A DNA stretch of 64,000 nucleotides from Alphaproteobacteria bacterium. Its GTDB lineage: Bacteria > Pseudomonadota > Alphaproteobacteria > Rickettsiales > JABCZZ01. Positions 1 through 64,000 of the stretch are shown piece by piece. The translations under genes were made by a program, and so were the position numbers. Positions within the stretch are counted from its first letter, which is position 1; each line of letters starts with the position of its first letter. The stretch spans positions 8,521 to 72,520 of the forward strand of contig JABDCC010000002.1 of the NCBI GenBank assembly GCA_013288335.1. Reading direction: 5' to 3'. The notes beneath the pieces are model-generated. The model was not told the DNA's origin. It saw nothing but the letters and a program-made list of their open reading frames with translations, and searched no databases.

Positions 1-144
1 CTGGGTAAGACTTCCCTGCGGATCAATATCGACGATGGCAACTCTTTTGCCACGCTGGCTCCAGGCGATCGCCAGATGAATGGCCAAAGTAGTTTTTCCT
101 GCGCCACCTTTTTGCTGCGCTATGGTAATTACTTTTTCTGCCAT
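1..144 (-). CDS. ParA/Soj-family ATPase, N-terminal 48 codons only (gene runs off window start)
   Basis: Not in ORF track (too short in window). Reverse complement of 1-144 translates MAEKVITIAQQKGGAGKTTLAIHLAIAWSQRGKRVAIVDIDPQGSLTQ. It has the deviant Walker A KGGxGKT of ParA/MinD ATPases. A GGGAG Shine-Dalgarno lies a few nt upstream of the ATG at 144-142. Confidence 0.7.
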   Translation of the reverse strand, partial: MAEKVITIAQQKGGAGKTTLAIHLAIAWSQRGKRVAIVDIDPQGSLTQ

Positions 145-210
145 ATATACTCCCTACTCTAAGGTTACAAAAATCTATATATTGTTTATAATTATTACTC
201 TTGCTACTAA

Positions 211-1167
211 ATGTTGTCAATGAACATAGAACGCGCCGATCCAAATAGTATCAAAAAAGCTGCCGATCTTTTGCGATCAGGCAAGCTCGTTGCCTTTGCA
301 ACGGAGACTGTTTATGGGCTTGGCGGTGATGCCACCAATGATAAAGCCATTGCAGAAATTTTTGCGACCAAAGCGCGGCCTGAATTTAATCCGCTGATTG
401 TGCATGTAAGCGATGCGCAGATGGCGAAGTGTTTTGTAGAATGGAATGCGAGGGCAGAAAAATTAGCGTTAGCCTTCTGGCCGGGCCCCTTAACGCTCGT
501 ATTAAAACGCACATCTGATTGCAAAGTTTCTCTGCTTGCAAGCGCCGGAGGTGACACACTTGCCATACGTGTGCCCGCAAATAAAGCCGCACATGCATTG
601 TTGGTTGACGCGGGAATTCCGGTGGCCGCTCCAAGCGCCAACCGCTCAGGCCGCGTAAGCCCTACCACCGCAGAGCATGTATACGCAGAATTTGGCGATC
701 GGTTGCCGCTGATTCTGGATGGCGGTGCGTGTGATGTCGGCATCGAATCCACCGTAGTCGATGTAAGCGGTGATGAAGTATTTTTACTGCGCCCGGGAAC
801 CATTACCCGTGAACAACTGGAAGAAGTATTAGGTGGAAAATTATCTACGCCAGACGAAAAAACCGGAGTGCTAAAATCCCCCGGCATGTTACTTAGTCAC
901 TACGCGCCTTCCCTTCCCGTGCGATTAAATGCCGTGGACGCGCGCGAAGGCGAAGCACTCCTCGGATTTGGAAAGAATGCGCCACATAACACTGTCATAA
1001 ATTTAAGTCTTTCAGGAGATTTAAAAGAAGCCGCTGCAAATTTATTCGCCGCACTTCGCTTCGTTGATAAGCCAGAACTTTACTCCGCAATTTCCATCAC
1101 GCCCATTCCCGACACCGGCATCGGCATTGCCATCAATGACCGCTTAAAGCGCGCAAGCCAAACCTAG
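211..1167 (+). CDS. tsaC: L-threonylcarbamoyladenylate synthase (Sua5/YrdC family, long form)
   Basis: 318 aa. YrdC-domain motifs are present (VAFATETVYGLGGDATN, APSANRSG). The C-terminal extension has the length of Sua5-type enzymes. Confidence 0.85.
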   Translation: MLSMNIERADPNSIKKAADLLRSGKLVAFATETVYGLGGDATNDKAIAEIFATKARPEFNPLIVHVSDAQMAKCFVEWNARAEKLALAFWPGPLTLVLKRTSDCKVSLLASAGGDTLAIRVPANKAAHALLVDAGIPVAAPSANRSGRVSPTTAEHVYAEFGDRLPLILDGGACDVGIESTVVDVSGDEVFLLRPGTITREQLEEVLGGKLSTPDEKTGVLKSPGMLLSHYAPSLPVRLNAVDAREGEALLGFGKNAPHNTVINLSLSGDLKEAAANLFAALRFVDKPELYSAISITPIPDTGIGIAINDRLKRASQT

Positions 1168-1186
1168 GAAATGATAAGGAGAATTT

Positions 1187-1546
1187 ATGGACGAATATCT
1201 CAATGATGACCAACTCGAAACACTCATGTGCAATGGCCCCTTATTCGACGAAATAGAGCCCAGTTTGCAAGAGCCTTTGCGAAATGAGCTGACTGATCTC
1301 CAGATTAGAACAGGTAATGCCTACAATGCTGGTTCGTGGACAATTCCTGCAACAGGAGAGAAGTTTGTTAATCCTCCCTACGACAATCCACCAACAAGGG
1401 AGCAAGTACAGAAGATACTGGGAGAAGTATATCTTGCTTTGGATAGTAACAATAAAAATAAGCAAGAATTAAAGGATATGATGGATAGTCTTTGCTTAAC
1501 TCCCTCAGCTCCTAAATCTGCCAAGAATCATAAAAATCTCGGATAA
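1187..1546 (+). CDS. hypothetical protein
   Basis: 119-aa ORF with a strong AAGGAGA Shine-Dalgarno 7 nt upstream. No family recognised. Confidence 0.5.
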   Translation: MDEYLNDDQLETLMCNGPLFDEIEPSLQEPLRNELTDLQIRTGNAYNAGSWTIPATGEKFVNPPYDNPPTREQVQKILGEVYLALDSNNKNKQELKDMMDSLCLTPSAPKSAKNHKNLG

Positions 1547-1629
1547 CTATGTTTGAAGCGGGCATCTATACAAAATCTTTACGGATAGCCTGTCCATTTT
1601 AACAACCCTTTTACACCCCTTTTATTATA

Positions 1630-2076
1630 ATGTCTCTCTTACCTAACACACAGAGAGCATCTATGGCTGAACCAACGTCCACAAAAAATAGTGAAAAAGA
1701 ATCGGAAGCATTGAAGAAAATTGTAAGAAAAGCCGATCATTTCTCGGATTTTGGTACGCTCACCTCGCTGATTTCCACCGCATTTTATTTTGTTGAACAA
1801 GCCTTAAGTAAAAAACTGCCTAAATGGGTCAACAATCTATCCTTAGGCGCGGTCGGCGTTGGTATAGCTGCTATTTTTACATCCTTTTACTACCGGATGA
1901 AAGCAGGTGACATTGCACTCCATTCCTCTGCGCATATTGATGTGGTAACCGAGGCAAACAATAAGCCCTCACCTGAGATTTTGAATTCTGCCAAAGACCC
2001 TGAAGAAACAGAGCGCACACAAATACAAAAGAAATTTGCGCCCCGTACACATAGTACCACAGAACAAGAACGGTAA
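1630..2076 (+). CDS. hypothetical membrane protein
   Basis: 148-aa ORF with one or two hydrophobic segments (LSLGAVGVGIAAIFTSFYY). No family recognised. Confidence 0.45.
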   Translation: MSLLPNTQRASMAEPTSTKNSEKESEALKKIVRKADHFSDFGTLTSLISTAFYFVEQALSKKLPKWVNNLSLGAVGVGIAAIFTSFYYRMKAGDIALHSSAHIDVVTEANNKPSPEILNSAKDPEETERTQIQKKFAPRTHSTTEQER

Positions 2077-2210
2077 AAGACACAAAATTACCTTAATTGG
2101 CTGTTTTTCATTAACAATCCCACAAAATTAATAATCGCTGAAATTTACTAATTATTAACGAAGTTTCTGTAATATGAGACTTAATTAATAATGACTTTGG
2201 GAGTAGTCGT

Positions 2211-2867
2211 ATGCATTATTTCAGCCGTATTTTCTGTGCAATTCTTCTCTGCGTGAGCATGACCGCGGCGGCACCAGCATGGGCTGCGGACGATGCAGCG
2301 CCCACCGCTCTCCATCATGAACGCGAGGTATTTGCCAAAGAGTTCGCGCAGTTGGTGGTGATGATCCTGCATGAGCCCAAGAAATCGGCCAATGATAGAA
2401 AAAATATTCTGCGTGAGACGTTTCAGGCATCAGTAGATATTGACTGGATTGCAAAGTTTGTGCTCGGAAGAAGCTGGAAAGATGCCACAGACGAACAACG
2501 GGTACGCTACACTTCGCTCTATAAACGTTATCTCACGGAAACCTACGTGAAGAATTTCGCGGAAAATCCTGATAAAGCCATTGCTAATATCAAAGTCGCT
2601 GGGGTGAGTGAAGACGCAGAAAATCCGTTCATGGTGCGCACGCAAATGCTGCTTAAAGACGCGGAAAACCTGAATGTGGATTACCGCGTGAGCGAAGAGG
2701 ATGGGCATTATAAAATACGCGATATCGCCATCGAAAATGTGAGCCTGATTACCACCCACCGCACGGAATTCGGCGAACTCGCCAGCACAGAAGGCGTGGA
2801 CGGCGTTATCAAACGCCTCGAAACCCTGCTCGATAATAATTCAGAGACTATATTGTCGATGAAGTAA
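2211..2867 (+). CDS. MlaC/Ttg2D-family phospholipid-binding periplasmic protein
   Basis: 218 aa with signal peptide (..MTAAAPAWA). Central region (FVLGRSWKDATDEQRVRYTSLYKRYLTETYVKNF) resembles the toluene-tolerance Ttg2D/MlaC family. Confidence 0.7.
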   Translation: MHYFSRIFCAILLCVSMTAAAPAWAADDAAPTALHHEREVFAKEFAQLVVMILHEPKKSANDRKNILRETFQASVDIDWIAKFVLGRSWKDATDEQRVRYTSLYKRYLTETYVKNFAENPDKAIANIKVAGVSEDAENPFMVRTQMLLKDAENLNVDYRVSEEDGHYKIRDIAIENVSLITTHRTEFGELASTEGVDGVIKRLETLLDNNSETILSMK

Positions 2868-2876
2868 GTAGAGAAA

Positions 2877-2951
2877 TGGTGCTGCTGAGGTTAATCGAAA
2901 ACCCGACCCCGTCATTACCAATGACGTGCTCTACCACTGAGCTACAGCAGC
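2877..2951 (-). tRNA. tRNA-Thr (anticodon GGU), CCA encoded
   Basis: Minus strand reads GCTGCTG-TA-GCTCAGTGGTAGAGC-A-CGTCA-TTGGTAA-TGACG-GGGTC-GGGTT-TTCGATT-AACCT-CAGCAGC-A-CCA. This folds as a complete cloverleaf. Anticodon loop is TT-GGT-AA. Confidence 0.9.
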
Positions 2952-3038
2952 CTATACCATTTGCCCCTATAATTTATAAGGGGATATGCCTATAACAAGG
3001 CCTCTAAATAAAGGCAACTTTATTATTTCCGCTGCCGC

Positions 3039-3063
3039 AAAAAATTAGAGCAAAGCGCTCTAA
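3039..3063 (-). terminator. rho-independent terminator of sixA
   Basis: On the minus strand TTAGAGC-gcttt-GCTCTAA (7-bp stem, arms 3045-3051/3057-3063) is followed by TTTTTT (3044-3039). The stem overlaps the TAG stop of sixA. Confidence 0.55.
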
Positions 3064-3569
3064 TCCGCCGGAGTCATAAAATCGAGCAATTCTCCGCTCC
3101 CAGGGAGGATATCCTTCCAGTAATGGTCGGCAAAGCGCAGTACCGTGAGTGCTGCGGTTGGGTATTTAAGCTCCAAAGTCGCGTGTAAGCTTGAGCTCAT
3201 TGGCTGCGCCATAATGAGCGCCAGATGATGCATTCCCGGGTTGTGCCCCACCACCATAAGCGACTTAAAATTATCATCCGCCGCATGTAGCTGGTGCAAA
3301 ATCTCGTCGGCAGTGGCCATATAGATGCTTTTTGCAAATTCATGCGCAGGGGTGAGCCTCGCCGCCTTCATTACCAATTCAAACGTCTCGCGTGTGCGGT
3401 TTGCCGATGAGCACAGCACAAATTCCGGCGCATATTGTTTGGCCTTCATATACTTGCCGACCGTTTCGCACGCCTCACGTCCGCGCACGGCAAGATTGCG
3501 ATCAATATCTTCTATGGTGGAATTGCTCGGCTCCGCTTTGGCGTGACGCAATATGTAGAAAGTCTTCAA
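3060..3569 (-). CDS. sixA: histidine phosphatase superfamily protein (SixA-like phosphohistidine phosphatase)
   Basis: 169 aa. N-terminal LRHAKA (RHG-motif variant) and distal VGHNPG histidine motif are typical of SixA. Confidence 0.7.
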   Translation of the reverse strand: MKTFYILRHAKAEPSNSTIEDIDRNLAVRGREACETVGKYMKAKQYAPEFVLCSSANRTRETFELVMKAARLTPAHEFAKSIYMATADEILHQLHAADDNFKSLMVVGHNPGMHHLALIMAQPMSSSLHATLELKYPTAALTVLRFADHYWKDILPGSGELLDFMTPAD

Positions 3570-3580
3570 GGGAAACTCTT

Positions 3581-4936
3581 TTAATTTTTACTGGTTACTT
3601 TCTTTATACCGTCGAAAAATACAAGCTCAAGCAACTCTTCAGATTTTATCGCTTCGGCGCGTGTAATAATTTTTCCGCTCTTGTCACGTACCAGCGTAAA
3701 TCCGCGCTCCAGCACGGTTTTATAGTCTAAGTGTTTTAGAAGCTGCGCAAGATTTGCAAGTTTTTTCTCGTGTTCATTTATGTTGCGAAGCAGCATTCGT
3801 GCGATGCGTTCTTGCGCAAGTTTTAAATCCTGCGCATGACGTGTAATATTTTGCAAAAGACTACGTGGTTGAAGCTTCGCTATGAGAATAGCAAGCTGCT
3901 GGTTTTTCTTTTCTATCGATGCGGGCAGCGATGCCAAAAGACGCTCGCTCCAATCATCCAACCGCTGCATTGCGGTATCAATAATCCGCCCGGGGTGCGT
4001 AAGTCCGCGCGCAAAACCAGCAAGTGTATCACTGCGATTCTGCAACATGCGCGTGATGCCAGCGGATAACCGATTGCCACTTTCCATCACCGCAAGCAGC
4101 AAATCCTGCCGCACCGGCACTGCCATTTCCGCCGCCGCAGTTGGAGTGGGTGCGCGGCGGTCAGAAACATAGTCGATGAGAGTAGTATCGGTTTCATGGC
4201 CAACTGCCGAAATGAGTGGAATCTTGGATGCAAATGCCGCCCGCACAACAACTTCCTCATTAAACGCCCAGAGATCTTCGAGCGACCCGCCGCCGCGAGC
4301 GACGATGAGAAGATCGGGAGCCGCATCGTCATCCAACGCATTAAATCCCTCTATGGCTTCAGCAATCTGCTCTGCTGCTTTTTCACCCTGCACCGCTACT
4401 GGCCAGACGAGCACGTGGCAGGGAAAACGATCACTCAAGCGATGTAAAATATCACGAATCACCGCACCGGTGGGAGAGGTAATAACACCAATAACACGCG
4501 GCATGAACGGCAAAGGTTTTTTGTGTTTCTCATCAAACAACCCTTCCGCCGCAAGCATTTTTTTGCGTTTCTCGAGCAGTGCCATGAGCGCGCCCGCACC
4601 TGCGGGTTCCATATAGTCAATCACGAGCTGGTAATTGGAACGACCGGGATATGTGGTAAGCCTGCCCGAGCAAATCACCTCAATGCCGTCTTCCGGTTTG
4701 AATGGAAACTTGCCGACCACGCCTTTCCAGCACACCGCATCCAGCAGTGCGTTTTCGTCCTTGAGCTTGAGATAAGCATGGCCGGAGGTAGCCAATTTCC
4801 AGCCAGAAATTTCGCCGCGCACCCGTACATGGCCAAAATTATCCTCCACCATGCGCTTGATTGCACTGGATATTTCACTGACACTATAGGCAAACTGGTT
4901 GTGTGCTTCTTTAATTTCTTCCATAAATTCCATCAT
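3581..4936 (-). CDS. xseA: exodeoxyribonuclease VII large subunit
   Basis: 451 aa. N-terminal OB-fold segment (VRVRGEISGWKLATSGHAYLKLKD) and catalytic core (VITSPTGAVIRDI, ARGGGSLEDLWAFN) are present. Confidence 0.9.
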   Translation of the reverse strand: MMEFMEEIKEAHNQFAYSVSEISSAIKRMVEDNFGHVRVRGEISGWKLATSGHAYLKLKDENALLDAVCWKGVVGKFPFKPEDGIEVICSGRLTTYPGRSNYQLVIDYMEPAGAGALMALLEKRKKMLAAEGLFDEKHKKPLPFMPRVIGVITSPTGAVIRDILHRLSDRFPCHVLVWPVAVQGEKAAEQIAEAIEGFNALDDDAAPDLLIVARGGGSLEDLWAFNEEVVVRAAFASKIPLISAVGHETDTTLIDYVSDRRAPTPTAAAEMAVPVRQDLLLAVMESGNRLSAGITRMLQNRSDTLAGFARGLTHPGRIIDTAMQRLDDWSERLLASLPASIEKKNQQLAILIAKLQPRSLLQNITRHAQDLKLAQERIARMLLRNINEHEKKLANLAQLLKHLDYKTVLERGFTLVRDKSGKIITRAEAIKSEELLELVFFDGIKKVTSKN

Positions 4937-4990
4937 AAGCAGCCTATTACAAAATAGGTATGAAAATTTTATAAGTCCAAAATGTAAAAT

Positions 4991-6346
4991 ATGCTATATT
5001 GCCCTATGCTCGAGCAATTATTATCGGAAATCGCCCAGGTGCCGTCCTACAATCTTGTGGGAAGGGTTTTGTCGATCAAGGGCTTACTGGTGGAATGTTC
5101 CGGCATCGAAAAAGCCTTAAGCGTCGGCGCACGCTGCGAGATTATCGGCCTCATGCCGCATAACGGTGTCATCCCCAAAGTGAATTGCGAAGTGGTAGGT
5201 TTCCGCGAAGACCGCGCACTGCTCATGCCATTTGGCAATTTAGAAGGTATTGGCCTTGGCGCCAAAGTCGCGCTCCTTAGCTCAGAATCGGCTATTTACC
5301 CCGAAGACGCATGGCTTGGGCGCGTCATCAACGCGCTCGGCGAACCGCTTGATGGCAAAGGCCCGCTCCCTCTTGGTGACGTGCCTTATAATCTGCATGG
5401 AAAAGCGCCGGCTGCTCACACGCGGCAACGCGTGCGCGGTAAAATCGATTTGGGAATTCGCGCAATCAACACCTTCCTTACTTGCTGCAAAGGGCAACGC
5501 ATGGGCATTTTCTCTGGGTCCGGCGTCGGCAAATCCATATTGATGTCGATGCTCGGGCGTTACAGCCAGGCCGACGTAAACGTGATCGGCTTGGTCGGTG
5601 AACGCGGACGCGAAGTGCAGGAATTCATTGAAGATGATTTAGGCGAAGAAGGCTTGAAGCGCTCGGTAGTGATTGTCGCCACTTCCAGTGAGTCGGCTTT
5701 GCTTCGCAGACAAGCGGCGTATGTCACTTTATGCGTTTCTGAATATTTCCGCGATCAGGGGAAATCGGTGTTGTGCGTCATGGATTCGGTTACCCGCTTT
5801 GCTATGGCACAACGTGAAATCGGCCTATCTGCTGGTGAGCCACCTACCACCAAAGGCTACACGCCAACCGTATTCTCTGAACTACCACAACTCCTGGAAC
5901 GCGCTGGCCCAGGTAGCGCCGGACAAGGTTCCATCACCGGCATGTTCAGCGTATTGGTAGAAGGCGACGATACCAACGAACCTATCACCGACGCGGTGCG
6001 CGGTATATTAGACGGCCATATTATTTTAGATCGCGCCATTGCCGAGCGCGGAAGATTCCCGGCAATCAACGTTCTGCGCAGCGTGTCGCGCACCATGCCC
6101 GATTGCAACAACGAAAAAGAAAACCAACTGGTAATAGCTGCACGACTGGTAATTTCTACCTATGAAAATATGGCGGAAATGATTAGGCTTGGCGCATATA
6201 GACGCGGAACCGATCCGGATGTGGATCGCGCCATGCAGATTTATCCGGCAATTGAAAAATTCCTCGCCCAACGCAAAGAAGAACAGAGTGAACTTAGCAC
6301 CGGCTACGAGGAACTCGCTAAAATATTAGGTATCCCATGGCCGTGA
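4991..6346 (+). CDS. fliI: flagellum-specific export ATPase FliI
   Basis: 451 aa. Walker A GSGVGKS, Walker [13 protein letters not shown], and F1/T3SS-ATPase-type C-terminus. Followed by fliJ with an overlapping start. Confidence 0.9.
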
Positions 6347-6768
6347 AAACCTTAGATACACTCATCCGGCTTCACAAGCAACGTGTCGATATCATGCGCC
6401 GTGAAATGGTAGCATTTGAAGAAGAACGCAGGCAATTGCTCGCATTTGCCGAAAGGCTAAAACGGGAACATGCTGAGGAAATGCAGCTGATGCTTGCAGA
6501 AGTAAAAGTAGCGAGTTTCTTTGGCTCCTACTCTGCAGGCGTCAAACAAAAATTGTTGAACATTGACGGGGAAGTAAAAAGGCTGGATGCTGCCATTGAA
6601 GAAAAAGCTGAAGCCATCCGCGAAGAATTCAGCGAGCAGAAAAAATATGAGATCACCAGAGAAACCACACTCAAGCGCATAGAACAAAAGGAAAAAAATT
6701 TGTTGCAACAACGTTTTGACGAAATAGGATCGCAGCAATATCATAAGGCCAAGGAAAATCCTTTATGA
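6337..6768 (+). CDS. fliJ: flagellar export chaperone FliJ-like coiled-coil protein
   Basis: 143-aa, highly charged, predicted coiled coil. Its ATG at 6337 overlaps the fliI 3' end (fliI stop TGA at 6344-6346). Position and size match fliJ. Sequence family is weakly conserved, so the call rests mainly on context. Confidence 0.65.
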
Positions 6769-8570
6769 AATGCGCACGTTATTTTATCGGTCTGTTAATT
6801 TTTTCTATTACTTGCAACAGTAACGCAGCATTTGCGAGCGTAAAAAGCCAGTGCCGCGATCAGGCACAAAGCCGCCTCGAATTATACGACAAACCCGATA
6901 CCTATCCGATAAGCGACGAAGAAAAAAATAATGCGCTTCAGGCACTCTATATTGAATGTATGCGCGAGCAGCAGGGAAAAGCCGCAAATGAGACAGATAT
7001 TGACACCCGAAATGCCAAATACCCGCCAGCACATGCCGATGTTGTAGTCAGCAATCCTCCTGCTAATCCCGATCCGAACTCGCCAAATTCCAAAGTAATA
7101 GCCGTTCAGGGTAGCGAGGTTTTGCCCGCCAATGCAGCCAGCGCTCCGGTGGTAAAACACCCGGAAGGAGGGCTATATCAAGGTGCAACCGTTGTATATA
7201 TACAAGGTTCTCCCCCCACTATATTTAACCCTGCCAATCCTAATGCTACCCCACCCGCGAATGGCCAACCGCAAAATGGCGTCAATGCTAATGTAGCTGC
7301 AAATCCAACCACGGCGGCAAACGGACAACCGCAAAATGGGCAAACTCAAAATGGCCAGCCCCAAAATGCTCAGGCGTCTAACAAGCAAGATGCAGATAAG
7401 GCAGCGCAAGCGGCCAAAGCGCAACAACCACCAGTCGTTATCAATAATAACGTTGTGGGGGCGCCGCCTGTAAAAGCTACTGCAGCAGCACCCGCCACAA
7501 CACCACCTGCTTCTAATACTGCCACTGCCGCAGCAACACCGCCCGCTGCAAATGCTGCCGTAAACGCTGCGCAGAAAGCGGCAACTGTTCCGCCAGTAAC
7601 TGTGGCGGCAACTCCGGCTGTCGCCGTTACGCCCCCTGCTGCTACTGTTGCTATACCGCCAGTTTCTAGTCCCACCGCCGCACCCGTAACCCCCACTTCC
7701 GTTGGCAATCTTTCCGCGCCCGCAACCATTCCAAATGCAACTGCCTCAACTCCAGCATCTGCTACACCAACGACGGCATCTTATCGTCCTGCTGCTGTAC
7801 CCGCTAATCCAACATCCTTGTCGGTAGTCAATAACCTGCCAGCTACTGCTCCTGCCGCTAAAGCCGCAACGGTTCCTGCAAACTCAGCGTCACCCGCAAA
7901 TTATGCCGCCGTTGCTTCTCCTTCCGTACCCACTACTCCATTAGGAGTAAATGCCTCCTTGCCTTCCGTTTCTGCAAACCCCGCTTTGCCGCAAGCAAAT
8001 ATTGCTGCACCTATACCAGTACCAGCAGCCTCTGCCTCACTTCCAGCCGGAACCCTGACACCTCCAGTACCGAGCAACAATTCGGTTTCCGTAGTCAATA
8101 ATATACCACGCTCTGCTGCACCGGTTTATCCGACGGCTGCGCCTGCCGCTGCAGTCAAAAATGCACCTTATACTCCGCCCGCTGTGACCACGAATATCAC
8201 TTCACCCACGAATGTTGCTAATCATGTGCCTTCTAATCTTTCTGCAACTGCACCCGCTTCAAATGCAGCTGGGAAAATACCCCCAATCAATACACCACAG
8301 GCGAATATAGTTTCGGGCGCCAAGCCAGCTACTACTGCTAATCCCGCTTCGAAGCACTCTCCTTTGCTTGCGTATAATTCCGATAAAGTGAAACCGAATG
8401 CAAAACCTCTTCATAACGTCACAACTACACATAAAACGGCAAACAATAACGGGGTGAAATCTACAAGTAGCACAAACAAAAGTTCTGCAACTCAACCACC
8501 CGCAGCAACAACTAAAACAACCAGCAGCAAAAGCAATGCTGAGCTAGAACAGATTTTAGGCGGAAATTAG
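6765..8570 (+). CDS. secreted protein: novel 2-Cys N-terminal domain plus ~500-aa Pro/Ala/Thr/Asn-rich low-complexity tail
   Basis: 601 aa with signal peptide (..CNSNAAFA). ATGA overlap with the fliJ stop (6765-6768). The N-domain is homologous to the next ORF. QPQNG repeats are present. Confidence 0.6.
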   Translation: MKCARYFIGLLIFSITCNSNAAFASVKSQCRDQAQSRLELYDKPDTYPISDEEKNNALQALYIECMREQQGKAANETDIDTRNAKYPPAHADVVVSNPPANPDPNSPNSKVIAVQGSEVLPANAASAPVVKHPEGGLYQGATVVYIQGSPPTIFNPANPNATPPANGQPQNGVNANVAANPTTAANGQPQNGQTQNGQPQNAQASNKQDADKAAQAAKAQQPPVVINNNVVGAPPVKATAAAPATTPPASNTATAAATPPAANAAVNAAQKAATVPPVTVAATPAVAVTPPAATVAIPPVSSPTAAPVTPTSVGNLSAPATIPNATASTPASATPTTASYRPAAVPANPTSLSVVNNLPATAPAAKAATVPANSASPANYAAVASPSVPTTPLGVNASLPSVSANPALPQANIAAPIPVPAASASLPAGTLTPPVPSNNSVSVVNNIPRSAAPVYPTAAPAAAVKNAPYTPPAVTTNITSPTNVANHVPSNLSATAPASNAAGKIPPINTPQANIVSGAKPATTANPASKHSPLLAYNSDKVKPNAKPLHNVTTTHKTANNNGVKSTSSTNKSSATQPPAATTKTTSSKSNAELEQILGGN

Positions 8571-8580
8571 GAAATTTATT

Positions 8581-9078
8581 ATGAAAAATATGATTTCAAA
8601 GACAGTTTTCTTAGCATTACTCTTCGTATGCACAAGCTGCAAAGATGAAATGAAAGTGCAGATGGACTATGTATCCAACCGCGATGAATGTCGGGAAAAG
8701 GCCGACGAACAACTGAGTAATTATTCTACTCCGGATTCGTACCAGATAAATGACAAAGAGAAAAAAAGCGCTTCTGATGAAATTTTCTGCGAGTGCATGA
8801 AAGGTCACGACTGGAAAGTGATAGGCTGTCCAAAACCGCCAGTGGTAGCTGCAAAGCCTGCTGTTGTAGTAGCACCTGCAGTGGTTCCTGTGCCAACACA
8901 AAACCAGGCACCTGCCGCCGTTCCCGCACCGGTTCCTGTAGCAGCCCCTGCGCCCACCTCAACTAATAATACTACAGTTCTGGTAGTGCAGCCTACTCCA
9001 CCTGTCGTTGCTCCCACTCCGGTTGCGCCGCCAACAAATGCACCCGCACAATATCAACCCGCATCCCCTAATGAATAA
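8581..9078 (+). CDS. secreted/possible lipoprotein paralog of 6765-8570 with short Pro/Ala/Val-rich tail
   Basis: 165 aa. N-terminal hydrophobic leader ends in ..LLFVCTSC (non-canonical lipobox). Residues about 35-76 align without gaps to the N-domain of the preceding ORF (16/42 identical). Confidence 0.6.
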   Translation: MKNMISKTVFLALLFVCTSCKDEMKVQMDYVSNRDECREKADEQLSNYSTPDSYQINDKEKKSASDEIFCECMKGHDWKVIGCPKPPVVAAKPAVVVAPAVVPVPTQNQAPAAVPAPVPVAAPAPTSTNNTTVLVVQPTPPVVAPTPVAPPTNAPAQYQPASPNE

Positions 9079-9084
9079 TTTTAT

Positions 9085-9405
9085 ATGATTACTATTCTCT
9101 CTCGCCTTTATGAAACCATATTGACCCGTAAAGGCGGCGATCCCACCTCTTCCTACGTGGCAAGTTTATTTGCCAAAGGCAATCTTAAAATCGCACAAAA
9201 AGTTGGCGAAGAAGCAACCGAAACAGTGCTTGCTGCCGCGGGCGGCAATAAGCAGGAAATTATTTCTGAGAGTGCGGATTTATTATTTCACCTGCTGGTG
9301 CTCTGGGCTGAGCATAACATCACACCAGCCGAAATTGCCGCTGAGCTTGAGAAGCGCGAAGGAAAATCGGGAATAGAAGAAAAGGCACAAAGAAATAATC
9401 GATAA
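9085..9405 (+). CDS. hisE: phosphoribosyl-ATP pyrophosphatase
   Basis: 106 aa. Typical HisE helices are present (YVASLFAKGNLKIAQKVGEEATETVLAA, ESADLLFHLLVLW). Confidence 0.85.
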   Translation: MITILSRLYETILTRKGGDPTSSYVASLFAKGNLKIAQKVGEEATETVLAAAGGNKQEIISESADLLFHLLVLWAEHNITPAEIAAELEKREGKSGIEEKAQRNNR

Positions 9406-9421
9406 TTTATTTCTTTTTTTG
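9391..9421 (+). terminator. possible weak rho-independent terminator after hisE
   Basis: AGAAATAA (9391-9398) pairs with TTATTTCT (9407-9414) and is followed by TTTTTTG. The stem is AT-only, so stability is low. Confidence 0.3.
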
Positions 9422-9551
9422 TTTCAATGCGTGACAGCTATATTGCCCTGGTTTGCAAATAATTTCCTGATTGATTGACAGGCTTCTTTATTTGGAATAG
9501 AACCCAATATTAGAAATGGTTAATTTGTGTTAAGATGTGCAAGGATTTTCG

Positions 9552-9875
9552 ATGAGTTCGGAAAATAGTTTTTTAAAGAGATTTGATTTACCCAGCAAAC
9601 TCAAGAGTAAAATCGCGGTGGAATCGCCAGTCATTAATATGATGAACGATCCGTCATATCTGCGTCAGTCATCTGCTTTAATCAATGAAGCTTTGCAGAA
9701 GGGTTTTGATGTTTTGCAACTCCCTAACGGTGATATCGTAACCACCGGCACGAAAACCGTAGTGCATCAATATAGCTGGGATCTGGATAAAGCAAAACTG
9801 GTAAAAACCAAAGCCGATCCGAAAAAGCTAAAAGACGCTATCGTATTAGAAGAATCCGACTTCGAAGAAGCGTAG
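9552..9875 (+). CDS. hypothetical protein
   Basis: The track ORF starts at GTG 9537. The first ATG is 9552 (MSSENSFLKRF..). About 107 aa, acidic C-terminus, no family recognised. Confidence 0.5.
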   Translation: MSSENSFLKRFDLPSKLKSKIAVESPVINMMNDPSYLRQSSALINEALQKGFDVLQLPNGDIVTTGTKTVVHQYSWDLDKAKLVKTKADPKKLKDAIVLEESDFEEA

Positions 9876-9929
9876 AATTTTCTATCTGCCCGCGTGACAA
9901 AGCAATCGGTTTATGTTCAATATACCGGT

Positions 9930-11114
9930 ATGATACGTTTCATTATTTGTTTAGCAATATTCCTTCTGCCCATAACTCTTTATGCGCAATCAAACAGCAA
10001 TGTGCATGCGCAATTATCCGGCACACTCAGCGAAATTGACAGCGAAAACAATACACAGAAAAAGATCCATCAGCAAAACGCCAAGCTGGAACGCGAGCTT
10101 AAAATATTACAAAAAGAAATGGTGTCACTCGCCAAGGATATGAGCGATGAAGAACAGGCATTATCGGATCTGGAAGAAAAATTTGCTATTCTTGAAACTC
10201 AGAAAAAAGAAAAAACAGATGCATTAAATGCGCGTCAGGCGGAATTATCCACGATGATCTCTGCCATGATACGCCTGCGCCAATTGCCGCCCGGTGCAGT
10301 CATTGCAATGCCTGGAAAGCTTGATGAAACGCTTGCAACGGCACGCGCGCTGAACATCGTTACGACTACTATAGAAGAAGATGCGGAGAGCCTTCGTGGG
10401 CAATTACATGAGCTCTCTGAACTAGAAGAGCAAATCCGCAAAAACCGCGAAACTATCCTTGCAAAGAAATCTGCGCTTGAAACGCGACAGAAAAAACTCT
10501 CCGTGCAATTAAAAGAGCGTGAGAAATTGCAGGCAGAACTCAGCACCAAGGAGCAAAAAGAAAAAGAGCGACTTGCAAACCTTACTTCCAAATCGCGTAC
10601 ATTGCAGGATTTAATTGATTCGCTCGAGAAATCGATTGAGTCGCATGTGCAACCGAGTGAGCCGGAAAATATAACCGCTAATGCCATCAGTAAAAACGAA
10701 AGAGGCAGTTCAAAACATAAACTGCGCTCGTTTGAAAATGCCAAAGGCAAAATTCGCCTACCCGTCGCTGGAAAAATTATCCGCCATTATGGAAGTAGCG
10801 GAACAGCGGATAATACCGCGTCACGCGGAATCACAATAAACGCACGCGAAAATGCAACCGTGGTAGCGCCCTTCGACGGCGAAGTGGTGTATGCAGGACC
10901 ATTCCGCGATTATGGGCATATGGTCATCATTCGTCACAGCGACGATTACCACACGATGTTATCCGGCATGGAAACCGTAAATTGCAAACCCGGGCAATAT
11001 TTGCTTGAGGGCGAGCCTATCGGCACTATGGGTGAGGGTGACGACGCGCGGCATCTTTACATGGAACTGCGCAAAAGCAGCAAACCCATCGACCCGTCGG
11101 ATTGGCTGAGGTAG
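9930..11114 (+). CDS. M23-family metallopeptidase with N-terminal coiled coil (EnvC-like murein hydrolase activator)
   Basis: The ATG at 9930 gives signal peptide MIRFIICLAIFLLPITLYA. A long Q/E/K-rich coiled coil follows. The C-terminal LytM/M23 domain shows (GITINARENATVVAPFDGEVVYAG..GHMVIIRHSDDYHTMLSG). Confidence 0.8.
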   Translation: MIRFIICLAIFLLPITLYAQSNSNVHAQLSGTLSEIDSENNTQKKIHQQNAKLERELKILQKEMVSLAKDMSDEEQALSDLEEKFAILETQKKEKTDALNARQAELSTMISAMIRLRQLPPGAVIAMPGKLDETLATARALNIVTTTIEEDAESLRGQLHELSELEEQIRKNRETILAKKSALETRQKKLSVQLKEREKLQAELSTKEQKEKERLANLTSKSRTLQDLIDSLEKSIESHVQPSEPENITANAISKNERGSSKHKLRSFENAKGKIRLPVAGKIIRHYGSSGTADNTASRGITINARENATVVAPFDGEVVYAGPFRDYGHMVIIRHSDDYHTMLSGMETVNCKPGQYLLEGEPIGTMGEGDDARHLYMELRKSSKPIDPSDWLR

Positions 11115-11254
11115 CAGATAACCATCTAAATTTATTACAAATAATTTGTTTTATTGCGGCGGCGGGAAATTAAAAAAACTCAAGAATCGTAATAATTTGT
11201 TAACACTTATGTGATAGATTAAGGCAGTGTATAAATCCATTCAGGAGAGAGTTT

Positions 11255-11623
11255 ATGGGTACGAGCGGTGAATTTTCAGGCGGCAATGTAAAGATAAAAG
11301 AAGAAACCTTTCATTATATACGCACCCTTCCCCTTCACATAAAAGAAGCCGGTGTTGATTATACGCTCGGAAAAAATGGATTTAAAAAATTTACGCCAGG
11401 AGATGCCGCATTTGATACTTCTAATGCAGGTTATTATATAGAGCCAGTGAAAAACTCTGAGGCAATACAGGTAAAATTTAATGAGAACGGCCTTTCTAAA
11501 TTAATTTCTTTGGGATGGGTAAATAGTAATCTTTTGTCATATTTTGCTACAAAACCTAGCCCAGTAATGCAAAGTCCGGCTGATGAAAAACTTCGCAAAA
11601 GAATTGAACAAGTCAAAAGTTAG
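11255..11623 (+). CDS. hypothetical protein
   Basis: 122-aa ORF with an AGGAGAG Shine-Dalgarno upstream. No family recognised. Confidence 0.5.
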   Translation: MGTSGEFSGGNVKIKEETFHYIRTLPLHIKEAGVDYTLGKNGFKKFTPGDAAFDTSNAGYYIEPVKNSEAIQVKFNENGLSKLISLGWVNSNLLSYFATKPSPVMQSPADEKLRKRIEQVKS

Positions 11624-11689
11624 TCTCAACATTGCTTTCTTAGCAGCGCGGATATAATATCTCCTCTTCACGTTATATATGAGGAAGCT

Positions 11690-13309
11690 ATGTCATTATC
11701 CGCCGCACAATCCGTCAATACTTATCCCACCCCACAAGGCATGAGCATCAGCGGCGCTTATGTCGTTGGGTGTGAGCGTATCTTTACGCGCGAAGCACTC
11801 GAATTTGTGGCAGAGCTTGCACGCAAATTTACCGCACGCCGCAATGAACTTTTAAAAGCACGTGAAAAAGTTGCGGCGGAACTCAATAATGGCAAGCTGC
11901 TTGATTTTCTGCCCGAGACTGCATCCATACGCGCGGGCGACTGGAAGGTTGCACCTATCCCCAATGATTTGCTTGACCGCCGCGTGGAGATCACCGGGCC
12001 AGTGGAGCGCAAAATGGTCATCAATGCGCTGAATTCCGGCGCCAAAGTATTCATGGCCGATTTTGAAGACTCCCTTTCACCGGTCTGGGAAGCCGTTGTG
12101 CAGGGGCAGGTAAATTTAAGCGAAGCGATCAACCGCACCATCAGCTACACGAGTCCCGAGAGCAAACATTATAAGCTCAATGAGCAAACCGCAGTGCTCA
12201 TCGTGCGTCCGCGTGGCTGGCATTTAGATGAAAAGCACGTGACGGTTGACGGCGAGCAAGTGCCGGGAGCGTTGCTGGATTTTGGTTTGTATTTTTACGC
12301 CAACGCTAAAGAACTGCTTGTGCGCGGTACCGGTCCGTATTTTTATTTGCCAAAGTTAGAGCATTATAAAGAGGCGGAACTCTGGAGCGATGTATTCAGT
12401 TTTGCCGAAGAAAAGCTTGCGCTTACCCACGGCACCATCAAAGCAACCGTGCTCATTGAAACCATTCCCGCTGCCTTCCAAATGGAAGAAATTCTTTACT
12501 CACTGCGAGATTATTGCGTCGCGCTTAATTGCGGCCGCTGGGATTATATTTTCAGCTTCATCAAAAAATTCCATTCACGTCCGGACTTTGTGTTGCCTGA
12601 ACGTGTGCAGGTCACTATGACCACGCATTTTCTACGTTCCTATTCGCAGTTACTCATTAAAACGACGCACAAACGCGGCGCATTTGCCATGGGCGGAATG
12701 GCGGCATTTATTCCGGTGAAAAATGACGAGGCGGCAAACAATAAAGCCATCGCCGCAGTGAAAGCCGACAAGGAACGTGAAGCCGGTGACGGGCATGATG
12801 GAACATGGGTCGCCCACCCTGCCCTCGTGCCTGTTGCCATGGAGGTGTTTGACCGCATTATGCCGGGCAAAAATCAACTCGATAAAAAACGTGAAGATGT
12901 AAATGTCGTCGCGAAGGATTTGCTTGCCATCCCAACCGGTACAATCACCGAGGCGGGTTTGCGTGGCAACATCAGCGTCGGCTTACAATACATCGCAGCG
13001 TGGCTTGGTGGCAACGGCTGCGTGCCGATAAATAATCTTATGGAAGATGCTGCCACTGCTGAAATTTCACGTTCGCAGATATGGCAGTGGATTCATCATG
13101 AGGGCGGAAAACTCGATGATGGCCGCAAAGTGACTTTTGAATTATTCAAGCAGATGCTGCCCGAAGAAATCGCCACAATAAAAGCAAAATCCGGGGATGC
13201 TTACGACGATGCTTTATTCACCCGCGCCAGCAAATTGCTTGAGGGCTTGGTGAAACAAAAACAATTCACTGAGTTTTTGACGCTGTCGGGGTATAGAGAA
13301 TTAAACTAA
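11690..13309 (+). CDS. aceB: malate synthase A
   Basis: 539 aa. Characteristic segments are present (VEITGPVERKMVINALNSGAKVFMADFEDS, FYLPKLEHYKEAELW, NCGRWDYIFS, DGTWVAHP). Confidence 0.9.
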   Translation: MSLSAAQSVNTYPTPQGMSISGAYVVGCERIFTREALEFVAELARKFTARRNELLKAREKVAAELNNGKLLDFLPETASIRAGDWKVAPIPNDLLDRRVEITGPVERKMVINALNSGAKVFMADFEDSLSPVWEAVVQGQVNLSEAINRTISYTSPESKHYKLNEQTAVLIVRPRGWHLDEKHVTVDGEQVPGALLDFGLYFYANAKELLVRGTGPYFYLPKLEHYKEAELWSDVFSFAEEKLALTHGTIKATVLIETIPAAFQMEEILYSLRDYCVALNCGRWDYIFSFIKKFHSRPDFVLPERVQVTMTTHFLRSYSQLLIKTTHKRGAFAMGGMAAFIPVKNDEAANNKAIAAVKADKEREAGDGHDGTWVAHPALVPVAMEVFDRIMPGKNQLDKKREDVNVVAKDLLAIPTGTITEAGLRGNISVGLQYIAAWLGGNGCVPINNLMEDAATAEISRSQIWQWIHHEGGKLDDGRKVTFELFKQMLPEEIATIKAKSGDAYDDALFTRASKLLEGLVKQKQFTEFLTLSGYRELN

Positions 13310-13546
13310 CGTCTTATGCGTCCCGTCGCAGAATGCGCCGTTCTTGCTCTGCTTGCACCCACAAAAATAGGCGTCTTTAGTGGATTCCGCAGTAAAAACT
13401 ACCGGAGCAAATGCGCTGCCTTTGTGTGAACCATCGCAAAATGGTTGCGTGGAGCTCATTCCGCATGCGCACCAGGCATATTTCTTGCCTTCCTCAATCC
13501 CAATTTTGTAAGGCGATTTCTGTGCAATTTTTGGCATGTCGGTCAT
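13301..13546 (-). CDS. CDGSH iron-sulfur domain protein (two CDGSH motifs)
   Basis: 81 aa with CACGMSSTQPFCDGSH and CGCKQSKNGAFCDGTH. The 3' end overlaps the aceB 3' end by 9 nt (convergent). Confidence 0.85.
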   Translation of the reverse strand: MTDMPKIAQKSPYKIGIEEGKKYAWCACGMSSTQPFCDGSHKGSAFAPVVFTAESTKDAYFCGCKQSKNGAFCDGTHKTLV

Positions 13547-13616
13547 ATCAAATTCTCCTTATTTAAAATCATTCTAGGTGTTGCACGAATCAGGTCAAGC
13601 AGGATATATCCATAGC

Positions 13617-14582
13617 ATGGCTGTTTACACACAATTATCCGAAGTCGAAATAAAGCAATTTCTTGCGCTTTATGATCTGCCGCCTTTGCAGGAGGCGGAG
13701 GGCATTCTCTCGGGTGTTGAGAATACCAATTATCTCATCACCCTTGAAGATGGCAGTAGGTTTATCCTGACTTTATTTGAACGACGCATGGCAGAAGAGG
13801 AATTGCCTTTCTTTGCAGAGCTTATGGAGCATCTCGCTCTCAAAGGATTTCCCTCCCCCAAACCGTTACATGCAAAAAATGCTAAAATTATTCAACGCAT
13901 AAAAGATAAACCTGCGATTATGGTTTCTTTTTTATTCGGCAAAAGCACCACCAACATTCAGCCCGAACATATGAGCGAGCTTGGTGCTGCTATGGCCAAT
14001 ATGCATTTAAAAAACGCAAATTTTAAATACAGTAGAAAAAACTCGCTCTCCGTGGATGGCTGGAAAAATATTCTCAATAAAATTTCTAACCAGGCCGATG
14101 AAATAGCCCCGGGACTTGCGAATGAACTTCAAAATGAAATGAAAATGATTTCTGATGCATGGCCGAAGAATCTGCCAAGTGGTGTCATTCACGCAGATAT
14201 TTTCCCCGATAATGTGTTTTATGATTCGCATGACAAGCTCACCGGCATCATCGATTTTTATTTCGCCTGCAATGATTTTTATGTCTATGAACTCGCCATT
14301 TGCCTGAATTCCTGGTGCTTTGAAAAGAATTTGGAGTTTAACATCACTAAGGCAAAATTGATGCTCAGGGCTTATAATGAAGTGCGCCCATTATCAGATG
14401 CAGAACTTCACGCACTTCCCATACTCGCACGTGGCGCGGCACTGCGTTTTCTTTTGACGCGCGCGCATGACTGGTTGTTTCAGGTAGAAGGCGCCATCGT
14501 AAAACCCAAAGACCCGATAGAATATTTGAAAAAATTGCGTTTCCACCGCAGCGTAAAACACCATAAGGAATATGGGCTGTAA
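13617..14582 (+). CDS. thrB: homoserine kinase (aminoglycoside-phosphotransferase-fold ThrB type)
   Basis: Family start [21 protein letters not shown] at ATG 13617 (track ORF begins at GTG 13578). Kinase motif [13 protein letters not shown] is present. thrB-rnhA adjacency is common in alphaproteobacteria. Confidence 0.85.
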
Positions 14583-15028
14583 TGACTAATCCCTTAAAAG
14601 TAATCATATATACCGATGGCGCATGCTCGGGGAATCCGGGGCCGGGTGGCTGGGGCGCGGTACTTGTTTGTAATGGTCGCGAAAAAGAAATATTTGGCGG
14701 GGAACCAGATACTACTAACAATCGCATGGAACTGATGGCCGCGATAAAGGCACTTGAAGCGCTTAAAAGCAAATGTGAAGTGGATTTATACACCGACAGT
14801 AATTACGTGCGGAACGGCATTATGACGTGGATTCACGACTGGAAAAAGCGCGGCTGGAAAACCGCCGATAAAAAACCTGTGAAAAACGTCGATTTATGGC
14901 AAGAACTGGATGAAATGGCGGCCAAACACCAGATAAAATGGCACTGGGTAAAAGGCCATAACGGCGATTCGATGAATGAACGCGCCGATGAATTGGCAAG
15001 ACGCGGGATAACTACACTTTTAAAATAG
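14582..15028 (+). CDS. rnhA: ribonuclease HI
   Basis: 148 aa with [31 protein letters not shown] and [17 protein letters not shown] motifs. The start overlaps the thrB stop (TAATG). Confidence 0.9.
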
Positions 15029-15260
15029 CATCGAGCACTAATTGCTCAAAACCAGGAATGGGAGACCCATTGCCATGGGCCACCACGACGCCGAATTTTG
15101 CCAGATCAATATTACCCTTTTTAGTGGCATCCAGAAAACGCTTCTGGTTGTTTTTCTTAAGTAGCACATAAGCAAATAAAGGATTATCGAGTTCATCGAT
15201 ACCTTCCACTAGTTCAAGCACACATTGCTTTTCCTGAAGTATTTTGTCGAGGTTGCTCAT
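15012..15260 (-). CDS. hypothetical small protein, translationally coupled to the upstream beta-CA-like gene
   Basis: 82-aa ORF. Its ATG (15260) lies 1 nt after the stop of the 15262-16179 gene. The 3' end overlaps rnhA by 17 nt. No family recognised. Confidence 0.4.
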
Positions 15261-15261
15261 G

Positions 15262-16179
15262 TCATACTCCTTTCATCTGTGTGAGATTATTAAGCGCATT
15301 GGCGATAGCGTGATCAAGTTCTTCCATCATCGGTTCAGCAATGTTTATCACTTTATTCACTTTTTTCATAACGAGCGAACCAGCAGGTTTTACTGCAAGC
15401 GCTTGCCTTTTATTTAATTGCTTATAATCCTCGATAATACGAGCAGAAGTCGACATACCATTGCTTACTGGATAGAGCTCTTTCTCAAGTTGTTCGATAG
15501 GCACGAAATCATTTGCCTTGGGATCAAACACTTCAAGCGGTGATTTTCCATTGTCCACAGGCAGGCCGCGTATGGCCGCAGGTATCCACCATGTCCCCTC
15601 GTTCACCAGATCAGACACTTTCTTATCACCTAACTCGTAATCATAAAAATTGCGCAATGATTGCAATATAATCGCTTTTTCCACCATTTTGCGTATCTCA
15701 TACATGGAGGCATTACCAGCGTAGGCCTGTTTTAACGCATCTTTGAAATCGTGCGATACTACGGAGTCAAAGAAATCATACACGTCTTTAAAACGCGCTG
15801 GATTATCTTTATGTGGATCACCTGGAAACAGCACATGGTTGCAATAGGCTTCAACCGCCTTGCAATCTTCATGGCCGGTGATACTCATGCCTTCCACCGT
15901 CGGCATTGTGGTAAGTAATACAACCGATGCTTTAAAATCTCTGTCAGCGGCTTCACTACGAGGAAGAGCACCCGCCAGGTGGCGCAAAGGATAAATTTCA
16001 CCGTTTTTTGTTCCTTTATAATCATGCATTTCATCAAAGCGCGCATCCATGCAATAGAGCGCACCTATTTTACGCCGCACTTCTTTTGGCATCGTCTCGC
16101 GGAAATTGCCCTCAAGAATATTGAGTGTCTTAATTAGCCATTCCTGGCGTGGTATGAATTTATCTAATTTATCAACCAT
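15262..16179 (-). CDS. beta-carbonic-anhydrase-like protein (divergent) with ~90-aa C-terminal extension
   Basis: The track ORF starts at TTG 16191. The first ATG is 16179 (MVDKLDKF..). It carries C43-M-D45-A-R47, GEIYPLRHLAG and G-H103-E-D-C106, matching the beta-CA pattern CxDxR...(F)VxRNxGN...HxxC with near-canonical spacing. Confidence 0.5.
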   Translation of the reverse strand: MVDKLDKFIPRQEWLIKTLNILEGNFRETMPKEVRRKIGALYCMDARFDEMHDYKGTKNGEIYPLRHLAGALPRSEAADRDFKASVVLLTTMPTVEGMSITGHEDCKAVEAYCNHVLFPGDPHKDNPARFKDVYDFFDSVVSHDFKDALKQAYAGNASMYEIRKMVEKAIILQSLRNFYDYELGDKKVSDLVNEGTWWIPAAIRGLPVDNGKSPLEVFDPKANDFVPIEQLEKELYPVSNGMSTSARIIEDYKQLNKRQALAVKPAGSLVMKKVNKVINIAEPMMEELDHAIANALNNLTQMKGV

Positions 16180-16306
16180 AATTATCTGCAAATTAAGTAT
16201 TTAATAACCTGATTATGCCAAATATTCCTAAAGATTTGGTTAATATTGCTTTTATTTGTGCAGTTCTCTATAAACATGACCTAAATTCTTATATTCAAGG
16301 CATAAA

Positions 16307-17590
16307 ATGGATAAAATACGCATACGCGGCGGTCATGCGCTCAAAGGAATTATACCGATAAGCGGCGCAAAAAACGCAGCATTACCGTTAATGTCGGCTG
16401 CACTTTTGACCGAAGGAGAACTCAAGCTCTCCAATATCCCTTATCTGGCTGACGTCATCACCATGGCAAATCTGCTCGTGCAGCACGGCACCACTTTGCA
16501 TATGGATGAAAAATCCGCGAGCGCCACAGGCTTTGGCCGCACCATTGGCTTAAAAGCCGCCAATATCACTAATTTTACTGCGCCATATGATCTAGTGCGC
16601 ACCATGCGTGCCTCCGTGCTCGTGCTTGGCCCACTGCTTGCGCGTTTTGGTCAGGCGAAAGTGTCACTGCCTGGAGGCTGTGCCATCGGCACGCGCCCTA
16701 TTGATTTGCATCTAAAAGCCCTGGAACAAATGGGTGCGTTGATTGAACTTGCCGACGGCTATATCAATGCGTTTGTAAAAGGCAAATTAAAAGGTGCGGA
16801 TATTACTTTTGATACTGTGACCGTGACAGGCACCGAAAATGTCATGATGGCAGCAACGCTTGCCGAAGGTGAAACTACCTTGCGCAATGCAGCGCGTGAG
16901 CCAGAAGTAACTGATCTTGCAAATTGCCTTGTAAAAATGGGCGCCAACATTCAGGGAATTGGCAGCGGCACACTTATCATTCAAGGCACAAAAGCGTTGC
17001 ATGGTGCAGAACATAGCGTGATTGCCGACCGCATCGAGGCAGGCACTTATGCAGCAGCGGCTGCTATTACCGGCGGCGACGTGGAGTTGCAAGGCGTTAG
17101 CATGCAGATACTCGGAGCAGTTGCAGAAAAATTCGCCGAAGCTGGAATTGACATAAAACCCACCGCAAAAGGTGTGCGGGTGACGCGTAACAATGGCTTA
17201 AATGGCGTGGATGTGATGACGCAGCCCTACCCTGGCTTCCCCACCGATATGCAGGCACAAATGATGGCGCTTATGACAGTCGCAAAAGGCGCGTCCATGA
17301 TTACGGAAACTATTTTTGAAAACCGTTTCATGCATGTGCCGGAACTCACCCGCATGGGCGCAAAAATTAACGTGCATGGCTCCTCTGCCATGATACGTGG
17401 CGCAAAACAATTGACTGGTGCCGAGGTGATGGCAACAGACCTGCGCGCCTCCGTCTCATTGGTAATCGCAGCGCTGGCAGCGAAAGGTGATACCATCATC
17501 AACCGGGTGTATCATTTAGATCGCGGCTATGAACGCTTGGAAGAAAAACTCTCTGCGTGCGGCGCAGAAATCGAGCGGATAAAATCATGA
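16307..17590 (+). CDS. murA: UDP-N-acetylglucosamine 1-carboxyvinyltransferase
   Basis: 427 aa. [29 protein letters not shown] at the N-terminus, active-site loop [15 protein letters not shown], and full-length conservation. Confidence 0.95.
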
Positions 17591-18243
17591 GCGATAAAAT
17601 TACGATAGCGGTTCCAAAGGGAAGAATCTTAAAAGAGCTTCAGCCTTTGCTGACCCGTATCGGCATTAAGCCCGAGCCGGATTTCTTTGATGAAAATAGC
17701 AGAAAATTATTATTCTCAACCAATGTTGCCGAGCTTTCCATTATTCGCGTGCGCAGCTTTGACGTGGCAACCTTTGTCGCTTTTGGCGCTGCCCAACTTG
17801 GTGTTGCTGGCAGTGATGTGCTAATGGAGTTTGATTTCCCCGATATTTATTCTCCGCTTGACTTAGAAATCGGCAAATGCCGACTGGCCGTCGCCGAACT
17901 CAAAGAACTTGCCGAAACCGATGACCCCAAACGCTGGAGCCATGTACGGGTTGCCACTAAATACCCCAATATCGCACGCAACCATTTTGCCGAACGCGGT
18001 GTGCAAGCCGAATGCATAAAACTCTCCGGCGCTATGGAACTCGCCCCTCGCCTTGGGCTTTGCCAGCGTATTGTCGATTTAGTCAGTAGTGGCGCAACTC
18101 TAAAAGCCAATGGGCTTGTGGAAGTGGAAAAAATTACGGATGTATCTTCACGCCTTATTGTAAATCGCACGGCATTTAAAACCCGTAGCAGTCAGATTGG
18201 CGAATGGGTAGCTAAATTCAAGGCGACAGCAAATGGTGAATAG
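17587..18243 (+). CDS. hisG: ATP phosphoribosyltransferase (short form)
   Basis: ATG 17587 ([15 protein letters not shown]) forms an ATGA overlap with the murA stop. [14 protein letters not shown] motif is present. About 218 aa. Confidence 0.9.
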
Positions 18244-19519
18244 CTTAAATATTTCTGACAAGGATTTTGCCAAAAAATTTAATGCATTTTTGCGTTTGCG
18301 CGAAACAAACGACAAGGATGTAAGCGTCACTGTTGAAAATATTATCGAAGACGTGCGCACCAAAGGTGATGCAGCAATCATCGCCTATACTGAGAAATTT
18401 GATCGCCTAAAAATTACTGCAGGTAAAATGAAAATTACGCCCGCAGAAATCAGTAAGGCCAGAAAATCCTGCGATAAAGAAGTGATACGTGCGTTGGAAC
18501 ATGCAGCAGAGCGCATACGCAATTATCACCAGAAGCAATTACCCAAAGACGTACAATATAAAGACAGTGATGGCATCACTTTAGGCTGGCGCTGGAATGC
18601 AATTGATGCGGTTGGCTTATATGTTCCGGGCGGCACCGCTGCCTATCCAAGCTCGGTTTTAATGAATGCCATTCCTGCGCAGGTAGCTGGTGTTAAGCGG
18701 CTTGCAATGGTCGTACCCATGCCAGACGGCAACATTAATCCGGCTGTGCTTGCAGCAGCCGATATCGCGGGGATTACAGAAATTTATCCGATTGGCGGTG
18801 CGCAGGCAATCGCAGCGCTTGCCTACGGAACCAAGAAAATTGCCGCCGTTGATAAAATAGTGGGTCCGGGAAATATCTACGTAGCAGAGGCCAAAAGACA
18901 GGTGTTCGGCCAGGTCGGGATTGATATGATTGCAGGCCCTTCCGAAATTCTTGTGGTCGCCGACAACAAAAATAAACCGGAATGGATTGCAGCCGATCTT
19001 CTCTCCCAAGCTGAGCATGACAAGCTCGCACAAGCCATTTTAATCACGGATGATGAAATATTTGCCAAAAGAGTTGAAAACGCCGTTGAACAATTATTAA
19101 AAAAATTAAAGCGCAAAACGATAGCAAAAGCCGCATGGAAAAATTATGGTGCCATTATTATTGTGCGTGAGCTTGGTAATGCGTTTGAACTTATAAACCG
19201 CATTGCACCGGAACATCTGGAACTGGCCGTCGAAAAGCCCGAGGAATTGATGAAAAATATCCGCCATGCTGGTGCCATATTTCTTGGTCGTCATACGCCG
19301 GAAGCGATCGGTGATTATATCGCTGGCCCTTCGCATGTTCTGCCGACTTCGCACACCGCGCGTTTTTCTTCCGGGCTTTCGGTTTTTGATTTTATTAAAC
19401 GCACATCGATCATGGGCTGTAATGAAAAATCGATTCTCGCAATTGGTGAAGATGCAGCCCTGCTTGCAGAGACTGAGGGTTTAACGGCACATCAGTTATC
19501 CATAAAGCTCCGTCTATGA
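18233..19519 (+). CDS. hisD: histidinol dehydrogenase
   Basis: 428 aa with [48 protein letters not shown] and SQAEHD motifs. Confidence 0.95.
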
Positions 19520-19998
19520 CCACAACACCTCACATCGCCTCAATTACATTAGATGGTATAACCATAAAAACCCGTACACCGGAAGTCGAGTACGAGCGCA
19601 ATGTCGCGATTGCCGACCTTATTGAATGGAACCATTTCGCCATAAAAGATGGGGATGGTAAACATGCGGAAGGTCCTTATGATATTACCTTAAGTACCGC
19701 TGAAAACCGTGTTACCTTCACGGCAAATTCCAGCACTCTAGAATCACCGCTTGTTGTCTCACTCACACTCGCGCCTTTTCGCAGCGTCATTAAGGATTAT
19801 TTTCTTATCTGCGAAAGTTATTTTGACGCGGTGAAGTCCGGTAATATGCCACGCATTGAAGCCATTGATATGAGCCGCCGCGGATTGCACAATGAAGGCG
19901 CTGAACTCATTAGTGAATTGATGGCAGAAAAAGTGACGATGGATAGTGAAACTGCTCGCCGGTTATTTACTCTCATCTGCGCGCTGCATCTGAAATAA
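19516..19998 (+). CDS. UPF0262-family protein
   Basis: 160 aa, ATGA-coupled to hisD. A conserved alphaproteobacterial protein of this family characteristically follows hisD. The sequence pattern (EYERNVAIADLIE.N.F) is consistent with it. Confidence 0.7.
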   Translation: MTTTPHIASITLDGITIKTRTPEVEYERNVAIADLIEWNHFAIKDGDGKHAEGPYDITLSTAENRVTFTANSSTLESPLVVSLTLAPFRSVIKDYFLICESYFDAVKSGNMPRIEAIDMSRRGLHNEGAELISELMAEKVTMDSETARRLFTLICALHLK

Positions 19999-20014
19999 AA
20001 AGAATGGTAAGTTA

Positions 20015-20548
20015 ATGAAATACTTTCCGAGATATATTTTTATAACGTTGGCAATGGTTGTATGGTTATATATACCTGCAAGTTTCGCAGATCCTGGTAT
20101 TGCTTCTCAAGCAACGGATGCGAATATTAAACTGCTTGAATTACTCAGAGAACATGGTGATGAAGTTAAACTAAAAGAGGCCCGTGAACGTATTTGCCCA
20201 CATGATTTTACCGCACAAGAAATTGATGGTATAGCGCCTTATGAAGATAGAAATCGCCAGACCTTATGTGAACTCTGTGATGAGTCCATTAAATATCAAA
20301 AAACTTTTGTTCGTCACAAAGCACAATATCTGAAAAATGTATCCCTAAAAGTAAAGAGTTGTCTGTGCATACAGGCATATCAGGATGATATGGATCCAAT
20401 AGAAATGAAAAGTTTCCCACCAAAAATCAAAACCGGAAAATCTGAATGTGAATTACTTAAATATCATGTGGGATGCAATGCGTTTATAGATGATGTGAGT
20501 CCCACCCATATTTTCTGCCCATTGGAATGTGTGGATTTTAGTAAATAA
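20015..20548 (+). CDS. hypothetical secreted cysteine-rich protein
   Basis: 177 aa. N-terminal hydrophobic leader ends in ..PASFA. Ten Cys in the mature part. No family recognised. Confidence 0.5.
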   Translation: MKYFPRYIFITLAMVVWLYIPASFADPGIASQATDANIKLLELLREHGDEVKLKEARERICPHDFTAQEIDGIAPYEDRNRQTLCELCDESIKYQKTFVRHKAQYLKNVSLKVKSCLCIQAYQDDMDPIEMKSFPPKIKTGKSECELLKYHVGCNAFIDDVSPTHIFCPLECVDFSK

Positions 20549-20562
20549 ATTTCCGCATTCAA

Positions 20563-20592
20563 AAGCCCTGACCTCGCTTAAGATCAGGGCTT
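20563..20592. terminator. possible bidirectional hairpin between convergent genes
   Basis: AAGCCCTGA (20563-20571) pairs with TCAGGGCTT (20584-20592) around a 12-nt loop. A short T-run follows on the minus strand only. Confidence 0.35.
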
Positions 20593-20616
20593 CTAAAACT
20601 TCACAGTACTAAAACT

Positions 20617-20964
20617 CTACTGCCAATGGCCTTCGATGAAGAACCAACCATTGCCACGGGCCTCCCAGTGAGGAGCAACCCACATGGTGTAATGCGGCGG
20701 ACGGTGAACCCAGTGACCTGGCGTCCAGTAATAAGCACGACCGTTCCAGCGCCAATGCCCCTTTTGCCAAGCCCAATACGGACTAGAATCCGGCGGTGGT
20801 GATTGATATTCAACGATATCAGCCGGTGGCGGTGTCTGTACATAGACTGCGTGCGGAGGCGGAGGGGGTTGATGTGTATCTTGCACTATACATCCGCTTG
20901 CAAGCAACATGCAGGAGACCCCTACTGCCAAAAATGCTACTTGTTTCATTTTGGTATTTAGCAT
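20617..20964 (-). CDS. YXWGXW/WxxGxW-repeat lipoprotein
   Basis: 115 aa with lipobox LLASGC and a poly-Pro spacer. Repeats of the form YWAWQKGHWRW, YYWTPGHWV and WFFIEGHW follow. AAGGGA Shine-Dalgarno before ATG 20964. Confidence 0.65.
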   Translation of the reverse strand: MLNTKMKQVAFLAVGVSCMLLASGCIVQDTHQPPPPPHAVYVQTPPPADIVEYQSPPPDSSPYWAWQKGHWRWNGRAYYWTPGHWVHRPPHYTMWVAPHWEARGNGWFFIEGHWQ

Positions 20965-20983
20965 GTTATTTCCCTTTTAGTTA

Positions 20984-21109
20984 TTAATGCCAGCAACGAT
21001 AGCAACCATGTTCGTAATAATGATCCCGGTGTTCATATGGACCATCCGGAACGATTACGCATCCGCTGAGTGTCAAACATAACAGCAATGCACTTAAATA
21101 CAATTTCAT
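20984..21109 (-). CDS. small (41-aa) putative lipoprotein, His/Tyr/Cys-rich
   Basis: Not in ORF track. Minus strand translates MKLYLSALLLCLTLSGCVIVPDGPYEHRDHYYEHGCYRCWH*. Canonical lipobox L-S-G-C and AAGGGA Shine-Dalgarno upstream. It lies 19 nt upstream of the YXWGXW gene. Confidence 0.4.
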   Translation of the reverse strand: MKLYLSALLLCLTLSGCVIVPDGPYEHRDHYYEHGCYRCWH

Positions 21110-21319
21110 AAATATCCCTTATTTCTGGTTAATAAATTTATCCGAATCGCTGGATAATAAAACCCTACACTCTGCTTCATTACGATACATAGTACAGAAG
21201 ATTAAAAATCTGCAACCTTCCAGGATATTGACGCTATGCATATAAATTATACATAGTTATAAATGGTAATATTATAAGGTATGTGTTACTTTCGGCTAAA
21301 ATGGGAAGGAGCCTTAACC

Positions 21320-21577
21320 ATGAAAATATTTCATTTTACCTGTATCGCCCTGATGTTTGCCGTTGTACCAGCGCAGTATGCACTTGCATATTCTTTAGAC
21401 GACAAAAGCATGAATGGCAGCAATGCTCCCGCATTTAATGATCCGGATGACAAAACTCCGCTATATATGCAAAATGGCGATAAGCCCGCCGCTGGCAGTG
21501 AAGATCCTTCCAGTATTCGCTACGATTATGACCCTGCGAGCGGAAATTACATACCCCATCGCATGAGTGATAAATAA
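21320..21577 (+). CDS. small secreted hypothetical protein
   Basis: ATG 21320 is preceded by GGAAGGAG and gives signal peptide MKIFHFTCIALMFAVVPAQYALA. The mature ~62 aa are D/P/G/S-rich. Confidence 0.45.
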   Translation: MKIFHFTCIALMFAVVPAQYALAYSLDDKSMNGSNAPAFNDPDDKTPLYMQNGDKPAAGSEDPSSIRYDYDPASGNYIPHRMSDK

Positions 21578-21602
21578 TTTCATTCTTACATCAGAGGAAC
21601 TC

Positions 21603-22286
21603 ATGCTGAATAACCATCTTGCGTGGCAAAGCGCGCTCAAAGCTATCGCACGCGATCCGATGAGTTGGAGAGGCGTTTCATTTCACTACCTTTGCTTCGC
21701 GCCCGGTGAGATGGCACAGGCAATTGCTGAAAACAATCCCGATATATTCGTTATAAAGAATGACAGCGATGCATGTATCATACTGGGATCAAAGGCGGCC
21801 TGTATTCCAGCAAGAGAGCCTGTATCTTCCTTGTGGATAAAGGATATATCAGCTTCCTGGGCGCAAATAGCTGAATTATTTGGTATAGATTCCGCGACCC
21901 AGCCAACCAAAAAACCCGATAAAACCATTACAATCCTGATTGTTGAGGATGAGGAAATGACCAATAAAATACTGGCCAATAACCTCAAACAATTTGGTAC
22001 CGTCATTACTACCGCAAATTCGCGCGAAGCGATTGCAAATAACATAGTTTTAAATCCGGATATTATTTTTCTCGATATTCATTACCACGACGATGTGCAT
22101 GATGGATTTGATGTACTCGCCAGTATTTTAAGCAATAATGCCAAAGCTTTTGTCGTAATGTTTTCGTCGGATAAAAATCCAGAGATCATTTTAAAATGCC
22201 TCGCTTCCGGCGCACAAGGCTTTATTGCAAAACCTTTCAAACCCTCCGATTTTTCTTATTACTTAGATACGCTTCAAAGAATCTAA
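21603..22286 (+). CDS. response regulator: unknown ~105-aa N-terminal domain plus C-terminal CheY-like receiver
   Basis: The receiver is intact: ILIVEDEE (acidic pocket), IIFLDIHY (phospho-Asp), VVMFSS, IAKPF (Lys). ATG 21603 has GAGGA 5 nt upstream. The track ORF begins at GTG 21567. Confidence 0.75.
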   Translation: MLNNHLAWQSALKAIARDPMSWRGVSFHYLCFAPGEMAQAIAENNPDIFVIKNDSDACIILGSKAACIPAREPVSSLWIKDISASWAQIAELFGIDSATQPTKKPDKTITILIVEDEEMTNKILANNLKQFGTVITTANSREAIANNIVLNPDIIFLDIHYHDDVHDGFDVLASILSNNAKAFVVMFSSDKNPEIILKCLASGAQGFIAKPFKPSDFSYYLDTLQRI

Positions 22287-22334
22287 CTACCTCTCCTATA
22301 CTGGCTCAAGAAGAGGTAGCAATTCTCTTAAATA

Positions 22335-22589
22335 TTAATGCGGCTTACCCGTTTTAGTCTCGTAAGGCGTTACATCTTTTTCATCGCATTTTTTAGAAAG
22401 CGATGAATCATGCTTGAGCAGACAAGCATAAATTTCTTCATCGCCTTTTGCGTCTGAACACCATACGCCGGTTTCCTTTTTGCAATCATCCCAACCAGCG
22501 AAAACATCTTCTGCTTTTACTTCGCACGCAAACATATTAGCCGCAATGAGTCCAACAAATATTAATAATCTAGTAACGCGCATAATCAT
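22335..22589 (-). CDS. small secreted cysteine-rich-repeat protein
   Basis: 84 aa with a signal peptide. The pattern C-x8-C-x11-C-x12-C (CKKETGVWCSDAKGDEEIYACLLKHDSSLSKKC) resembles the bacterial 'cysteine rich repeat' family. This is recollection only. Confidence 0.5.
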   Translation of the reverse strand: MIMRVTRLLIFVGLIAANMFACEVKAEDVFAGWDDCKKETGVWCSDAKGDEEIYACLLKHDSSLSKKCDEKDVTPYETKTGKPH

Positions 22590-22797
22590 CCTCCTAAATC
22601 TATAGTTGTATTTTACTGTAAAGCATTAAACTGCTATATTATTTGCGCTATGTATTCAATAAAATAAATATTCCCAGTATGATACACAACTAACAACCTC
22701 AATATTATATATTAATAAAAAAAATTCCGGCATATGAATAACAAGTTGACTATACACGGATAAGTAGTGCATAAAATTATAACGAAAAACAGAAATT

Positions 22798-24519
22798 ATG
22801 AGCAAGAGAATTATGAAAAGCTTCACCACGGTAAAAGCAAAACTCCGCATCGTTTTTGCCTTATTCTTTGCAATGATTTGTGCTCTTGCGCTTTATGGCA
22901 ATAACAATCTAAAAGAACTTAAAGACGATATAAATCATATCAGTGTGGATATAACCCCGCAGTTGCGGCTGCTTCAGGATATTGACGGTGATGTTGTACA
23001 GTTCAGGGTAGAAGAAGCTTCACATGTCCTTTCTACCGACTCTCAGACAAAAGATACACATGAAGCTCAAATGAAGAAATATGCAGCTGAAATAGACGAC
23101 TGGATAAAGAAATTTTTAAATAGCGATATTTCCAGTAAGGAAAAAAAGCATGTAAACGAATTTATTGATGTCTGGAATCAGTACCTTACGATAAACAAAC
23201 AATTGCTACCTGTTTCGCGCCAGTATGATTCTCCCGCGCATGCAGAATTTTTAGCTCAAGCGGCTGAATTGTTTAATAAACAAGGTGAGTCTGTCTATCT
23301 CAAATCAGACAAGTTATTGAATGCATTGGTTGATGGCATGTCAGAAGAAAGTGATGCCGCCTCCGATGATGCCAACAACTTTGTAGGAATTTCAATACGC
23401 AATGGCACGATAGCTATGGGAATAGCAGCGATAATCAGCATCCTGATGGTGGTTATGTTTGAGCGCACGGTGTTGCGTTACCTCATTCGGATAACATTGA
23501 GTATGAAAAGATTATCGGGAGGAGACAACACCGTTGTCATTGAAGGCACGAAACGCTCCGACGAAATTGGTGAAATGGCAAAATCGCTGGAAGTATTTAA
23601 AGAAAACGCCTTGCAAAAAGAACGTATGGAGCAAGAACAAAAGCAGATGGAAATAAACGCGGAAATAGAAAAGAAGACTATGATGCACAAATTGGCCGGA
23701 GATTTTGAGTCCGGGATACAGGGTATAATTACCACTGTATCTTCCGCCGCAACTGAGCTATATCAGACTGCTGAGGATATGCAAAAAACCGTCGCTAATG
23801 TAAGCACGCAATCAGGAACGGCCGCTGCAGCATCCGAGCAAACTTCCGGCAATGTGCAGAGCGTATCAGCAGCTGTAGAAGAAATGTCTGCCTCGGTCAG
23901 GGAAATAGCCAGCCAGATTTCCAAATCTACGGTGTTGGTGAATGCAACCGTAAAACAAACCGAGCAGGCAGATAAAACCACGCAGGCGCTTTCCGATGCC
24001 GTTGTACAAATTAGCGGTATTCTCGATTTGATCCAGAATATTGCCGGGCAGATCAATCTGCTTGCCCTTAACGCGACAATCGAATCAGCGCGCGCTGGCG
24101 ATGCCGGCAAAGGATTTGCGGTGGTCGCCTCGGAAGTTAAAAACCTGGCAGGACAAACCACCAAAGCTACAGAGGAAATTGCCAAACAGATAGGAAACGT
24201 ACAACATGCAGCGCAAGAAGTAGTGGGGGTATTGAGTGCAATCAACGATGCTATTGGTAATGTTAACCAATACTCATCCGGCATTGCTTCGGCGGTAGAG
24301 GAACAGGCGACTGCCACACAGGAAATCGCAAGCAACATGCAACACGCTTCTCAAGGCGTGCAAAACATCACCAGTAATATTTCCGAAATCACTAAAGGCG
24401 CATCGAATGCTAATCATGCGGCAAACGAAGTTCTAAGCGCATCGCAGATGCTTTCACAACAGTCTGAAATGCTGAACCAACAGGTTAAATTATTTCTGGA
24501 CGGGGTAAGAGCTGCGTAA
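22798..24519 (+). CDS. methyl-accepting chemotaxis protein
   Basis: 573 aa with two TM segments flanking a ~170-aa periplasmic helical domain and a HAMP domain. The highly conserved MCP signalling hairpin is present (IAGQINLLALNATIESARAGDAGKGFAVVASEVKNLA). Confidence 0.9.
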   Translation: MSKRIMKSFTTVKAKLRIVFALFFAMICALALYGNNNLKELKDDINHISVDITPQLRLLQDIDGDVVQFRVEEASHVLSTDSQTKDTHEAQMKKYAAEIDDWIKKFLNSDISSKEKKHVNEFIDVWNQYLTINKQLLPVSRQYDSPAHAEFLAQAAELFNKQGESVYLKSDKLLNALVDGMSEESDAASDDANNFVGISIRNGTIAMGIAAIISILMVVMFERTVLRYLIRITLSMKRLSGGDNTVVIEGTKRSDEIGEMAKSLEVFKENALQKERMEQEQKQMEINAEIEKKTMMHKLAGDFESGIQGIITTVSSAATELYQTAEDMQKTVANVSTQSGTAAAASEQTSGNVQSVSAAVEEMSASVREIASQISKSTVLVNATVKQTEQADKTTQALSDAVVQISGILDLIQNIAGQINLLALNATIESARAGDAGKGFAVVASEVKNLAGQTTKATEEIAKQIGNVQHAAQEVVGVLSAINDAIGNVNQYSSGIASAVEEQATATQEIASNMQHASQGVQNITSNISEITKGASNANHAANEVLSASQMLSQQSEMLNQQVKLFLDGVRAA

Positions 24520-24523
24520 AATT

Positions 24524-25780
24524 ATGACCGATCATTATTTTAAAAAACGCGGTGTTTTTATAATAACGGTAAGTGTGATCTTATCCGCATATGTTGTATG
24601 CGCCGAGGAAACAGAAAAACCAGCAGAAAAAGCGGCGGAACCAGTATCAGAGCCAGCGTTTGAGCTAAAAGCGCTTTACACCGGCGAAGAATGGTACAAC
24701 GCAAGTGGCGGCCTGAAACAAGCAACTACTAATATCGATAATATAGATCTTTCTCTTGCATTTGATGCGGAAAAGAAATTCGGCTGGACGGGCGCTACTT
24801 TTATGCTTGATGGGCTCTATAACAATGGGCGGTCGGCTGATTCACTTACCGGTGCCACTCAGCAAGTGAGCCCTATAGATTCTATTGGACCACAAATTTT
24901 CCGGCTTTATCAGGCCTGGTATAATCAGGATTTCTTTAACGGAAAAACATCCGTTATGACTGGTTTGTTCGATCTCAATACGGATTTTGATGAACTTGAT
25001 AGTGCCGCATTATTTTTCAATAGCGGCTATAGCTGGAATTCGGTGCTCGATCAATCCGGGCGCAACGGGCCGTCTACTTTCCCAAATACCTCGCTTGGCA
25101 CACGCGTGCGCCAAAGGCTCGATAATGCACAGGCCTGGACAGTAGAGGCAGCAGTAGTGGATGGTGTACCGGACAACCCCGATCATCCAAGAGAAAACAC
25201 CATCAATATCAATCACAATAACGGCGCGTTGATAATTGGCGAAGGCTATTATCATCCCGATGATCACACCAAGATTCTATTGGGCCTATGGCGCTATACC
25301 GGTACTTTTGCTGATCAAACCGTGGTGGATATCAATGGTAACCCGCGTCAGGATTCCGACAATGAGGGCGCTTACGCCGGTATTCACAAACGTCTCTATA
25401 CTATACAAGGCAGAAGAGGAATAGACGGGTTTGCGAATGTCGGTATCGGCAACGGCGACATCAATCAATTTGACCGCACGCTTGATGTAGGCGTAAACTT
25501 CACAGGGCCAATTCCAAGTCGTGGCTCAGATCAGCTGGGCTTTGCATGGAACATTGCTCATAACAGTAATTCATATCAGGAAGCAGAAGCCGCAGCCGGA
25601 ACACCGGCGCAAAGCAACGAAATGGATTATGAACTAACCTACCGCGCAACGATCATTGATGATGTCTTAGTCATACAGCCTGATGTGCAATATATCGTCA
25701 ATCCCAGTGCCAGCCCCGGCGTCAAAGATTCCTGGATTTTCGGTTTCCATATCGAAATCGGCCATGAGATGATGTTTTAA
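24524..25780 (+). CDS. OprB-family carbohydrate-selective porin
   Basis: 418 aa with a signal peptide. OprB-like features are present (YTGEEWYNASGGLKQ near the N-terminus, aromatic C-terminal residue F). Starts 4 nt after the MCP stop. Confidence 0.7.
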   Translation: MTDHYFKKRGVFIITVSVILSAYVVCAEETEKPAEKAAEPVSEPAFELKALYTGEEWYNASGGLKQATTNIDNIDLSLAFDAEKKFGWTGATFMLDGLYNNGRSADSLTGATQQVSPIDSIGPQIFRLYQAWYNQDFFNGKTSVMTGLFDLNTDFDELDSAALFFNSGYSWNSVLDQSGRNGPSTFPNTSLGTRVRQRLDNAQAWTVEAAVVDGVPDNPDHPRENTININHNNGALIIGEGYYHPDDHTKILLGLWRYTGTFADQTVVDINGNPRQDSDNEGAYAGIHKRLYTIQGRRGIDGFANVGIGNGDINQFDRTLDVGVNFTGPIPSRGSDQLGFAWNIAHNSNSYQEAEAAAGTPAQSNEMDYELTYRATIIDDVLVIQPDVQYIVNPSASPGVKDSWIFGFHIEIGHEMMF

Positions 25781-25782
25781 AA

Positions 25783-26433
25783 TCAGGAATATTGAATTGG
25801 AAAAAACTTGATCGTAAAGGTGAGCGTCGCTGCCCAGAAAACCGCAATCCAGATGCTTGCAAGATCAATTAACTGAAAAAATATTACACCGGTTGCGCCA
25901 CCCATTATAAGCCCCAGCCATAATAACACATAAGGCAGCCACGCGAGTTTATCACCGCCCAGTGCGGCATCGGCAATGCGCTGGCCAATTTTTACCAGCG
26001 TTCCCGTCATGTAGGTAAGCCCGACCATAACGTCGCCATTGCGCTGGAAAACCGCATTCTCTGCACCCATGGCAAGCGTCATGAATGCGATGGCGATGGC
26101 AGGATGCCCATTATTATTCAGGAAGGCCGCAGACATCAGAAGTAAGGTGACCAACAGCAACACATTGAACGATTGGCGCGAAGGATCGGCAAGGCGACTG
26201 ACAAACGTACCGATCATGGAACCAAGCACAAAAAAGAAAATAATTCCGGCGACCAAAGTGGCGTGCGGGGTATTACCGGAGACGAGCTCCACCACCATGC
26301 GCGTGGAGTTGCCACTCATGAAGGACACGAAATAGCCTTTGAGCTCCAAAAACCCAATCGCATCGACATAGCCCGCCAGTCCCGAAAGACCTATGGCTAA
26401 TGCGATTGAACTTTTGCTAAGCGATGTGTGCAA
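25783..26433 (-). CDS. YoaK/DUF1275-family inner-membrane protein
   Basis: Multi-TM protein with GYVDAIGFLEL..FVSFMSGNSTRM motifs. The track ORF (to 26481) runs into tRNA-Leu, so I place the start at in-frame TTG 26433. The start is uncertain. Confidence 0.65.
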   Translation of the reverse strand: MHTSLSKSSIALAIGLSGLAGYVDAIGFLELKGYFVSFMSGNSTRMVVELVSGNTPHATLVAGIIFFFVLGSMIGTFVSRLADPSRQSFNVLLLVTLLLMSAAFLNNNGHPAIAIAFMTLAMGAENAVFQRNGDVMVGLTYMTGTLVKIGQRIADAALGGDKLAWLPYVLLWLGLIMGGATGVIFFQLIDLASIWIAVFWAATLTFTIKFFPIQYS

Positions 26434-26449
26434 TGTAGATCCTAAATTA

Positions 26450-26536
26450 TGGTGCCCCGGGTCGGACTCGAACCGACACATCCTTGCGGATACAAGATTT
26501 TGAGTCTAGCGCGTCTACCAATTCCACCACCAGGGC
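26450..26536 (-). tRNA. tRNA-Leu (anticodon CAA), CCA encoded
   Basis: Minus strand reads GCCCTGG-TG-GTGGAATTGGTAGACGC-..CTAGA-CTCAAAA-TCTTG-long variable arm-GTCGG-TTCGAGT-CCGAC-CCGGGGC-A-CCA. This is a class II tRNA. One U-U mismatch occurs in the anticodon stem. Confidence 0.85.
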
Positions 26537-26597
26537 ACTTAAAATCCGTGTGGCTATTGCTTATAAGGATAAAAAACGATTTGGCAACGCTGAAAAC

Positions 26598-27494
26598 TTA
26601 CGCTCTATAATCCCCAAGCAACCTCGCGAGTGCGCAAAACTCTTCTATACTCAGTGTTTCCGCACGACGGGTGGGGTCAATGTTTGCAGCCACAAGCCAG
26701 CTTTCAGCCTTATTACTGATGGTGCTAAGCGCCGAGCGCAGCATTTTGCGGCGCTGGCCGAATGCTGCCGCAAGCGTTGCCTCAAGCGCGTCTTTTTCCG
26801 CCGGATAACGCGGCTTTGCAAGCGGTGTAAGTATCACCACGCTTGAAGTCACTTTTGGCGGCGGGGTAAAGGCGTTTGCCGGTAGATCAAAACCATGTTC
26901 CACGTCACAGAGCCACTGGGTCATCACTGCCAAACGCCCATAGCCAGAGGTGTCACGCTCGGCAAAAAGCCGCTCGGCTACCTCTTTCTGGAACATCAAT
27001 GTCAGGAAATTATAAGCTTTGGGGTCACGGGCAATATCGTCAAGCCAGTTAAACAACAGCGGCGTGCCGATGTTATATGGAAGGTTTGCAATGATCGCGC
27101 GCGGCGCGGCAACGTTTTCAGGAATAGAAAATTTCAGTGCGTCTTTGGCAATGATAATGAGCCTTTCACCGTAAACATCCTGCAACTCTTTGATGGCAGC
27201 AATACAACGTTCGTCTTTTTCCACAGCATAGACGCACGTGGCTTTGGTTTTAAGCAATGAGCGCGTGAGGCCACCCGGGCCGGAGCCGATTTCAATGACA
27301 TTGATACCTTCCAGATCGCCTGCGTAATGCGCTATTTTATCGGTGATATTACCATCGAGCAGAAAATGCTGTCCCAGTGATTTTCGCGCAAACAACTCGT
27401 AACGCCTGATGACGTCACGAAGCGGCGGAATATGGGGGTCATTTGCCAGATGCAGCCTGCTGTTTATTATGGGCGTAAAGAGTTCTAAAATCAA
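26598..27494 (-). CDS. rsmA: 16S rRNA (adenine1518/1519-N6)-dimethyltransferase
   Basis: SLGQHFLLD, VIEIGSGPGGLT and ANLPYNI motifs are present. The only upstream start in frame is TTG 27494, which overlaps secB by 56 nt, so the start is uncertain. Confidence 0.85.
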   Translation of the reverse strand: MILELFTPIINSRLHLANDPHIPPLRDVIRRYELFARKSLGQHFLLDGNITDKIAHYAGDLEGINVIEIGSGPGGLTRSLLKTKATCVYAVEKDERCIAAIKELQDVYGERLIIIAKDALKFSIPENVAAPRAIIANLPYNIGTPLLFNWLDDIARDPKAYNFLTLMFQKEVAERLFAERDTSGYGRLAVMTQWLCDVEHGFDLPANAFTPPPKVTSSVVILTPLAKPRYPAEKDALEATLAAAFGQRRKMLRSALSTISNKAESWLVAANIDPTRRAETLSIEEFCALARLLGDYRA

Positions 27495-27912
27495 TAGGTT
27501 CCAGCATCATAGGCGGGAAGCCACCATCACGGGTAACATCAGCTAACACGCGGCGGGCAAACGGAAATAAAATCGCCGCGCAATCAATAAACAGAAGCGG
27601 CTCTATATGATCTTCCGGAATGCCCATCAACTGCACAATCGCACCGTAATCGAGCTCCACCAAAAACAAAGTACTGTTCGGCCCCATAGCGCGGGCGGCA
27701 AGATGCATAATTAATTCAAAATGTTGCTCGTCAAAGCGCTGCGCTTTTAAATCGACACTTACTTCGATTTTTGGTTTATCTTCGGAGGCAATCAAACTAT
27801 GAGGCGAATGCGGGTTTTCGAAGGATAAATCCTTTATATATTGCCCTTTAATAAGAAAGCGCGGCGACGCTTCTTCACCCTGTGATTTTTCACCCTGAGA
27901 CTGGCCTGCCAT
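27439..27912 (-). CDS. secB: protein-export chaperone SecB
   Basis: 157 aa with typical SecB core (IKGQYIKDLSFENP.., LLFIDCAAILFPFARRVLADVTRDGGFPPMMLEPIDF). Confidence 0.85.
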   Translation of the reverse strand: MAGQSQGEKSQGEEASPRFLIKGQYIKDLSFENPHSPHSLIASEDKPKIEVSVDLKAQRFDEQHFELIMHLAARAMGPNSTLFLVELDYGAIVQLMGIPEDHIEPLLFIDCAAILFPFARRVLADVTRDGGFPPMMLEPIDFRTLYAHNKQQAASGK

Positions 27913-28005
27913 ATGATTCCTTGCCCGTAAATTTGTTTTATGTTAGCTTTCACGACTCACTTCAGAAATGTGTATAACAGTATTTTTTTGTAAATCATCA
28001 GAATT

Positions 28006-28680
28006 ATGAACGATAGTTTTCAGTACGGCGATATCATCTTTTTAGGGCTTATTGCAATATTTGTAGCATTTCGCCTGCGCTCCATGCTTGGGCGCAATAT
28101 GGGAATCGATCCGCGCGACATCTGGAAAAATGCCACCAGAGGTAACATAGCTCCGGTAAACGGACAGCCACAACCAAGCATCATCGTCAAAAAACCTTCC
28201 GAAGAAGAAGTGGTTCCGATGGAGCTTCAGAATAACCAACCCGTATCCGATGGCTTGCAGGCAATACGCAAGGCCGACCCCAGTTTCAGCACCACCGAGT
28301 TTATTGCCGGCGCAAAACTTGCCTTCGAATGGATAGTGGAGGCCTTTTCAAAAGGTGATAAGGAAAAACTACGCGCGCTGCTTTCGCCAGAACGATTCCA
28401 GCATTTTTCCGAAGAAATAGACGCGAACGCTGCAAGCGGTACTAAACGTGAGACTACCCTTATTTCTATCCTTGCGACGGATATTACCGATGCAGCCATG
28501 CAGGGTAAGGTGGCCCATATCACCATACAATTTACCAGCGAACAAATGAGTATCATGCGCGACAAAGATAAAAATATAGTGAGCGGCTCACCCTCTAACG
28601 TCGAAAAAGCAATCGATGTTTGGACGTTTGAACGCGATACATCCTCGCGTGATCCAAACTGGAAAATCATAGCAACATAG
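28006..28680 (+). CDS. Tim44-like domain protein
   Basis: 224 aa with an N-terminal TM helix and a C-terminal Tim44-like domain (FIAGAKLAFEWIVEAFSKGD.., WTFERD...DPNWKI). Divergent from secB, as in many alphaproteobacteria. Confidence 0.8.
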   Translation: MNDSFQYGDIIFLGLIAIFVAFRLRSMLGRNMGIDPRDIWKNATRGNIAPVNGQPQPSIIVKKPSEEEVVPMELQNNQPVSDGLQAIRKADPSFSTTEFIAGAKLAFEWIVEAFSKGDKEKLRALLSPERFQHFSEEIDANAASGTKRETTLISILATDITDAAMQGKVAHITIQFTSEQMSIMRDKDKNIVSGSPSNVEKAIDVWTFERDTSSRDPNWKIIAT

Positions 28681-28701
28681 AGCCGATAAGAACAAAAATA
28701 T

Positions 28702-29808
28702 ATGCTGCGTAAACTGATTATATTACTTGCCCTTTCTCTGATAGCCGCCGCCTGCACGGAAGCACCTCCGGGCCCCGATAAGTTATCGCTCAAACCCATA
28801 GCATTTAAAAAAATAATTGGCTGGGATAGTGATAATCACGCCGAAGCCCTTGCCACCTTTATGAAATCCTGTGGTGCATTTGCGCTCATGAGAGACACAG
28901 ATGCGGTGGGTCAGGGTGAAATGCTTGCGCCAGTAAGTGTCTGGAAAAATGTATGCCGCAGGGCAAAAATCGTCCCAAGCGGTGATAGTGCGCTCGCCAA
29001 AGATTTCTTTGAGGAATCCTTCATCGCCATGAAAATCACCGGTAATGGCAAAAACCACAGCGGGCTTCTTACCGGATATTATGAACCACTCTTAAATGGC
29101 TCACGCACACAAGCGCGCCCTTATGTGTACCCTATATACACATTACCCGACCCAAAGGATGCTTCATATACGCGCGCGCAAATTGACCTCGGTATTTTAA
29201 AAGGTCAGGTTCCGGTAATCGCATATGTTGATGATCCGGTGCAGCTATTCTTCATGCATATTCAGGGCTCCGGCAGCATACAGCTTCCAAGCGGTGAAAT
29301 CATCCATGTGGGCTATGCCGGTACCAATAACCAGCCTTACGTTGCGATTGGCAAAGTGCTCTCCGATGCAAAACTCTTAGATAAAAAAGACATCACCATG
29401 CCGGTGCTTCGCCAATGGTTGTATGATCACCCCAACGACATGTGGCATGTGATGTGGGCGAATCCTTCTTATATATTTTTCCAGGAAATGAATGGCGGGC
29501 CGTTTGGTGCCGAAAAAGTAGCGCTTACTCCTGGGCGTTCGCTCGCGGTAGATTCAAGCTTCATTCCGCTCGGTATGCCGGTGTTTATTGATACGCTTTT
29601 GCCGGAAACTCCGGAAGCGCCCGTCACTATCCAGCGCAAACTGATGATCGCACAGGATACCGGAAGAGCCATACGCGGGCTTAAGCGCGGCGATATTTTC
29701 TTTGGCTCAGGCTACGCTGCCGAAGAGCTTGCCGGACGCATGAAATCCGGCGGCGATATGGTACTGCTCGTACCGCGCGCACTCGCACGTAAAATCAAGA
29801 CGGATTAA
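28702..29808 (+). CDS. mltA: murein transglycosylase A
   Basis: 368 aa with a lipoprotein-type leader (LIAAAC). MltA-specific and 3D-domain motifs are present (LLTGYYEP, FFMHIQGSG, AVDSSFIPLGMPVFIDT, AQDTGRAIRG..RGDIFFG). Confidence 0.85.
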   Translation: MLRKLIILLALSLIAAACTEAPPGPDKLSLKPIAFKKIIGWDSDNHAEALATFMKSCGAFALMRDTDAVGQGEMLAPVSVWKNVCRRAKIVPSGDSALAKDFFEESFIAMKITGNGKNHSGLLTGYYEPLLNGSRTQARPYVYPIYTLPDPKDASYTRAQIDLGILKGQVPVIAYVDDPVQLFFMHIQGSGSIQLPSGEIIHVGYAGTNNQPYVAIGKVLSDAKLLDKKDITMPVLRQWLYDHPNDMWHVMWANPSYIFFQEMNGGPFGAEKVALTPGRSLAVDSSFIPLGMPVFIDTLLPETPEAPVTIQRKLMIAQDTGRAIRGLKRGDIFFGSGYAAEELAGRMKSGGDMVLLVPRALARKIKTD

Positions 29809-29936
29809 TGACGCAGATTTAGAGGCTAGGCAGTTTTTGCCATTCGTGTTTGCTGGCACGTCAACGAACCAATACTCAGCCAAGAATAGTTTGCCACTAA
29901 CTAAAATATATCATAATTATCAGTATATTAAATAAT

Positions 29937-29951
29937 TGGCACGTCGCTTGC
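29937..29951 (+). promoter_or_regulatory. sigma54 (RpoN) -24/-12 promoter of fliK-flgD-flgE
   Basis: TGGCAC (29937-29942), then gtcgc, then TTGC (29948-29951). This matches the TGGCAC-N5-TTGC(A/T) consensus exactly. Predicted TSS is near 29963, upstream of ATG 29991. Confidence 0.55.
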
Positions 29952-29990
29952 TTAATGATAGGGAGTTTAATTAAGTATAGCAAAATTCAA

Positions 29991-31799
29991 ATGACTTCTG
30001 ATATTTCAAACATTCTCAACATCGTCCCTGCCCCAGCGCCCGCTCCGTCACCATCGCAGAGCGCGCCGCAGGCAGATGCGACGACTAATCAGAATAATTC
30101 CGCTTCCTCTGACTCTACACAGAACACTGCAAGTCAATCTGCAAATAGCCAATCCGCAAATCAGAATTCAAACTCAGCTTCTAATCAGGCTTCAAACCAA
30201 ACCGGACAGACTCAGGCAAATAATTCTGCAAATCAATCGAGCAATACTAATAATAATGGTAGCTCTCATTTCAGTAAATTGCTGGATAGCACTAATAGTA
30301 ATAATACACAGAAATCAAATGCGACTTCTTCGACTTCATCTGCCGCAACTTCTGCAAATGCAAAATCGGTAAATACTCAAAAATCAGACACAAAATCAGA
30401 TAATGCCGCTGCAACCGATGCTACCAATAACATCGCGGCGGTAGTGTTGCTAGCGCAGACACAAACACTTACCAATACAACGCAAAGCACCAACCCTACT
30501 CAGACGACTTCATCCGCAAATAGCCAGCCTGCTACGGCATTATCGGCGCAGGACATAAATATATTAAATCAGCTGCAGCAAATCCTGCAGGAACTTTTAC
30601 AGAAGGCAACCGCTTCCGCGCAAACCGCTACAACTTCTACTGCTGCTACAACAGCCGCAGCAGGTAGCGATGGCAACACCGATTCTACTGCGAAATCTTC
30701 TTCGGGCGATACAAACTCAAAGGATGCGCTTTTATCGCAAGCACTCGCACAATTAACCGCCATCTTGCAGCAGTTAAGCCCACAAACCAATGCAGCCGCC
30801 ACAACAAATACGGCCACGGATGCAAATGCTATAGGCTCAGTGACAGATGGCTCCTCTTCAGGCGCTTCTGCGCTTGCTGACGTGCTTGCCAAACTCTCTC
30901 AGCTGCTTGAAACTAAAATAGATGCAACTAATACTTCTGCAACCGACGCTGCTGCCGCCACTACTGCAAATACCACGAATACAAACAGCAAATTCGATGC
31001 TATTTTAAACAACCTTTTGCAGTCGGTTAAAAATGACGCATCTGCTGCGCAGACACCGCAAACCAATTCCGGTCAAGCCAACTCAGGTCAGACTAATTCC
31101 GGCAATCAGCAATCAGCGGCCAATACAAATAACGCAAACAATATCCCGCTGCCCAATATCACGAATAATGCAGCTACTTCTTTGCAGGCTACATTTGAAA
31201 AAATTCTGGCAATCATCACCCCGGGACAAAATCCTCTGCCAGGTTCAAAGAATTCTACTGATAACAATACTACTAATGCAGCGAACAGCACTAATGCCAC
31301 CCAAGCTAACTTTGGCATAGCTGCTAACCAGCAGGCTCAGGGTAGCCCATTTGTGAAACTCTTAAATACCGCCGCTGCACCGCAGACACCGGTTTCCGAT
31401 CAAGTGCTCGTGCAGATAAAAACGGCGCTGAACAGTAATGCCAACCAGATACGCGTGCAACTTGACCCGGAAAATCTCGGCAAGGTAGATGTGCGCATGG
31501 TAACGGGCACGGATGGCAAAACCGGCGTTACGGTGACTGCCGATAACCGCCAGACGCTTTCCATGCTGCAAAATGAAGCCAAATCGCTGGAATCGGCGCT
31601 GCGCAATCTGGGCATTAAAACTGATTCGGGTAGCCTCAGCTTTAACCTTAGACAACAGCAGGATGGGCGTAATTCCGGCCAGCCCCAAGGCGGCTATACC
31701 CATGTGGCGCAAACCACTGCTCCAGACGATCTGGAAGTTGGCACGACAATTGCTTCATATCATGTAACGACGAAACAAGGTTTAGACATAAGAGTTTAA
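29991..31799 (+). CDS. fliK: flagellar hook-length control protein FliK
   Basis: The C-terminal Flg_hook-type domain is present (QIRVQLDPENLGKVDVRMV..GVTVTADNRQTLSMLQNEAKSLESALRNLGI). The N-terminal ~480 aa are Q/N/S/T/A low complexity. The track start 29955 would lie upstream of the predicted sigma54 TSS, so ATG 29991 (MTSDISNIL) is preferred. The start is uncertain. Confidence 0.75.
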   Translation: MTSDISNILNIVPAPAPAPSPSQSAPQADATTNQNNSASSDSTQNTASQSANSQSANQNSNSASNQASNQTGQTQANNSANQSSNTNNNGSSHFSKLLDSTNSNNTQKSNATSSTSSAATSANAKSVNTQKSDTKSDNAAATDATNNIAAVVLLAQTQTLTNTTQSTNPTQTTSSANSQPATALSAQDINILNQLQQILQELLQKATASAQTATTSTAATTAAAGSDGNTDSTAKSSSGDTNSKDALLSQALAQLTAILQQLSPQTNAAATTNTATDANAIGSVTDGSSSGASALADVLAKLSQLLETKIDATNTSATDAAAATTANTTNTNSKFDAILNNLLQSVKNDASAAQTPQTNSGQANSGQTNSGNQQSAANTNNANNIPLPNITNNAATSLQATFEKILAIITPGQNPLPGSKNSTDNNTTNAANSTNATQANFGIAANQQAQGSPFVKLLNTAAAPQTPVSDQVLVQIKTALNSNANQIRVQLDPENLGKVDVRMVTGTDGKTGVTVTADNRQTLSMLQNEAKSLESALRNLGIKTDSGSLSFNLRQQQDGRNSGQPQGGYTHVAQTTAPDDLEVGTTIASYHVTTKQGLDIRV

Positions 31800-31817
31800 A
31801 TAATAGGAGTGAGTTTT

Positions 31818-32537
31818 ATGGGTTTATTATCAGGTATCGCAGGTTCAACGGCAGCAGCAACAAGCAGCACCGGCACCGCAGCACCAAGTCTTGCTGGTGA
31901 TTTTAACACTTTTCTTACCCTGCTTACTACTCAGCTTCAGAATCAGGACCCGACCAGCCCTGTAGATTCGAACCAATTTACCCAGCAGCTGGTAGAATTT
32001 GCCGGGGTACAGCAACAGGTGCAGAGCAATACGTTGCTCCAGCAGCTAGTGACTAACTCACAGGCGAGCCAGGTAAGCTCAGCATCTTCATTCATCGGCA
32101 CCAATATTACCGCAACCGGCAATTCCGGCGCACTGACCAATGGTAAAGCGACATTCGGCTATACACTTCCAAGCGCTGCCACTGCGGCAAATGTTACTAT
32201 AAGCGACAGCAACGGTAATATCGTGTTTGAAGGCACCGGCAGCACTAACGCCGGCAATAATCCGGTTTCTTGGGATGGCACAAACAGCTTCACCGGCGCA
32301 ACTGAGCCAGACGGCGTGTACACCATAGCAGTGAAAGCAGTTGGCTCCGCAGGTAATGCCATTACAGCAACTCCTTACGTCACTGGCACGGTGGATTCTG
32401 CTTCTATCAGCAACGGATCGGTCGTTCTAAATATCGGCTCACTTAGCATACCAGAAGCCAATGTAACCAGCGTGACCAATCTCCCGGGCACACAGACTAC
32501 CAGCGTACCTCCAACAACAACGACACCAACGAGTTAA
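31818..32537 (+). CDS. flgD: flagellar hook assembly/capping protein FlgD
   Basis: ATG 31818 lies 8 nt after AGGAG. The FlgD N-domain motif DFNTFLTLLTTQLQNQDPTSPVDSNQFTQQLVEFAGVQQ and a FlgD Ig-like middle part are present. Confidence 0.85.
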   Translation: MGLLSGIAGSTAAATSSTGTAAPSLAGDFNTFLTLLTTQLQNQDPTSPVDSNQFTQQLVEFAGVQQQVQSNTLLQQLVTNSQASQVSSASSFIGTNITATGNSGALTNGKATFGYTLPSAATAANVTISDSNGNIVFEGTGSTNAGNNPVSWDGTNSFTGATEPDGVYTIAVKAVGSAGNAITATPYVTGTVDSASISNGSVVLNIGSLSIPEANVTSVTNLPGTQTTSVPPTTTTPTS

Positions 32538-32597
32538 ACAACAGGACTATTTTTACTTAAACAACTTGAGCAGACCACTAACATTAGGAGAATTTTT

Positions 32598-35474
32598 ATG
32601 GGTTTATTTGGAGCATTATTTGCAGGCGTATCGGGCTTAGATTCGCAGTCAAATAAAATCAGTATTATTTCCAATAACATCTCGAACGTAAACACGATCG
32701 GTTATAAAGAAAGCTCTGCAGCTTTTGATACGCTCGTAGTACCATCGGGAAGCTCATCATTCTCTCCGGGTGGCGTTATCAGCAATAACCAGCAGCTAGT
32801 GAGCAAACAAGGTCTTGTGCAAGGCACTTCTTCAGGCACCGATCTTTCCATATCCGGCGCAGGTTTCTTTGCCGTAAACACAGCTGCCGCCGCAGGGGTT
32901 GGTCAGTTACTCTATACACGCTCCGGTTCCTTCACTCAGGATTCTGCCGGTAACTTCGTTAACTCTAACGGATTGTTCCTGCAGGGCTGGTTGCTCGATA
33001 GCAGCGGTAATAAAGTAAACAGCACCAACAGTTCTGACCCTTCTTCTTTACAGACCGTTACCATCGCAAGCAATTCTTCCGGTGCGGCAACCGCTACTTC
33101 TACCGTTGCGCTCACCGCTAACCTTAATGCAAGCCAACCTGTATTGCTTGGTTCCGGTGAAACCGTAAATTTTGATAAAAACAGCGCCAACAATCTTGGC
33201 AATACCGCAACTGATTTACTTGCAAGCAATGAATATGATGCGGATGTTCCAAATAGCGGAATGGTTCGCGGCGACAGCTTTACCGTTACTACTACCGCTA
33301 ATAACCAGACACCTGTTGCTACGGCATTTACTTACGGCGGATTTTCTATCGGTAAAAATATTACCGAAGCAACCGCAGCCGGTAATGGCGATAACACTAC
33401 TTATATAAACCAGGTAAATCCTGTTACAACGACTGGGTCAGGTCATGTCGTGACCCTTGCAGCTCCTAACAATAATTATTTTGTAGGACAGTCCGTTACC
33501 ATAACCGGTGCCTCAGCAGTGGGTGGTTTTACTGCACCTCAGATTAATGGGACATATACTATTACCGCAGTAACCGGTGGCGCAAACGGCACTATTCAAT
33601 ATACGTCTGCCGGCACCTCGACCTCAGCAGTGGCAGGTGGAGGTGGAACCGGAATAGGTATCGCGCTTGCTGCACCAGCAGTAAAGACATTTGATTTGCC
33701 GTCTGGTTCATTTACAGATACGGCAGCAATAGCAGGTGGCACCAGCACAATTACCGTGACAACACCTTCAGCGCATGGCTATGGAACCGGACAAACGGTG
33801 AACATAGAAAATGCCGCCGGATTTGATGGAATCCCAGCAAGCTTACTAAATGGCCCTCATTCTAATATAAACGTTATCGATTCCACTCACTTTTCTTTCA
33901 CTATCACTACCACTGCTATTGCCGCAGGTGGTGTAACAGGTGGCGGCACCACGGCTTCGGTTGCTAACCGCACCTATCCTTTTGCCGGCAATATTCTGGA
34001 CGCAACTACCACCGCAGACGCTTTCCTTGCCACTACCACCACGGCACCTTTTAGCGCAAGCGCTCTGGATTTCCAGATTTCCGGAACCAGCAGCTCTACT
34101 TCCACCTTTACTTATGTGGCCGGATCGCCTGATACAAGCTCTGGGCAATTCAACAGCTTGGATACTTTGGTGCAGGCAATCAACGCCACCACCTCTTACA
34201 ATGCGCGTATCGTGAATAACCGCCTCTATGTAGGCGCAACCGATGCTAATGAAGGCGTTACCTTTACCAATGGTGATGCATCAGGTACTAACGGTAAACT
34301 CGGAATCGATTGGGTTTCTGAACTTGGCCTTTCCAATGTACCGGCAGCATCTACCATCAGCTCAAACACCAAACGCTTTGACGATTTGAGCAACCTAGAG
34401 ACCCAAATCAATAGCACTGCGGGTTTAACTGCAAGCATCACTGATCCAACAGGTGCTGCAAGTATCAGCATCAATGCGAGCAATCCGGAAAACACCATTG
34501 AGTTTGCCGATAGCGATAACGCCATCGCCACTGCGGCAAATGGCAATACGGCTGTGATTAACACCGGCAGCGTGATTCAGGAATTAGGTTTCACTTCATC
34601 CACCGGCGCTATCTTTACTTCAGCAGATAAAGGCGTTGGAACCGCCACCGCTAATGGCTATGATACTGGCCAGTTCGGGGTGAAATATGCTTCGAACATT
34701 TCCAGCAAAAACATGGCAAGCGGCGCGATTAAGCCACAATTTACCAGTGACGTGGTGGTATATGACGCACTCGGTGTAAGCCATACGCTGGCAATGGACT
34801 TTGTTAAAATTGATTCTACCACCAATACCTGGGCAGTTGAAGTTAACGCCGTACCGGCAAGCGATGTCACCGTCACTGCAGGAACTCCCGCAGGACAGTT
34901 AGCAGCAGGCACGGTTTCCTTCAACGGCGATGGTTCACTTGCAAATGTAAGTGCGGGACTTGCGGGCAAGGTTACCATTGACTGGAGTCCATCCACCAGC
35001 GCAGCAGGTGCAAGCACCATAACGTTCAATTTTGGCTCACAAAACAAAACCGACGGACTCAGCCAGTTCAGCGCTACTTCTAACACCACTAACACGGTGC
35101 AGAACGGTTCTTCTTCTGGTGAACTCACCGGGGTAAGCATTGACCAGAATGGTTTCGTGATTGAAAGCTTCAGCAACGGCCAGAGCCAGAAAGCGTTCCA
35201 GATTCCGCTCATTTCAATCAATAATCCGAATGGTTTGGAAGGTGTCTCAGGCGATGCATTCAAAATCACTCAGGCAGCAGGTACTGCTACTGCGGTAAAT
35301 GCGGGCACGAACGGCACCGGGTCGCTTACTTCTTCATCACTTGAAGAATCGACCGTGGATCTTTCGACCCAGCTTACCGATTTGATTGTAGCCCAGCAGG
35401 CATATGGTGCGAACTCGAAACTGCTCACCGTGGCCGACCAGTTACTGCAGTCGCTCGATCAGATTATTCAGTAA
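32598..35474 (+). CDS. flgE: flagellar hook protein FlgE, unusually large (958 aa)
   Basis: The conserved Flg_bb_rod N-terminus (MGLFGALFAGVSGLDSQSNKISIISNNISNVNTIGYK) and C-terminus (LTDLIVAQQAYGANSKLLTVADQLLQSLDQIIQ) are intact. The FlgE D1/D2 segment (VYDALGVSHTLAMDFVK) is present. A large T/A/G/S-rich central insertion separates the termini. Confidence 0.85.
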   Translation: MGLFGALFAGVSGLDSQSNKISIISNNISNVNTIGYKESSAAFDTLVVPSGSSSFSPGGVISNNQQLVSKQGLVQGTSSGTDLSISGAGFFAVNTAAAAGVGQLLYTRSGSFTQDSAGNFVNSNGLFLQGWLLDSSGNKVNSTNSSDPSSLQTVTIASNSSGAATATSTVALTANLNASQPVLLGSGETVNFDKNSANNLGNTATDLLASNEYDADVPNSGMVRGDSFTVTTTANNQTPVATAFTYGGFSIGKNITEATAAGNGDNTTYINQVNPVTTTGSGHVVTLAAPNNNYFVGQSVTITGASAVGGFTAPQINGTYTITAVTGGANGTIQYTSAGTSTSAVAGGGGTGIGIALAAPAVKTFDLPSGSFTDTAAIAGGTSTITVTTPSAHGYGTGQTVNIENAAGFDGIPASLLNGPHSNINVIDSTHFSFTITTTAIAAGGVTGGGTTASVANRTYPFAGNILDATTTADAFLATTTTAPFSASALDFQISGTSSSTSTFTYVAGSPDTSSGQFNSLDTLVQAINATTSYNARIVNNRLYVGATDANEGVTFTNGDASGTNGKLGIDWVSELGLSNVPAASTISSNTKRFDDLSNLETQINSTAGLTASITDPTGAASISINASNPENTIEFADSDNAIATAANGNTAVINTGSVIQELGFTSSTGAIFTSADKGVGTATANGYDTGQFGVKYASNISSKNMASGAIKPQFTSDVVVYDALGVSHTLAMDFVKIDSTTNTWAVEVNAVPASDVTVTAGTPAGQLAAGTVSFNGDGSLANVSAGLAGKVTIDWSPSTSAAGASTITFNFGSQNKTDGLSQFSATSNTTNTVQNGSSSGELTGVSIDQNGFVIESFSNGQSQKAFQIPLISINNPNGLEGVSGDAFKITQAAGTATAVNAGTNGTGSLTSSSLEESTVDLSTQLTDLIVAQQAYGANSKLLTVADQLLQSLDQIIQ

Positions 35475-35495
35475 TCTTTTAGTGACTTCAGTCCG

Positions 35496-35533
35496 GCAAT
35501 CCCCGCGTCCTCCCACGCGGGGATTGCTTTTTG
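35496..35533 (+). terminator. rho-independent terminator of the fliK-flgD-flgE operon
   Basis: GCAATCCCCGCG (35496-35507), loop tcctccca, CGCGGGGATTGC (35516-35527), followed by TTTTTG. This is a perfect 12-bp GC-rich stem 22 nt after the flgE stop. Confidence 0.85.
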
Positions 35534-35581
35534 TGCCGTAATCCTTTATGGAGAGCCTTCACTTTTTAGGCTGTTAAATCC

Positions 35582-36583
35582 ATGAAATTCCTCGATGAAG
35601 CTAAAATCTATGCGCGAAGCGGCGATGGCGGCGGCGGTTGCGTCAGTTTCCGGCGCGAAAAATTCATCGAAATGGGCGGCCCGGACGGTGGCAATGGCGG
35701 GCGCGGTGGCTCCATCATCATTGAAACGGTCGGCGCGCTTAATACGCTGATCGATTACCGTTTCCAGCAACATTTCAAAGCCAAAAAAGGTGAACACGGC
35801 AAAGGTGCCAACCGTAGTGGGCTTGCCGCAAACGACATGATACTCAAAGTGCCTGTCGGCACCGAAATCCTCGCCGAAGACAAAGAAACCGTGATTGCCG
35901 ATATGACCAAGGTAGGCGATCGCATCATTTTGCTCAAAGGCGGCCGTGGCGGCATGGGTAATGCGCATTTCAAAAGCTCGACCAACCAATCCCCCAAACA
36001 CGCGCAACCCGGCGAAGAAGGCCAGGAAATGTGGATTTGGCTGCGCCTCAAACTTCTTTCCGATGCAGGGCTGCTCGGCCTTCCCAACGCAGGAAAATCA
36101 ACATTCCTTGCCGCAGTTTCACGCGCAAAACCAAAAATCGCTGACTATCCTTTCACGACCCTCACCCCACAATTGGGCGTGGTGTATATCGACGAAAAAG
36201 AATTCGTGCTCGCAGACATCCCCGGCCTCATTGAAGGCGCGCATATGGGGGTGGGCCTTGGCCTTAAATTCCTCGCTCATGTGGAGCGTTGCGGCGTGTT
36301 GCTGCATTTGGTTGATGGCACACTGGACGATGTTGCAGGCGCCTACCACACCATTCGCACGGAAGTAAATGAATATAGCGAAAAACTTGCTTGTAAAGTG
36401 GAGCTGGTAGCACTGAATAAATGCGACGCGCTCACGCCCGAAGAAATTAAGAAGAAAAGCAAAGAATTGAAGAAGGCAAGTGGCAAAAAGATCTATACCA
36501 TCTCGGCAGCGGCAGGTATGGGTATAGAGGAATTACTGCGTGCTATGTGGAAGATTATTGCTGAGTCAAGAGTGGCAACATAG
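35582..36583 (+). CDS. obg: GTPase Obg/CgtA
   Basis: 333 aa with the glycine-rich Obg fold ([28 protein letters not shown]). G-domain motifs [18 protein letters not shown] and NKCD are present. Confidence 0.95.
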
Positions 36584-36594
36584 AAAGTTAAGCG

Positions 36595-38019
36595 ATGGAA
36601 CTGGGCGAAAAGCTATTAGCTAAAATTCGCCCCGTTATTCTCTGCGGTGGTTCCGGCACGCGCCTCTGGCCGGTATCACGAGAAGAGTATCCCAAACAAT
36701 TCGTTCCGCTTTTTGATGGAATTTCTCTTTTTGCCAAAACCCTGAATCGTGTGAATGATCGCACGCATTATGCCCCGCCTTTAATTATAAGCAATATCGC
36801 TCATAAATTTCATATTACTTCTATTTTAAAAACGCTCGGAGTTACCGATGCAATAATTCTACTGGAACCTTATTCACGCAACACCGCTGCGCCGGCCATT
36901 ATTGCCGCGCTCCATGAGATAGACTCGGAACCGGGAACGCTTCACCTGGTGATGCCATCGGATCACATTATTGATGATGAGATTGCTTTTCATGATGCCA
37001 TTACTCGTGCCTGCACACTTGCCGCTGAGGATATTGTACTCTTTGGAATAGCGCCCACACATCCTGCAACCGGCTATGGCTACATATTAGCTGATGGCAA
37101 CATGAAGATTGCCAAATTTCACGAAAAACCTGCCGTAGAACAAGCGCAAGAATTTATTGAAAAAGGCGCATTATGGAATAGTGGAATTTTTCTCTACGCC
37201 CCTTCCCTTTTGCTCAAAGAAGCAAAGCTATACGATCAGGTTCATTTAGAAAAATGCAAGCAGGCATTGGCAGAAGCCACTCGCGATCCCTATAACAGCC
37301 ACTGCCTGTTGCTTGGTGGTGAGGCTTATGCAGAAATGCAAAGCCCTGCCTTCGACACGCTTATCATGGAAAATACCACGCATGGCGCTGTAGTAAAATG
37401 TGAAATGGGCTGGAGCGATGTGGGATCATGGCAGGCAATGTATGAGGTCTCGGGAAAAGATACCGCAGGAAATTCGACAACTGACGACGCGATAATCAAA
37501 GATACCACGAATTGCTATATTCATTCCGAAGGCAGAAAAATTGCGGTGCTCGGAATGGACAATTGCATGATAATAGACACTCCGGATGCGCTTCTGATTG
37601 CACCGCTTTCGCGCGCAGAAGAAGTAAAAACATTGGTTGCTGCAGTTAAAACAAAATATGAGGCTGTGGTTCGCGAGCATCATTTTCACCCGCGCCCTTG
37701 GGGAACATATGAAATAGTTGCGCGCGGAAAAAATTTTCTCGTGAAACAAATTATAGTCTGGCCAGGAAGATCTTTATCCGAGCAAAAACATACCTACAGA
37801 TCAGAACATTGGATGATCGTCGAAGGCACTGCTCAAGTAATGTGTGATGGCAAAGAAGAAATTATTTCGGTAAACCAGCCTTTCTTTATACCTATTGGTT
37901 CAAGGCACCGGCTGCGTAATCCCGGAAAAACCGATTTACGCATGATTGAAATACAATCCGGCGATTATATTGGCGAAGACGACATCACCCGTTTTGAGGA
38001 TATGTACGGAAGAGTTTAA
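36595..38019 (+). CDS. manC: mannose-1-phosphate guanylyltransferase / mannose-6-phosphate isomerase (type II PMI-GMP)
   Basis: 474 aa. N-terminal nucleotidyltransferase motif (ILCGGSGTRLWPVSRE..PKQF) and C-terminal cupin domain (RPWGTYE.., EHWMIVEGTA). Confidence 0.85.
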   Translation: MELGEKLLAKIRPVILCGGSGTRLWPVSREEYPKQFVPLFDGISLFAKTLNRVNDRTHYAPPLIISNIAHKFHITSILKTLGVTDAIILLEPYSRNTAAPAIIAALHEIDSEPGTLHLVMPSDHIIDDEIAFHDAITRACTLAAEDIVLFGIAPTHPATGYGYILADGNMKIAKFHEKPAVEQAQEFIEKGALWNSGIFLYAPSLLLKEAKLYDQVHLEKCKQALAEATRDPYNSHCLLLGGEAYAEMQSPAFDTLIMENTTHGAVVKCEMGWSDVGSWQAMYEVSGKDTAGNSTTDDAIIKDTTNCYIHSEGRKIAVLGMDNCMIIDTPDALLIAPLSRAEEVKTLVAAVKTKYEAVVREHHFHPRPWGTYEIVARGKNFLVKQIIVWPGRSLSEQKHTYRSEHWMIVEGTAQVMCDGKEEIISVNQPFFIPIGSRHRLRNPGKTDLRMIEIQSGDYIGEDDITRFEDMYGRV

Positions 38020-39773
38020 CCCCTGTGTTCCGTCTGCGCGTAAAGATTATAATAGGCACTGTCCTGCTTCTGCATCAGCGATTCATGCGTGCCGGATTCC
38101 ACAATTCTTCCGTGATCGAGCACATAGATAATGTCGGCGTTGCGGATGGTAGTAAGGCGATGCGCCACTACCAGCGTTGTGCGGTTTACCATGAGTTTAT
38201 CCAGCGCATCCTGCACCACACGCTCAGAGGTATTGTCGAGCGATGAAGTCGCTTCATCAAGCAGCAGAATCGGTGCATTCTTTACAATCGCACGCGCAAT
38301 GGCGAGGCGCTGGCGCTGACCGCCGGAGAGCTTCACGCCGTGCGGGCCTATCATGGTGTCATAGCCTTTGGGAAGCTCACGGATAAATTCATCGGCAGCC
38401 GCCATTCTCGCGGCATTTACTATTTCATCCTCACTTGCCTCAAGCCGTCCATAGGCAATATTCGCGCGCACGGTATCATCGAACAATACTATTTCCTGAC
38501 TCACCAGCGACATCGAGCCACGTAGCGATGCCAGTGTCACTTCACGAATATCCTGATCATCGACCGTAATCATGCCGCGATTCAAGTCATAAAAACGCAA
38601 GAGCAGATTCACCATGGTGGATTTTCCACTGCCGGAGGAGCCAACGAGTGCTACGGTTTTTCCCGCAGGAACGTTGAGTGTGATATCATCAATACCGCCA
38701 GTATCTTTGGCATAGTGGAATGAAGCATTTTCAAATCGAATTGCACCTTCGGATACTTTAAGCGGTTTAGCATTGGGCGCATCGGCAATCTCCGCTTTCA
38801 TGTCGAGCACCACAAATAACCGGCTTGCGGCAGCCAAGCCTTCCTGCAATGAGTTATTGAGTGTCACCAATGTTTTCGCAGGCTTATACGCCATGATCAT
38901 CGCAGCGACAAAAGAGAAAAATGCGCCGGGAGTGCTCTCACCATGAATAACGCCGTAACCGCCAAACCAGATGACAGCCGCAATGGATGCGCCGGTGAGT
39001 AACTCCATAATCGGAGAAGCCGCCGCCTGAATGCGCGAACCTTTGAAATAAAGACCATAGAGATTTTCAATGATTTTGCGCGCGCGGCTGATTTCATGTT
39101 CTTCGCGCCCATACGCTTTCACCATGCGCACACCGTGGAAGGTTTCATCAAGCTGGGCGGCAAAATGGCCAAGCTGCTGCTGAGTAGAATCAGAAATTTT
39201 GCGCATCCTGCGACCGAGGCGAATAACCGGAAGCACAGCAATCGGGAACACCACAAAAGCAATAAGCGCGAGGCTCGTATTTTGGTGAAACATGAGCGCC
39301 ACGAGAAACACCATGGTGAAAAAATCTTTGGCGATGCCGGTAAGCACGGTGGAAACCGCATTGCGCATAAGCATAATATCATTGGTAAAACGTGATATCA
39401 GCCGACCCGATGCCTGATCGTGAAACACCGACAAATCCGAATGCATCAGATGCGAAAACAGATCAATCTGCATATCCGCAATAATACGCTGGCCAACATT
39501 GCGCATAATCACCGTCTGGCCGTAAGAAGCAAACGCGCTCACCGTACCAATCGCAAACACCGCCATCGGCAGATAAAACAGCATGGTCGCGTTTTTCTTG
39601 AGAAATATATCGTCAAGCACCGGCTGCATCATCCAGGCGTTCGCCGCAGTTGCACCCGCCACCAGCATCATGCAAATAACTGCAAAAATGAGCTTCCGCA
39701 CATGGCTGGAAAGATAATCCTTCACGAGGCGCTTAAGCAGTGGCAGTGTTTGATATGCTAGTATTTCTTTCAA
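38016..39773 (-). CDS. ABC transporter permease/ATPase fusion (MsbA-like lipid exporter family)
   Basis: 585 aa. Six-TM exporter domain, then Walker A GSSGSGKST, signature LSGGQRQR and Walker B ILLLDEATS. Neighbours dgkA and manC suggest an envelope/lipid role. Confidence 0.8.
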   Translation of the reverse strand: MKEILAYQTLPLLKRLVKDYLSSHVRKLIFAVICMMLVAGATAANAWMMQPVLDDIFLKKNATMLFYLPMAVFAIGTVSAFASYGQTVIMRNVGQRIIADMQIDLFSHLMHSDLSVFHDQASGRLISRFTNDIMLMRNAVSTVLTGIAKDFFTMVFLVALMFHQNTSLALIAFVVFPIAVLPVIRLGRRMRKISDSTQQQLGHFAAQLDETFHGVRMVKAYGREEHEISRARKIIENLYGLYFKGSRIQAAASPIMELLTGASIAAVIWFGGYGVIHGESTPGAFFSFVAAMIMAYKPAKTLVTLNNSLQEGLAAASRLFVVLDMKAEIADAPNAKPLKVSEGAIRFENASFHYAKDTGGIDDITLNVPAGKTVALVGSSGSGKSTMVNLLLRFYDLNRGMITVDDQDIREVTLASLRGSMSLVSQEIVLFDDTVRANIAYGRLEASEDEIVNAARMAAADEFIRELPKGYDTMIGPHGVKLSGGQRQRLAIARAIVKNAPILLLDEATSSLDNTSERVVQDALDKLMVNRTTLVVAHRLTTIRNADIIYVLDHGRIVESGTHESLMQKQDSAYYNLYAQTEHRG

Positions 39774-39873
39774 TCGTGGTCTCCGAAATGACTGTCATTA
39801 GAGTATATTAGGGAGATTCATAGCGTATTTGCCGCTAAATACCAGAAAACTCATCACATTAAGGTAAAAATTA

Positions 39874-40236
39874 CTATAGAACGCTGATTAATATTACACC
39901 CCAGGTGATTACAGCAGCCATTATTGACAGAAACACCGCAGCACTTCCCATATCTTTTGCTTTTTTAGAGAGGTCGTGGTGGTCGGAAGAAATCCTGTCT
40001 ATCGCTTTCTCAATCGCTGTATTCAGTATCTCCACAATCAAAACCAGAAAAAGGCTGCCGATTAACAGGCAATGCTCTGCAATCGTTACTTTCAGAAAAA
40101 GACTTATGGGAAATAATACCAAGCAAGCAATAAGCTCCTGCCGGAATGCTTCTTCCGACGCGTAGACTGCCCGAAACCCATGAAACGAACATGTAAATGC
40201 CGCAATAATGCGTTTAATTCCCTTGCCGTTATTCAT
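39874..40236 (-). CDS. dgkA: diacylglycerol kinase
   Basis: 120 aa with three TM helices. DgkA motifs (EEAFRQE, VEILNTAIE.AIDR, KAKDMGSAAV) are present. Confidence 0.85.
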   Translation of the reverse strand: MNNGKGIKRIIAAFTCSFHGFRAVYASEEAFRQELIACLVLFPISLFLKVTIAEHCLLIGSLFLVLIVEILNTAIEKAIDRISSDHHDLSKKAKDMGSAAVFLSIMAAVITWGVILISVL

Positions 40237-40253
40237 GCAAACCTCTGAGTAAT

Positions 40254-41597
40254 CTATCTGCCAGCAACCGTCATAGTGTCGATGCGGAGTGTTGGCGCAT
40301 TGGTAGAGTAGCGGAATTCCAGGTCATTTGCCACGCGTAAATCAGCAAACATATCGGCGAGTTTTCCGGCAATGGTGACTTCACTCACTGCGTAGGATTT
40401 TACTCCGTTTTCTATCCAGAACCCTGCCGCGCCCTGGCTGTAATCACCGGTAATTAAATTCACTCCCATGCCAAATACCTCGGTCACGTAAAATCCGCCC
40501 TTGATGTTGCTCAACAAATCATTCACGGAAATTTCTGACGGCGGAATATAAAGATTAGTAGTCGAAGGCGATGGCGGCGAAGAAAGTCCGCGCGAAGCAT
40601 GTCCGGTAGTAACAAGTCCCAGTTTATTTGCCGAACGCACATCAAGTAACCACGTTTGCAATACACCATTTTCTACCAGCAGGGTTTTTTTATTGGCAAC
40701 ACCCTCACCGTCGAACGGCTTGGAGCCTATCCCGCGCAAACGATGTGGCTCATCAATGATATTGATGGACTTATGAAATATCTGTTTACCCATGGAGTCT
40801 TTCAGGAAACTTGTTCCGCGCGCAATCGAACTACCATTTATTGCACCGGCGAATGCTCCAAGCATGCCTTTGGAAACGCGTGGATCAAACACCACCGGAA
40901 TAGTACCCGTTTCAATTTTGCGCGGGTTTAATCGTGCCAAAGCACGGTTAGCAGCATTGATGCCTAACGCTCCCGCATCGCTTAAATCTGAGACAAATCG
41001 TGCAGAGGTAAAATCATAATCACGCTCCATGCCGCTACCCGTACCTGCAAGCACCGAGACTGAAATGGAGGCATTGCTCGCTTGATACACGCCTGCAAAA
41101 CCATTGCTTGCAGCGAGCGCAAACGTTACCGAGCCGTAAGCCGCATCCGCACCTTCTGAGTTGGTCACGCCTTTTACTGCGAGTGCAGCATCTTCTGCTA
41201 TCGCACATTTCTCCTGCAGCCATTCAGGATTTGGTTCTTTTTTATCATATAAATCCAGATCGGGAATTTTCTTCGCAAGCAACGCTTCCGGTGCAAGACC
41301 ACTAAATTTGTCTTCCGGCGCGAGCTTAGCCATCGCGAGTGAGCGCGTGAGCATTTCCGTGCATGCCTCTTTGCTGGTATCGGAAGAAGAAACCATCGAA
41401 GAACGGTTGCCGATAAAAACACGGAGGCCTATCCCTTTGCTTTCTGCACGCTCCAAGCCTTCCGGTTTTCCCATACGCTGCGATACGGAAAGCGCAGTCG
41501 ATTCATAGAGCAGCACATCGGCAGCATCAGCACCGCTTTTACGTGCCGATTTGATTAAATCGGTTATAAGATCTAGGGATTGTTTCATGGGCTTCAT
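40254..41597 (-). CDS. pmbA: TldD/PmbA-family metalloprotease (PmbA-like)
   Basis: 447 aa. Family-wide conservation is seen, including the C-terminal GDYSQGAAGFWIENG..V.EVTIAG segment. Confidence 0.8.
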   Translation of the reverse strand: MKPMKQSLDLITDLIKSARKSGADAADVLLYESTALSVSQRMGKPEGLERAESKGIGLRVFIGNRSSMVSSSDTSKEACTEMLTRSLAMAKLAPEDKFSGLAPEALLAKKIPDLDLYDKKEPNPEWLQEKCAIAEDAALAVKGVTNSEGADAAYGSVTFALAASNGFAGVYQASNASISVSVLAGTGSGMERDYDFTSARFVSDLSDAGALGINAANRALARLNPRKIETGTIPVVFDPRVSKGMLGAFAGAINGSSIARGTSFLKDSMGKQIFHKSINIIDEPHRLRGIGSKPFDGEGVANKKTLLVENGVLQTWLLDVRSANKLGLVTTGHASRGLSSPPSPSTTNLYIPPSEISVNDLLSNIKGGFYVTEVFGMGVNLITGDYSQGAAGFWIENGVKSYAVSEVTIAGKLADMFADLRVANDLEFRYSTNAPTLRIDTMTVAGR

Positions 41598-41663
41598 TCA
41601 ATAATTGAAATGTGTGCTGCTTGCAACGATTGACTTCGGATAAAATAACTTCATAACTAATTT

Positions 41664-42689
41664 ATGCAGGCAATTCACCGCAATAATTTCGATTTCATCC
41701 GTTTATCTGCTGCAATCATGGTCTGGTATGGCCATTGTTATGCACTCGTAAAACTCAACGATCCTCTCGAGCGAGCTATCTCATTTGAGGCTTTTGGAAG
41801 CCTCGGTGTTACTATTTTCTTTATCATCAGCGGGTATTTTGTAACCGCCAGTTACAACAATAACAAACGCTTTCTGCCTTATATGCGAAACCGTGCATTA
41901 CGCATATTACCCGCATTATTTGTGGTCGTTTTGCTCAGCGTTTTCGTGCTTGGTCCATTGGTTACCACACTATCAATCGGTGATTATTTCAGCAATCATA
42001 TCACCTGGCGCTACTTAAAATGTATGCTGATTTTTCCATTGCAATATGATTTGCCGGGAGTGTTTACGCATAATGCCATGAGTGCAGTCAACGGCTCCTT
42101 ATGGACATTACAACATGAGCTGCGACTTTATATTGTGATAGCATTGCTCGGTGTACTTGGCATTTTGCGCCCACGCTTGATGCTTGTTTTGTTGGTTGGT
42201 TTATATGTTATCCGTATGTATGGATACGTAACCGTGCCACCACCGGAGAAACTTTTTACCGTGAAGTGGGGCAAGCTGGAACTGGCGGTAAAACTTGCCA
42301 GCCAGTTTGCTGGTGGCGCACTTATGTATCTGGCGCGTGACAAACTGATCTTGTGCAAAAAGTATTTTGTGATTGCATTGTTGTTGCTCGGCGGGAGTCT
42401 TTTTTTGCCTGCTATAGCCAACAGCATGTTGTTTGATATTGGTCTTACTTATGCCGTTATTTATCTGGGGTTTCTAAAACTTCCATTGCTTCCAATGGCT
42501 GGAAAGTATGGCGATTTTTCGTATGGATTTTATCTTTATGCTTTTCCCATACAGCAGCTTTCCCTGCAATTACTGGGTAGCGATCCCGGTTTTGGAGCGT
42601 TTTTGTTTACGAGCTTTGTAGCAACTTTTCTGTGTGCAATTCTCTCGTGGCATTTTGTGGAAAATCCGGCTTTATCGCTCAAACGCTGA
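41664..42689 (+). CDS. acyltransferase family 3 membrane protein (O-acyltransferase)
   Basis: 341 aa with ~10 TM segments. N-terminal motif (NNFDFIRLSAAIMVWYGH, GVTIFFIISGY) is typical of the Acyl_transf_3 family. Confidence 0.8.
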   Translation: MQAIHRNNFDFIRLSAAIMVWYGHCYALVKLNDPLERAISFEAFGSLGVTIFFIISGYFVTASYNNNKRFLPYMRNRALRILPALFVVVLLSVFVLGPLVTTLSIGDYFSNHITWRYLKCMLIFPLQYDLPGVFTHNAMSAVNGSLWTLQHELRLYIVIALLGVLGILRPRLMLVLLVGLYVIRMYGYVTVPPPEKLFTVKWGKLELAVKLASQFAGGALMYLARDKLILCKKYFVIALLLLGGSLFLPAIANSMLFDIGLTYAVIYLGFLKLPLLPMAGKYGDFSYGFYLYAFPIQQLSLQLLGSDPGFGAFLFTSFVATFLCAILSWHFVENPALSLKR

Positions 42690-43446
42690 TTTGTAATGTA
42701 AGCGCGTAAAGCGCAACTGCTGCGGCATTAGACACATTGAGACTTTCCATGGCAGACGATATTGGCAAACGCACCAGCAAATCACACCGTTCAGCCGTTA
42801 AACGACGAAGCCCCTTTCCTTCTGCACCAAGTACCAATGCAGTTTTATTATTGAGCTTGGCCTGCGCAATCGTTTGCTTCGCTTCGCCGTCTAGCCCAAT
42901 GCACCAATAGCCGTGTTTTTTAAGTGTTTCCATGGATTGCGATAGGTTGGTGACGGTGATAATTGGCACAATCTCAATGCCACCCGATGAAGCTTTTGCC
43001 ATGGTGGCGGACTCCTGAGCTGCGTGATCCTTGGTCACAATAATAGCTCCCACACCAAACGCTGCGGCAGTACGAAGTATTGCACCTACATTATGCGGAT
43101 CGGTCACCTGATCAAGTAACAATAAAGGCTTCGGCCCCTTGGCGATTGCCAAATAATCCTCAAGCGCCATTTCGGGCAACGGCCTTACTTCAAGTGCAAT
43201 ACCCTGATGCACAGCATCTTCAGGCAGGAGTTTGCTGATATCTTGCGGGGATTTATCTTCCGGATTTATTTTACGTGCTTTGCATTCTGATGTGAATTTC
43301 TCCATCGCCTGCTTAGTTGCCACCATGCGTTTTATTTCTCGGGTTTCATTGAGCAGCGCCGCACGCACGGCATGCACGCCGTAAAGCCAGTAAGTTTTTC
43401 CTGATTCGGATTTCTTGTGATGATATTGCATGGCTCTCTTATACAA
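42679..43446 (-). CDS. rlmB: 23S rRNA (guanosine-2'-O)-methyltransferase, SpoU/TrmH family (RlmB-like)
   Basis: 255 aa. N-terminal substrate-binding region (YGVHAVRAALLN) and SpoU methylase motifs (DPHNVGAILRTAAAFG, LVLGAEGKGL, SLNVSNAAAVALY). Confidence 0.8.
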   Translation of the reverse strand: MYKRAMQYHHKKSESGKTYWLYGVHAVRAALLNETREIKRMVATKQAMEKFTSECKARKINPEDKSPQDISKLLPEDAVHQGIALEVRPLPEMALEDYLAIAKGPKPLLLLDQVTDPHNVGAILRTAAAFGVGAIIVTKDHAAQESATMAKASSGGIEIVPIITVTNLSQSMETLKKHGYWCIGLDGEAKQTIAQAKLNNKTALVLGAEGKGLRRLTAERCDLLVRLPISSAMESLNVSNAAAVALYALTLQISV

Positions 43447-45691
43447 AACTATACGGCTCTACGTCGATCTTTATCTTGAAGGCAGCAGGAATTTTATGTT
43501 GCAACAACCAATCCGCAAGCCACTGCTGCAAAGGAAAATTACGCTCAGCCTTAATAAGTATACGATAACGATATTTGCCGCTAAGCCTTAGCAATGGCGC
43601 CGGAGCGGGTCCTAAGATCATTGGCATAGGGGGAACGCTTCCCCCATCTACGCTCCGCGCAGCCTCCCCCGCGGGGTCGTCGCTTCCGCTCCTCCGCGTA
43701 TCCACGCTATTGGCAAGTCTCACTAATTCTCTGGCAAAACCTGCAACCTCTTGCTCATTCTGTCCTTCGATAATCACTGCGGCGAGTTTACCGTAAGGTG
43801 GCATCTCCGCATCTTCGCGCATTCTGGCTTCAAGCATCATAAAACGATCGCGATCGCCTGCAGCAAGTGCCTGCATCACCGGGTGCTCCGGCATATAAGT
43901 CTGCAAATACACTTCGCCTTTGGTTTTCTCACGACCCGCACGTCCCGAAAGCTGGTGCAATAATTGATAAGTGCGCTCGCCTGCGCGTAAGTCACCACCG
44001 GCAAGCCCCATATCTGCATCGATCACACCCACCAATGCAAGCCCCGCAAAATGATGTCCCTTCGCTATCATCTGCGTGCCAACAAGAATATCTATTTCGC
44101 CCTTAGTCATAGAATCTATAATATTTTCATCTGCGCTATCACTCGTCATCACCTTGATTCTCGCATTTGGAAATAACTCGCAAAGCTCTTCAGCGATACG
44201 TTCAACACCCGGCCCATAAGGAACAATCGTATTTTCCTTTTTACATTCCGGGCAGGCTTTAGGAACAGGCGCAGTATAGCCGCAATGATGGCACAGCAGT
44301 TTATTTTTTGCGCGGTGCAGAACCAGCCACGAGGTGCAATCGGGACATTGAAAGCGGTGCCCACAGGCACGACATAGCATAAGCGGTGCATAGCCGCGGC
44401 GGTTCATAAAAATCATCGCCTGATTTTTCTCGGCAAGCGTTTTAATAATTGCATTGCGTAGTGGTTCAGAAATCCATTTGCCACGCTCAGGCGGGGTCAC
44501 ACGCATATCAATTAGCTGCACCACTGGCATCTCGGCTTCATTATGGCGGTTCGGTAAATGCACACGCGTGTAGCGTTTATTTTCGATGTTATATTCGGTC
44601 TCCAGCGAAGGCGTCGCCGAGACAAGCACAATCGGTATTTTTTCCTGATGTGCACGCGCAACCGCCATGTCTCGCGCCTGATAAATCGCGCCGTCTTCCT
44701 GTTTGTAGGAAGGATCGTGCTCTTCATCCACTATGATAAGTGCAAGATTGCTAAATGGCATAAATAGAGCCGAGCGCGCACCCACTATAATCTTCACATT
44801 GCCACTAGCCACCCCACGCCATGATTCACGTTTTTTCGAAGGTTTTACATTAGAATGCCAGACATCCGGCTCGAAACCAAAGCGCTTTTTAAACCGCGCA
44901 AGCCACTGCACAGAGAGTGCAATTTCCGGCAACATCACCAGAACCTGCTTGTTCTGGCCGATACAGGCATCTATCGCATCAAAATACACCTCGGTTTTTC
45001 CTGAACCCGTTACACCGTCTAATACGGTTACTGAAAAACCTGCATTAATCTTATTACGCAGCAAATCCGCAGCATTCTTTTGAGCATCAGACAAGCACGG
45101 CGTCACTGCGATTGCATTTGCCACTATGTTGGCTCTAGCAGGAATACTAAGAATTTCTTTTAAACCCTCTGCTTTTATAAACTCCCGGACAACATGTGCC
45201 GAAACTTTGGCATAGGTTGCTATGTCTTTTGCAGTGCGCGGAGTCTCATCTGAGAGATAGGCAACAATACGCGCACGCGCTGGAGTTATTTTATTCTGTG
45301 ACTCTTTATTGAGTTTGTAATGCACATCAATAGCAGGAGGATTTAATGCATCTGGTGCGGAAAGTGCCATCTTCAGCACCATGCCCAGCGGTGTAAGCGT
45401 ATACCAGGAAACCCACTCGATGAATTTACGCATAGCCTCAGGTATCGGTGGCAAATGCACAGCTATCATTTCGATAGTTTTTATTTTTTTCTCATCAATG
45501 CCGCCTTGTGCCGCGCCCCAAACCACTCCCCAAACCGATTTATTGCCAAAAGGCACCCGCACATAATCGCCAATAGTCACCTCCATGCCATCTTGCACGC
45601 GGTAATCAAAGGGGTTGCGAAAAACCAGCGGCAACAAAACACCGACTATTTTTCCAGAACTAATAATCTCTCTTCCGTTCTCTTTTAACAT
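43439..45691 (-). CDS. priA: primosomal replication restart helicase PriA
   Basis: 750 aa. Walker A GVTGSGKT and DEEH box are present. A Cys4-Cys4 zinc region (CRACGHRFQCPDC...CHHCGY...CPEC) and C-terminal LGPAPAPLLRLSGKYRYRIL follow. It contains a GC-rich ~30-codon insert (see findings). Confidence 0.9.
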   Translation of the reverse strand: MLKENGREIISSGKIVGVLLPLVFRNPFDYRVQDGMEVTIGDYVRVPFGNKSVWGVVWGAAQGGIDEKKIKTIEMIAVHLPPIPEAMRKFIEWVSWYTLTPLGMVLKMALSAPDALNPPAIDVHYKLNKESQNKITPARARIVAYLSDETPRTAKDIATYAKVSAHVVREFIKAEGLKEILSIPARANIVANAIAVTPCLSDAQKNAADLLRNKINAGFSVTVLDGVTGSGKTEVYFDAIDACIGQNKQVLVMLPEIALSVQWLARFKKRFGFEPDVWHSNVKPSKKRESWRGVASGNVKIIVGARSALFMPFSNLALIIVDEEHDPSYKQEDGAIYQARDMAVARAHQEKIPIVLVSATPSLETEYNIENKRYTRVHLPNRHNEAEMPVVQLIDMRVTPPERGKWISEPLRNAIIKTLAEKNQAMIFMNRRGYAPLMLCRACGHRFQCPDCTSWLVLHRAKNKLLCHHCGYTAPVPKACPECKKENTIVPYGPGVERIAEELCELFPNARIKVMTSDSADENIIDSMTKGEIDILVGTQMIAKGHHFAGLALVGVIDADMGLAGGDLRAGERTYQLLHQLSGRAGREKTKGEVYLQTYMPEHPVMQALAAGDRDRFMMLEARMREDAEMPPYGKLAAVIIEGQNEQEVAGFARELVRLANSVDTRRSGSDDPAGEAARSVDGGSVPPMPMILGPAPAPLLRLSGKYRYRILIKAERNFPLQQWLADWLLQHKIPAAFKIKIDVEPYSFV

Positions 45692-45726
45692 GCGCTAGAC
45701 ATTAGAATACAACAACGAGGTGTGCC

Positions 45727-46383
45727 ATGAAATTTTTTGTCGATACTGCCGATGTAGCCGAAATCCGCGAATTAGCCGAAACTGGCCTTTTAGACGGAGT
45801 TACCACTAATCCATCACTTATTGCCAAATCTGGTCGTGATTTTATCGAAGTGGTAAAAGAAATTTGTACGCTGACCGATGGCCCAGTGAGTGCCGAGGTT
45901 ACCGCACTGGATGCACCCGGCATGATCAAAGAAGGTGAAAAACTTGCCAAAATTGCAAAAAATATTGCCATAAAAGTACCGCTCACCTGGGAAGGTTTAA
46001 AAGCCTGCAAACATTTTACCAGCCGCGGAACCATGGTGAATGTAACGCTGTGTTTCTCAGCCGCACAGGCAATTTTAGCCGCTAAAGCCGGAGCAACTTT
46101 TGTATCTCCGTTTGTAGGCAGGCTCGACGATGTAGGGCAAGACGGTTTACATTTGATCGGTGAAATTTGTGAAATTTATAGCCAGTACGATTATTTTGAA
46201 ACACAGGTGTTGGTCGCGAGCGTGCGCAACCCTATTCATATTGTGGAATCAGCGAGAATGGGTGCGCATGTAGCCACCATTCCACCGTCTGTGATGAAAC
46301 AACTTGCTCAACACCCACTCACCGATAAAGGTTTGGCGGGCTTCATGGCGGACTGGCAGAAAACCGGACAGAAGATTATATAA
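45727..46383 (+). CDS. tal: fructose-6-phosphate aldolase/transaldolase (type 3B, short form)
   Basis: 218 aa with [27 protein letters not shown], catalytic-Lys region IAIKVP and SPFVGRLDD. Confidence 0.85.
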
Positions 46384-46402
46384 TAATAAAAATATAGGGA
46401 TT

Positions 46403-47170
46403 ATGACTGTAGATAAATCATCAAAAACTTCAGCTAAAACCAAAGAAACCATAAGCAAGCAACAGGTAGTTGACTATTTGCGTCAGCATCCGAATTTTTT
46501 GAAAGATAATGTAGATCTGTTTGAAACCATCACTCCGCCGGAAGTAGATCACGGCGGCAATGTGGTGGATTTACAGCATCATATGCTTGGCAAACTCCAG
46601 ACGGGCCTACAGGCGATAAAAGGTAAATATGAAGGACTAATTACCTCCAGCCGCGACAATATGTCCACCCTGCACCAGGTGCATGAGGCCGTACTTTCGC
46701 TCATCCGCGCGCCATCGCTTGAGCAACTACTGGAAGTGATTGCGCTCGATTTGCCAGCGTTTTTTAATGTGGATATTGTGCGTCTGGGTTTAGAGTCGGA
46801 AGCGGCGGAATTTTATGAAAATAAATTCGGTGAGCAAAATGCGTCCGGCATCGCATTCTTAGAAGCAGGTCTGATTGATCAAATCATGACCAAAGGTAAA
46901 TCCATTTTGTTGATTGCCGACACCGAAAAACAATTCTTCCCCGGTTTTGCCCAAATATTTGCTGACTGCGAAGGAATTGTCGAGTCGGTGGTGTTCCTGC
47001 GTATGCGCCTGCCCTCTTCGCAGCGCAATGTATTACTTGCTTTTGGGGTCCGAATAAAAAATCATTTCCATGAAGGTCAGGGAACTGAGATGCTCTCATT
47101 CCTCGCACAAATTATCGAACATAGATTAGATGAATGTCTAAACGACAGCGGAATAGCCCATTTGATCTAA
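46403..47170 (+). CDS. DUF484-family protein
   Basis: ATG 46403 (MTVDKSS..); the track ORF starts earlier, inside tal. N-terminal YLRQHPNFLKDN..DLQHHMLGKL pattern and position directly upstream of xerC are typical of DUF484. Confidence 0.7.
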   Translation: MTVDKSSKTSAKTKETISKQQVVDYLRQHPNFLKDNVDLFETITPPEVDHGGNVVDLQHHMLGKLQTGLQAIKGKYEGLITSSRDNMSTLHQVHEAVLSLIRAPSLEQLLEVIALDLPAFFNVDIVRLGLESEAAEFYENKFGEQNASGIAFLEAGLIDQIMTKGKSILLIADTEKQFFPGFAQIFADCEGIVESVVFLRMRLPSSQRNVLLAFGVRIKNHFHEGQGTEMLSFLAQIIEHRLDECLNDSGIAHLI

Positions 47171-48096
47171 GCGGCCTCACGATTGATGCAAAATTGCGTG
47201 AAGCGGTATCGTCTTGGCTCGAATGGCTTTCTCATAATAAATCCGCGTCCGAGCATACTGTCACCGCTTATGAAATTGATCTCAGACATTTTTTGCAATT
47301 TGTAAGCAAGCACCTCGGCGATGAAGTAACTATCGCGAATCTTGCAGAATTAAATTTACGTGATTTTCGCAGTTGGCTTGCAACCCGCATGAGTGAAAAA
47401 TTTACTGCAACTTCCACTGCGCGTGCGATGTCAGTGGTGCGCGGATTTTTTCGTTATCTGGAGAAGCAAGGCGGCTTTGAAAACCCGGCAATATTTCATG
47501 TACGCACGCCTAAACTTGCAAAGTCGCTACCCAAAGCACTCGCTGAAGATCAGGCAATGTCATCGCTTGATTCTGTGGGCGAAAATCATAAAGATGAATG
47601 GGTGCAACTGCGCGATGTGGCAATTCTTACTCTCATTTATGGATGCGGCCTTCGTATCAGTGAAGCGCTTAACCTTCACCCTAGTGATATGAAACCAAAT
47701 GCAATTTCACTTACGATAAAAGGTAAAGGCAATAAAGAACGCATGGTTCCGGTATTGCCGCAAATTCATACCGCCATCGAACAATATAAAAAACTATGCC
47801 CTTATAATCTTGCAAAAGATGAGCCATTATTTCGGGGGCTTCGCGGCAAGCAACTACAGCCTGCCATTTTTCAGAAAGAAATCAGATATTTGCGTGCAAG
47901 CTTAGGTCTGCCGGATTCTGCTACTCCGCATGCATTTCGCCACAGCTTTGCAACACACTTGCTGGCAAGTGGTGGTGATTTGCGCACGATTCAGGAATTG
48001 CTTGGTCACGCCGATCTTTCCACCACCCAGCGTTACACCAAAGTTGATCACGAGCGATTACTTAGCGCCTACCAGAAAGCGCACCCACGGGCATAA
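47134..48096 (+). CDS. xerC: site-specific tyrosine recombinase XerC
   Basis: 320 aa. N-terminal SAM-like domain and catalytic residues are in context (GLRISEAL.., HAFRHSFATHLL, GGDLRTIQELLGHADLSTTQRYT). The start overlaps DUF484 by 37 nt, so the start is uncertain. Confidence 0.85.
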   Translation: MSKRQRNSPFDLSGLTIDAKLREAVSSWLEWLSHNKSASEHTVTAYEIDLRHFLQFVSKHLGDEVTIANLAELNLRDFRSWLATRMSEKFTATSTARAMSVVRGFFRYLEKQGGFENPAIFHVRTPKLAKSLPKALAEDQAMSSLDSVGENHKDEWVQLRDVAILTLIYGCGLRISEALNLHPSDMKPNAISLTIKGKGNKERMVPVLPQIHTAIEQYKKLCPYNLAKDEPLFRGLRGKQLQPAIFQKEIRYLRASLGLPDSATPHAFRHSFATHLLASGGDLRTIQELLGHADLSTTQRYTKVDHERLLSAYQKAHPRA

Positions 48097-48151
48097 ATCA
48101 TTGAAATATTGAGTATTACCTGCTACCCACAAATTGCTGGGAGGCACATTT

Positions 48152-48604
48152 ATGAAAAAAACGTTCACCGCATTATATTGCGCAGTGTTTTCTGCGGCCT
48201 TTTGTATGTCATCTCCTTTATTGGCCGATGACAATACGAGCATAGAAAAATTACAGGCAGCCGCAAATCAGGGAGATGCAGAAGCACAGCTTAAACTCGG
48301 CTCTGCCTATGAAACCGGCGACGGCGTTAATCAGGATGATGTGCAAGCCATGAAGTGGATAAAAAAATCAGCGGATCAGGGAAATACCGAGGCGCAATTC
48401 CATCTTGGCATCGCGTACCGTAGCGGATTTGGTGTACCGATGGATAAAACCCTTGCATATATGTGGTTTGAGCTCGCAGCCAAACAGGGAAGCAATAAAG
48501 CCATAGAAACGCGTAAAGATCTCGCAAATTCCATGACGGATGACGAAATCGAAAAAGCCAGAGATATGGCAAATGACTGGAAACCGTTGGCAGACTCCAA
48601 CTAA
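48152..48604 (+). CDS. secreted Sel1-repeat (TPR-like) protein
   Basis: ATG 48152 follows GGGAGG. A signal peptide is present. Three Sel1 repeats follow (GDAEAQLKLGSAYETGDGVNQD.., GNTEAQFHLGIAYRSGFGVPMD..). Confidence 0.75.
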   Translation: MKKTFTALYCAVFSAAFCMSSPLLADDNTSIEKLQAAANQGDAEAQLKLGSAYETGDGVNQDDVQAMKWIKKSADQGNTEAQFHLGIAYRSGFGVPMDKTLAYMWFELAAKQGSNKAIETRKDLANSMTDDEIEKARDMANDWKPLADSN

Positions 48605-50259
48605 CTTTTACGTTTGTTTACGTCACGCTGGCTCGACATATGCTCCGCCATACGACGCAGGGGCTCGCTGCAATTATCACGCGGCACCACCACTTCAATC
48701 AGATACATATCTTTGGTGTTGGCAAACGCCTCTTTGAGCGTGGCCTCAAGCGCGCCTTTGGTTTTTACTTTCACCGCCTTACCATAGTTGAGCAATTCAC
48801 AGATTTTGGTGTATTTCCACGGATGGATATTATTAAACGGCCCATCAATAATGTGACGCTGTGTGCCGTAGCCATCGTTATTGATAATGCAGACAATCGG
48901 GTTCATACCTTCCTTGGCCACGGTGGAAAGCTCAATGCCGGTCATCTGGAATGCGCCGTCGCCGATGATTGCAATCGTGCGCCCCTTTGTGTCAGCAGCC
49001 ATTGCGCCGATTGCGGCTGGCATGGCAAACCCCATGGAAAGGTAATAGGCGTCGGAGAGGAAATTATTGCGCTTGGTCGTGCGCAACCCAATCGCGCCCA
49101 TTAAAGCATCGCCCGTGTCGCAGATAACATTCGTTCCCTCTTTCATGGTGAGGCCGACGAGGCGGAAGAACGTTTCCACATCCACAGGTTCGGCTCTCTC
49201 CTTGGCAGTGAGGGGTTTTGGCGTAACGCTCGGGTTTGGGTTCTTGAATTTTGCTTTGGGTTTTATTTTGGCAGCGCGCAAACCTTCCAGAAAATCCTTA
49301 AACAACACATCGTCATAGCCATGCAAACCAATGCGGGTTTTTTCCGTGGTGGAAAGGATGCAGTTTTTACGCTCTAATTTTGCAGCGGAGGCCCCTAAGA
49401 ATACATCGGTAATAAATGCGCCAAACAAAATAACGCAGTCGCTGTTTTCAACGTAATTTTTGCAGCCCGGCTCCGATAGCCCGCCACTATAAACGCCGAT
49501 ATAGTTGGGATTGGTCTCGCTGATAATACTTTTGGAAAGCAGCGTTGCCGCAATCGGGATGTTTAATTTCTTGGCAAGCGCAACCGCGATGTCGGTCAAG
49601 CCGTGACGCTGCAATTCTACGTCAGCAATAATCACCGGCTGTTTGGCGCGGCTTATCATTTCGGCGGCTTCACGCAATGCTCCTTCAAGATTTTCAGGGT
49701 CACTAGTCAGCACTTCCTTATTGCGACGTGTGGGAAGTTTCACTGGCTCATCAACAATATCATAGGGGATTTCAATATAACCTGGGCGGCACTGCGTTTG
49801 CACTGCTTCAATCACGCGGATGATTTCTGCGGCAGCGGTTTCTGCATCCATTAGCACGGTGTTGGCGCAGGTGACTTCTTCGAAGATGCGGCGTTGTGTG
49901 TCAAATGTGCGCACCTTGTGATGAATTAACGGATCGCTACGGCGATCAAATGTTGCAGGGCCGCCGGAAATCACCAGCATCGGGCTTTTCTCGGCGTAAG
50001 CACAGGCAACCGAATTGAGCATGTTGAGGCCGCCTACACAGTAAGTGACGCATGCCACACCCAAACCATTGACGCGCGCGTAGCCGTCGGCGGCAAAGCC
50101 TACTGAAGGTTCGTGTGTCATGGTGATGAGTTTTATTTTAGAGCGATCAAGCCAGCGGAAAGTGGGCAATGCAAAATCACCGGGGATGCCAAACGCAGTT
50201 CTGATGCCTTTGCTGTAGAGATAGTCGAACAGGAATTCACCAACGGTCTGAGTCGCCAT
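48601..50259 (-). CDS. thiamine-diphosphate-dependent alpha-keto-acid decarboxylase (IpdC/PDC family)
   Basis: 552 aa with N-terminal Pyr domain (FGIPGDFALPTF..HEPSVGFAADGYAR). The C-terminal ThDP-binding motif is present (IGDGAFQMT...CIINNDGY). Substrate cannot be inferred by eye. Confidence 0.75.
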   Translation of the reverse strand: MATQTVGEFLFDYLYSKGIRTAFGIPGDFALPTFRWLDRSKIKLITMTHEPSVGFAADGYARVNGLGVACVTYCVGGLNMLNSVACAYAEKSPMLVISGGPATFDRRSDPLIHHKVRTFDTQRRIFEEVTCANTVLMDAETAAAEIIRVIEAVQTQCRPGYIEIPYDIVDEPVKLPTRRNKEVLTSDPENLEGALREAAEMISRAKQPVIIADVELQRHGLTDIAVALAKKLNIPIAATLLSKSIISETNPNYIGVYSGGLSEPGCKNYVENSDCVILFGAFITDVFLGASAAKLERKNCILSTTEKTRIGLHGYDDVLFKDFLEGLRAAKIKPKAKFKNPNPSVTPKPLTAKERAEPVDVETFFRLVGLTMKEGTNVICDTGDALMGAIGLRTTKRNNFLSDAYYLSMGFAMPAAIGAMAADTKGRTIAIIGDGAFQMTGIELSTVAKEGMNPIVCIINNDGYGTQRHIIDGPFNNIHPWKYTKICELLNYGKAVKVKTKGALEATLKEAFANTKDMYLIEVVVPRDNCSEPLRRMAEHMSSQRDVNKRKS

Positions 50260-50318
50260 ATCGCCTCGCTTTTATAATTGACTTACAATATGCTAACGAG
50301 GCTTACAAAAATAGTAAA

Positions 50319-50699
50319 CTAAATACCTTTGTCATTACCAGATGGCTTTTTTACAATGTCTTGCTGCCAGTTTTTCTGTGGCGACGGAACTTCAGGAACA
50401 TTAGAATATTCTTTGGTGTCCTGCGTGCGCGCAGACATTTTATCCCTGAAACGCTTATTATCCTCAAACAATTCATCGAATTTATGGTTAGCCTTGTACA
50501 CAGAGTACCCTGCAAAGGCAACGAGTGCCGCACCTAGAAAAATACTTCCGGAGGCAAATGCAAATACACACGCCACAACCGCCACTAACGCAAATAGGCC
50601 CCAAGTGATGGTTTTGCTGGATTCAACATCAGCATTCCAGCCATATTTCATTGTATCGCGAACCCTGTCGTATTTGCTGTATGGCTGATTTTCAGGCAT
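50319..50699 (-). CDS. hypothetical membrane protein
   Basis: 126-aa ORF with two adjacent hydrophobic helices (WGLFALVAVVACVFAFASGSIFLGAALVAFAGY). No family recognised. Confidence 0.5.
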   Translation of the reverse strand: MPENQPYSKYDRVRDTMKYGWNADVESSKTITWGLFALVAVVACVFAFASGSIFLGAALVAFAGYSVYKANHKFDELFEDNKRFRDKMSARTQDTKEYSNVPEVPSPQKNWQQDIVKKPSGNDKGI

Positions 50700-50794
50700 G
50701 TTTAACTTTCAATGATTCGCATATCCTGGATTTGAAGATACAGCATAATACAGGGAAATTCAATTCCGGTGAAAATTTAGCATTAAACCCAAAA

Positions 50795-50831
50795 GCACAA
50801 AAAAGCCTCCGTGTTTCCACAGAGGCTTTTT
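50795..50831 (-). terminator. rho-independent terminator ~130 nt downstream of the 16S rRNA gene
   Basis: Minus strand reads AAAAAGCCTC-t-GTG-gaaa-CAC-g-GAGGCTTTTT, followed by TGTGCTTTT. The GC core stem is extended by A/T pairs and followed by a U-run. No gene on the plus strand reads into it. Confidence 0.65.
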
Positions 50832-50959
50832 CGCGTTGTTTAAGCGCTGATACAATGAAAGAGCATTTAGGCACAGATGACGGCAGTGTCAGATATGTAA
50901 GAAAATGAGAAATAAATGGTAAGATAATTCTTACAATCATTAATACTTCTCTTCCTTAG

Positions 50960-52447
<1,488 letters not shown>

Positions 52448-52766
52448 ATGATCCAAGCTTTAGTCTAAACTAACTATTGCTAGTTAGTCCTCAAATAAAG
52501 CGAATTGATTGTTCGCACGCTGTCACATTATCCTCGCCATCACAGCTAAAGGATAATTGCGACCACAAAAATAAATAAAATTAATTATTCAAAAATTACA
52601 TGGTTGATAACTTGATAAATCAAGTCATCTCGCACAAATAACAGCGTAACGGAAAATTCCGACACGCCATCACCTGCGCTTAAATGCTCTATTCACTTTG
52701 TAAAACATCAGGTTATCAGCCGTTTTTCAGGCAATAACACTTCCACCGCCAATCGCGGGGAGGCAA

Positions 52767-52796
52767 CTTATAGGGGTAACAGGGTGAATATGTCAA
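52767..52796 (-). promoter_or_regulatory. candidate sigma70-type promoter for the 16S gene
   Basis: Minus strand reads TTGACA (52796-52791), an 18-nt spacer, then TATAAG (52772-52767). It lies ~320 nt upstream of mature 16S, just after the cca stop. Spacing is one longer than optimal and there is no experimental support. Confidence 0.3.
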
Positions 52797-52854
52797 CAGC
52801 AAAAATGAAGTTTCTTGCATAAAAAATATTTGCCGTGGGAAACCGAGGCAACTC

Positions 52855-54075
52855 CTAGGTTTTGCGCGCAGCACGCGCAAGCAGTTCTTCTTTACTTGGC
52901 GTATAATTATTCTCTTCCCAGTATTCTTCCAGATTTTCAAGTAAAACGCCTAAATCTTTGCCGGATTTCAACCCCGCATGTATTAAGTCATCACCGGTCA
53001 CCGGAAACTCGGGTATATTCCAATCTTGAACCAGCGCCATAGCTTTTAGACCAGTTTGCTCATCAAACCTTTCCGCCATTGATAATAAAACCTCCTCGAT
53101 AAATAATCTTTTACCAAAGTTTCGTATATGTTTCTTCCACAATTTCTCTTCGTTTTTCCCCTGTATAGGGCAATCGCGTACACATAAATCACATAATCTC
53201 AGATAATGCGCCTTCGATAATTTCCAACGAGCAGCGATACTTTGTATTATAGGAAGCTTATCTCCTTTAACGCTGCGCAACAATGCCATCAGAGCCAGAA
53301 TCGGATCAACTGGATATATAATTATTGTCTTTGATAGGGCAGACAATTTTTTAAGTGAAGTAACATTCACACTCACAGGCAAAACATATTTTAGTATTTT
53401 GTTTTCCTGCATCATGTCAATTACATCTGCGGCGTCATCAGCCACAAGCAACTTGAACATCTCCTGCTGAATACGTTCACCAGAAAGATTATCTATCTTC
53501 GCAGCATTGGCGGCACAAGCGGTCAGCGCGTCTTTGTCGGCAACGCCTACTCCGTAATGGGCAAAGAAACGGAAGAACCGCAAAATCCTAAGAGCATCTT
53601 CAGCAATGCGTTGGTTGGGGTCGCCGATAAAACGCACATAATTGGCGTGTAAATCTGCGCGGCCATTAAAGTAATCGGTGATCTCCCCTTGCGCATCTGC
53701 ATAAAGCGCATTCACGGTAAAGTCGCGCCGCTCGGCATCTTCGCGCCAGTTATCCGTATAGGCCACTACTGCACGCCTGCCGTCGGTCGCCACATCACGC
53801 CTGAGTGTGGTGATTTCAAAATGTTTTTTGCCCACTACCGCAGTTACTGTGCCGTGATCAATGCCAGTGGGTATGGTTTTAATGCCGGATTTAGCAAGAA
53901 GTTTCATCACCGCTTCGGGAAGTAATGGCGTTGCCAGATCGACATCTTTCACTGCGATCGCTAAAATACCATCACGCACGCAACCACCGACAAAACGAAA
54001 CGGCTCCGCACCAAAAGCTGCAATCAATTTTTGTGTTTCAGGCCAGTGTAACCAATCGGGATTAAATTTTTCCAT
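52855..54075 (-). CDS. cca: CCA-adding tRNA nucleotidyltransferase / poly(A) polymerase family protein
   Basis: 406 aa with the class II nucleotidyltransferase head motif FVGGCVRDGIL...KDVDLAT and RRDFTVNALY. The start overlaps the glnD stop (TGATG). Confidence 0.8.
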   Translation of the reverse strand: MEKFNPDWLHWPETQKLIAAFGAEPFRFVGGCVRDGILAIAVKDVDLATPLLPEAVMKLLAKSGIKTIPTGIDHGTVTAVVGKKHFEITTLRRDVATDGRRAVVAYTDNWREDAERRDFTVNALYADAQGEITDYFNGRADLHANYVRFIGDPNQRIAEDALRILRFFRFFAHYGVGVADKDALTACAANAAKIDNLSGERIQQEMFKLLVADDAADVIDMMQENKILKYVLPVSVNVTSLKKLSALSKTIIIYPVDPILALMALLRSVKGDKLPIIQSIAARWKLSKAHYLRLCDLCVRDCPIQGKNEEKLWKKHIRNFGKRLFIEEVLLSMAERFDEQTGLKAMALVQDWNIPEFPVTGDDLIHAGLKSGKDLGVLLENLEEYWEENNYTPSKEELLARAARKT

Positions 54076-56795
54076 CAGCCTGCCTGCTTTGTTTTCTCAG
54101 GTGCACCAGAAGACAATGCCTCAGTTAGTGCGGCCTGAATCTGACGAACTTTACTTTCGTGGTTAATCTTCATGCCAAATACATCTTTTACATAAAACAC
54201 ATCCACTGCGCGCTCGCCGTAGGTGGTAATGTGCGCTGTAGAAATAGTTAGCCCCAGCTCGGCAAGTATATTCGTAACCGTATGCAGGAACCCTACCCTA
54301 TCGCGGCCACCCACTTCGATTACCGTGTAATTCGCACTTACTTTATTTTCAATATACACACGTGGTGGCACTTTGAAAACCTCCATACGGCTCGGGTAAG
54401 GCAAGCGAATCGCAGCAATTTCCTTGGCGATATCAAGCTCGCCGGTGACCGCTTTATTCATAAAAACGGAAAGACGCGCGAGTTTATCGGGTTTATCAAA
54501 CGCATGGTGATCCATGTCCTGAATGTGGAACATTTCAATCGCCATGCCATTTTTAAACGTGAAGATTTTCGCACTCAAAATATTCGCTCCGGCAAGTGCG
54601 ATGGCCCCGGAGATTTTTGAAAATAATCCAGGCTGATCGGCAGTGCATAATATAATATCTGTAATGGCTCGGAAGGAATCGCTCTTCGTATCAAGTACCA
54701 GTGGCTGTTTTGAACTCTCCTGTTCCTTCAGAGCTTTTGCAATGCGTGCATGAGTGCTTGCATCAAAATTTGACCAGAAGGTGGAACCACCTTGTTCAAG
54801 ATAATCATCAATCGCTTTACTCTTCCAACCTGGCAACAAGCTCGCAAGCTCGGTACGTAACGCTGCCTGCTCCACTTTGCGAGCCTGCTTATCGCTCGCA
54901 CCCATTTTTTCTTCCGCCGCGTAATATAATTCACGGAGTAGCGAACCTTTCCAGCCATTCCAGACTGCAGGCCCTACCGCACGAATATCCGCGACGGTTA
55001 AAAGCAATAGCAAGCGCAAACGCTCCGGCGATTGCACATTGTCCACAAAATCTTCAATAGTTTTTGGGTCGGTTAAATCGCGCTTGAACGCAGTACGGCT
55101 CATGAGTAAATGATACCGCACAAGCCACGCACAGGTTTCTGCTTCATATTCGTCAAAACCGAAACGCCGCGCAAGCTTGCGCACAATCACCTCACCCAGC
55201 ATCGAGTGATCACCACCTTTACCTTTGGCAATGTCATGTGCGAACAAAGATAAAAAGAGAACCCGTTTTGAATTAATGAGAGGGAACAATTCATTGGCAA
55301 GCGGCATCTCTTCTTTGAATTTTCCGGCACCAATTTTATGCAAAATGCCAATGGCAAATATCGTGTGCTCATCAACCGTATATACATGATACATATCAAA
55401 CTGCATCTGCCCGCTAACACGGCCAAAATCAGGAATAAATTTACCAAGCACACCCGCCTCACTCATGCGTCGCAGAGTCGGCTCAGGGTTATGTTTGGAC
55501 AACATAATGTTCATGAAAGCTTCGTTGGCTTTTTCGTCACGCCTAAGGCTTGCATCAATAAGCCATAAATTGCGCGTGATAATCTGTAACGTATGCGGGT
55601 GAATATCTAGCTTATGTTCATGCGCCGTTTCAAACAACGTTATAAACAGCAGTGGTTTTTTCTTGAAAGCATCCTCGGAAGCAACCGCTATGCGTTCGCC
55701 ATCAAGCTGAAATTCGCCCAGATCGGCACTATGCTGCATACGGCTGCCGAGGCCAATGCGGGGTTTACGCTTTTTACTTTCTTCAAGCACTGCACATACG
55801 CTGCGCGTGAGATTTCCGACGGTGCGCACCACCAGAAAATATTGTTTCATAAAACGTTCTACCGAATGAGCATTGCTGTCGTCATGAAAACCCATCGCTT
55901 CGGCCACGGAGCGTTGCATATCGAATGTAAGACGCTCTTCCGCGCGCCCCGCTATAAGATGCATATGAATACGCACCAACCAAAGAAAATGCTGTGCCAT
56001 GACGAAGGATTTATATTCATCTTTGGTCAGAATTTTATTTTCCACCAGCTCATCCAGTGATTTTATTTTATAAATATATTGAGCAAGCCAATAGAGCGTA
56101 TGTAAATCACGCAAGCCCCCCTTGCCTTCCTTGATATTGGGCTCAAGCACATAACGCGAATCACCACAACGATGGTGATTGTCTTCGCGCTCCGCCAACT
56201 TTGCTTCCACAAAATCAAGCTCGCTGCTGCCTGCCGTATAATTTTCAAACTGCTTTGTGAAGGTATCAAATATTTTAACGTCACCACAAATAAGCCGTGC
56301 ATCGAGCAGGCTTGTGCAAATAGTGACATCACTTTTGGCTTTAGAAATAGTTTCCTCAGCCGTGCGAATCGTCTGCCCGATAGTCAGGCGTAAATCCCAC
56401 AGGCAATATAGCAACCATTGTACAAACTCCGGAGGTTTTTTATCTTTCTTATCGCGCAGGAAAAGTAAATCTATGTCTGAATAGGGAAATAATTCGCTCC
56501 GCCCATAGCCGCCAATGGCCATTATAGCAATGGGCTGCCCTCTCGTATGGGGCTTGGCTGTTTCGCATAATACTTCGATGATGCTATCTATTAAAAATGC
56601 AGTTTCGGCAACAAAATCGCTGGGTTCAGATTTCGCAAGAAATCGATCTTTTATGACGGTTTTTCCTTGAGTATATAATTCATGTATTACTGGCATGACC
56701 TGGGCGCGCAAAGCCTCAAGCGTAGCGGCTTTGCCAATCCGTGCAATTGCCGCTTTTGTATCAATTATGTCATTAGGGCTTTTTATCTTCGTCAT
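54075..56795 (-). CDS. glnD: [protein-PII] uridylyltransferase/uridylyl-removing enzyme
   Basis: ATG 56795 (MTKIKSPND..); the track start 56846 is TTG. Nucleotidyltransferase motif (AIGGYGRSELFPYSDIDLLFL), HD domain (LFAHDIAKG) and two C-terminal ACT domains are present. Confidence 0.9.
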   Translation of the reverse strand: MTKIKSPNDIIDTKAAIARIGKAATLEALRAQVMPVIHELYTQGKTVIKDRFLAKSEPSDFVAETAFLIDSIIEVLCETAKPHTRGQPIAIMAIGGYGRSELFPYSDIDLLFLRDKKDKKPPEFVQWLLYCLWDLRLTIGQTIRTAEETISKAKSDVTICTSLLDARLICGDVKIFDTFTKQFENYTAGSSELDFVEAKLAEREDNHHRCGDSRYVLEPNIKEGKGGLRDLHTLYWLAQYIYKIKSLDELVENKILTKDEYKSFVMAQHFLWLVRIHMHLIAGRAEERLTFDMQRSVAEAMGFHDDSNAHSVERFMKQYFLVVRTVGNLTRSVCAVLEESKKRKPRIGLGSRMQHSADLGEFQLDGERIAVASEDAFKKKPLLFITLFETAHEHKLDIHPHTLQIITRNLWLIDASLRRDEKANEAFMNIMLSKHNPEPTLRRMSEAGVLGKFIPDFGRVSGQMQFDMYHVYTVDEHTIFAIGILHKIGAGKFKEEMPLANELFPLINSKRVLFLSLFAHDIAKGKGGDHSMLGEVIVRKLARRFGFDEYEAETCAWLVRYHLLMSRTAFKRDLTDPKTIEDFVDNVQSPERLRLLLLLTVADIRAVGPAVWNGWKGSLLRELYYAAEEKMGASDKQARKVEQAALRTELASLLPGWKSKAIDDYLEQGGSTFWSNFDASTHARIAKALKEQESSKQPLVLDTKSDSFRAITDIILCTADQPGLFSKISGAIALAGANILSAKIFTFKNGMAIEMFHIQDMDHHAFDKPDKLARLSVFMNKAVTGELDIAKEIAAIRLPYPSRMEVFKVPPRVYIENKVSANYTVIEVGGRDRVGFLHTVTNILAELGLTISTAHITTYGERAVDVFYVKDVFGMKINHESKVRQIQAALTEALSSGAPEKTKQAG

Positions 56796-56894
56796 ATTAT
56801 GCTTAAGTTTATTATAATTTAACTTTGTAAATATAAAAATCAGCAATACAAGTTTATCATCATTTCATTGAAAAGATACAGGTGGGATAAAATA

Positions 56895-59057
56895 ATGACA
56901 AAAACGCAATACCGACTGGCCATTACTAAACCCGAAGAAGGAGCGGGTGCCGCATTCGACGCTATGAGTGAGTTACTGGTTTCGCTAAAAATTCCCTACA
57001 CCACGCAAGAAGTCAGCATGGATTTGTCGGAGCGGGTGCTAAATCCCGAAGCAGTAAAAGATGCGGTCAATTTTGTTAAAAATAATCCAGAAGTCATTTA
57101 TGTAAAAGGCCCGGGCATTACGCCAACGGATGAGCAGATATTTCAGACTATTATAACCCTTGAGAAAAGGGGTAATTTGTTTTTCAAGGGATCTGCGGCG
57201 ACACTCAATGATAATATTGCCGAATTACGTGAGAGTTTTCGCCCGCTTGAATCCGATGAACACATGCAGGATTTTGCAAAAAAAACTATGTTGCTCCGAG
57301 TGCCTTTCGGTGGCCTTGGCAGCCCTAATGCTGGTTGGCGCGATGATTTACAGGCAAATTTAAAGCGCGGAACTTCCGATAAATTAGCAAAGAATTCTCT
57401 GGTGCAGCCGCCTAAGTGGGAAACTACCACACCGCTTACCATTGCCGCATTTGCGCCTACGGAAAATAATCGCCTGACCGCTATTATTGAAAAACCCACT
57501 ACGTTTACCGTAAATTTTGAGCCGGAAGATAAATCATCGCCAACTGAAAAAATTGGTGCACAAGAAGTAAGTGGCAACACTCCTGTCAGAATTTCATCCT
57601 TTAATGAAGCAGAAGTCAAAGCTTGGGCAAAATCGGTACTGGGCAACATTTCACCGCAAACCCAAATCGCGCATGGAACCAAACAAACGGTGCTTAAAAA
57701 ATCCGATGTTTCTTTAATTGGCTGGATACAGAATGTTTTAGACGAATTAAATCTTGCAACTCAGATAGCCCCGTTCGCACGCAAGAAAGATGCGCCTGAT
57801 AAGTTGGGCGCTTTACTGGTGGATGATTTGTTTTCACGACTTTCCACAACTGAGCTTACCACTCCTACCATGATATTATCGCCTAATCATTCTTACGGAA
57901 CGTATGTTAAAGATGTATGGGACGGCATTAAGACAAATGGTGGATTTAAAATTACCCAGAACTCGGAAATCGTCCGCGCTTCTGCCACCCGCGATCACTA
58001 TAAAGCCATAGAATATAAAGCCGAGAAGCCGGGAACACTTGCAATTAAGGATAAAGATGGCAACGCCATATTAAGTAAAAAACTTGCAGGTGGCGACGCA
58101 GCAATGGTCACGCATTTTGATCGCGCCCGCGTTAAAAGCATGGTGGGAAGCACGCTCAAAAGCGCCAACGAAAATGGTCGTAAAAATATTCTCTTTGGTT
58201 TTGATAAAGATGATCCCTACTACGAAATCGCTGTTGATGAACTTGATGCAATTAAAGGACAATATCCCAATTTAAATATTGAAGTGCTGGATGCTGCAAA
58301 AGCAACGGTGAAATATTTAACCGGCGGCGCAAAAGATACAACCTTGATGCTCAATAATATCTATGGTGATTTTGCAACCGATATTGAACTAAACGGCAAG
58401 GGCACATCGTACTCAGTCGGCACCTTGCCCGATGGCAGAGGCGTGGTAGAACTTGGCTCTGGCGGAACGGCTCCTGATTTAATCACGTTATGGAAAGAAA
58501 CCTGTATTTTGCGTTTTAATCCCATGTCATTTATTGAAGGCATCAGTCTTGCTATTACGGCTGCCACCAATAAACTACCGGAAGGCAAAGAAAAAAATCT
58601 TGCGATTGCCACAGCGAAAGCACTCGAAGATGGTATTTATCTATCGACCAACAAGGGAATCGTACTGCCGATTGTAAAAGGTAAATTCCGCAAAAACCCA
58701 GATGCTGAATATAAAGAAGTAAGTACAGAAACTTTCCTTAAATCAGTGGAGCTGGAAGCTATAAGGATTTTAAAAGATCAAAAGCTGATCACCGATATTT
58801 CCGATGAAAAAATCGCTCATATGCAGAGCGAGCTGAATAATGCCATTGCAACCGATAAAGCGTTGTTTGCCGCAGAGAAGAAACATGGACAAAAATGGAA
58901 AGAGCTTACACTCACATGGAATAATAAGCGTGAAGCATCAAGCGAAATTGACATTATAAAACCGCACTTTTCCATTGATATTCCGCCTGATATTAAAATC
59001 TCTACACTCAATGAAGATGTGCTTTTAAATCTGCAAGCCACTCGCGCTACCAGTTAA
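56895..59057 (+). CDS. monomeric isocitrate-dehydrogenase-like protein (highly divergent)
   Basis: ATG 56895 lies 8 nt after GGTGGG (track start 56868 is TTG). About 720 aa. Several short segments line up, from memory, with Azotobacter/Corynebacterium monomeric IDH. These are VKGPGITP..L.K.G, FKGSA, TKQTVLKKSDVSLIGW, SPNHSYGTY, NIYGDFATD and ELGSGGTAPD. Overall identity appears low. Confidence 0.5.
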   Translation: MTKTQYRLAITKPEEGAGAAFDAMSELLVSLKIPYTTQEVSMDLSERVLNPEAVKDAVNFVKNNPEVIYVKGPGITPTDEQIFQTIITLEKRGNLFFKGSAATLNDNIAELRESFRPLESDEHMQDFAKKTMLLRVPFGGLGSPNAGWRDDLQANLKRGTSDKLAKNSLVQPPKWETTTPLTIAAFAPTENNRLTAIIEKPTTFTVNFEPEDKSSPTEKIGAQEVSGNTPVRISSFNEAEVKAWAKSVLGNISPQTQIAHGTKQTVLKKSDVSLIGWIQNVLDELNLATQIAPFARKKDAPDKLGALLVDDLFSRLSTTELTTPTMILSPNHSYGTYVKDVWDGIKTNGGFKITQNSEIVRASATRDHYKAIEYKAEKPGTLAIKDKDGNAILSKKLAGGDAAMVTHFDRARVKSMVGSTLKSANENGRKNILFGFDKDDPYYEIAVDELDAIKGQYPNLNIEVLDAAKATVKYLTGGAKDTTLMLNNIYGDFATDIELNGKGTSYSVGTLPDGRGVVELGSGGTAPDLITLWKETCILRFNPMSFIEGISLAITAATNKLPEGKEKNLAIATAKALEDGIYLSTNKGIVLPIVKGKFRKNPDAEYKEVSTETFLKSVELEAIRILKDQKLITDISDEKIAHMQSELNNAIATDKALFAAEKKHGQKWKELTLTWNNKREASSEIDIIKPHFSIDIPPDIKISTLNEDVLLNLQATRATS

Positions 59058-59061
59058 AATT

Positions 59062-59880
59062 ATGGCAAAGTTTAAAGTAAGTTTGGTTCAGCTCTGTGCG
59101 CAGGATGATTTATCCGTCAATATAAACATGGTGGAAAGATATATCCGCGAGGCATCCTCGCAGGGTGCAAAGCTAGTGTGCCTGCCGGAAAATACTTTCT
59201 TCATGCAAGCGCCCGGCAAAGGCCAGCACCCCGATTCAACCGAGGCAATTGATCGTTGCTGTGCACTTGCGGTAGAATTGAAGTTATGGATTCTGATAGG
59301 CTCCGCGCACATCGGAAATGACGAAAAGAAATCGTGGAACCGTTCCATACTTGTCAGCGATAAAGGTAAAATAGTTGCCGAATATGACAAGATCCATCTC
59401 TTCGATGTCACGCTTAAAAACGGTGAAATCTACGCGGAATCGGAGCGCATTTCCGGCGGGGCGGAAGCCGTGCTGGCAAACACCCCTTGGGGCATGATGG
59501 GAATGACAGTATGTTATGACCTCCGTTTTGCCGGACTCTACCGCACGCTCGCACAAGCGGGCGCCACCCTCATCGGCATACCTGCCGCATTTACCTACAC
59601 CACCGGCATCGCACACTGGCATGTACTGCTGCGCGCACGCGCGATTGAAACCGGCTGCTATATTTTTGCGCCCGCACAATGCGGAATCCACCCCGGCAAC
59701 CGGCGCACCTACGGACACTCACTGATAGTATCGCCCTGGGGTGAAATTATTGCCGAAGCCAGTGAAGACAAAACCGAAATCATCACTGCGGAAATTGATA
59801 CGGATAAAGTCAGCGAAGCACGCAGCATGATTCCATCGCTCACCCATGACCGAAAATTTACGTTAAAGAAATTTAAATGA
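59062..59880 (+). CDS. carbon-nitrogen hydrolase family protein (Nit/omega-amidase-like)
   Basis: 272 aa with the Glu-Lys-Cys triad contexts VCLPE, YDKIHLFD and GMTVCYDLRF. Confidence 0.85.
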   Translation: MAKFKVSLVQLCAQDDLSVNINMVERYIREASSQGAKLVCLPENTFFMQAPGKGQHPDSTEAIDRCCALAVELKLWILIGSAHIGNDEKKSWNRSILVSDKGKIVAEYDKIHLFDVTLKNGEIYAESERISGGAEAVLANTPWGMMGMTVCYDLRFAGLYRTLAQAGATLIGIPAAFTYTTGIAHWHVLLRARAIETGCYIFAPAQCGIHPGNRRTYGHSLIVSPWGEIIAEASEDKTEIITAEIDTDKVSEARSMIPSLTHDRKFTLKKFK

Positions 59881-60545
59881 GCATCACCGATCGTTTGAGC
59901 GCAATAAAAGCTAATATTGCAAAGCTGCAAAAAGAATCTCCGCTGGCTGCAAAGCATGTAAAATTAATTGCGGTGAGCAAGGCACAATCCATTGAGGCCA
60001 TTACTGAATTACTGGAAGCAGGACAAAGAGTTTTTGGTGAAAATCGAGTACAGGAAGCCGCGGAAAAATGGCCAAATTTACGAGAGAAATATCCCGATAT
60101 TGAATTGCATTTAATAGGCTCTCTGCAAACCAACAAAGTGCGTGAGGCGCTTGAGTTATTTGATGTAATTGAGGCAGTGGACCGCGTGGGGTTGGTGGAT
60201 GCAATTGTGAAAGAAAGTAGCAAATTAAATGCAATACGTTGCAAAAAATTCTTCATTCAGGTGAATATTGGTAATGAGCCACAAAAGGGGGGTATCTCTA
60301 TAGAAGCACTCCCTCACTTACTTGCGGCTTGTAATCTGCAACCTGCTACTCTTGTCTCCGGCCTCATGTGTGTGCCGCCTGCCGACCAATTACCTGCACC
60401 CTATTTTGCACTGCTTTATAAATTAGCAAAGGAACATAGCTTACCAAACCTTAGCATGGGCATGAGCGGGGATTATGAAACAGCCACGAGACTCGGCGCT
60501 ACCCATGTGCGCATCGGCACTGCGTTGTTTGGTGAGCGGAAGTAA
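59877..60545 (+). CDS. yggS: YggS-family pyridoxal-phosphate homeostasis protein
   Basis: 222 aa, ATGA-coupled to the upstream gene. PLP-Lys context LIAVSKAQS, HLIGSLQTNKV, and C-terminal SMGMSGDYE.A...GATHVRIGTALFG. Confidence 0.85.
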   Translation: MSITDRLSAIKANIAKLQKESPLAAKHVKLIAVSKAQSIEAITELLEAGQRVFGENRVQEAAEKWPNLREKYPDIELHLIGSLQTNKVREALELFDVIEAVDRVGLVDAIVKESSKLNAIRCKKFFIQVNIGNEPQKGGISIEALPHLLAACNLQPATLVSGLMCVPPADQLPAPYFALLYKLAKEHSLPNLSMGMSGDYETATRLGATHVRIGTALFGERK

Positions 60546-60552
60546 AAATAAA

Positions 60553-61602
60553 TCACTTCGCTTTAATCACCCCTAGCAAATCGGTTTCCAGTGAGTTATT
60601 GTCATTGGCGGGAGTTTGTTCTGCAAATACTTTCTCCGAACAGCTATCGCGCTTCCAATTACTGATATCGGCGTTCATATTCACCTCCTGCCATTTCGGA
60701 TGACCGGTGGCTTTTAAATCGTCAAGATTATCAATCAGGATTTTGGCAAGCTTGGCCATATTTTTGCAATGATCGGCGTAATATGCGCCTTTTTTCATAG
60801 TGTAATCATACGTCACCAGAAGCGCAGTCACTGCGATGGTTGGAACATTTTCCATTACGAAATTATAATCACTATGGGTAATGGTCGCTGGCTTATATTC
60901 CTTGAGTAATCGCGGATCATCCAGCGGGAGGAAATGCACCTGATCGAGCTTTCCGGCATTCGGCCCTTGCGTGATTTTTGCCAGCTCTTCCATGTTCTTA
61001 AACATCTTCACAGGCTTGCCACCTACGAACACAATGGCATCCACCTCATCATTCAATACCGCGATGACGCCATGCGGCGGGTCTACTTCATACATCTTCG
61101 CAGGAGTCACTCCCACCAACGAGAATATATTTACTGCGGTGAGCATACTGCCACTGCCTTCGCTGCCAACCACTACGCGTTTGCCGGAGAGTTCTGCAAG
61201 GCTAGTAATACTACGGCGCGTCAGGATATGTACTTCTTCATCATAAAACGGCGCAACGAGACGAATCTTTTTTGCGACTTCAATGGAATGTGGATTTTTA
61301 GAATGGCTCAAAAAGCCGAGCACATCGGATTGCACGATGGCAAGGCCAACATTGCCCTTGCTGGTAATGCGTTTTATATTGTCAATCGAACCTTTGGAAT
61401 CGAACACATTTACGGTCAAGCCGTATTTTGCCGCTTCTCTTGCGATGTCTTTACCAAAGGCAATATAGGTTCCGGCTTTTGAGCCGGTGACAATGCCGAG
61501 CGCCTGATCGGAATCATCTGCATTGTGGTGATGTGCCGCCAAAGCTCCTGTGGTTGAAGCAAGAAGCAATAAAACAAATGCTGCAATCGTTTGCAATTTC
61601 AT
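60553..61602 (-). CDS. TAXI-family TRAP-type solute-binding protein (orphan)
   Basis: 349 aa with a signal peptide. TAXI-like segments are present (TGSKAGTYIAFGKDIA, LAIVQSDV, LSGKRVVVGSEGSGS, DAIVFVGGKPV). No TRAP membrane component is adjacent. Confidence 0.65.
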   Translation of the reverse strand: MKLQTIAAFVLLLLASTTGALAAHHHNADDSDQALGIVTGSKAGTYIAFGKDIAREAAKYGLTVNVFDSKGSIDNIKRITSKGNVGLAIVQSDVLGFLSHSKNPHSIEVAKKIRLVAPFYDEEVHILTRRSITSLAELSGKRVVVGSEGSGSMLTAVNIFSLVGVTPAKMYEVDPPHGVIAVLNDEVDAIVFVGGKPVKMFKNMEELAKITQGPNAGKLDQVHFLPLDDPRLLKEYKPATITHSDYNFVMENVPTIAVTALLVTYDYTMKKGAYYADHCKNMAKLAKILIDNLDDLKATGHPKWQEVNMNADISNWKRDSCSEKVFAEQTPANDNNSLETDLLGVIKAK

Positions 61603-61627
61603 ATCAAGACCTCATGTAATATCGGGA

Positions 61628-62170
61628 TTAATCTCTGCTCAGTATGGAGAGCAAATCCTGCTGGTTAATTTTATTTTGTTCTGCAGCAGAGACAGAATTA
61701 TCAGTTTTTTTATTGGCAAGCTCAAGCAATGGCTTCGCCGGTTGTGCTTTTAATTCCAGAACCGGTCGGGGCGCGGATTTTGTTTCCACCACCGGAGGTA
61801 CTGGTTTTGTAACAGCAAGCTGGGTTTGGGGTTTACTGTCGTTAAGTAAAATTGCCAAGCCAATATTGACCGCAACAAATAACGATACCAATAACAGGGT
61901 AAATTTGAAATTCAGTGAATGATTAGGTGCCGAATCGGCTGCCTTAACAACTTCAGGAGTATCCGAAGATTGTATTGCTTCTTTGCGAGGAAATGCAAAG
62001 TTCTTCAGTTTCGGTGTATTGAGTGGTTTGGTTTCCAGAGTAGTTTTCGCAGCAGGTTTGATCAGCGTAAATTTTGAAACATTATTATTTTCATCATGTT
62101 CCGTTATGCTAAGTTCTGAACTACTGGCAGTTGAACTAAATGATACAGAACTTACTTTTCCACGCGGCAT
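61628..62170 (-). CDS. hypothetical single-pass membrane protein
   Basis: 180-aa ORF 25 nt upstream of the TAXI gene on the same strand. One TM helix (FTLLLVSLFVAVNIGLAILL) and S/T/P/K-rich flanks. Confidence 0.45.
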   Translation of the reverse strand: MPRGKVSSVSFSSTASSSELSITEHDENNNVSKFTLIKPAAKTTLETKPLNTPKLKNFAFPRKEAIQSSDTPEVVKAADSAPNHSLNFKFTLLLVSLFVAVNIGLAILLNDSKPQTQLAVTKPVPPVVETKSAPRPVLELKAQPAKPLLELANKKTDNSVSAAEQNKINQQDLLSILSRD

Positions 62171-62424
62171 GATTATAATCTCCCTATTACCATTGAGTTG
62201 ATCTACACATATAGTGTGATTAAAGCAACATTTGCATAAACCGGAACATATAAGGTTTAAGCTAATAGAGTTAAAAAAAGGTTAACATAATTGAAAATTA
62301 TGGTAATAAATAATATAATTACATAATATGTTTGTATAATAAATAAATATACATATTTACTTGCGCAATTATTACTATTACTATAATAATTCCGACCCTT
62401 AAAGATAAAATATAAGAGAAATTT

Positions 62425-64000
62425 ATGACCGAGCAGAAACTATCTGGCGCAGAAACCATTAAAAAGAACAGCAAAAATTTGCGCGGGAATATTTCAGCGG
62501 AACTTGCTGACAGCAACGAATTTGTCTCGGATGAATCCTATGAGCTTTTAAAGTTCCACGGCAGCTACCAAGGCTATGATCGTGACTCAGCCACCGCACG
62601 CAAAAAACAGGGGTTGGACAAAGTCTGGGAATTCATGCTTCGGCTTAAAATTCCCGGCGGCAGGTTTACCGCCGATCAATATCTGGCGCTTGATACATTA
62701 TGCGATACCCATGCGAACGGAACGCTACGAATTACTACGCGACAGACTTTTCAGTTTCATTGTATCGTAAAAGCGCATTTAAAACCTTTTATCGCCGATA
62801 TTAATCGTATCCTGCTTTCCACGCTTGGCGGCTGCGGCGATGTGGTGCGCAATGTCATCACCTGCCCAGCTCCTATTCATGATAATATTCATTCCGTACT
62901 TGAAAATGCCTGCTTCACACTTGCAAAAGAGCTGGCGCCCAAAACCGATGCTTACTGGGATATCTGGCTCGACGGTGAAAAGATGGATAATTATCCGTTC
63001 ATACCTTCGCCGGTTGAGAATTCTACAGGTAGCATTGAACCGCTTTACGGCGACACCTATATGCCGCGCAAATTTAAAATCGCGCTTGGCCAGCCCGAAG
63101 ATAACTGCATGGATGTGTTATGCAATGACCTCGCACTACTTGCGCTTTTCGACGGTCAGGAATTAAAAGGCTATAATATAGCGCTCGGTGGCGGGCTTGG
63201 TATGAATCACAATAATGCAAAAACTTACCCTTACCTTGCAAAACCGGTGGCATTTATCAAACCACAGGATTTGGTGAAAGCATCCGAGGCAGTCGTGAAG
63301 TTACAGCGCGACCACGGTGACAGAGGCGACCGTAAACATGCGCGACTTAAATATGTGGTCGCAGAAAAAGGTCTTGGCTGGACGAAGTCCACGCTTGATG
63401 GCTATTTCGGCTCCGAGCTTGAGGCTGCCAAACCTACACCCAACTGGGCGATTGTCGATCACATGGGTTGGCATGAACAGGGTAATGGCAAATGGTTCTT
63501 GGGCGTGCCTATTCCGAGTGGCCGCATTGGCGATAATATTCATGGTGTCAATTACCGCTCTGCTTTGCGCGAGGTGATATCTACTTACAAAATGCCCCTC
63601 GTACTTACCGTCGATCAGAACATTATTTTGAGCGAAATTGAAGCAGGCGAAAAAATATCTATTGAAAGAATCTTGCGCAAACACGGTGTACGCTTACGCG
63701 AAGACTTAACTGATCTTGCGCGCAATTTCATTGCCTGTGTGGCACTTCCTACCTGCGGCAAAGCGCTTGCTGAAGCTGAGCGTGTGCAGCATCCACTCGA
63801 AGAGGCGCTACAAAAACTGATGGATAAACATGATATCGGCAAAGACAAAATAGCCGTACGGATTGCCGGTTGCCCCAATGGTTGTCCGCGCCCTTATGTC
63901 GGCGACATAGGAATCATCGGGCGCACGCCTGAGCATTATTCTATTTATGTCGGTGGCGACTTTGAAGGCACGCGCCTTAATGAAAAAATATTTGATAAAG
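62425..64000 (+). CDS. cysI: assimilatory sulfite reductase hemoprotein subunit (5' ~525 codons; runs off window end)
   Basis: Not in ORF track (no stop in window). From ATG 62425 it translates MTEQKLSGAETIKKNSKNLRGNI..ELLKFHGSYQGYDRD..RLKIPGGRFTADQYLALD..LRITTRQTFQFH. Later ALPTCGKALAEAER and AGCPNGCPRPY give the siroheme/4Fe-4S Cys motifs. Confidence 0.85.
   Translation, partial: MTEQKLSGAETIKKNSKNLRGNISAELADSNEFVSDESYELLKFHGSYQGYDRDSATARKKQGLDKVWEFMLRLKIPGGRFTADQYLALDTLCDTHANGTLRITTRQTFQFHCIVKAHLKPFIADINRILLSTLGGCGDVVRNVITCPAPIHDNIHSVLENACFTLAKELAPKTDAYWDIWLDGEKMDNYPFIPSPVENSTGSIEPLYGDTYMPRKFKIALGQPEDNCMDVLCNDLALLALFDGQELKGYNIALGGGLGMNHNNAKTYPYLAKPVAFIKPQDLVKASEAVVKLQRDHGDRGDRKHARLKYVVAEKGLGWTKSTLDGYFGSELEAAKPTPNWAIVDHMGWHEQGNGKWFLGVPIPSGRIGDNIHGVNYRSALREVISTYKMPLVLTVDQNIILSEIEAGEKISIERILRKHGVRLREDLTDLARNFIACVALPTCGKALAEAERVQHPLEEALQKLMDKHDIGKDKIAVRIAGCPNGCPRPYVGDIGIIGRTPEHYSIYVGGDFEGTRLNEKIFDK

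Follow-up and report, generated by a model that had tools for sequence, protein, structure and literature searches.

Among the described periplasmic additions to the flagellar motor, YecR is a small Salmonella lipoprotein associated with the L-ring, in which it is present at one copy per FlgH by cryo-EM; it is under the control of the flagellar regulon, has a narrow lineage distribution and was not recognised as a flagellar part before cryo-EM (bioRxiv 10.1101/2020.12.05.413195). The same kind of role is proposed here for the products of two tandem genes, ORF3 and ORF4, found in a 64,000-nucleotide stretch of alphaproteobacterial DNA (hereafter the window), although neither sequence nor fold similarity to YecR was detected and YecR is a single folded domain, whereas the ORF3/ORF4 family has a disordered tail. 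Regarding operon logic, the arrangement fliI-fliJ-X of this locus matches that of flhBAE, an export operon whose last gene encodes FlhE. The latter is a Sec-exported periplasmic protein of enterobacteria, folded and beta-rich, and is not known to be a lipoprotein or to bear an Ala/Pro tail; ORF3 and ORF4 have no FlhE Pfam match. YecR is not known to be encoded behind fliJ.

Other lineage-specific basal-body additions, either periplasmic proteins or lipoproteins, include FlgP/FlgT/FlgO and PflA/PflB, which are associated with the extra periplasmic rings of the Vibrio and Campylobacter motors. These are folded ring-formers, in contrast to the mostly disordered ORF3/ORF4 family, and no homology between them was detected. 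The position behind fliJ is classically occupied in enterobacteria by fliK, whose Pro/Gln-rich product shares with ORF3 a Pro-rich low complexity and a variable length. FliK is, however, exported by the type III system and carries at its C-terminus a Flg_hook domain, which is lacking in ORF3, the latter having a Sec-type signal. Finally, outside of the flagellum, LpoB and Lpp combine an N-terminal lipid anchor with an extended or disordered periplasm-spanning region. The order is reversed in the proteins described here, with the folded head by the anchor and the tail distal, and they show neither homology to LpoB/Lpp nor a PBP-binding domain.

A gene pair directly behind fliJ

The first gene of the unit is fliI (4991 to 6346, forward strand, as are all genes of this locus), which encodes the flagellar export ATPase and is matched by TIGR03498 (FliI_clade3, 636.7 bits against a cut-off of 587) as well as by the Pfam models ATP-synt_ab and T3SS_ATPase_C. 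Its end is overlapped by a gene (6337 to 6768) coding for a coiled-coil protein of 143 aa, which we annotate as the putative fliJ on account of its position directly 3' of fliI, a weak match of the window's protein to a FliJ model (TIGR02473, E 0.036) and orthologues in three relatives (L081, L091 and L096) that bear PF02050 FliJ and that phmmer relates to it with E-values of 1e-14 to 1e-54. The junction that follows reads cctttATGAaatgc, so that the ATG of ORF3 (6765) overlaps the TGA of fliJ (6766-6768), and the ATG of ORF4 lies exactly 10 nt past the ORF3 stop; the sequence bears out the ATGA overlap and the spacing given in the initial annotation. AGGA-type ribosome-binding sites are present upstream of both ORF3 and ORF4, and the window sequence has no terminator-like site between fliJ, ORF3 and ORF4.

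ORF3 (6765 to 8570, 601 aa) is the long-type and ORF4 (8581 to 9078, 165 aa), a probable lipoprotein, the short-type member of the pair. ORF4 is identical to the family representative P0001, and its exact sequence had no record in the contig look-up. At 6 nt past ORF4 begins hisE (phosphoribosyl-ATP diphosphatase, 9085 to 9405; NF001613, 134.5 bits), which is outside the family but, judging from the window sequence, with no terminator-like site between the two genes, may be co-transcribed with ORF4. Genes for an MCP, FliK, FlgD and FlgE are found in the window, the last three in a canonical fliK-flgD-flgE cluster at 29955-35474, and their presence indicates that the organism is flagellated. 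The window also holds Rickettsiales-like hints, namely a DUF2671 gene and a 16S gene at 50960-52448 without a 23S gene after it.

A predicted helical hairpin with an export signal and a disordered tail

ORF3 and ORF4 share, as initially reported, an ungapped similarity of 42 residues of which 16 are identical, including both Cys, PDxY, DxEK and ECM. BLASTP of the N-terminal ~100 aa of the two proteins gave E = 2e-13, and a head profile built from these 2 sequences (51 columns), when used in an exhaustive HMMER search of 1.84 billion proteins, matched 65 family representatives (clusters) at E <= 1e-3, of which 27 also pass E <= 1e-10. The likeness is thus homology and not chance, and the claim that the two genes are true paralogs stands. 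A word-indexed protein search was far less productive, the 2-sequence head alignment giving 0 matches and a 60-sequence alignment only 3 proteins. Few gaps interrupt the family alignment, in which two Cys are invariant, and both window proteins fit the family definition, i.e., an N-terminal signal or lipobox, a C-x34-C head with ECM and an Ala/Pro-rich tail.

That the head domain is an unrecognised one was likewise upheld. Indeed, Pfam gave 0 matches for ORF3, ORF4 and 10 diverse members (ORF3 having none even at E <= 1) and NCBIfam 0 for ORF3 and ORF4, the family profile had no significant match among PDB sequences, and a Foldseek search with the head model, the structural check that the initial annotation had proposed, found no significant neighbour (best E 1.8). 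Existing sources label the members only "hypothetical protein", and a literature search on the motifs and on fliJ-linked lipoproteins found nothing relevant. On the evidence of sequence, this is a real, previously undescribed family without a name.

Most members carry a lipoprotein-like signal. Taking as reference for signal peptidase II substrates the lipobox [LVI][ASTVI][GAS]-C that closes the signal peptide, a relaxed expression matches 56/67 members; the proteins had been called secreted, but most are probably of the lipoprotein type rather than simply secreted. We take the members to be periplasmic proteins that Sec exports and that are, for the most part, predicted to be lipid-anchored. 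The signal peptide of ORF4 (8581 to 8640) ends in a lipobox-like VCTS-C20 in which position -3 is atypical; homologues have there the canonical lipobox Cys, followed by K/T-D-I. Regarding ORF3, its signal peptide (aa 1-24, 6765 to 6836), as read from the sequence, consists of a basic n-region and a hydrophobic core leading to an A-F-A|S site that resembles those of signal peptidase I, together with a non-canonical lipobox-like motif, SITC, in which position -1 to C17 is atypical. Its closest relatives, P0069 and P0018, have AFA/AYA sites too, while the other long-type members have canonical lipoboxes.

The head, at most about 15 residues past the signal, is modelled, at pLDDT 78-90, as a ~55-aa antiparallel two-helix hairpin with one invariant Cys per helix, and this pair is predicted to form a disulfide. 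In ORF3 it spans aa ~27-70 (6843 to 6974) and contains the invariant pair Cys30/Cys65 as well as the loop YDKPDTYPIS; in the AF2 model (pLDDT 78), residues 2-22 and 32-56 of the model are helical. In ORF4 it spans aa 27-86 (8659 to 8838), and the AF2 model of the mature protein has helices at 4-29 and 39-56, its first 60 residues having a pLDDT of about 79-96. The domain had been presented as a 2-Cys head; two Cys (Cys37 and Cys72 in ORF4) are in fact common to both types, but the ORF4 type has four conserved Cys, Cys70 and Cys83 forming an additional short-type pair ('FCECM...GCPKP'). The top Foldseek neighbours, all with E > 1 and hence non-significant, are disulfide-stapled alpha-hairpins of the cytochrome bc1 hinge, TIM9/TIM10 and CHCH proteins, which like the predicted head are two-helix hairpins with Cys on each helix; such folds are recognised by paired Cys motifs (twin CX9C or CX3C), whereas the present family has a single C-x34-C (plus the one short-type pair) and an unrelated cellular context. 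Structure thus offers no functional clue, the modelled head being a generic hairpin devoid of significant structural neighbours.

The head is followed by a tail that is intrinsically disordered and rich in Ala and Pro, and whose length differs widely between members (about 30 to more than 1000 residues). The tail of ORF3 is Ala/Pro/Asn/Thr-rich and of ~530 aa (overall composition of the protein A 20%, P 14%, N 10%, T 10%), with QPQNG-type repeats encoded by a 15-bp tandem repeat at 7327 to 7368 (TRF: period 15, 2.7 copies); that of ORF4 is rich in Pro, Ala and Val (P 14.5%, V 13%, A 12% over the protein) and is disordered in the AF2 model (pLDDT 49-68). Such tails had been described as low-complexity, which is right as to their Ala/Pro richness but not the whole of it, as they contain conserved short motifs. 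A hydrophobic strand motif of TVVVVQ type is present in 45/65 family representatives, in ORF3 as TVVYIQ (aa 142-147, 7188 to 7205, aligning with P0069 and P0018) and in ORF4 as TVLVVQ (aa 132-137, 8974 to 8991, from the motif survey and alignment); LSPAAG occurs in the tails of 29/65 members, and 44/67 members have an LExIL-like motif among their 14 C-terminal residues, in ORF3 as LEQIL (aa 594-598, 8544 to 8558), four residues before the end and aligned across long-type proteins. As the N-terminal head and this C-terminal motif are both conserved and share one frame over 601 aa, translation of the whole of ORF3 is supported. Docking of the strand motif on the head of the same molecule was considered for ORF4 and gained no support, because it was not seen in the full-length mature monomer model, in which the tail stays disordered.

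The earlier picture of an envelope-anchored head on a spacer agrees with the lipobox, with the modelled helical hairpin and with the disorder of the tail. The accompanying idea of a periplasm-spanning protein is doubtful in so far as it implies a length-tuned role, since the variation in tail length argues against a role adjusted to periplasmic width.

Linkage to fliJ in uncultured relatives

Linkage of homologues to fliIJ, which the initial annotation had proposed to check, was found in 15/19 other loci, where a member lies directly 3' of fliJ (L002, L003, L006, L081, L083-L086, L090, L091, L093-L096 and L098), and in 12/15 of the loci that had been found without FliI as bait. The junctions mostly show a stop/start overlap of 4 or 8 bp, the long-then-short tandem is repeated in 8 of the 15 fliJ-linked loci, and several loci stand within che/ctrA/fliX/flgI neighbourhoods. 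In L090 and L091, fliJ and the family gene are kept adjacent though fliI is not adjacent. Three lower-GC relatives (L089, L092 and L097, each covered over 10-16 kb of its contig) have the long gene or the pair without fliI/fliJ upstream, L089 and L097 nevertheless preserving the order long-short-hisE of the window; in L004, the family gene lies 4 kb off on the opposite strand. Downstream of the family member is hisE in the window, L089 and L097, and PTPS/QueD in other loci, and a class A PBP gene is located 1-3 kb away in L089 and L092.

Querying genome contigs with FliI returned 80 loci, none from the window's own genome (best match 74% identity), and the family gene was absent from about 74 other alphaproteobacterial fliI loci; a FliJ query of genome contigs found no relatives, and metagenome contigs queried with a subset alignment gave 6 loci, 4 of them real. 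Within these searches, the family is specific to a clade of uncultured Alphaproteobacteria, whose relatives are MAGs labelled 'Rickettsiales' or 'Alphaproteobacteria'. Carriers of family members include the assemblies GCA_002422205.1, GCA_964454545.1 and GCA_964520155.1 and, in ENA, ERZ19036504, ERZ27250570 and ERZ26165376. In a neighbour-joining tree, the first-position genes form one clade and the second-position genes, ORF4 among them, group with single-copy genes, which suggests that ORF4 represents the ancestral form and that ORF3 stems from an old duplication. The initial annotation had named, as findings speaking against a flagellar role, placement of the head in a known non-flagellar family and homologues either mainly in non-flagellated genomes or never linked to fliIJ; none was obtained outright, but the three loci without fliIJ touch one of them in part.

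Competing readings and a proposed role

An exported family sitting directly behind fliJ in most of these related uncultured bacteria makes a flagellar accessory role probable, and we give about an even chance that ORF3 and ORF4 are lineage-specific periplasmic flagellar accessory proteins. The main competing explanation, possible though in our view distinctly weaker, is that they are general cell-envelope lipoproteins, acting as an anchored tether or regulator that crosses the periplasm via its disordered Ala/Pro linker in the manner of LpoB/Lpp, their place behind fliJ being an accident of gene order preserved by translational coupling. A lipid anchor, a disordered linker and short motifs are indeed the typical architecture of envelope regulators, the genes persist in L089, L092 and L097 in the absence of upstream fliI/fliJ, their downstream partner is a housekeeping gene (hisE, or PTPS/QueD elsewhere) and a class A PBP gene is near in two of these relatives; should the genomes of L089, L092 and L097 be without flagella, the function would be independent of the flagellum. 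Against an accident of gene order, however, the overlap with the fliJ stop is kept across lineages whose FliJ is distant from that of the window (E about 1e-14) and survives the rearrangements that removed fliI in L090 and L091, the family is found only in the clade with fliJ linkage (0 of the about 74 other fliI loci), and the ORF3/ORF4 family has no PBP or peptidoglycan-binding domain.

Long-type tails, which expand to as much as 1114 aa and in which V-x-N-N-x-P motifs recur, would also suit surface-exposed, host-facing lipoproteins, adhesin- or mucin-like in their Ala/Pro/Thr/Asn richness and unrelated to motility, in a symbiont-like lineage, as would the Rickettsiales-like hints of the window and the retention of the genes in lower-GC relatives. 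We judge this unlikely: there is no sign of surface export, tails are short in the short-type and single-copy members, the genes of many carriers lie in complete che/flagellar neighbourhoods such as free-living motile cells typically have, and this reading does not account for the conserved coupling to fliJ. That ORF3 be a divergent FliK-like hook-length ruler, as its position, low-complexity composition and variable length could evoke, is very improbable and can be regarded as refuted, given its Sec-type signal/lipobox in place of a type III export signal, the lack of a Flg_hook domain (PF02120) and the canonical FliK with PF02120 encoded at 29955-31799 beside flgD and flgE. The least probable explanation is that the ORFs are not real genes but spurious products of low-complexity DNA with a GC/AT skew; several long antisense ORFs do overlap the region, but this reading is refuted by the in-frame conservation of the head and extreme C-terminal motif over 601 aa in dozens of homologues, a GC3 of 0.37, well below the overall GC of 0.51 as in coding genes after fliJ, and a syntenic gene order.

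Under the preferred flagellar accessory reading, ORF3 and ORF4 would be made together with FliI and FliJ early in flagellar assembly and exported by Sec. The head, stapled by its disulfide, would be held at the membrane surface by the lipid anchor, ORF3 in the window's sub-lineage being possibly released as a soluble protein into the periplasm instead, while the short motifs of the extended tail would be presented to ring, stator or peptidoglycan-associated components of the flagellum in the periplasm, for instance by beta-strand addition. The two proteins would thereby serve the basal body as a lineage-specific accessory, tether or assembly factor, in a role analogous but not homologous to those of YecR, FlgP/FlgT or FlhE, with ORF4 as the probable orthologue of the ancestral single gene and ORF3 as a diverged duplicate inserted between fliJ and ORF4. 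More tentatively, the flagellar motor of a deep clade of uncultured Alphaproteobacteria could include the pair as a hitherto unseen component with a structural or assembly function, the disordered tail of the lipid-anchored, disulfide-stapled hairpin docking through its short strand and helix motifs on periplasmic ring or stator proteins; the module has been kept in lower-GC relatives without adjacent fliIJ, and it may therefore have been re-used there for an envelope function.

Flagellar motors differ between lineages mainly by extra periplasmic parts, several of which (e.g., YecR) were found only via structure determination. The ORF3/ORF4 family is a candidate for such a part that is defined by sequence and comes from a poorly studied clade, with translational coupling to fliJ as its genomic signature; it could receive a Pfam or NCBIfam model of its own, and its short tail motifs are testable handles for binding partners. 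Moreover, the family may help to follow the retention and loss of flagella in Rickettsiales-like lineages and, were its function to prove independent of the flagellum, it would still represent a new conserved architecture of envelope lipoproteins.

The fliI–fliJ gene row and its surroundings

Downstream of fliI (4991-6346, plus strand; TIGR03498 FliI_clade3, 637 bits), whose identity is unambiguous, lie on the same strand a fliJ-like coiled-coil gene of 143 aa (6337-6768), ORF3 (6765-8570, 601 aa) and ORF4 (8581-9078, 165 aa), followed 6 nt later by hisE (9085-9405, plus strand). The ORF listing and the raw sequence both confirm this four-gene row as described in the initial annotation, with an ATGA in which the TGA of the fliJ-like gene is shared with the ATG of ORF3, and 10 nt between the ORF3 stop and the ORF4 start. 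Ribosome-binding sites of the AGGA type precede ORF3 and ORF4, and no terminator-like hairpin was found on the plus strand between any of the five genes. FliJ models match the 143-aa gene weakly, while clear orthologues elsewhere bear PF02050 FliJ. Long antisense ORFs across 6800-9020 (e.g., 7370-7729, minus strand) overlap the pair; most likely they are not genes and reflect the Ala/Pro codon composition. That ORF3 and ORF4 could themselves be artefacts is contradicted by conserved N- and C-terminal elements sharing a single frame over 601 aa. They are paralogs: the 42-residue segments initially paired were recovered with their 16 identities, including both cysteines (N-terminal BLASTP E 2e-13).

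Further along, the window encodes an MCP (22798-24519), a Tim44-like protein (28006-28680) and an MltA-type lytic transglycosylase (28702-29808), the latter two preceding a plus-strand cluster of canonical fliK (29955-31799, 614 aa, PF02120), flgD (31809-32537, 242 aa) and an unusually long hook gene, flgE (32598-35474, 958 aa). From fliK, flgD, flgE and the MCP, the organism is thus flagellated, and the separate canonical fliK rules out ORF3 being FliK. The window also contains a DUF2671 ORF (9537-9875, plus strand; E 1.3e-18), of a family largely restricted to Rickettsiales, followed by a coiled-coil M23 peptidase (9894-11114), and four candidate ORFs of 119-177 aa (1187-1546, 1630-2076, 11255-11623, 20015-20548) without Pfam match. 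A complete 16S rRNA gene (50960-52448, minus strand) has a TPP-enzyme gene ~700 bp downstream; no 23S or 5S gene was found in the 64 kb, and a 16S gene standing apart in this way is characteristic of Rickettsiales-like genomes.

A family of probably exported proteins with a predicted hairpin head

Neither ORF3 nor ORF4 matched Pfam or NCBIfam at E ≤ 1 and ten diverse relatives had no match in Pfam, in line with the first impression of an unrecognised domain. When a 51-column profile built from the two heads was run in an exhaustive HMMER search, 65 representative clusters passed E ≤ 1e-3 and 27 passed E ≤ 1e-10; in every case the matching segment lies just past an N-terminal hydrophobic leader. 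Any names given by the sources read "hypothetical protein". Of 20 clusters checked, 19 consist of one member each. This makes it a rare family, with metagenomes and MAGs as its only known sources. Literature searches found nothing relevant on it. ORF3 and ORF4 belong to a new family, restricted to one clade, whose architecture of a head plus a motif-bearing tail is likewise new.

The heads align with few gaps around two invariant cysteines, the second followed by a Met that is nearly invariant (…ECM). The two-cysteine head initially proposed thus holds family-wide, but the short type adds a second conserved pair (FCECM…GCPKP). AlphaFold2 modeled the head, from a 58-sequence alignment, as a two-helix hairpin (residues 2-22 and 32-56, pLDDT 78), and mature ORF4, with 15 short-type homologues, with helices at 4-29 and 39-56 (pLDDT ~79-96 over the first 60 residues) and a disordered tail (pLDDT 49-68). 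The head would contain a disulfide. Foldseek gave no significant match in the PDB, its top non-significant ones being other Cys-stapled hairpins (bc1 hinge protein, TIM9/10), and a sequence-profile search of the PDB returned chance matches only.

A relaxed lipobox pattern is matched by 56 of 67 members, most in classical form (LAGC, LAAC, LSAC and similar), and in ORF4 VCTS-C20 sits at the aligned position; the family proteins are hence presumed periplasmic and lipid-anchored. In ORF3 and its closest relatives (representatives P0069 and P0018) the lipobox is degenerate and an A-x-A site (AFA|S) is present as well, so that ORF3 could be a derivative that is soluble in the periplasm.

Member lengths range from 92 to 1114 aa. 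The composition of ORF3 and ORF4 and the QPQNG repeat of ORF3 agree with the low-complexity regions initially described, but short conserved motifs recur in the tails of the family: a hydrophobic strand T-V-V-V-V-Q-A/S-P (45/65 members, including ORF3 at aa 142 and ORF4 at aa 132), L-S-P-A-A-G (29/65) and, within 14 residues of the C-terminus, an L-E-x-I-L-like motif (44/67, including ORF3). Signal or lipobox, hairpin head and disordered, motif-bearing tail thus make up the family architecture. Many long-type tails (e.g., P0017, P0008, P0021; L084 2512-3279) have two to three copies of a module "...QL(S/A)xLSP(A/S)AGG ... (A/S)TVVV(I/V)(G/Q)", the start of which resembles the C-terminal QLExIL; the ORF3 sub-lineage repeats V-V-N-N-(L/I)-P instead (aa 354, 443).

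In a neighbor-joining tree of heads, one clade holds all first-position (long) genes, and the second-position (short, four-cysteine) genes group with single-copy genes. This grouping suggests that ORF4 is of the ancestral type and that ORF3 is an ancient copy, inserted between it and fliJ.

Gene order in other genomes and possible role

The comparison covered nineteen further loci, all distinct: GTDB genomes scanned with FliI as bait gave four, metagenomes scanned with the head motif another four, and exact-protein look-ups the other eleven. As the initial annotation had proposed checking, the gene right behind fliJ is indeed a family member, as a rule overlapping it by 4 or 8 bp, in 15 of them (L002, L003, L006, L081, L083-L086, L090, L091, L093-L096, L098), or 12 of 15 once the FliI-baited loci are left out; stop/start coupling to fliJ is conserved. 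Several neighbourhoods read che-ctrA-fliI-fliJ-member or contain fliX/flgI/flgJ, and the long-then-short tandem recurs in eight loci (L083-L086, L089, L094, L095, L097). No fliI lies near the fliJ-member pair in L090 and L091, and the partner in the coupling is thus fliJ; there, fliJ and a 710-aa or 1114-aa member overlap immediately 3' of miaA (4442-7002 and 5573-9345, respectively), with lolA convergently downstream. Around ~74 other alphaproteobacterial fliI loci (Rhodospirillales, Hyphomicrobiales, Sphingomonadales and others), fliJ is present and no family member occurs within 8 kb. An HvfC_N / MbnB_TglH_ChrH (DUF692) gene pair lies a few kb downstream of the fliJ-member unit in L096 (7885-9894, accompanied by a BufA1 bufferin-like gene), L084 (5154-6942) and L086 (10902-12514).

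Members lie elsewhere in four loci. L004, with its member on the opposite strand 4 kb upstream of fliI and the same corA/PTPS/PNPOx neighbours as elsewhere, looks like a local rearrangement. L089 and L097 keep the long-short-hisE order of the window behind unrelated upstream genes, and L092 has the long gene only; these three are the loci of lowest GC (38-43%), and the nearest relatives of ORF3 are encoded there. As in the window, hisE follows the pair within a few nt in L089 (9929-10246) and L097 (8951-9262), a position taken in other lineages by a PTPS/QueD-like gene. Gene calls on the L097 contig, labelled "6x", call for caution: rpoB appears split into several ORFs (13474-16513), probably by long-read frameshift errors rather than pseudogenisation.

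The three loci devoid of fliIJ (L089, L092, L097) speak for the main rival explanation, rather doubtful in our view, that these are general envelope lipoproteins which follow fliJ as a matter of inherited gene order. The reading that we favour, at about an even chance, is a periplasmic accessory or tether of the flagellum, specific to the lineage and analogous in role to YecR, FlhE or FlgP/FlgT but homologous to none of them. ORF3 and ORF4 would be co-expressed with FliI/FliJ and may act at the flagellar basal body. The family is thus probably an instance of an already known kind, the clade-specific flagellar accessory lipoprotein.

Follow-up and report, generated by a model that had tools for sequence, protein, structure and literature searches.

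The gene at 32598..35474 of the window, which is the whole 64,000-nucleotide (64 kb) stretch of DNA analysed here, probably encodes the working hook protein of the organism, a FlgE of 958 residues. An insertion in its D2 domain, built from a hairpin stalk, a scaffold and two nested barrels, would form outer layers of the hook, thickening and strengthening it. We put this reading, which draws on analogy with solved hooks, at somewhat better than even (roughly 0.55). We found no published description of this hook insertion. The features on which the argument is based are as follows.

29955..31799, plus strand: fliK-like hook-length control gene, 614 aa, first in the fliK-flgD-flgE unit (Pfam Flg_hook, PF02120)
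31809..32537, plus strand: flgD hook-cap (scaffold) gene, 242 aa (Pfam FlgD, FlgD_ig, FLgD_tudor)
32598..35474 including the stop codon, plus strand: flgE, flagellar hook protein, 958 aa (ORF; Pfam and NCBIfam FlgE models at both ends)
32598..33257, plus strand: N-terminal core, residues 1–220, with the D0 helix, Dc, the N-terminal half of D1 and the first D2 strands (Flg_bb_rod, D1)
33258..33383, plus strand: start of the insertion, predicted β-hairpin stalk with conserved RGD...YGGF..GR, residues 221–262 (model and conservation)
33432..33638, plus strand: barrel 1, predicted FCCH/endosialidase-type β-barrel, residues 279–347 (family barrel HMM, E 1.3e-14)
33639..33731, plus strand: G/A/S/T-rich inter-barrel linker, residues 348–378 (pLDDT below 50 for residues 338–358 in the full model)
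33732..33938, plus strand: barrel 2, predicted FCCH/endosialidase-type β-barrel with the motif HG..G..V.I...LNG...V.D..HF, residues 379–447 (family HMM, E 1.3e-21)
33960..34697, plus strand: conserved, predicted α/β scaffold, "D3-like", residues 455–700 (model, conservation)
34134..34280, plus strand: scaffold repeat unit A, residues 513–561, GQFNSL..L..AIN....ARIVN..LYVGA.DA...VTF (family HMM, E 1.1e-19)
34362..34520, plus strand: scaffold repeat unit B, residues 589–641, KRFDDL..L...IN...GLTASI......ISINA.....IEF (family HMM, E 3.2e-21)
34698..35471, plus strand: C-terminal core, residues 701–958, with the remaining D2, the C-terminal half of D1 and the D0 helix (FlgE_D2, Flg_bbr_C)

Core domains and gene context of the 958-residue FlgE

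The open reading frame of 958 codons is intact and starts with ATG in the ORF listing. Pfam locates Flg_bb_rod at residues 10–37, D1 at 85–156, FlgE_D2 at 716–837 and Flg_bbr_C at 912–956. The D0 segments score 32.0 bits (PF00460, cut-off 20.7) and 44.8 bits (PF06429, cut-off 23), D1 and D2 score 36.9 bits (PF22692, cut-off 27) and 62.2 bits (PF07559, cut-off 22.7), and the NCBIfam model TIGR03506 gives 216.9 bits against a cut-off of 70.25. As judged from these models, the product is a genuine FlgE with D0, D1 and D2 intact, in line with the earlier note, which had recognised FlgE segments at both termini. The full-length predicted model has a pLDDT of 83.1 and finds the C. jejuni hook structure 5jxl as its top fold match (E 3.9e-26). 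In sequence, the N-terminal core aligns to residues 3–185 and the C-terminal core to residues 566–849 of 5jxl; D1 and D2 also match FlgE structures such as 1wlg, 6ndw and 9wx3.

All nine NCBIfam equivalog models for FlgE match only the two ends of the protein and remain below their cut-offs (NF004242, 297 versus 365; NF040922, 275.7 versus 750; the flgE_epsilon model TIGR02489, 206.7 versus 412.85). Therefore, the protein lies outside the described NCBIfam subtypes, and its membership in FlgE is carried by the D0 and D1/D2 models together with the neighbouring flgD and fliK. The fliK-like product has its PF02120 match at residues 487–568 (E 1.4e-13), and the same fliK-flgD-flgE order is found in three relatives (L001, L004 and L006) with FlgE of 928–1030 aa. 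Because this context is shared by all four, we take the gene to encode the hook itself rather than an isolated paralog.

Layout and conservation of the insertion

The insertion in D2 is about 480 residues long (residues ~221–700), is matched by no FlgE model, and consists of 17% T, 13.5% A, 12.5% G and 10% S. This bears out the T/A/G/S richness noticed earlier but shortens the length given then, ~600 residues, part of which belongs to D2. The insertion begins with the stalk, whose strands (residues 227–233, 240–246 and 249–254) are modelled at a pLDDT of ~88–95 in the full model and whose residues R224, G225, D226, Y246, G247, G248 and R253 are almost invariant in the relatives. In the predicted structure the stalk adjoins the scaffold.

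The scaffold is confidently modelled, with a pLDDT of 92–98. It has no Pfam family and no sequence relative in the PDB (residues 455–705, best E 0.19), the Caulobacter hook chain 5ay6 included. Units A and B align with each other over 46 columns (hhalign, Prob 97.1, E 5.7e-11), and two copies are present in 121 of the 122 family members according to the family HMM. Read from these alignments, the scaffold is an internal duplication. A resemblance of the two units to the Flagellin_IN motif (PF07196) was considered, but hmmscan of residues 451–701 at E ≤ 1 returned no PF07196 match.

Identity to the relatives is 0.61 over residues 1–160 (0.58–0.61 for D0/D1), 0.41 in the scaffold, 0.29–0.30 in the barrels and 0.16 in the linker, so that conservation is lowest in the barrels and, above all, the linker. 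In GC content the insertion does not differ from the core, and there is no DNA-level repeat. The insertion is thus old and resident.

Two tandem barrels related to phage and E1 FCCH domains

Two related segments resembling small tandem β-barrels had been noticed earlier at residues 282–337 and 385–439, together with a likeness to phage tail-fibre or decoration proteins, and both observations hold. Compared as family sub-alignments by hhalign, barrel 1 and barrel 2 match over 58 columns (Prob 98.5, E 4e-15), whereas control comparisons of either segment with five other parts of the protein gave E-values of 0.02–0.75. In the domain-level AlphaFold model both barrels have an identical strand order and one short helix, and the barrel motif positions are well conserved across the family. 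From profile comparison and modelling, barrels 1 and 2 are assigned as homologous tandem domains of the E1_FCCH/endosialidase β-barrel class.

Barrel 1 alone has no Pfam match, and barrel 2 stays below the E1_FCCH cut-off (17.5 bits, E 0.0043, versus 29.5 bits). Barrel 1 is modelled at a pLDDT of ~75–88 in the domain model and lower in the full model. The moderate modelling of barrel 1 and the sub-threshold score of barrel 2 count against the reading given at the outset. Orthologous barrels of relatives exceed the PF16190 cut-off (P0048, 57.4 bits; P0002, 55.7 bits), and E1_FCCH or End_beta_barrel is matched by Pfam at E ≤ 0.01 in 9 of 24 full-length relatives. Pfam finds these two families in phage proteins among the matches as well.

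Barrel profile A4 matches the barrel of phi92 endosialidase (4hiz_A residues 191–259, E 3.8e-4). A Foldseek search of the PDB places endosialidase barrels on top (prob 1.00), followed by E1 FCCH structures (prob 0.80–0.96), with weak E-values of 0.012–0.5, every one above 1e-3; the superposition on 4hiz has an rmsd of 2.7–2.9 Å over 91–93 columns at 19–20% identity. Against viral models, 21 Foldseek matches were obtained at E ≤ 1e-3. Phage tail or virion proteins make up 13 of 20 non-FlgE sequence relatives, and PHROG tail and virion families are among the nearest of these. The FlgE barrels have a common origin with domains found as decorations on the tail tubes, tail fibres and tailspikes of phages.

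The motif HG..G(D/Q).V.(I/F)...(L/I)N(G)...V..(V/I)D...(F/Y)T(I/V)T is common to the FlgE barrels, the endosialidase barrel (PF12195; K1F 1v0e/3gvk and phi92 4hiz) and E1 FCCH (PF16190; 2v31). The host proteins differ: an enzyme or virion protein carries the endosialidase and E1 FCCH barrels, whereas a flagellar axial protein carries those of FlgE. A parallel in design to the arrangement proposed here is offered by the siphovirus tail-tube proteins gp39/gp13: their core forms the lumen of a helical tube, and an FCCH domain points outward from it (PMC13576161). In contrast to FlgE, their core is a phage tail-tube barrel unrelated to flagellar D0/D1/D2, and their FCCH domain is a single N-terminal one rather than a nested tandem array (PMC13576161).

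Length and copy number across the family

The family sample comprises 122 FlgE relatives from a little-studied alphaproteobacterial lineage, all members found to date coming from metagenome-assembled genomes, which sets a practical limit. Forty-four members have 800–899 aa, 37 have 900–999 aa (81 of 122 at 800–999 aa) and another 37 have 1000–1353 aa, the largest being 1353 aa. At 958 aa with two barrels, the FlgE of the window is a mid-sized member. It is longer than every characterised hook protein described in the compared literature, in which the C. jejuni FlgE of 865 aa is termed "one of the longest" (PMC5069557). The earlier suggestion that it equals or surpasses the largest known hook proteins is contradicted by the relatives, in which this size and the same domains are routine.

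The number of barrels ranges from 0 to 7 and correlates with length (r = 0.90). In six close relatives an unrelated segment of ~85 aa stands in place of barrel 1. The barrel layer is modular: its copy number varies between 0 and 7, whereas the rest of the protein stays constant. Such a copy range, together with the disordered linker, speaks more for an array hanging loosely from the surface than for a closely packed layer that bears load.

Comparison with other enlarged axial proteins

The best solved match to the whole protein in both sequence and fold is the FlgE of C. jejuni (851–865 aa, with D3 and D4; 5jxl, 5az4). Its extra domains are located at about the same site of D2, and the nesting is alike, since D4 lies within D3 (PMC5069557) as the barrels lie within the scaffold formed by residues 221–262 and 455–700. 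The insertion itself, in contrast, has no detected sequence similarity to D3/D4 of epsilonproteobacterial FlgE: BLASTP aligns only residues 3–183 and 717–956 (the latter at 35% identity), and phmmer against 5jxl_A aligns only 6–183 and 674–956. Across the insertion the full model superposes poorly on 5jxl (TM 0.32, rmsd 23.7 Å). In both proteins the expected consequence is a hook thickened by further outer layers (PMC5097172). The same paper describes D3/D4 as confined to Campylobacter and its relatives; they provide additional contacts between subunits, and deletion mutants were constructed to probe how far they make the hook robust (PMC5097172). The two proteins differ in lineage, one alphaproteobacterial and the other epsilonproteobacterial, and in the outer unit, tandem FCCH-type barrels of variable copy number not being reported for Campylobacter.

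Caulobacter crescentus FlgE (591 aa; 5ay6) has a single extra domain, D3, at about the same point of D2, and its type model NF040922 is matched, below cut-off, by the N-terminal 219 residues of the 958-residue FlgE, which is 367 residues longer and carries barrels. The giant flagellins of Oceanospirillales are likewise axial proteins enlarged by internal domain duplication in a surface-exposed region, and they give measurably thicker filaments; they differ in being flagellins rather than hook proteins, in their inserted domains and in their gammaproteobacterial origin (PMC6248924).

Proposed role of the insertion and alternative interpretations

By homology, the conserved D0, D1 and D2 would build the usual tubular hook. 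The insertion would project from D2, which faces outward in solved hooks, with the scaffold as a third layer surrounding D2 and the two barrels as an outermost, loosely tethered one. By analogy with Campylobacter D3/D4, whose effect on robustness has been shown by experiment, such layers would give a thicker hook, more subunit contacts and greater robustness. Hook stiffness or antigenicity may also be altered, as suggested earlier. The insertion most likely provides the hook with additional outer layers; the layered arrangement and stiffening role that we infer are both drawn from analogy.

An alternative interpretation, tentative and in our judgement unlikely, is that the barrels act in glycan binding or adhesion rather than mechanically. 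Displayed ~240 times on the hook surface (two per subunit), they would bind a polysaccharide belonging to the capsule or LPS of the cell itself, to a sheath, or to the surface of a host or prey, in parallel with the polysialic-acid-binding endosialidase barrel. The endosialidase β-barrels are indeed the closest solved relatives, and that of K1F holds one of three polysialic-acid sites and is a hotspot of host discrimination (PMC12632334). Phage tail, tail-fibre and virion proteins, which come nearest in sequence outside FlgE, point the same way; variable copy number and flexible linkers would suit an avidity-based binder, and candidate genes for surface glycans (ManC, an ABC exporter and an acyltransferase) lie directly downstream. 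However, these genes are linked by adjacency alone, the endosialidase match is of low identity, FCCH-type barrels are also known as apparently inert decorations (PMC13576161), and both barrels contain zero Lys/Arg, which argues against the binding of an acidic sugar such as sialic acid. A bolder version, that the hook of an uncultured alphaproteobacterial clade has turned into a display scaffold, with 0–7 phage-type glycan-binding barrels per subunit, a job in adhesion or anchoring beyond torque, and a cassette exchanged with phage tail fibres, is more doubtful.

Improbable too is a variable surface coat, in which the array would change or mask the hook towards flagellotropic phages, grazers or antibodies and drift with little mechanical role. 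The low conservation of barrels and linker, the variable copy number, the swap of barrel 1 in six close relatives and the occurrence of the barrel domain in phage virion proteins would all fit. Nevertheless, beside the filament the hook presents a small target, and the conserved motif positions suggest purifying selection on the fold and probably on a function.

That the gene is a non-hook paralog or a decaying copy like Campylobacter Cj0043, its insertion having no flagellar function, is very improbable: a second flgE could lie outside the 64 kb in view, and C. jejuni has two flgE-like genes of which only one builds the hook (PMC5069557), but here the reading frame is intact, the invariant residues of the core are all kept across 118 homologs, the fliK-flgD-flgE arrangement is conserved and the scaffold is modelled with high confidence from coevolving homologs.

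Implications

Outer hook domains have so far been known from few cultured bacteria, and this gene represents a separate alphaproteobacterial family in which the same D2 site has independently received a much larger insertion of different build. The length of hook proteins extends to at least 1353 aa, far above 865 aa, and this size range arises by gain and loss of one small barrel otherwise typical of phage tails and tailspikes. This bears on a question of the giant-flagellin paper, whether other flagellar components are correspondingly enlarged (PMC6248924). If the reading as a display scaffold is true, the family would document how a flagellar axial protein recruited a phage domain of the receptor-binding type, and a polysaccharide layer or a host or prey surface would be the partner for anchoring. 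With 0–7 barrels on a constant scaffold, the family offers a natural series in which the effects of outer domains on hook diameter, stiffness and surface properties may be followed.

An insertion of about 480 residues divides the hook protein

The 958-aa hook protein FlgE is encoded in a small operon, all on the plus strand:

29955–31799, plus strand: FliK-like gene, 614 aa, directly 5′ of flgD/flgE; FliK domain match at aa 487–568
31809–32537, plus strand: flgD, directly 5′ of flgE
32598–35474, plus strand: flgE, ATG start, 958 aa

The four FlgE modules found by Pfam lie at the two ends of the protein (Flg_bb_rod 10–37, D1 85–156, FlgE_D2 716–837 and Flg_bbr_C 912–956). The FlgE models of NCBIfam likewise align as two separate terminal stretches, all equivalog models scoring below their cut-offs, and the FlgE chains of the PDB match by sequence only at aa 6–183 and 674–956, the top match being the Campylobacter jejuni hook protein (5jxl, 851 aa). 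The middle matched by no FlgE model spans ~480 aa (221–700), so that the insertion of roughly 600 aa described in the earlier note is smaller than estimated; its richness in T, A, G and S was borne out, and it contains no cysteine.

The gene downstream of flgE is obg, encoding a GTPase. Outside its FliK domain match, the FliK-like protein has a low-complexity, N/Q/S/T/A-rich stretch as its first ~480 aa; the FliK proteins of relatives are 545–697 aa long. The other genes of the window are those of a typical alphaproteobacterial chromosome (Tim44-like protein, MltA, MCP, malate synthase, hisD, aroA, GlnD and PriA). The methyl-accepting chemotaxis protein (4HB_MCP, HAMP, MCPsignal; 22798–24519, plus strand), 8 kb 5′ of the hook operon, suits an organism capable of swimming and chemotaxis better than a reduced endosymbiont. 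Three genes 3′ of obg, for a ManC-type mannose-1-phosphate guanylyltransferase/isomerase (36595–38019), an ABC exporter (38016–39773, minus strand) and an Acyl_transf_3 acyltransferase (41664–42689), may be surface-glycan genes. A 601-aa ORF at 6765–8570 (plus strand) matched no Pfam family at E ≤ 1e-5.

Two related barrels of a phage type

The two segments that had been noticed inside the insertion, aa 282–337 and 385–439, are indeed related: profile-to-profile comparison gave Prob 98.5 and E 4e-15 over 58 columns, with the profiles taken from the matching columns of A1, which aligns 24 full-length members of the family. When both profiles were set against five other regions of the protein, the E-values were 0.02–0.75, and therefore the similarity is not an effect of composition. 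A family HMM places the barrels at aa 279–347 and 379–447. AlphaFold, run on the whole protein with a 118-sequence alignment (mean pLDDT 83.1), models barrel 2 with fair confidence and barrel 1 weakly; in a domain-level model based on a clean sub-alignment of 18 sequences, pLDDT is about 79–90 for both, with identical strand order and one short helix.

The association with phage tail-fibre or decoration proteins, made in the earlier note, proved correct. The Pfam family E1_FCCH scores weakly on barrel 2 (17.5 bits, cut-off 29.5); orthologous domains in two relatives score 57.4 bits (P0048) and 55.7 bits (P0002), the former also coming near the End_beta_barrel cut-off, and 9 of the 24 full-length relatives match E1_FCCH independently. 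Among solved proteins, the barrel-region profile has one significant match, the β-barrel of phage phi92 endosialidase (4hiz_A 191–259, E 3.8e-4), with which it shares the motif HGL..GD.V.F. A Foldseek search of the PDB with the barrel model has the endosialidases of K1F and phi92 at the top (prob 1.00), followed by E1 FCCH structures, with every E-value above 1e-3; the superposition on 4hiz has an rmsd of 2.7–2.9 Å over 91–93 columns. Predicted viral structures yielded 21 matches at E ≤ 1e-3; those with names include tail fibres and tail proteins, and the best two (E 3.5e-9 and 4.1e-9) extend over both barrels. Finally, an exhaustive phmmer search of 1.84 billion cluster representatives with the insertion returned only 137 matches at E ≤ 1e-3. 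Of 20 that match the barrel region alone, 13 fall in PHROG phage tail or virion-structural families; E1_FCCH or End_beta_barrel is present in several, and the 20 include no other flagellar protein.

Protein size follows barrel copy number

A word-indexed search found 174 homologs, whose sources, where named, are Rickettsiales, Alphaproteobacteria or Pseudomonadota MAGs. In the 122 sequences fetched, 44 proteins have 800–899 aa, 37 have 900–999 aa and 37 have 1000–1353 aa. The earlier placing of this FlgE at or beyond the top of the known size range thus fails, as close relatives routinely have the same size and domains. End-to-end alignment is obtained with 23 relatives (identity 43–59%), most of which possess both barrels. 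Length tracks the number of barrels counted by the family HMMs (Pearson r = 0.90), and our protein, with two, is mid-sized within its family.

Median FlgE length by barrel copy number
0–1 barrels: ~850–870 aa
2 barrels: 932 aa
3 barrels: 1016 aa
4 barrels: 1035 aa
5 barrels: 1202 aa
7 barrels: 1268 aa

It is nevertheless longer than any characterised hook protein in the literature found; the 865-aa C. jejuni FlgE is termed "one of the longest" (PMC5069557). The same scan also reached cultured alphaproteobacteria (Novosphingobium, Kordiimonas, Caulobacter, Oceanicaulis and others), whose matches of ~1300–1450 nt imply FlgE of ~430–480 aa.

Six full-length relatives (P0015, P0019, P0023, P0027, P0042 and P0099) have a different segment of ~85 aa in place of barrel 1 (A1 columns ~330–430). 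It bears a helix-like motif, sLntIAanIqaal, and by profile comparison matches neither scaffold unit (E 0.07–0.1). The alignment thus reveals a cassette-like exchange here.

On an uncultured Sulfurospirillum contig (L080), a tblastn match to FlgE covers 3151 nt (3242–6392), yet the longest ORF, of 843 aa, begins only at 3870 and a separate 587-aa ORF lies at 2030–3793; this may reflect a frameshift or a pair of neighbouring flgE-like genes. One match of the exhaustive phmmer search, P0165 (1434 aa), has 24 matching stretches but is a zinc-knuckle (zf-CCHC) repeat protein, and was rejected as a compositional false positive.

A conserved, internally duplicated scaffold

The rest of the insertion, aa 455–700, is the highest-confidence stretch of the whole-protein model (pLDDT 92–98), and its identity to relatives is 0.41, against 0.29–0.30 for the barrels. 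It has no Pfam family and no sequence relative among solved structures. A second internal duplication was detected here by hhalign (unit A, aa 513–561, and unit B, aa 589–641; Prob 97.1, E 5.7e-11):

34134–34280, plus strand: scaffold unit A, inside flgE
34362–34520, plus strand: scaffold unit B, inside flgE

The units have the pattern F-N-S-L..L...IN...A.I....I.A......F, and two copies occur in 121 of 122 family members. They presumably resemble the Flagellin_IN motif; hmmscan against Pfam did not report that model, and membership is not claimed. Because a conserved hairpin stalk (aa 221–262, RGD...YGGF..GR) stands before the barrels, the barrel pair is nested inside the scaffold.

Comparison with enlarged hooks and proposed working

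On either side of the insertion, the protein aligns to residues 3–185 and 566–849 of 5jxl, and in C. jejuni FlgE D4 (codons 263–438) is nested within D3 (codons 233–262 and 439–618). Our protein therefore has the same insertion site and nested layout. The inserted sequences, however, are not alike: with one epsilonproteobacterial FlgE, BLASTP aligns only aa 3–183 and 717–956.

Homology shows the hook tube to be built by D0, D1 and D2, with D2 as the outward-facing domain. The scaffold would then wrap D2 in a third layer, and the barrels would make up a flexibly tethered outermost one, giving a larger hook diameter and added inter-subunit contacts. We assign this layered arrangement a probability of roughly 0.55. 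It is supported by two precedents: Campylobacter D3/D4 contribute contacts within and between protofilaments, and mutants lacking them were constructed to examine what they do for hook robustness (PMC5097172); in siphovirus tail tubes, FCCH domains face outward on a helical tube (PMC13576161). The main doubts are the 0–7 copies, low conservation and disordered linker of the barrels, which suit a loosely hanging surface array better than a layer that carries load.

Glycan binding by the barrels is conceivable, though doubtful: the homologous K1F barrel contains a polysialic-acid site (PMC12632334), but the barrels here are without Lys and Arg. Somewhat less likely still, the array could be a variable surface coat. 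That the product is a non-hook paralog we regard as very improbable, a second flgE elsewhere being conceivable in a genome viewed through one 64-kb window, while fliK-flgD-flgE order is kept in three relatives (contigs L001, L004 and L006; FlgE of 928, 1030 and 950 aa), two of them with fliD upstream, and the invariant core residues of FlgE are maintained across 118 homologs. The insertion equals the core of flgE in GC content and has no DNA-level repeats, and is thus old and resident.

No description of enlarged hooks in alphaproteobacteria or Rickettsiales, or of FCCH domains in flagellar proteins, turned up in the literature searched. FlgE proteins enlarged by outer domains within D2 are already known in kind; what is new is the build, a duplicated, conserved scaffold with a phage-type barrel array of variable copy number, in an alphaproteobacterial clade.
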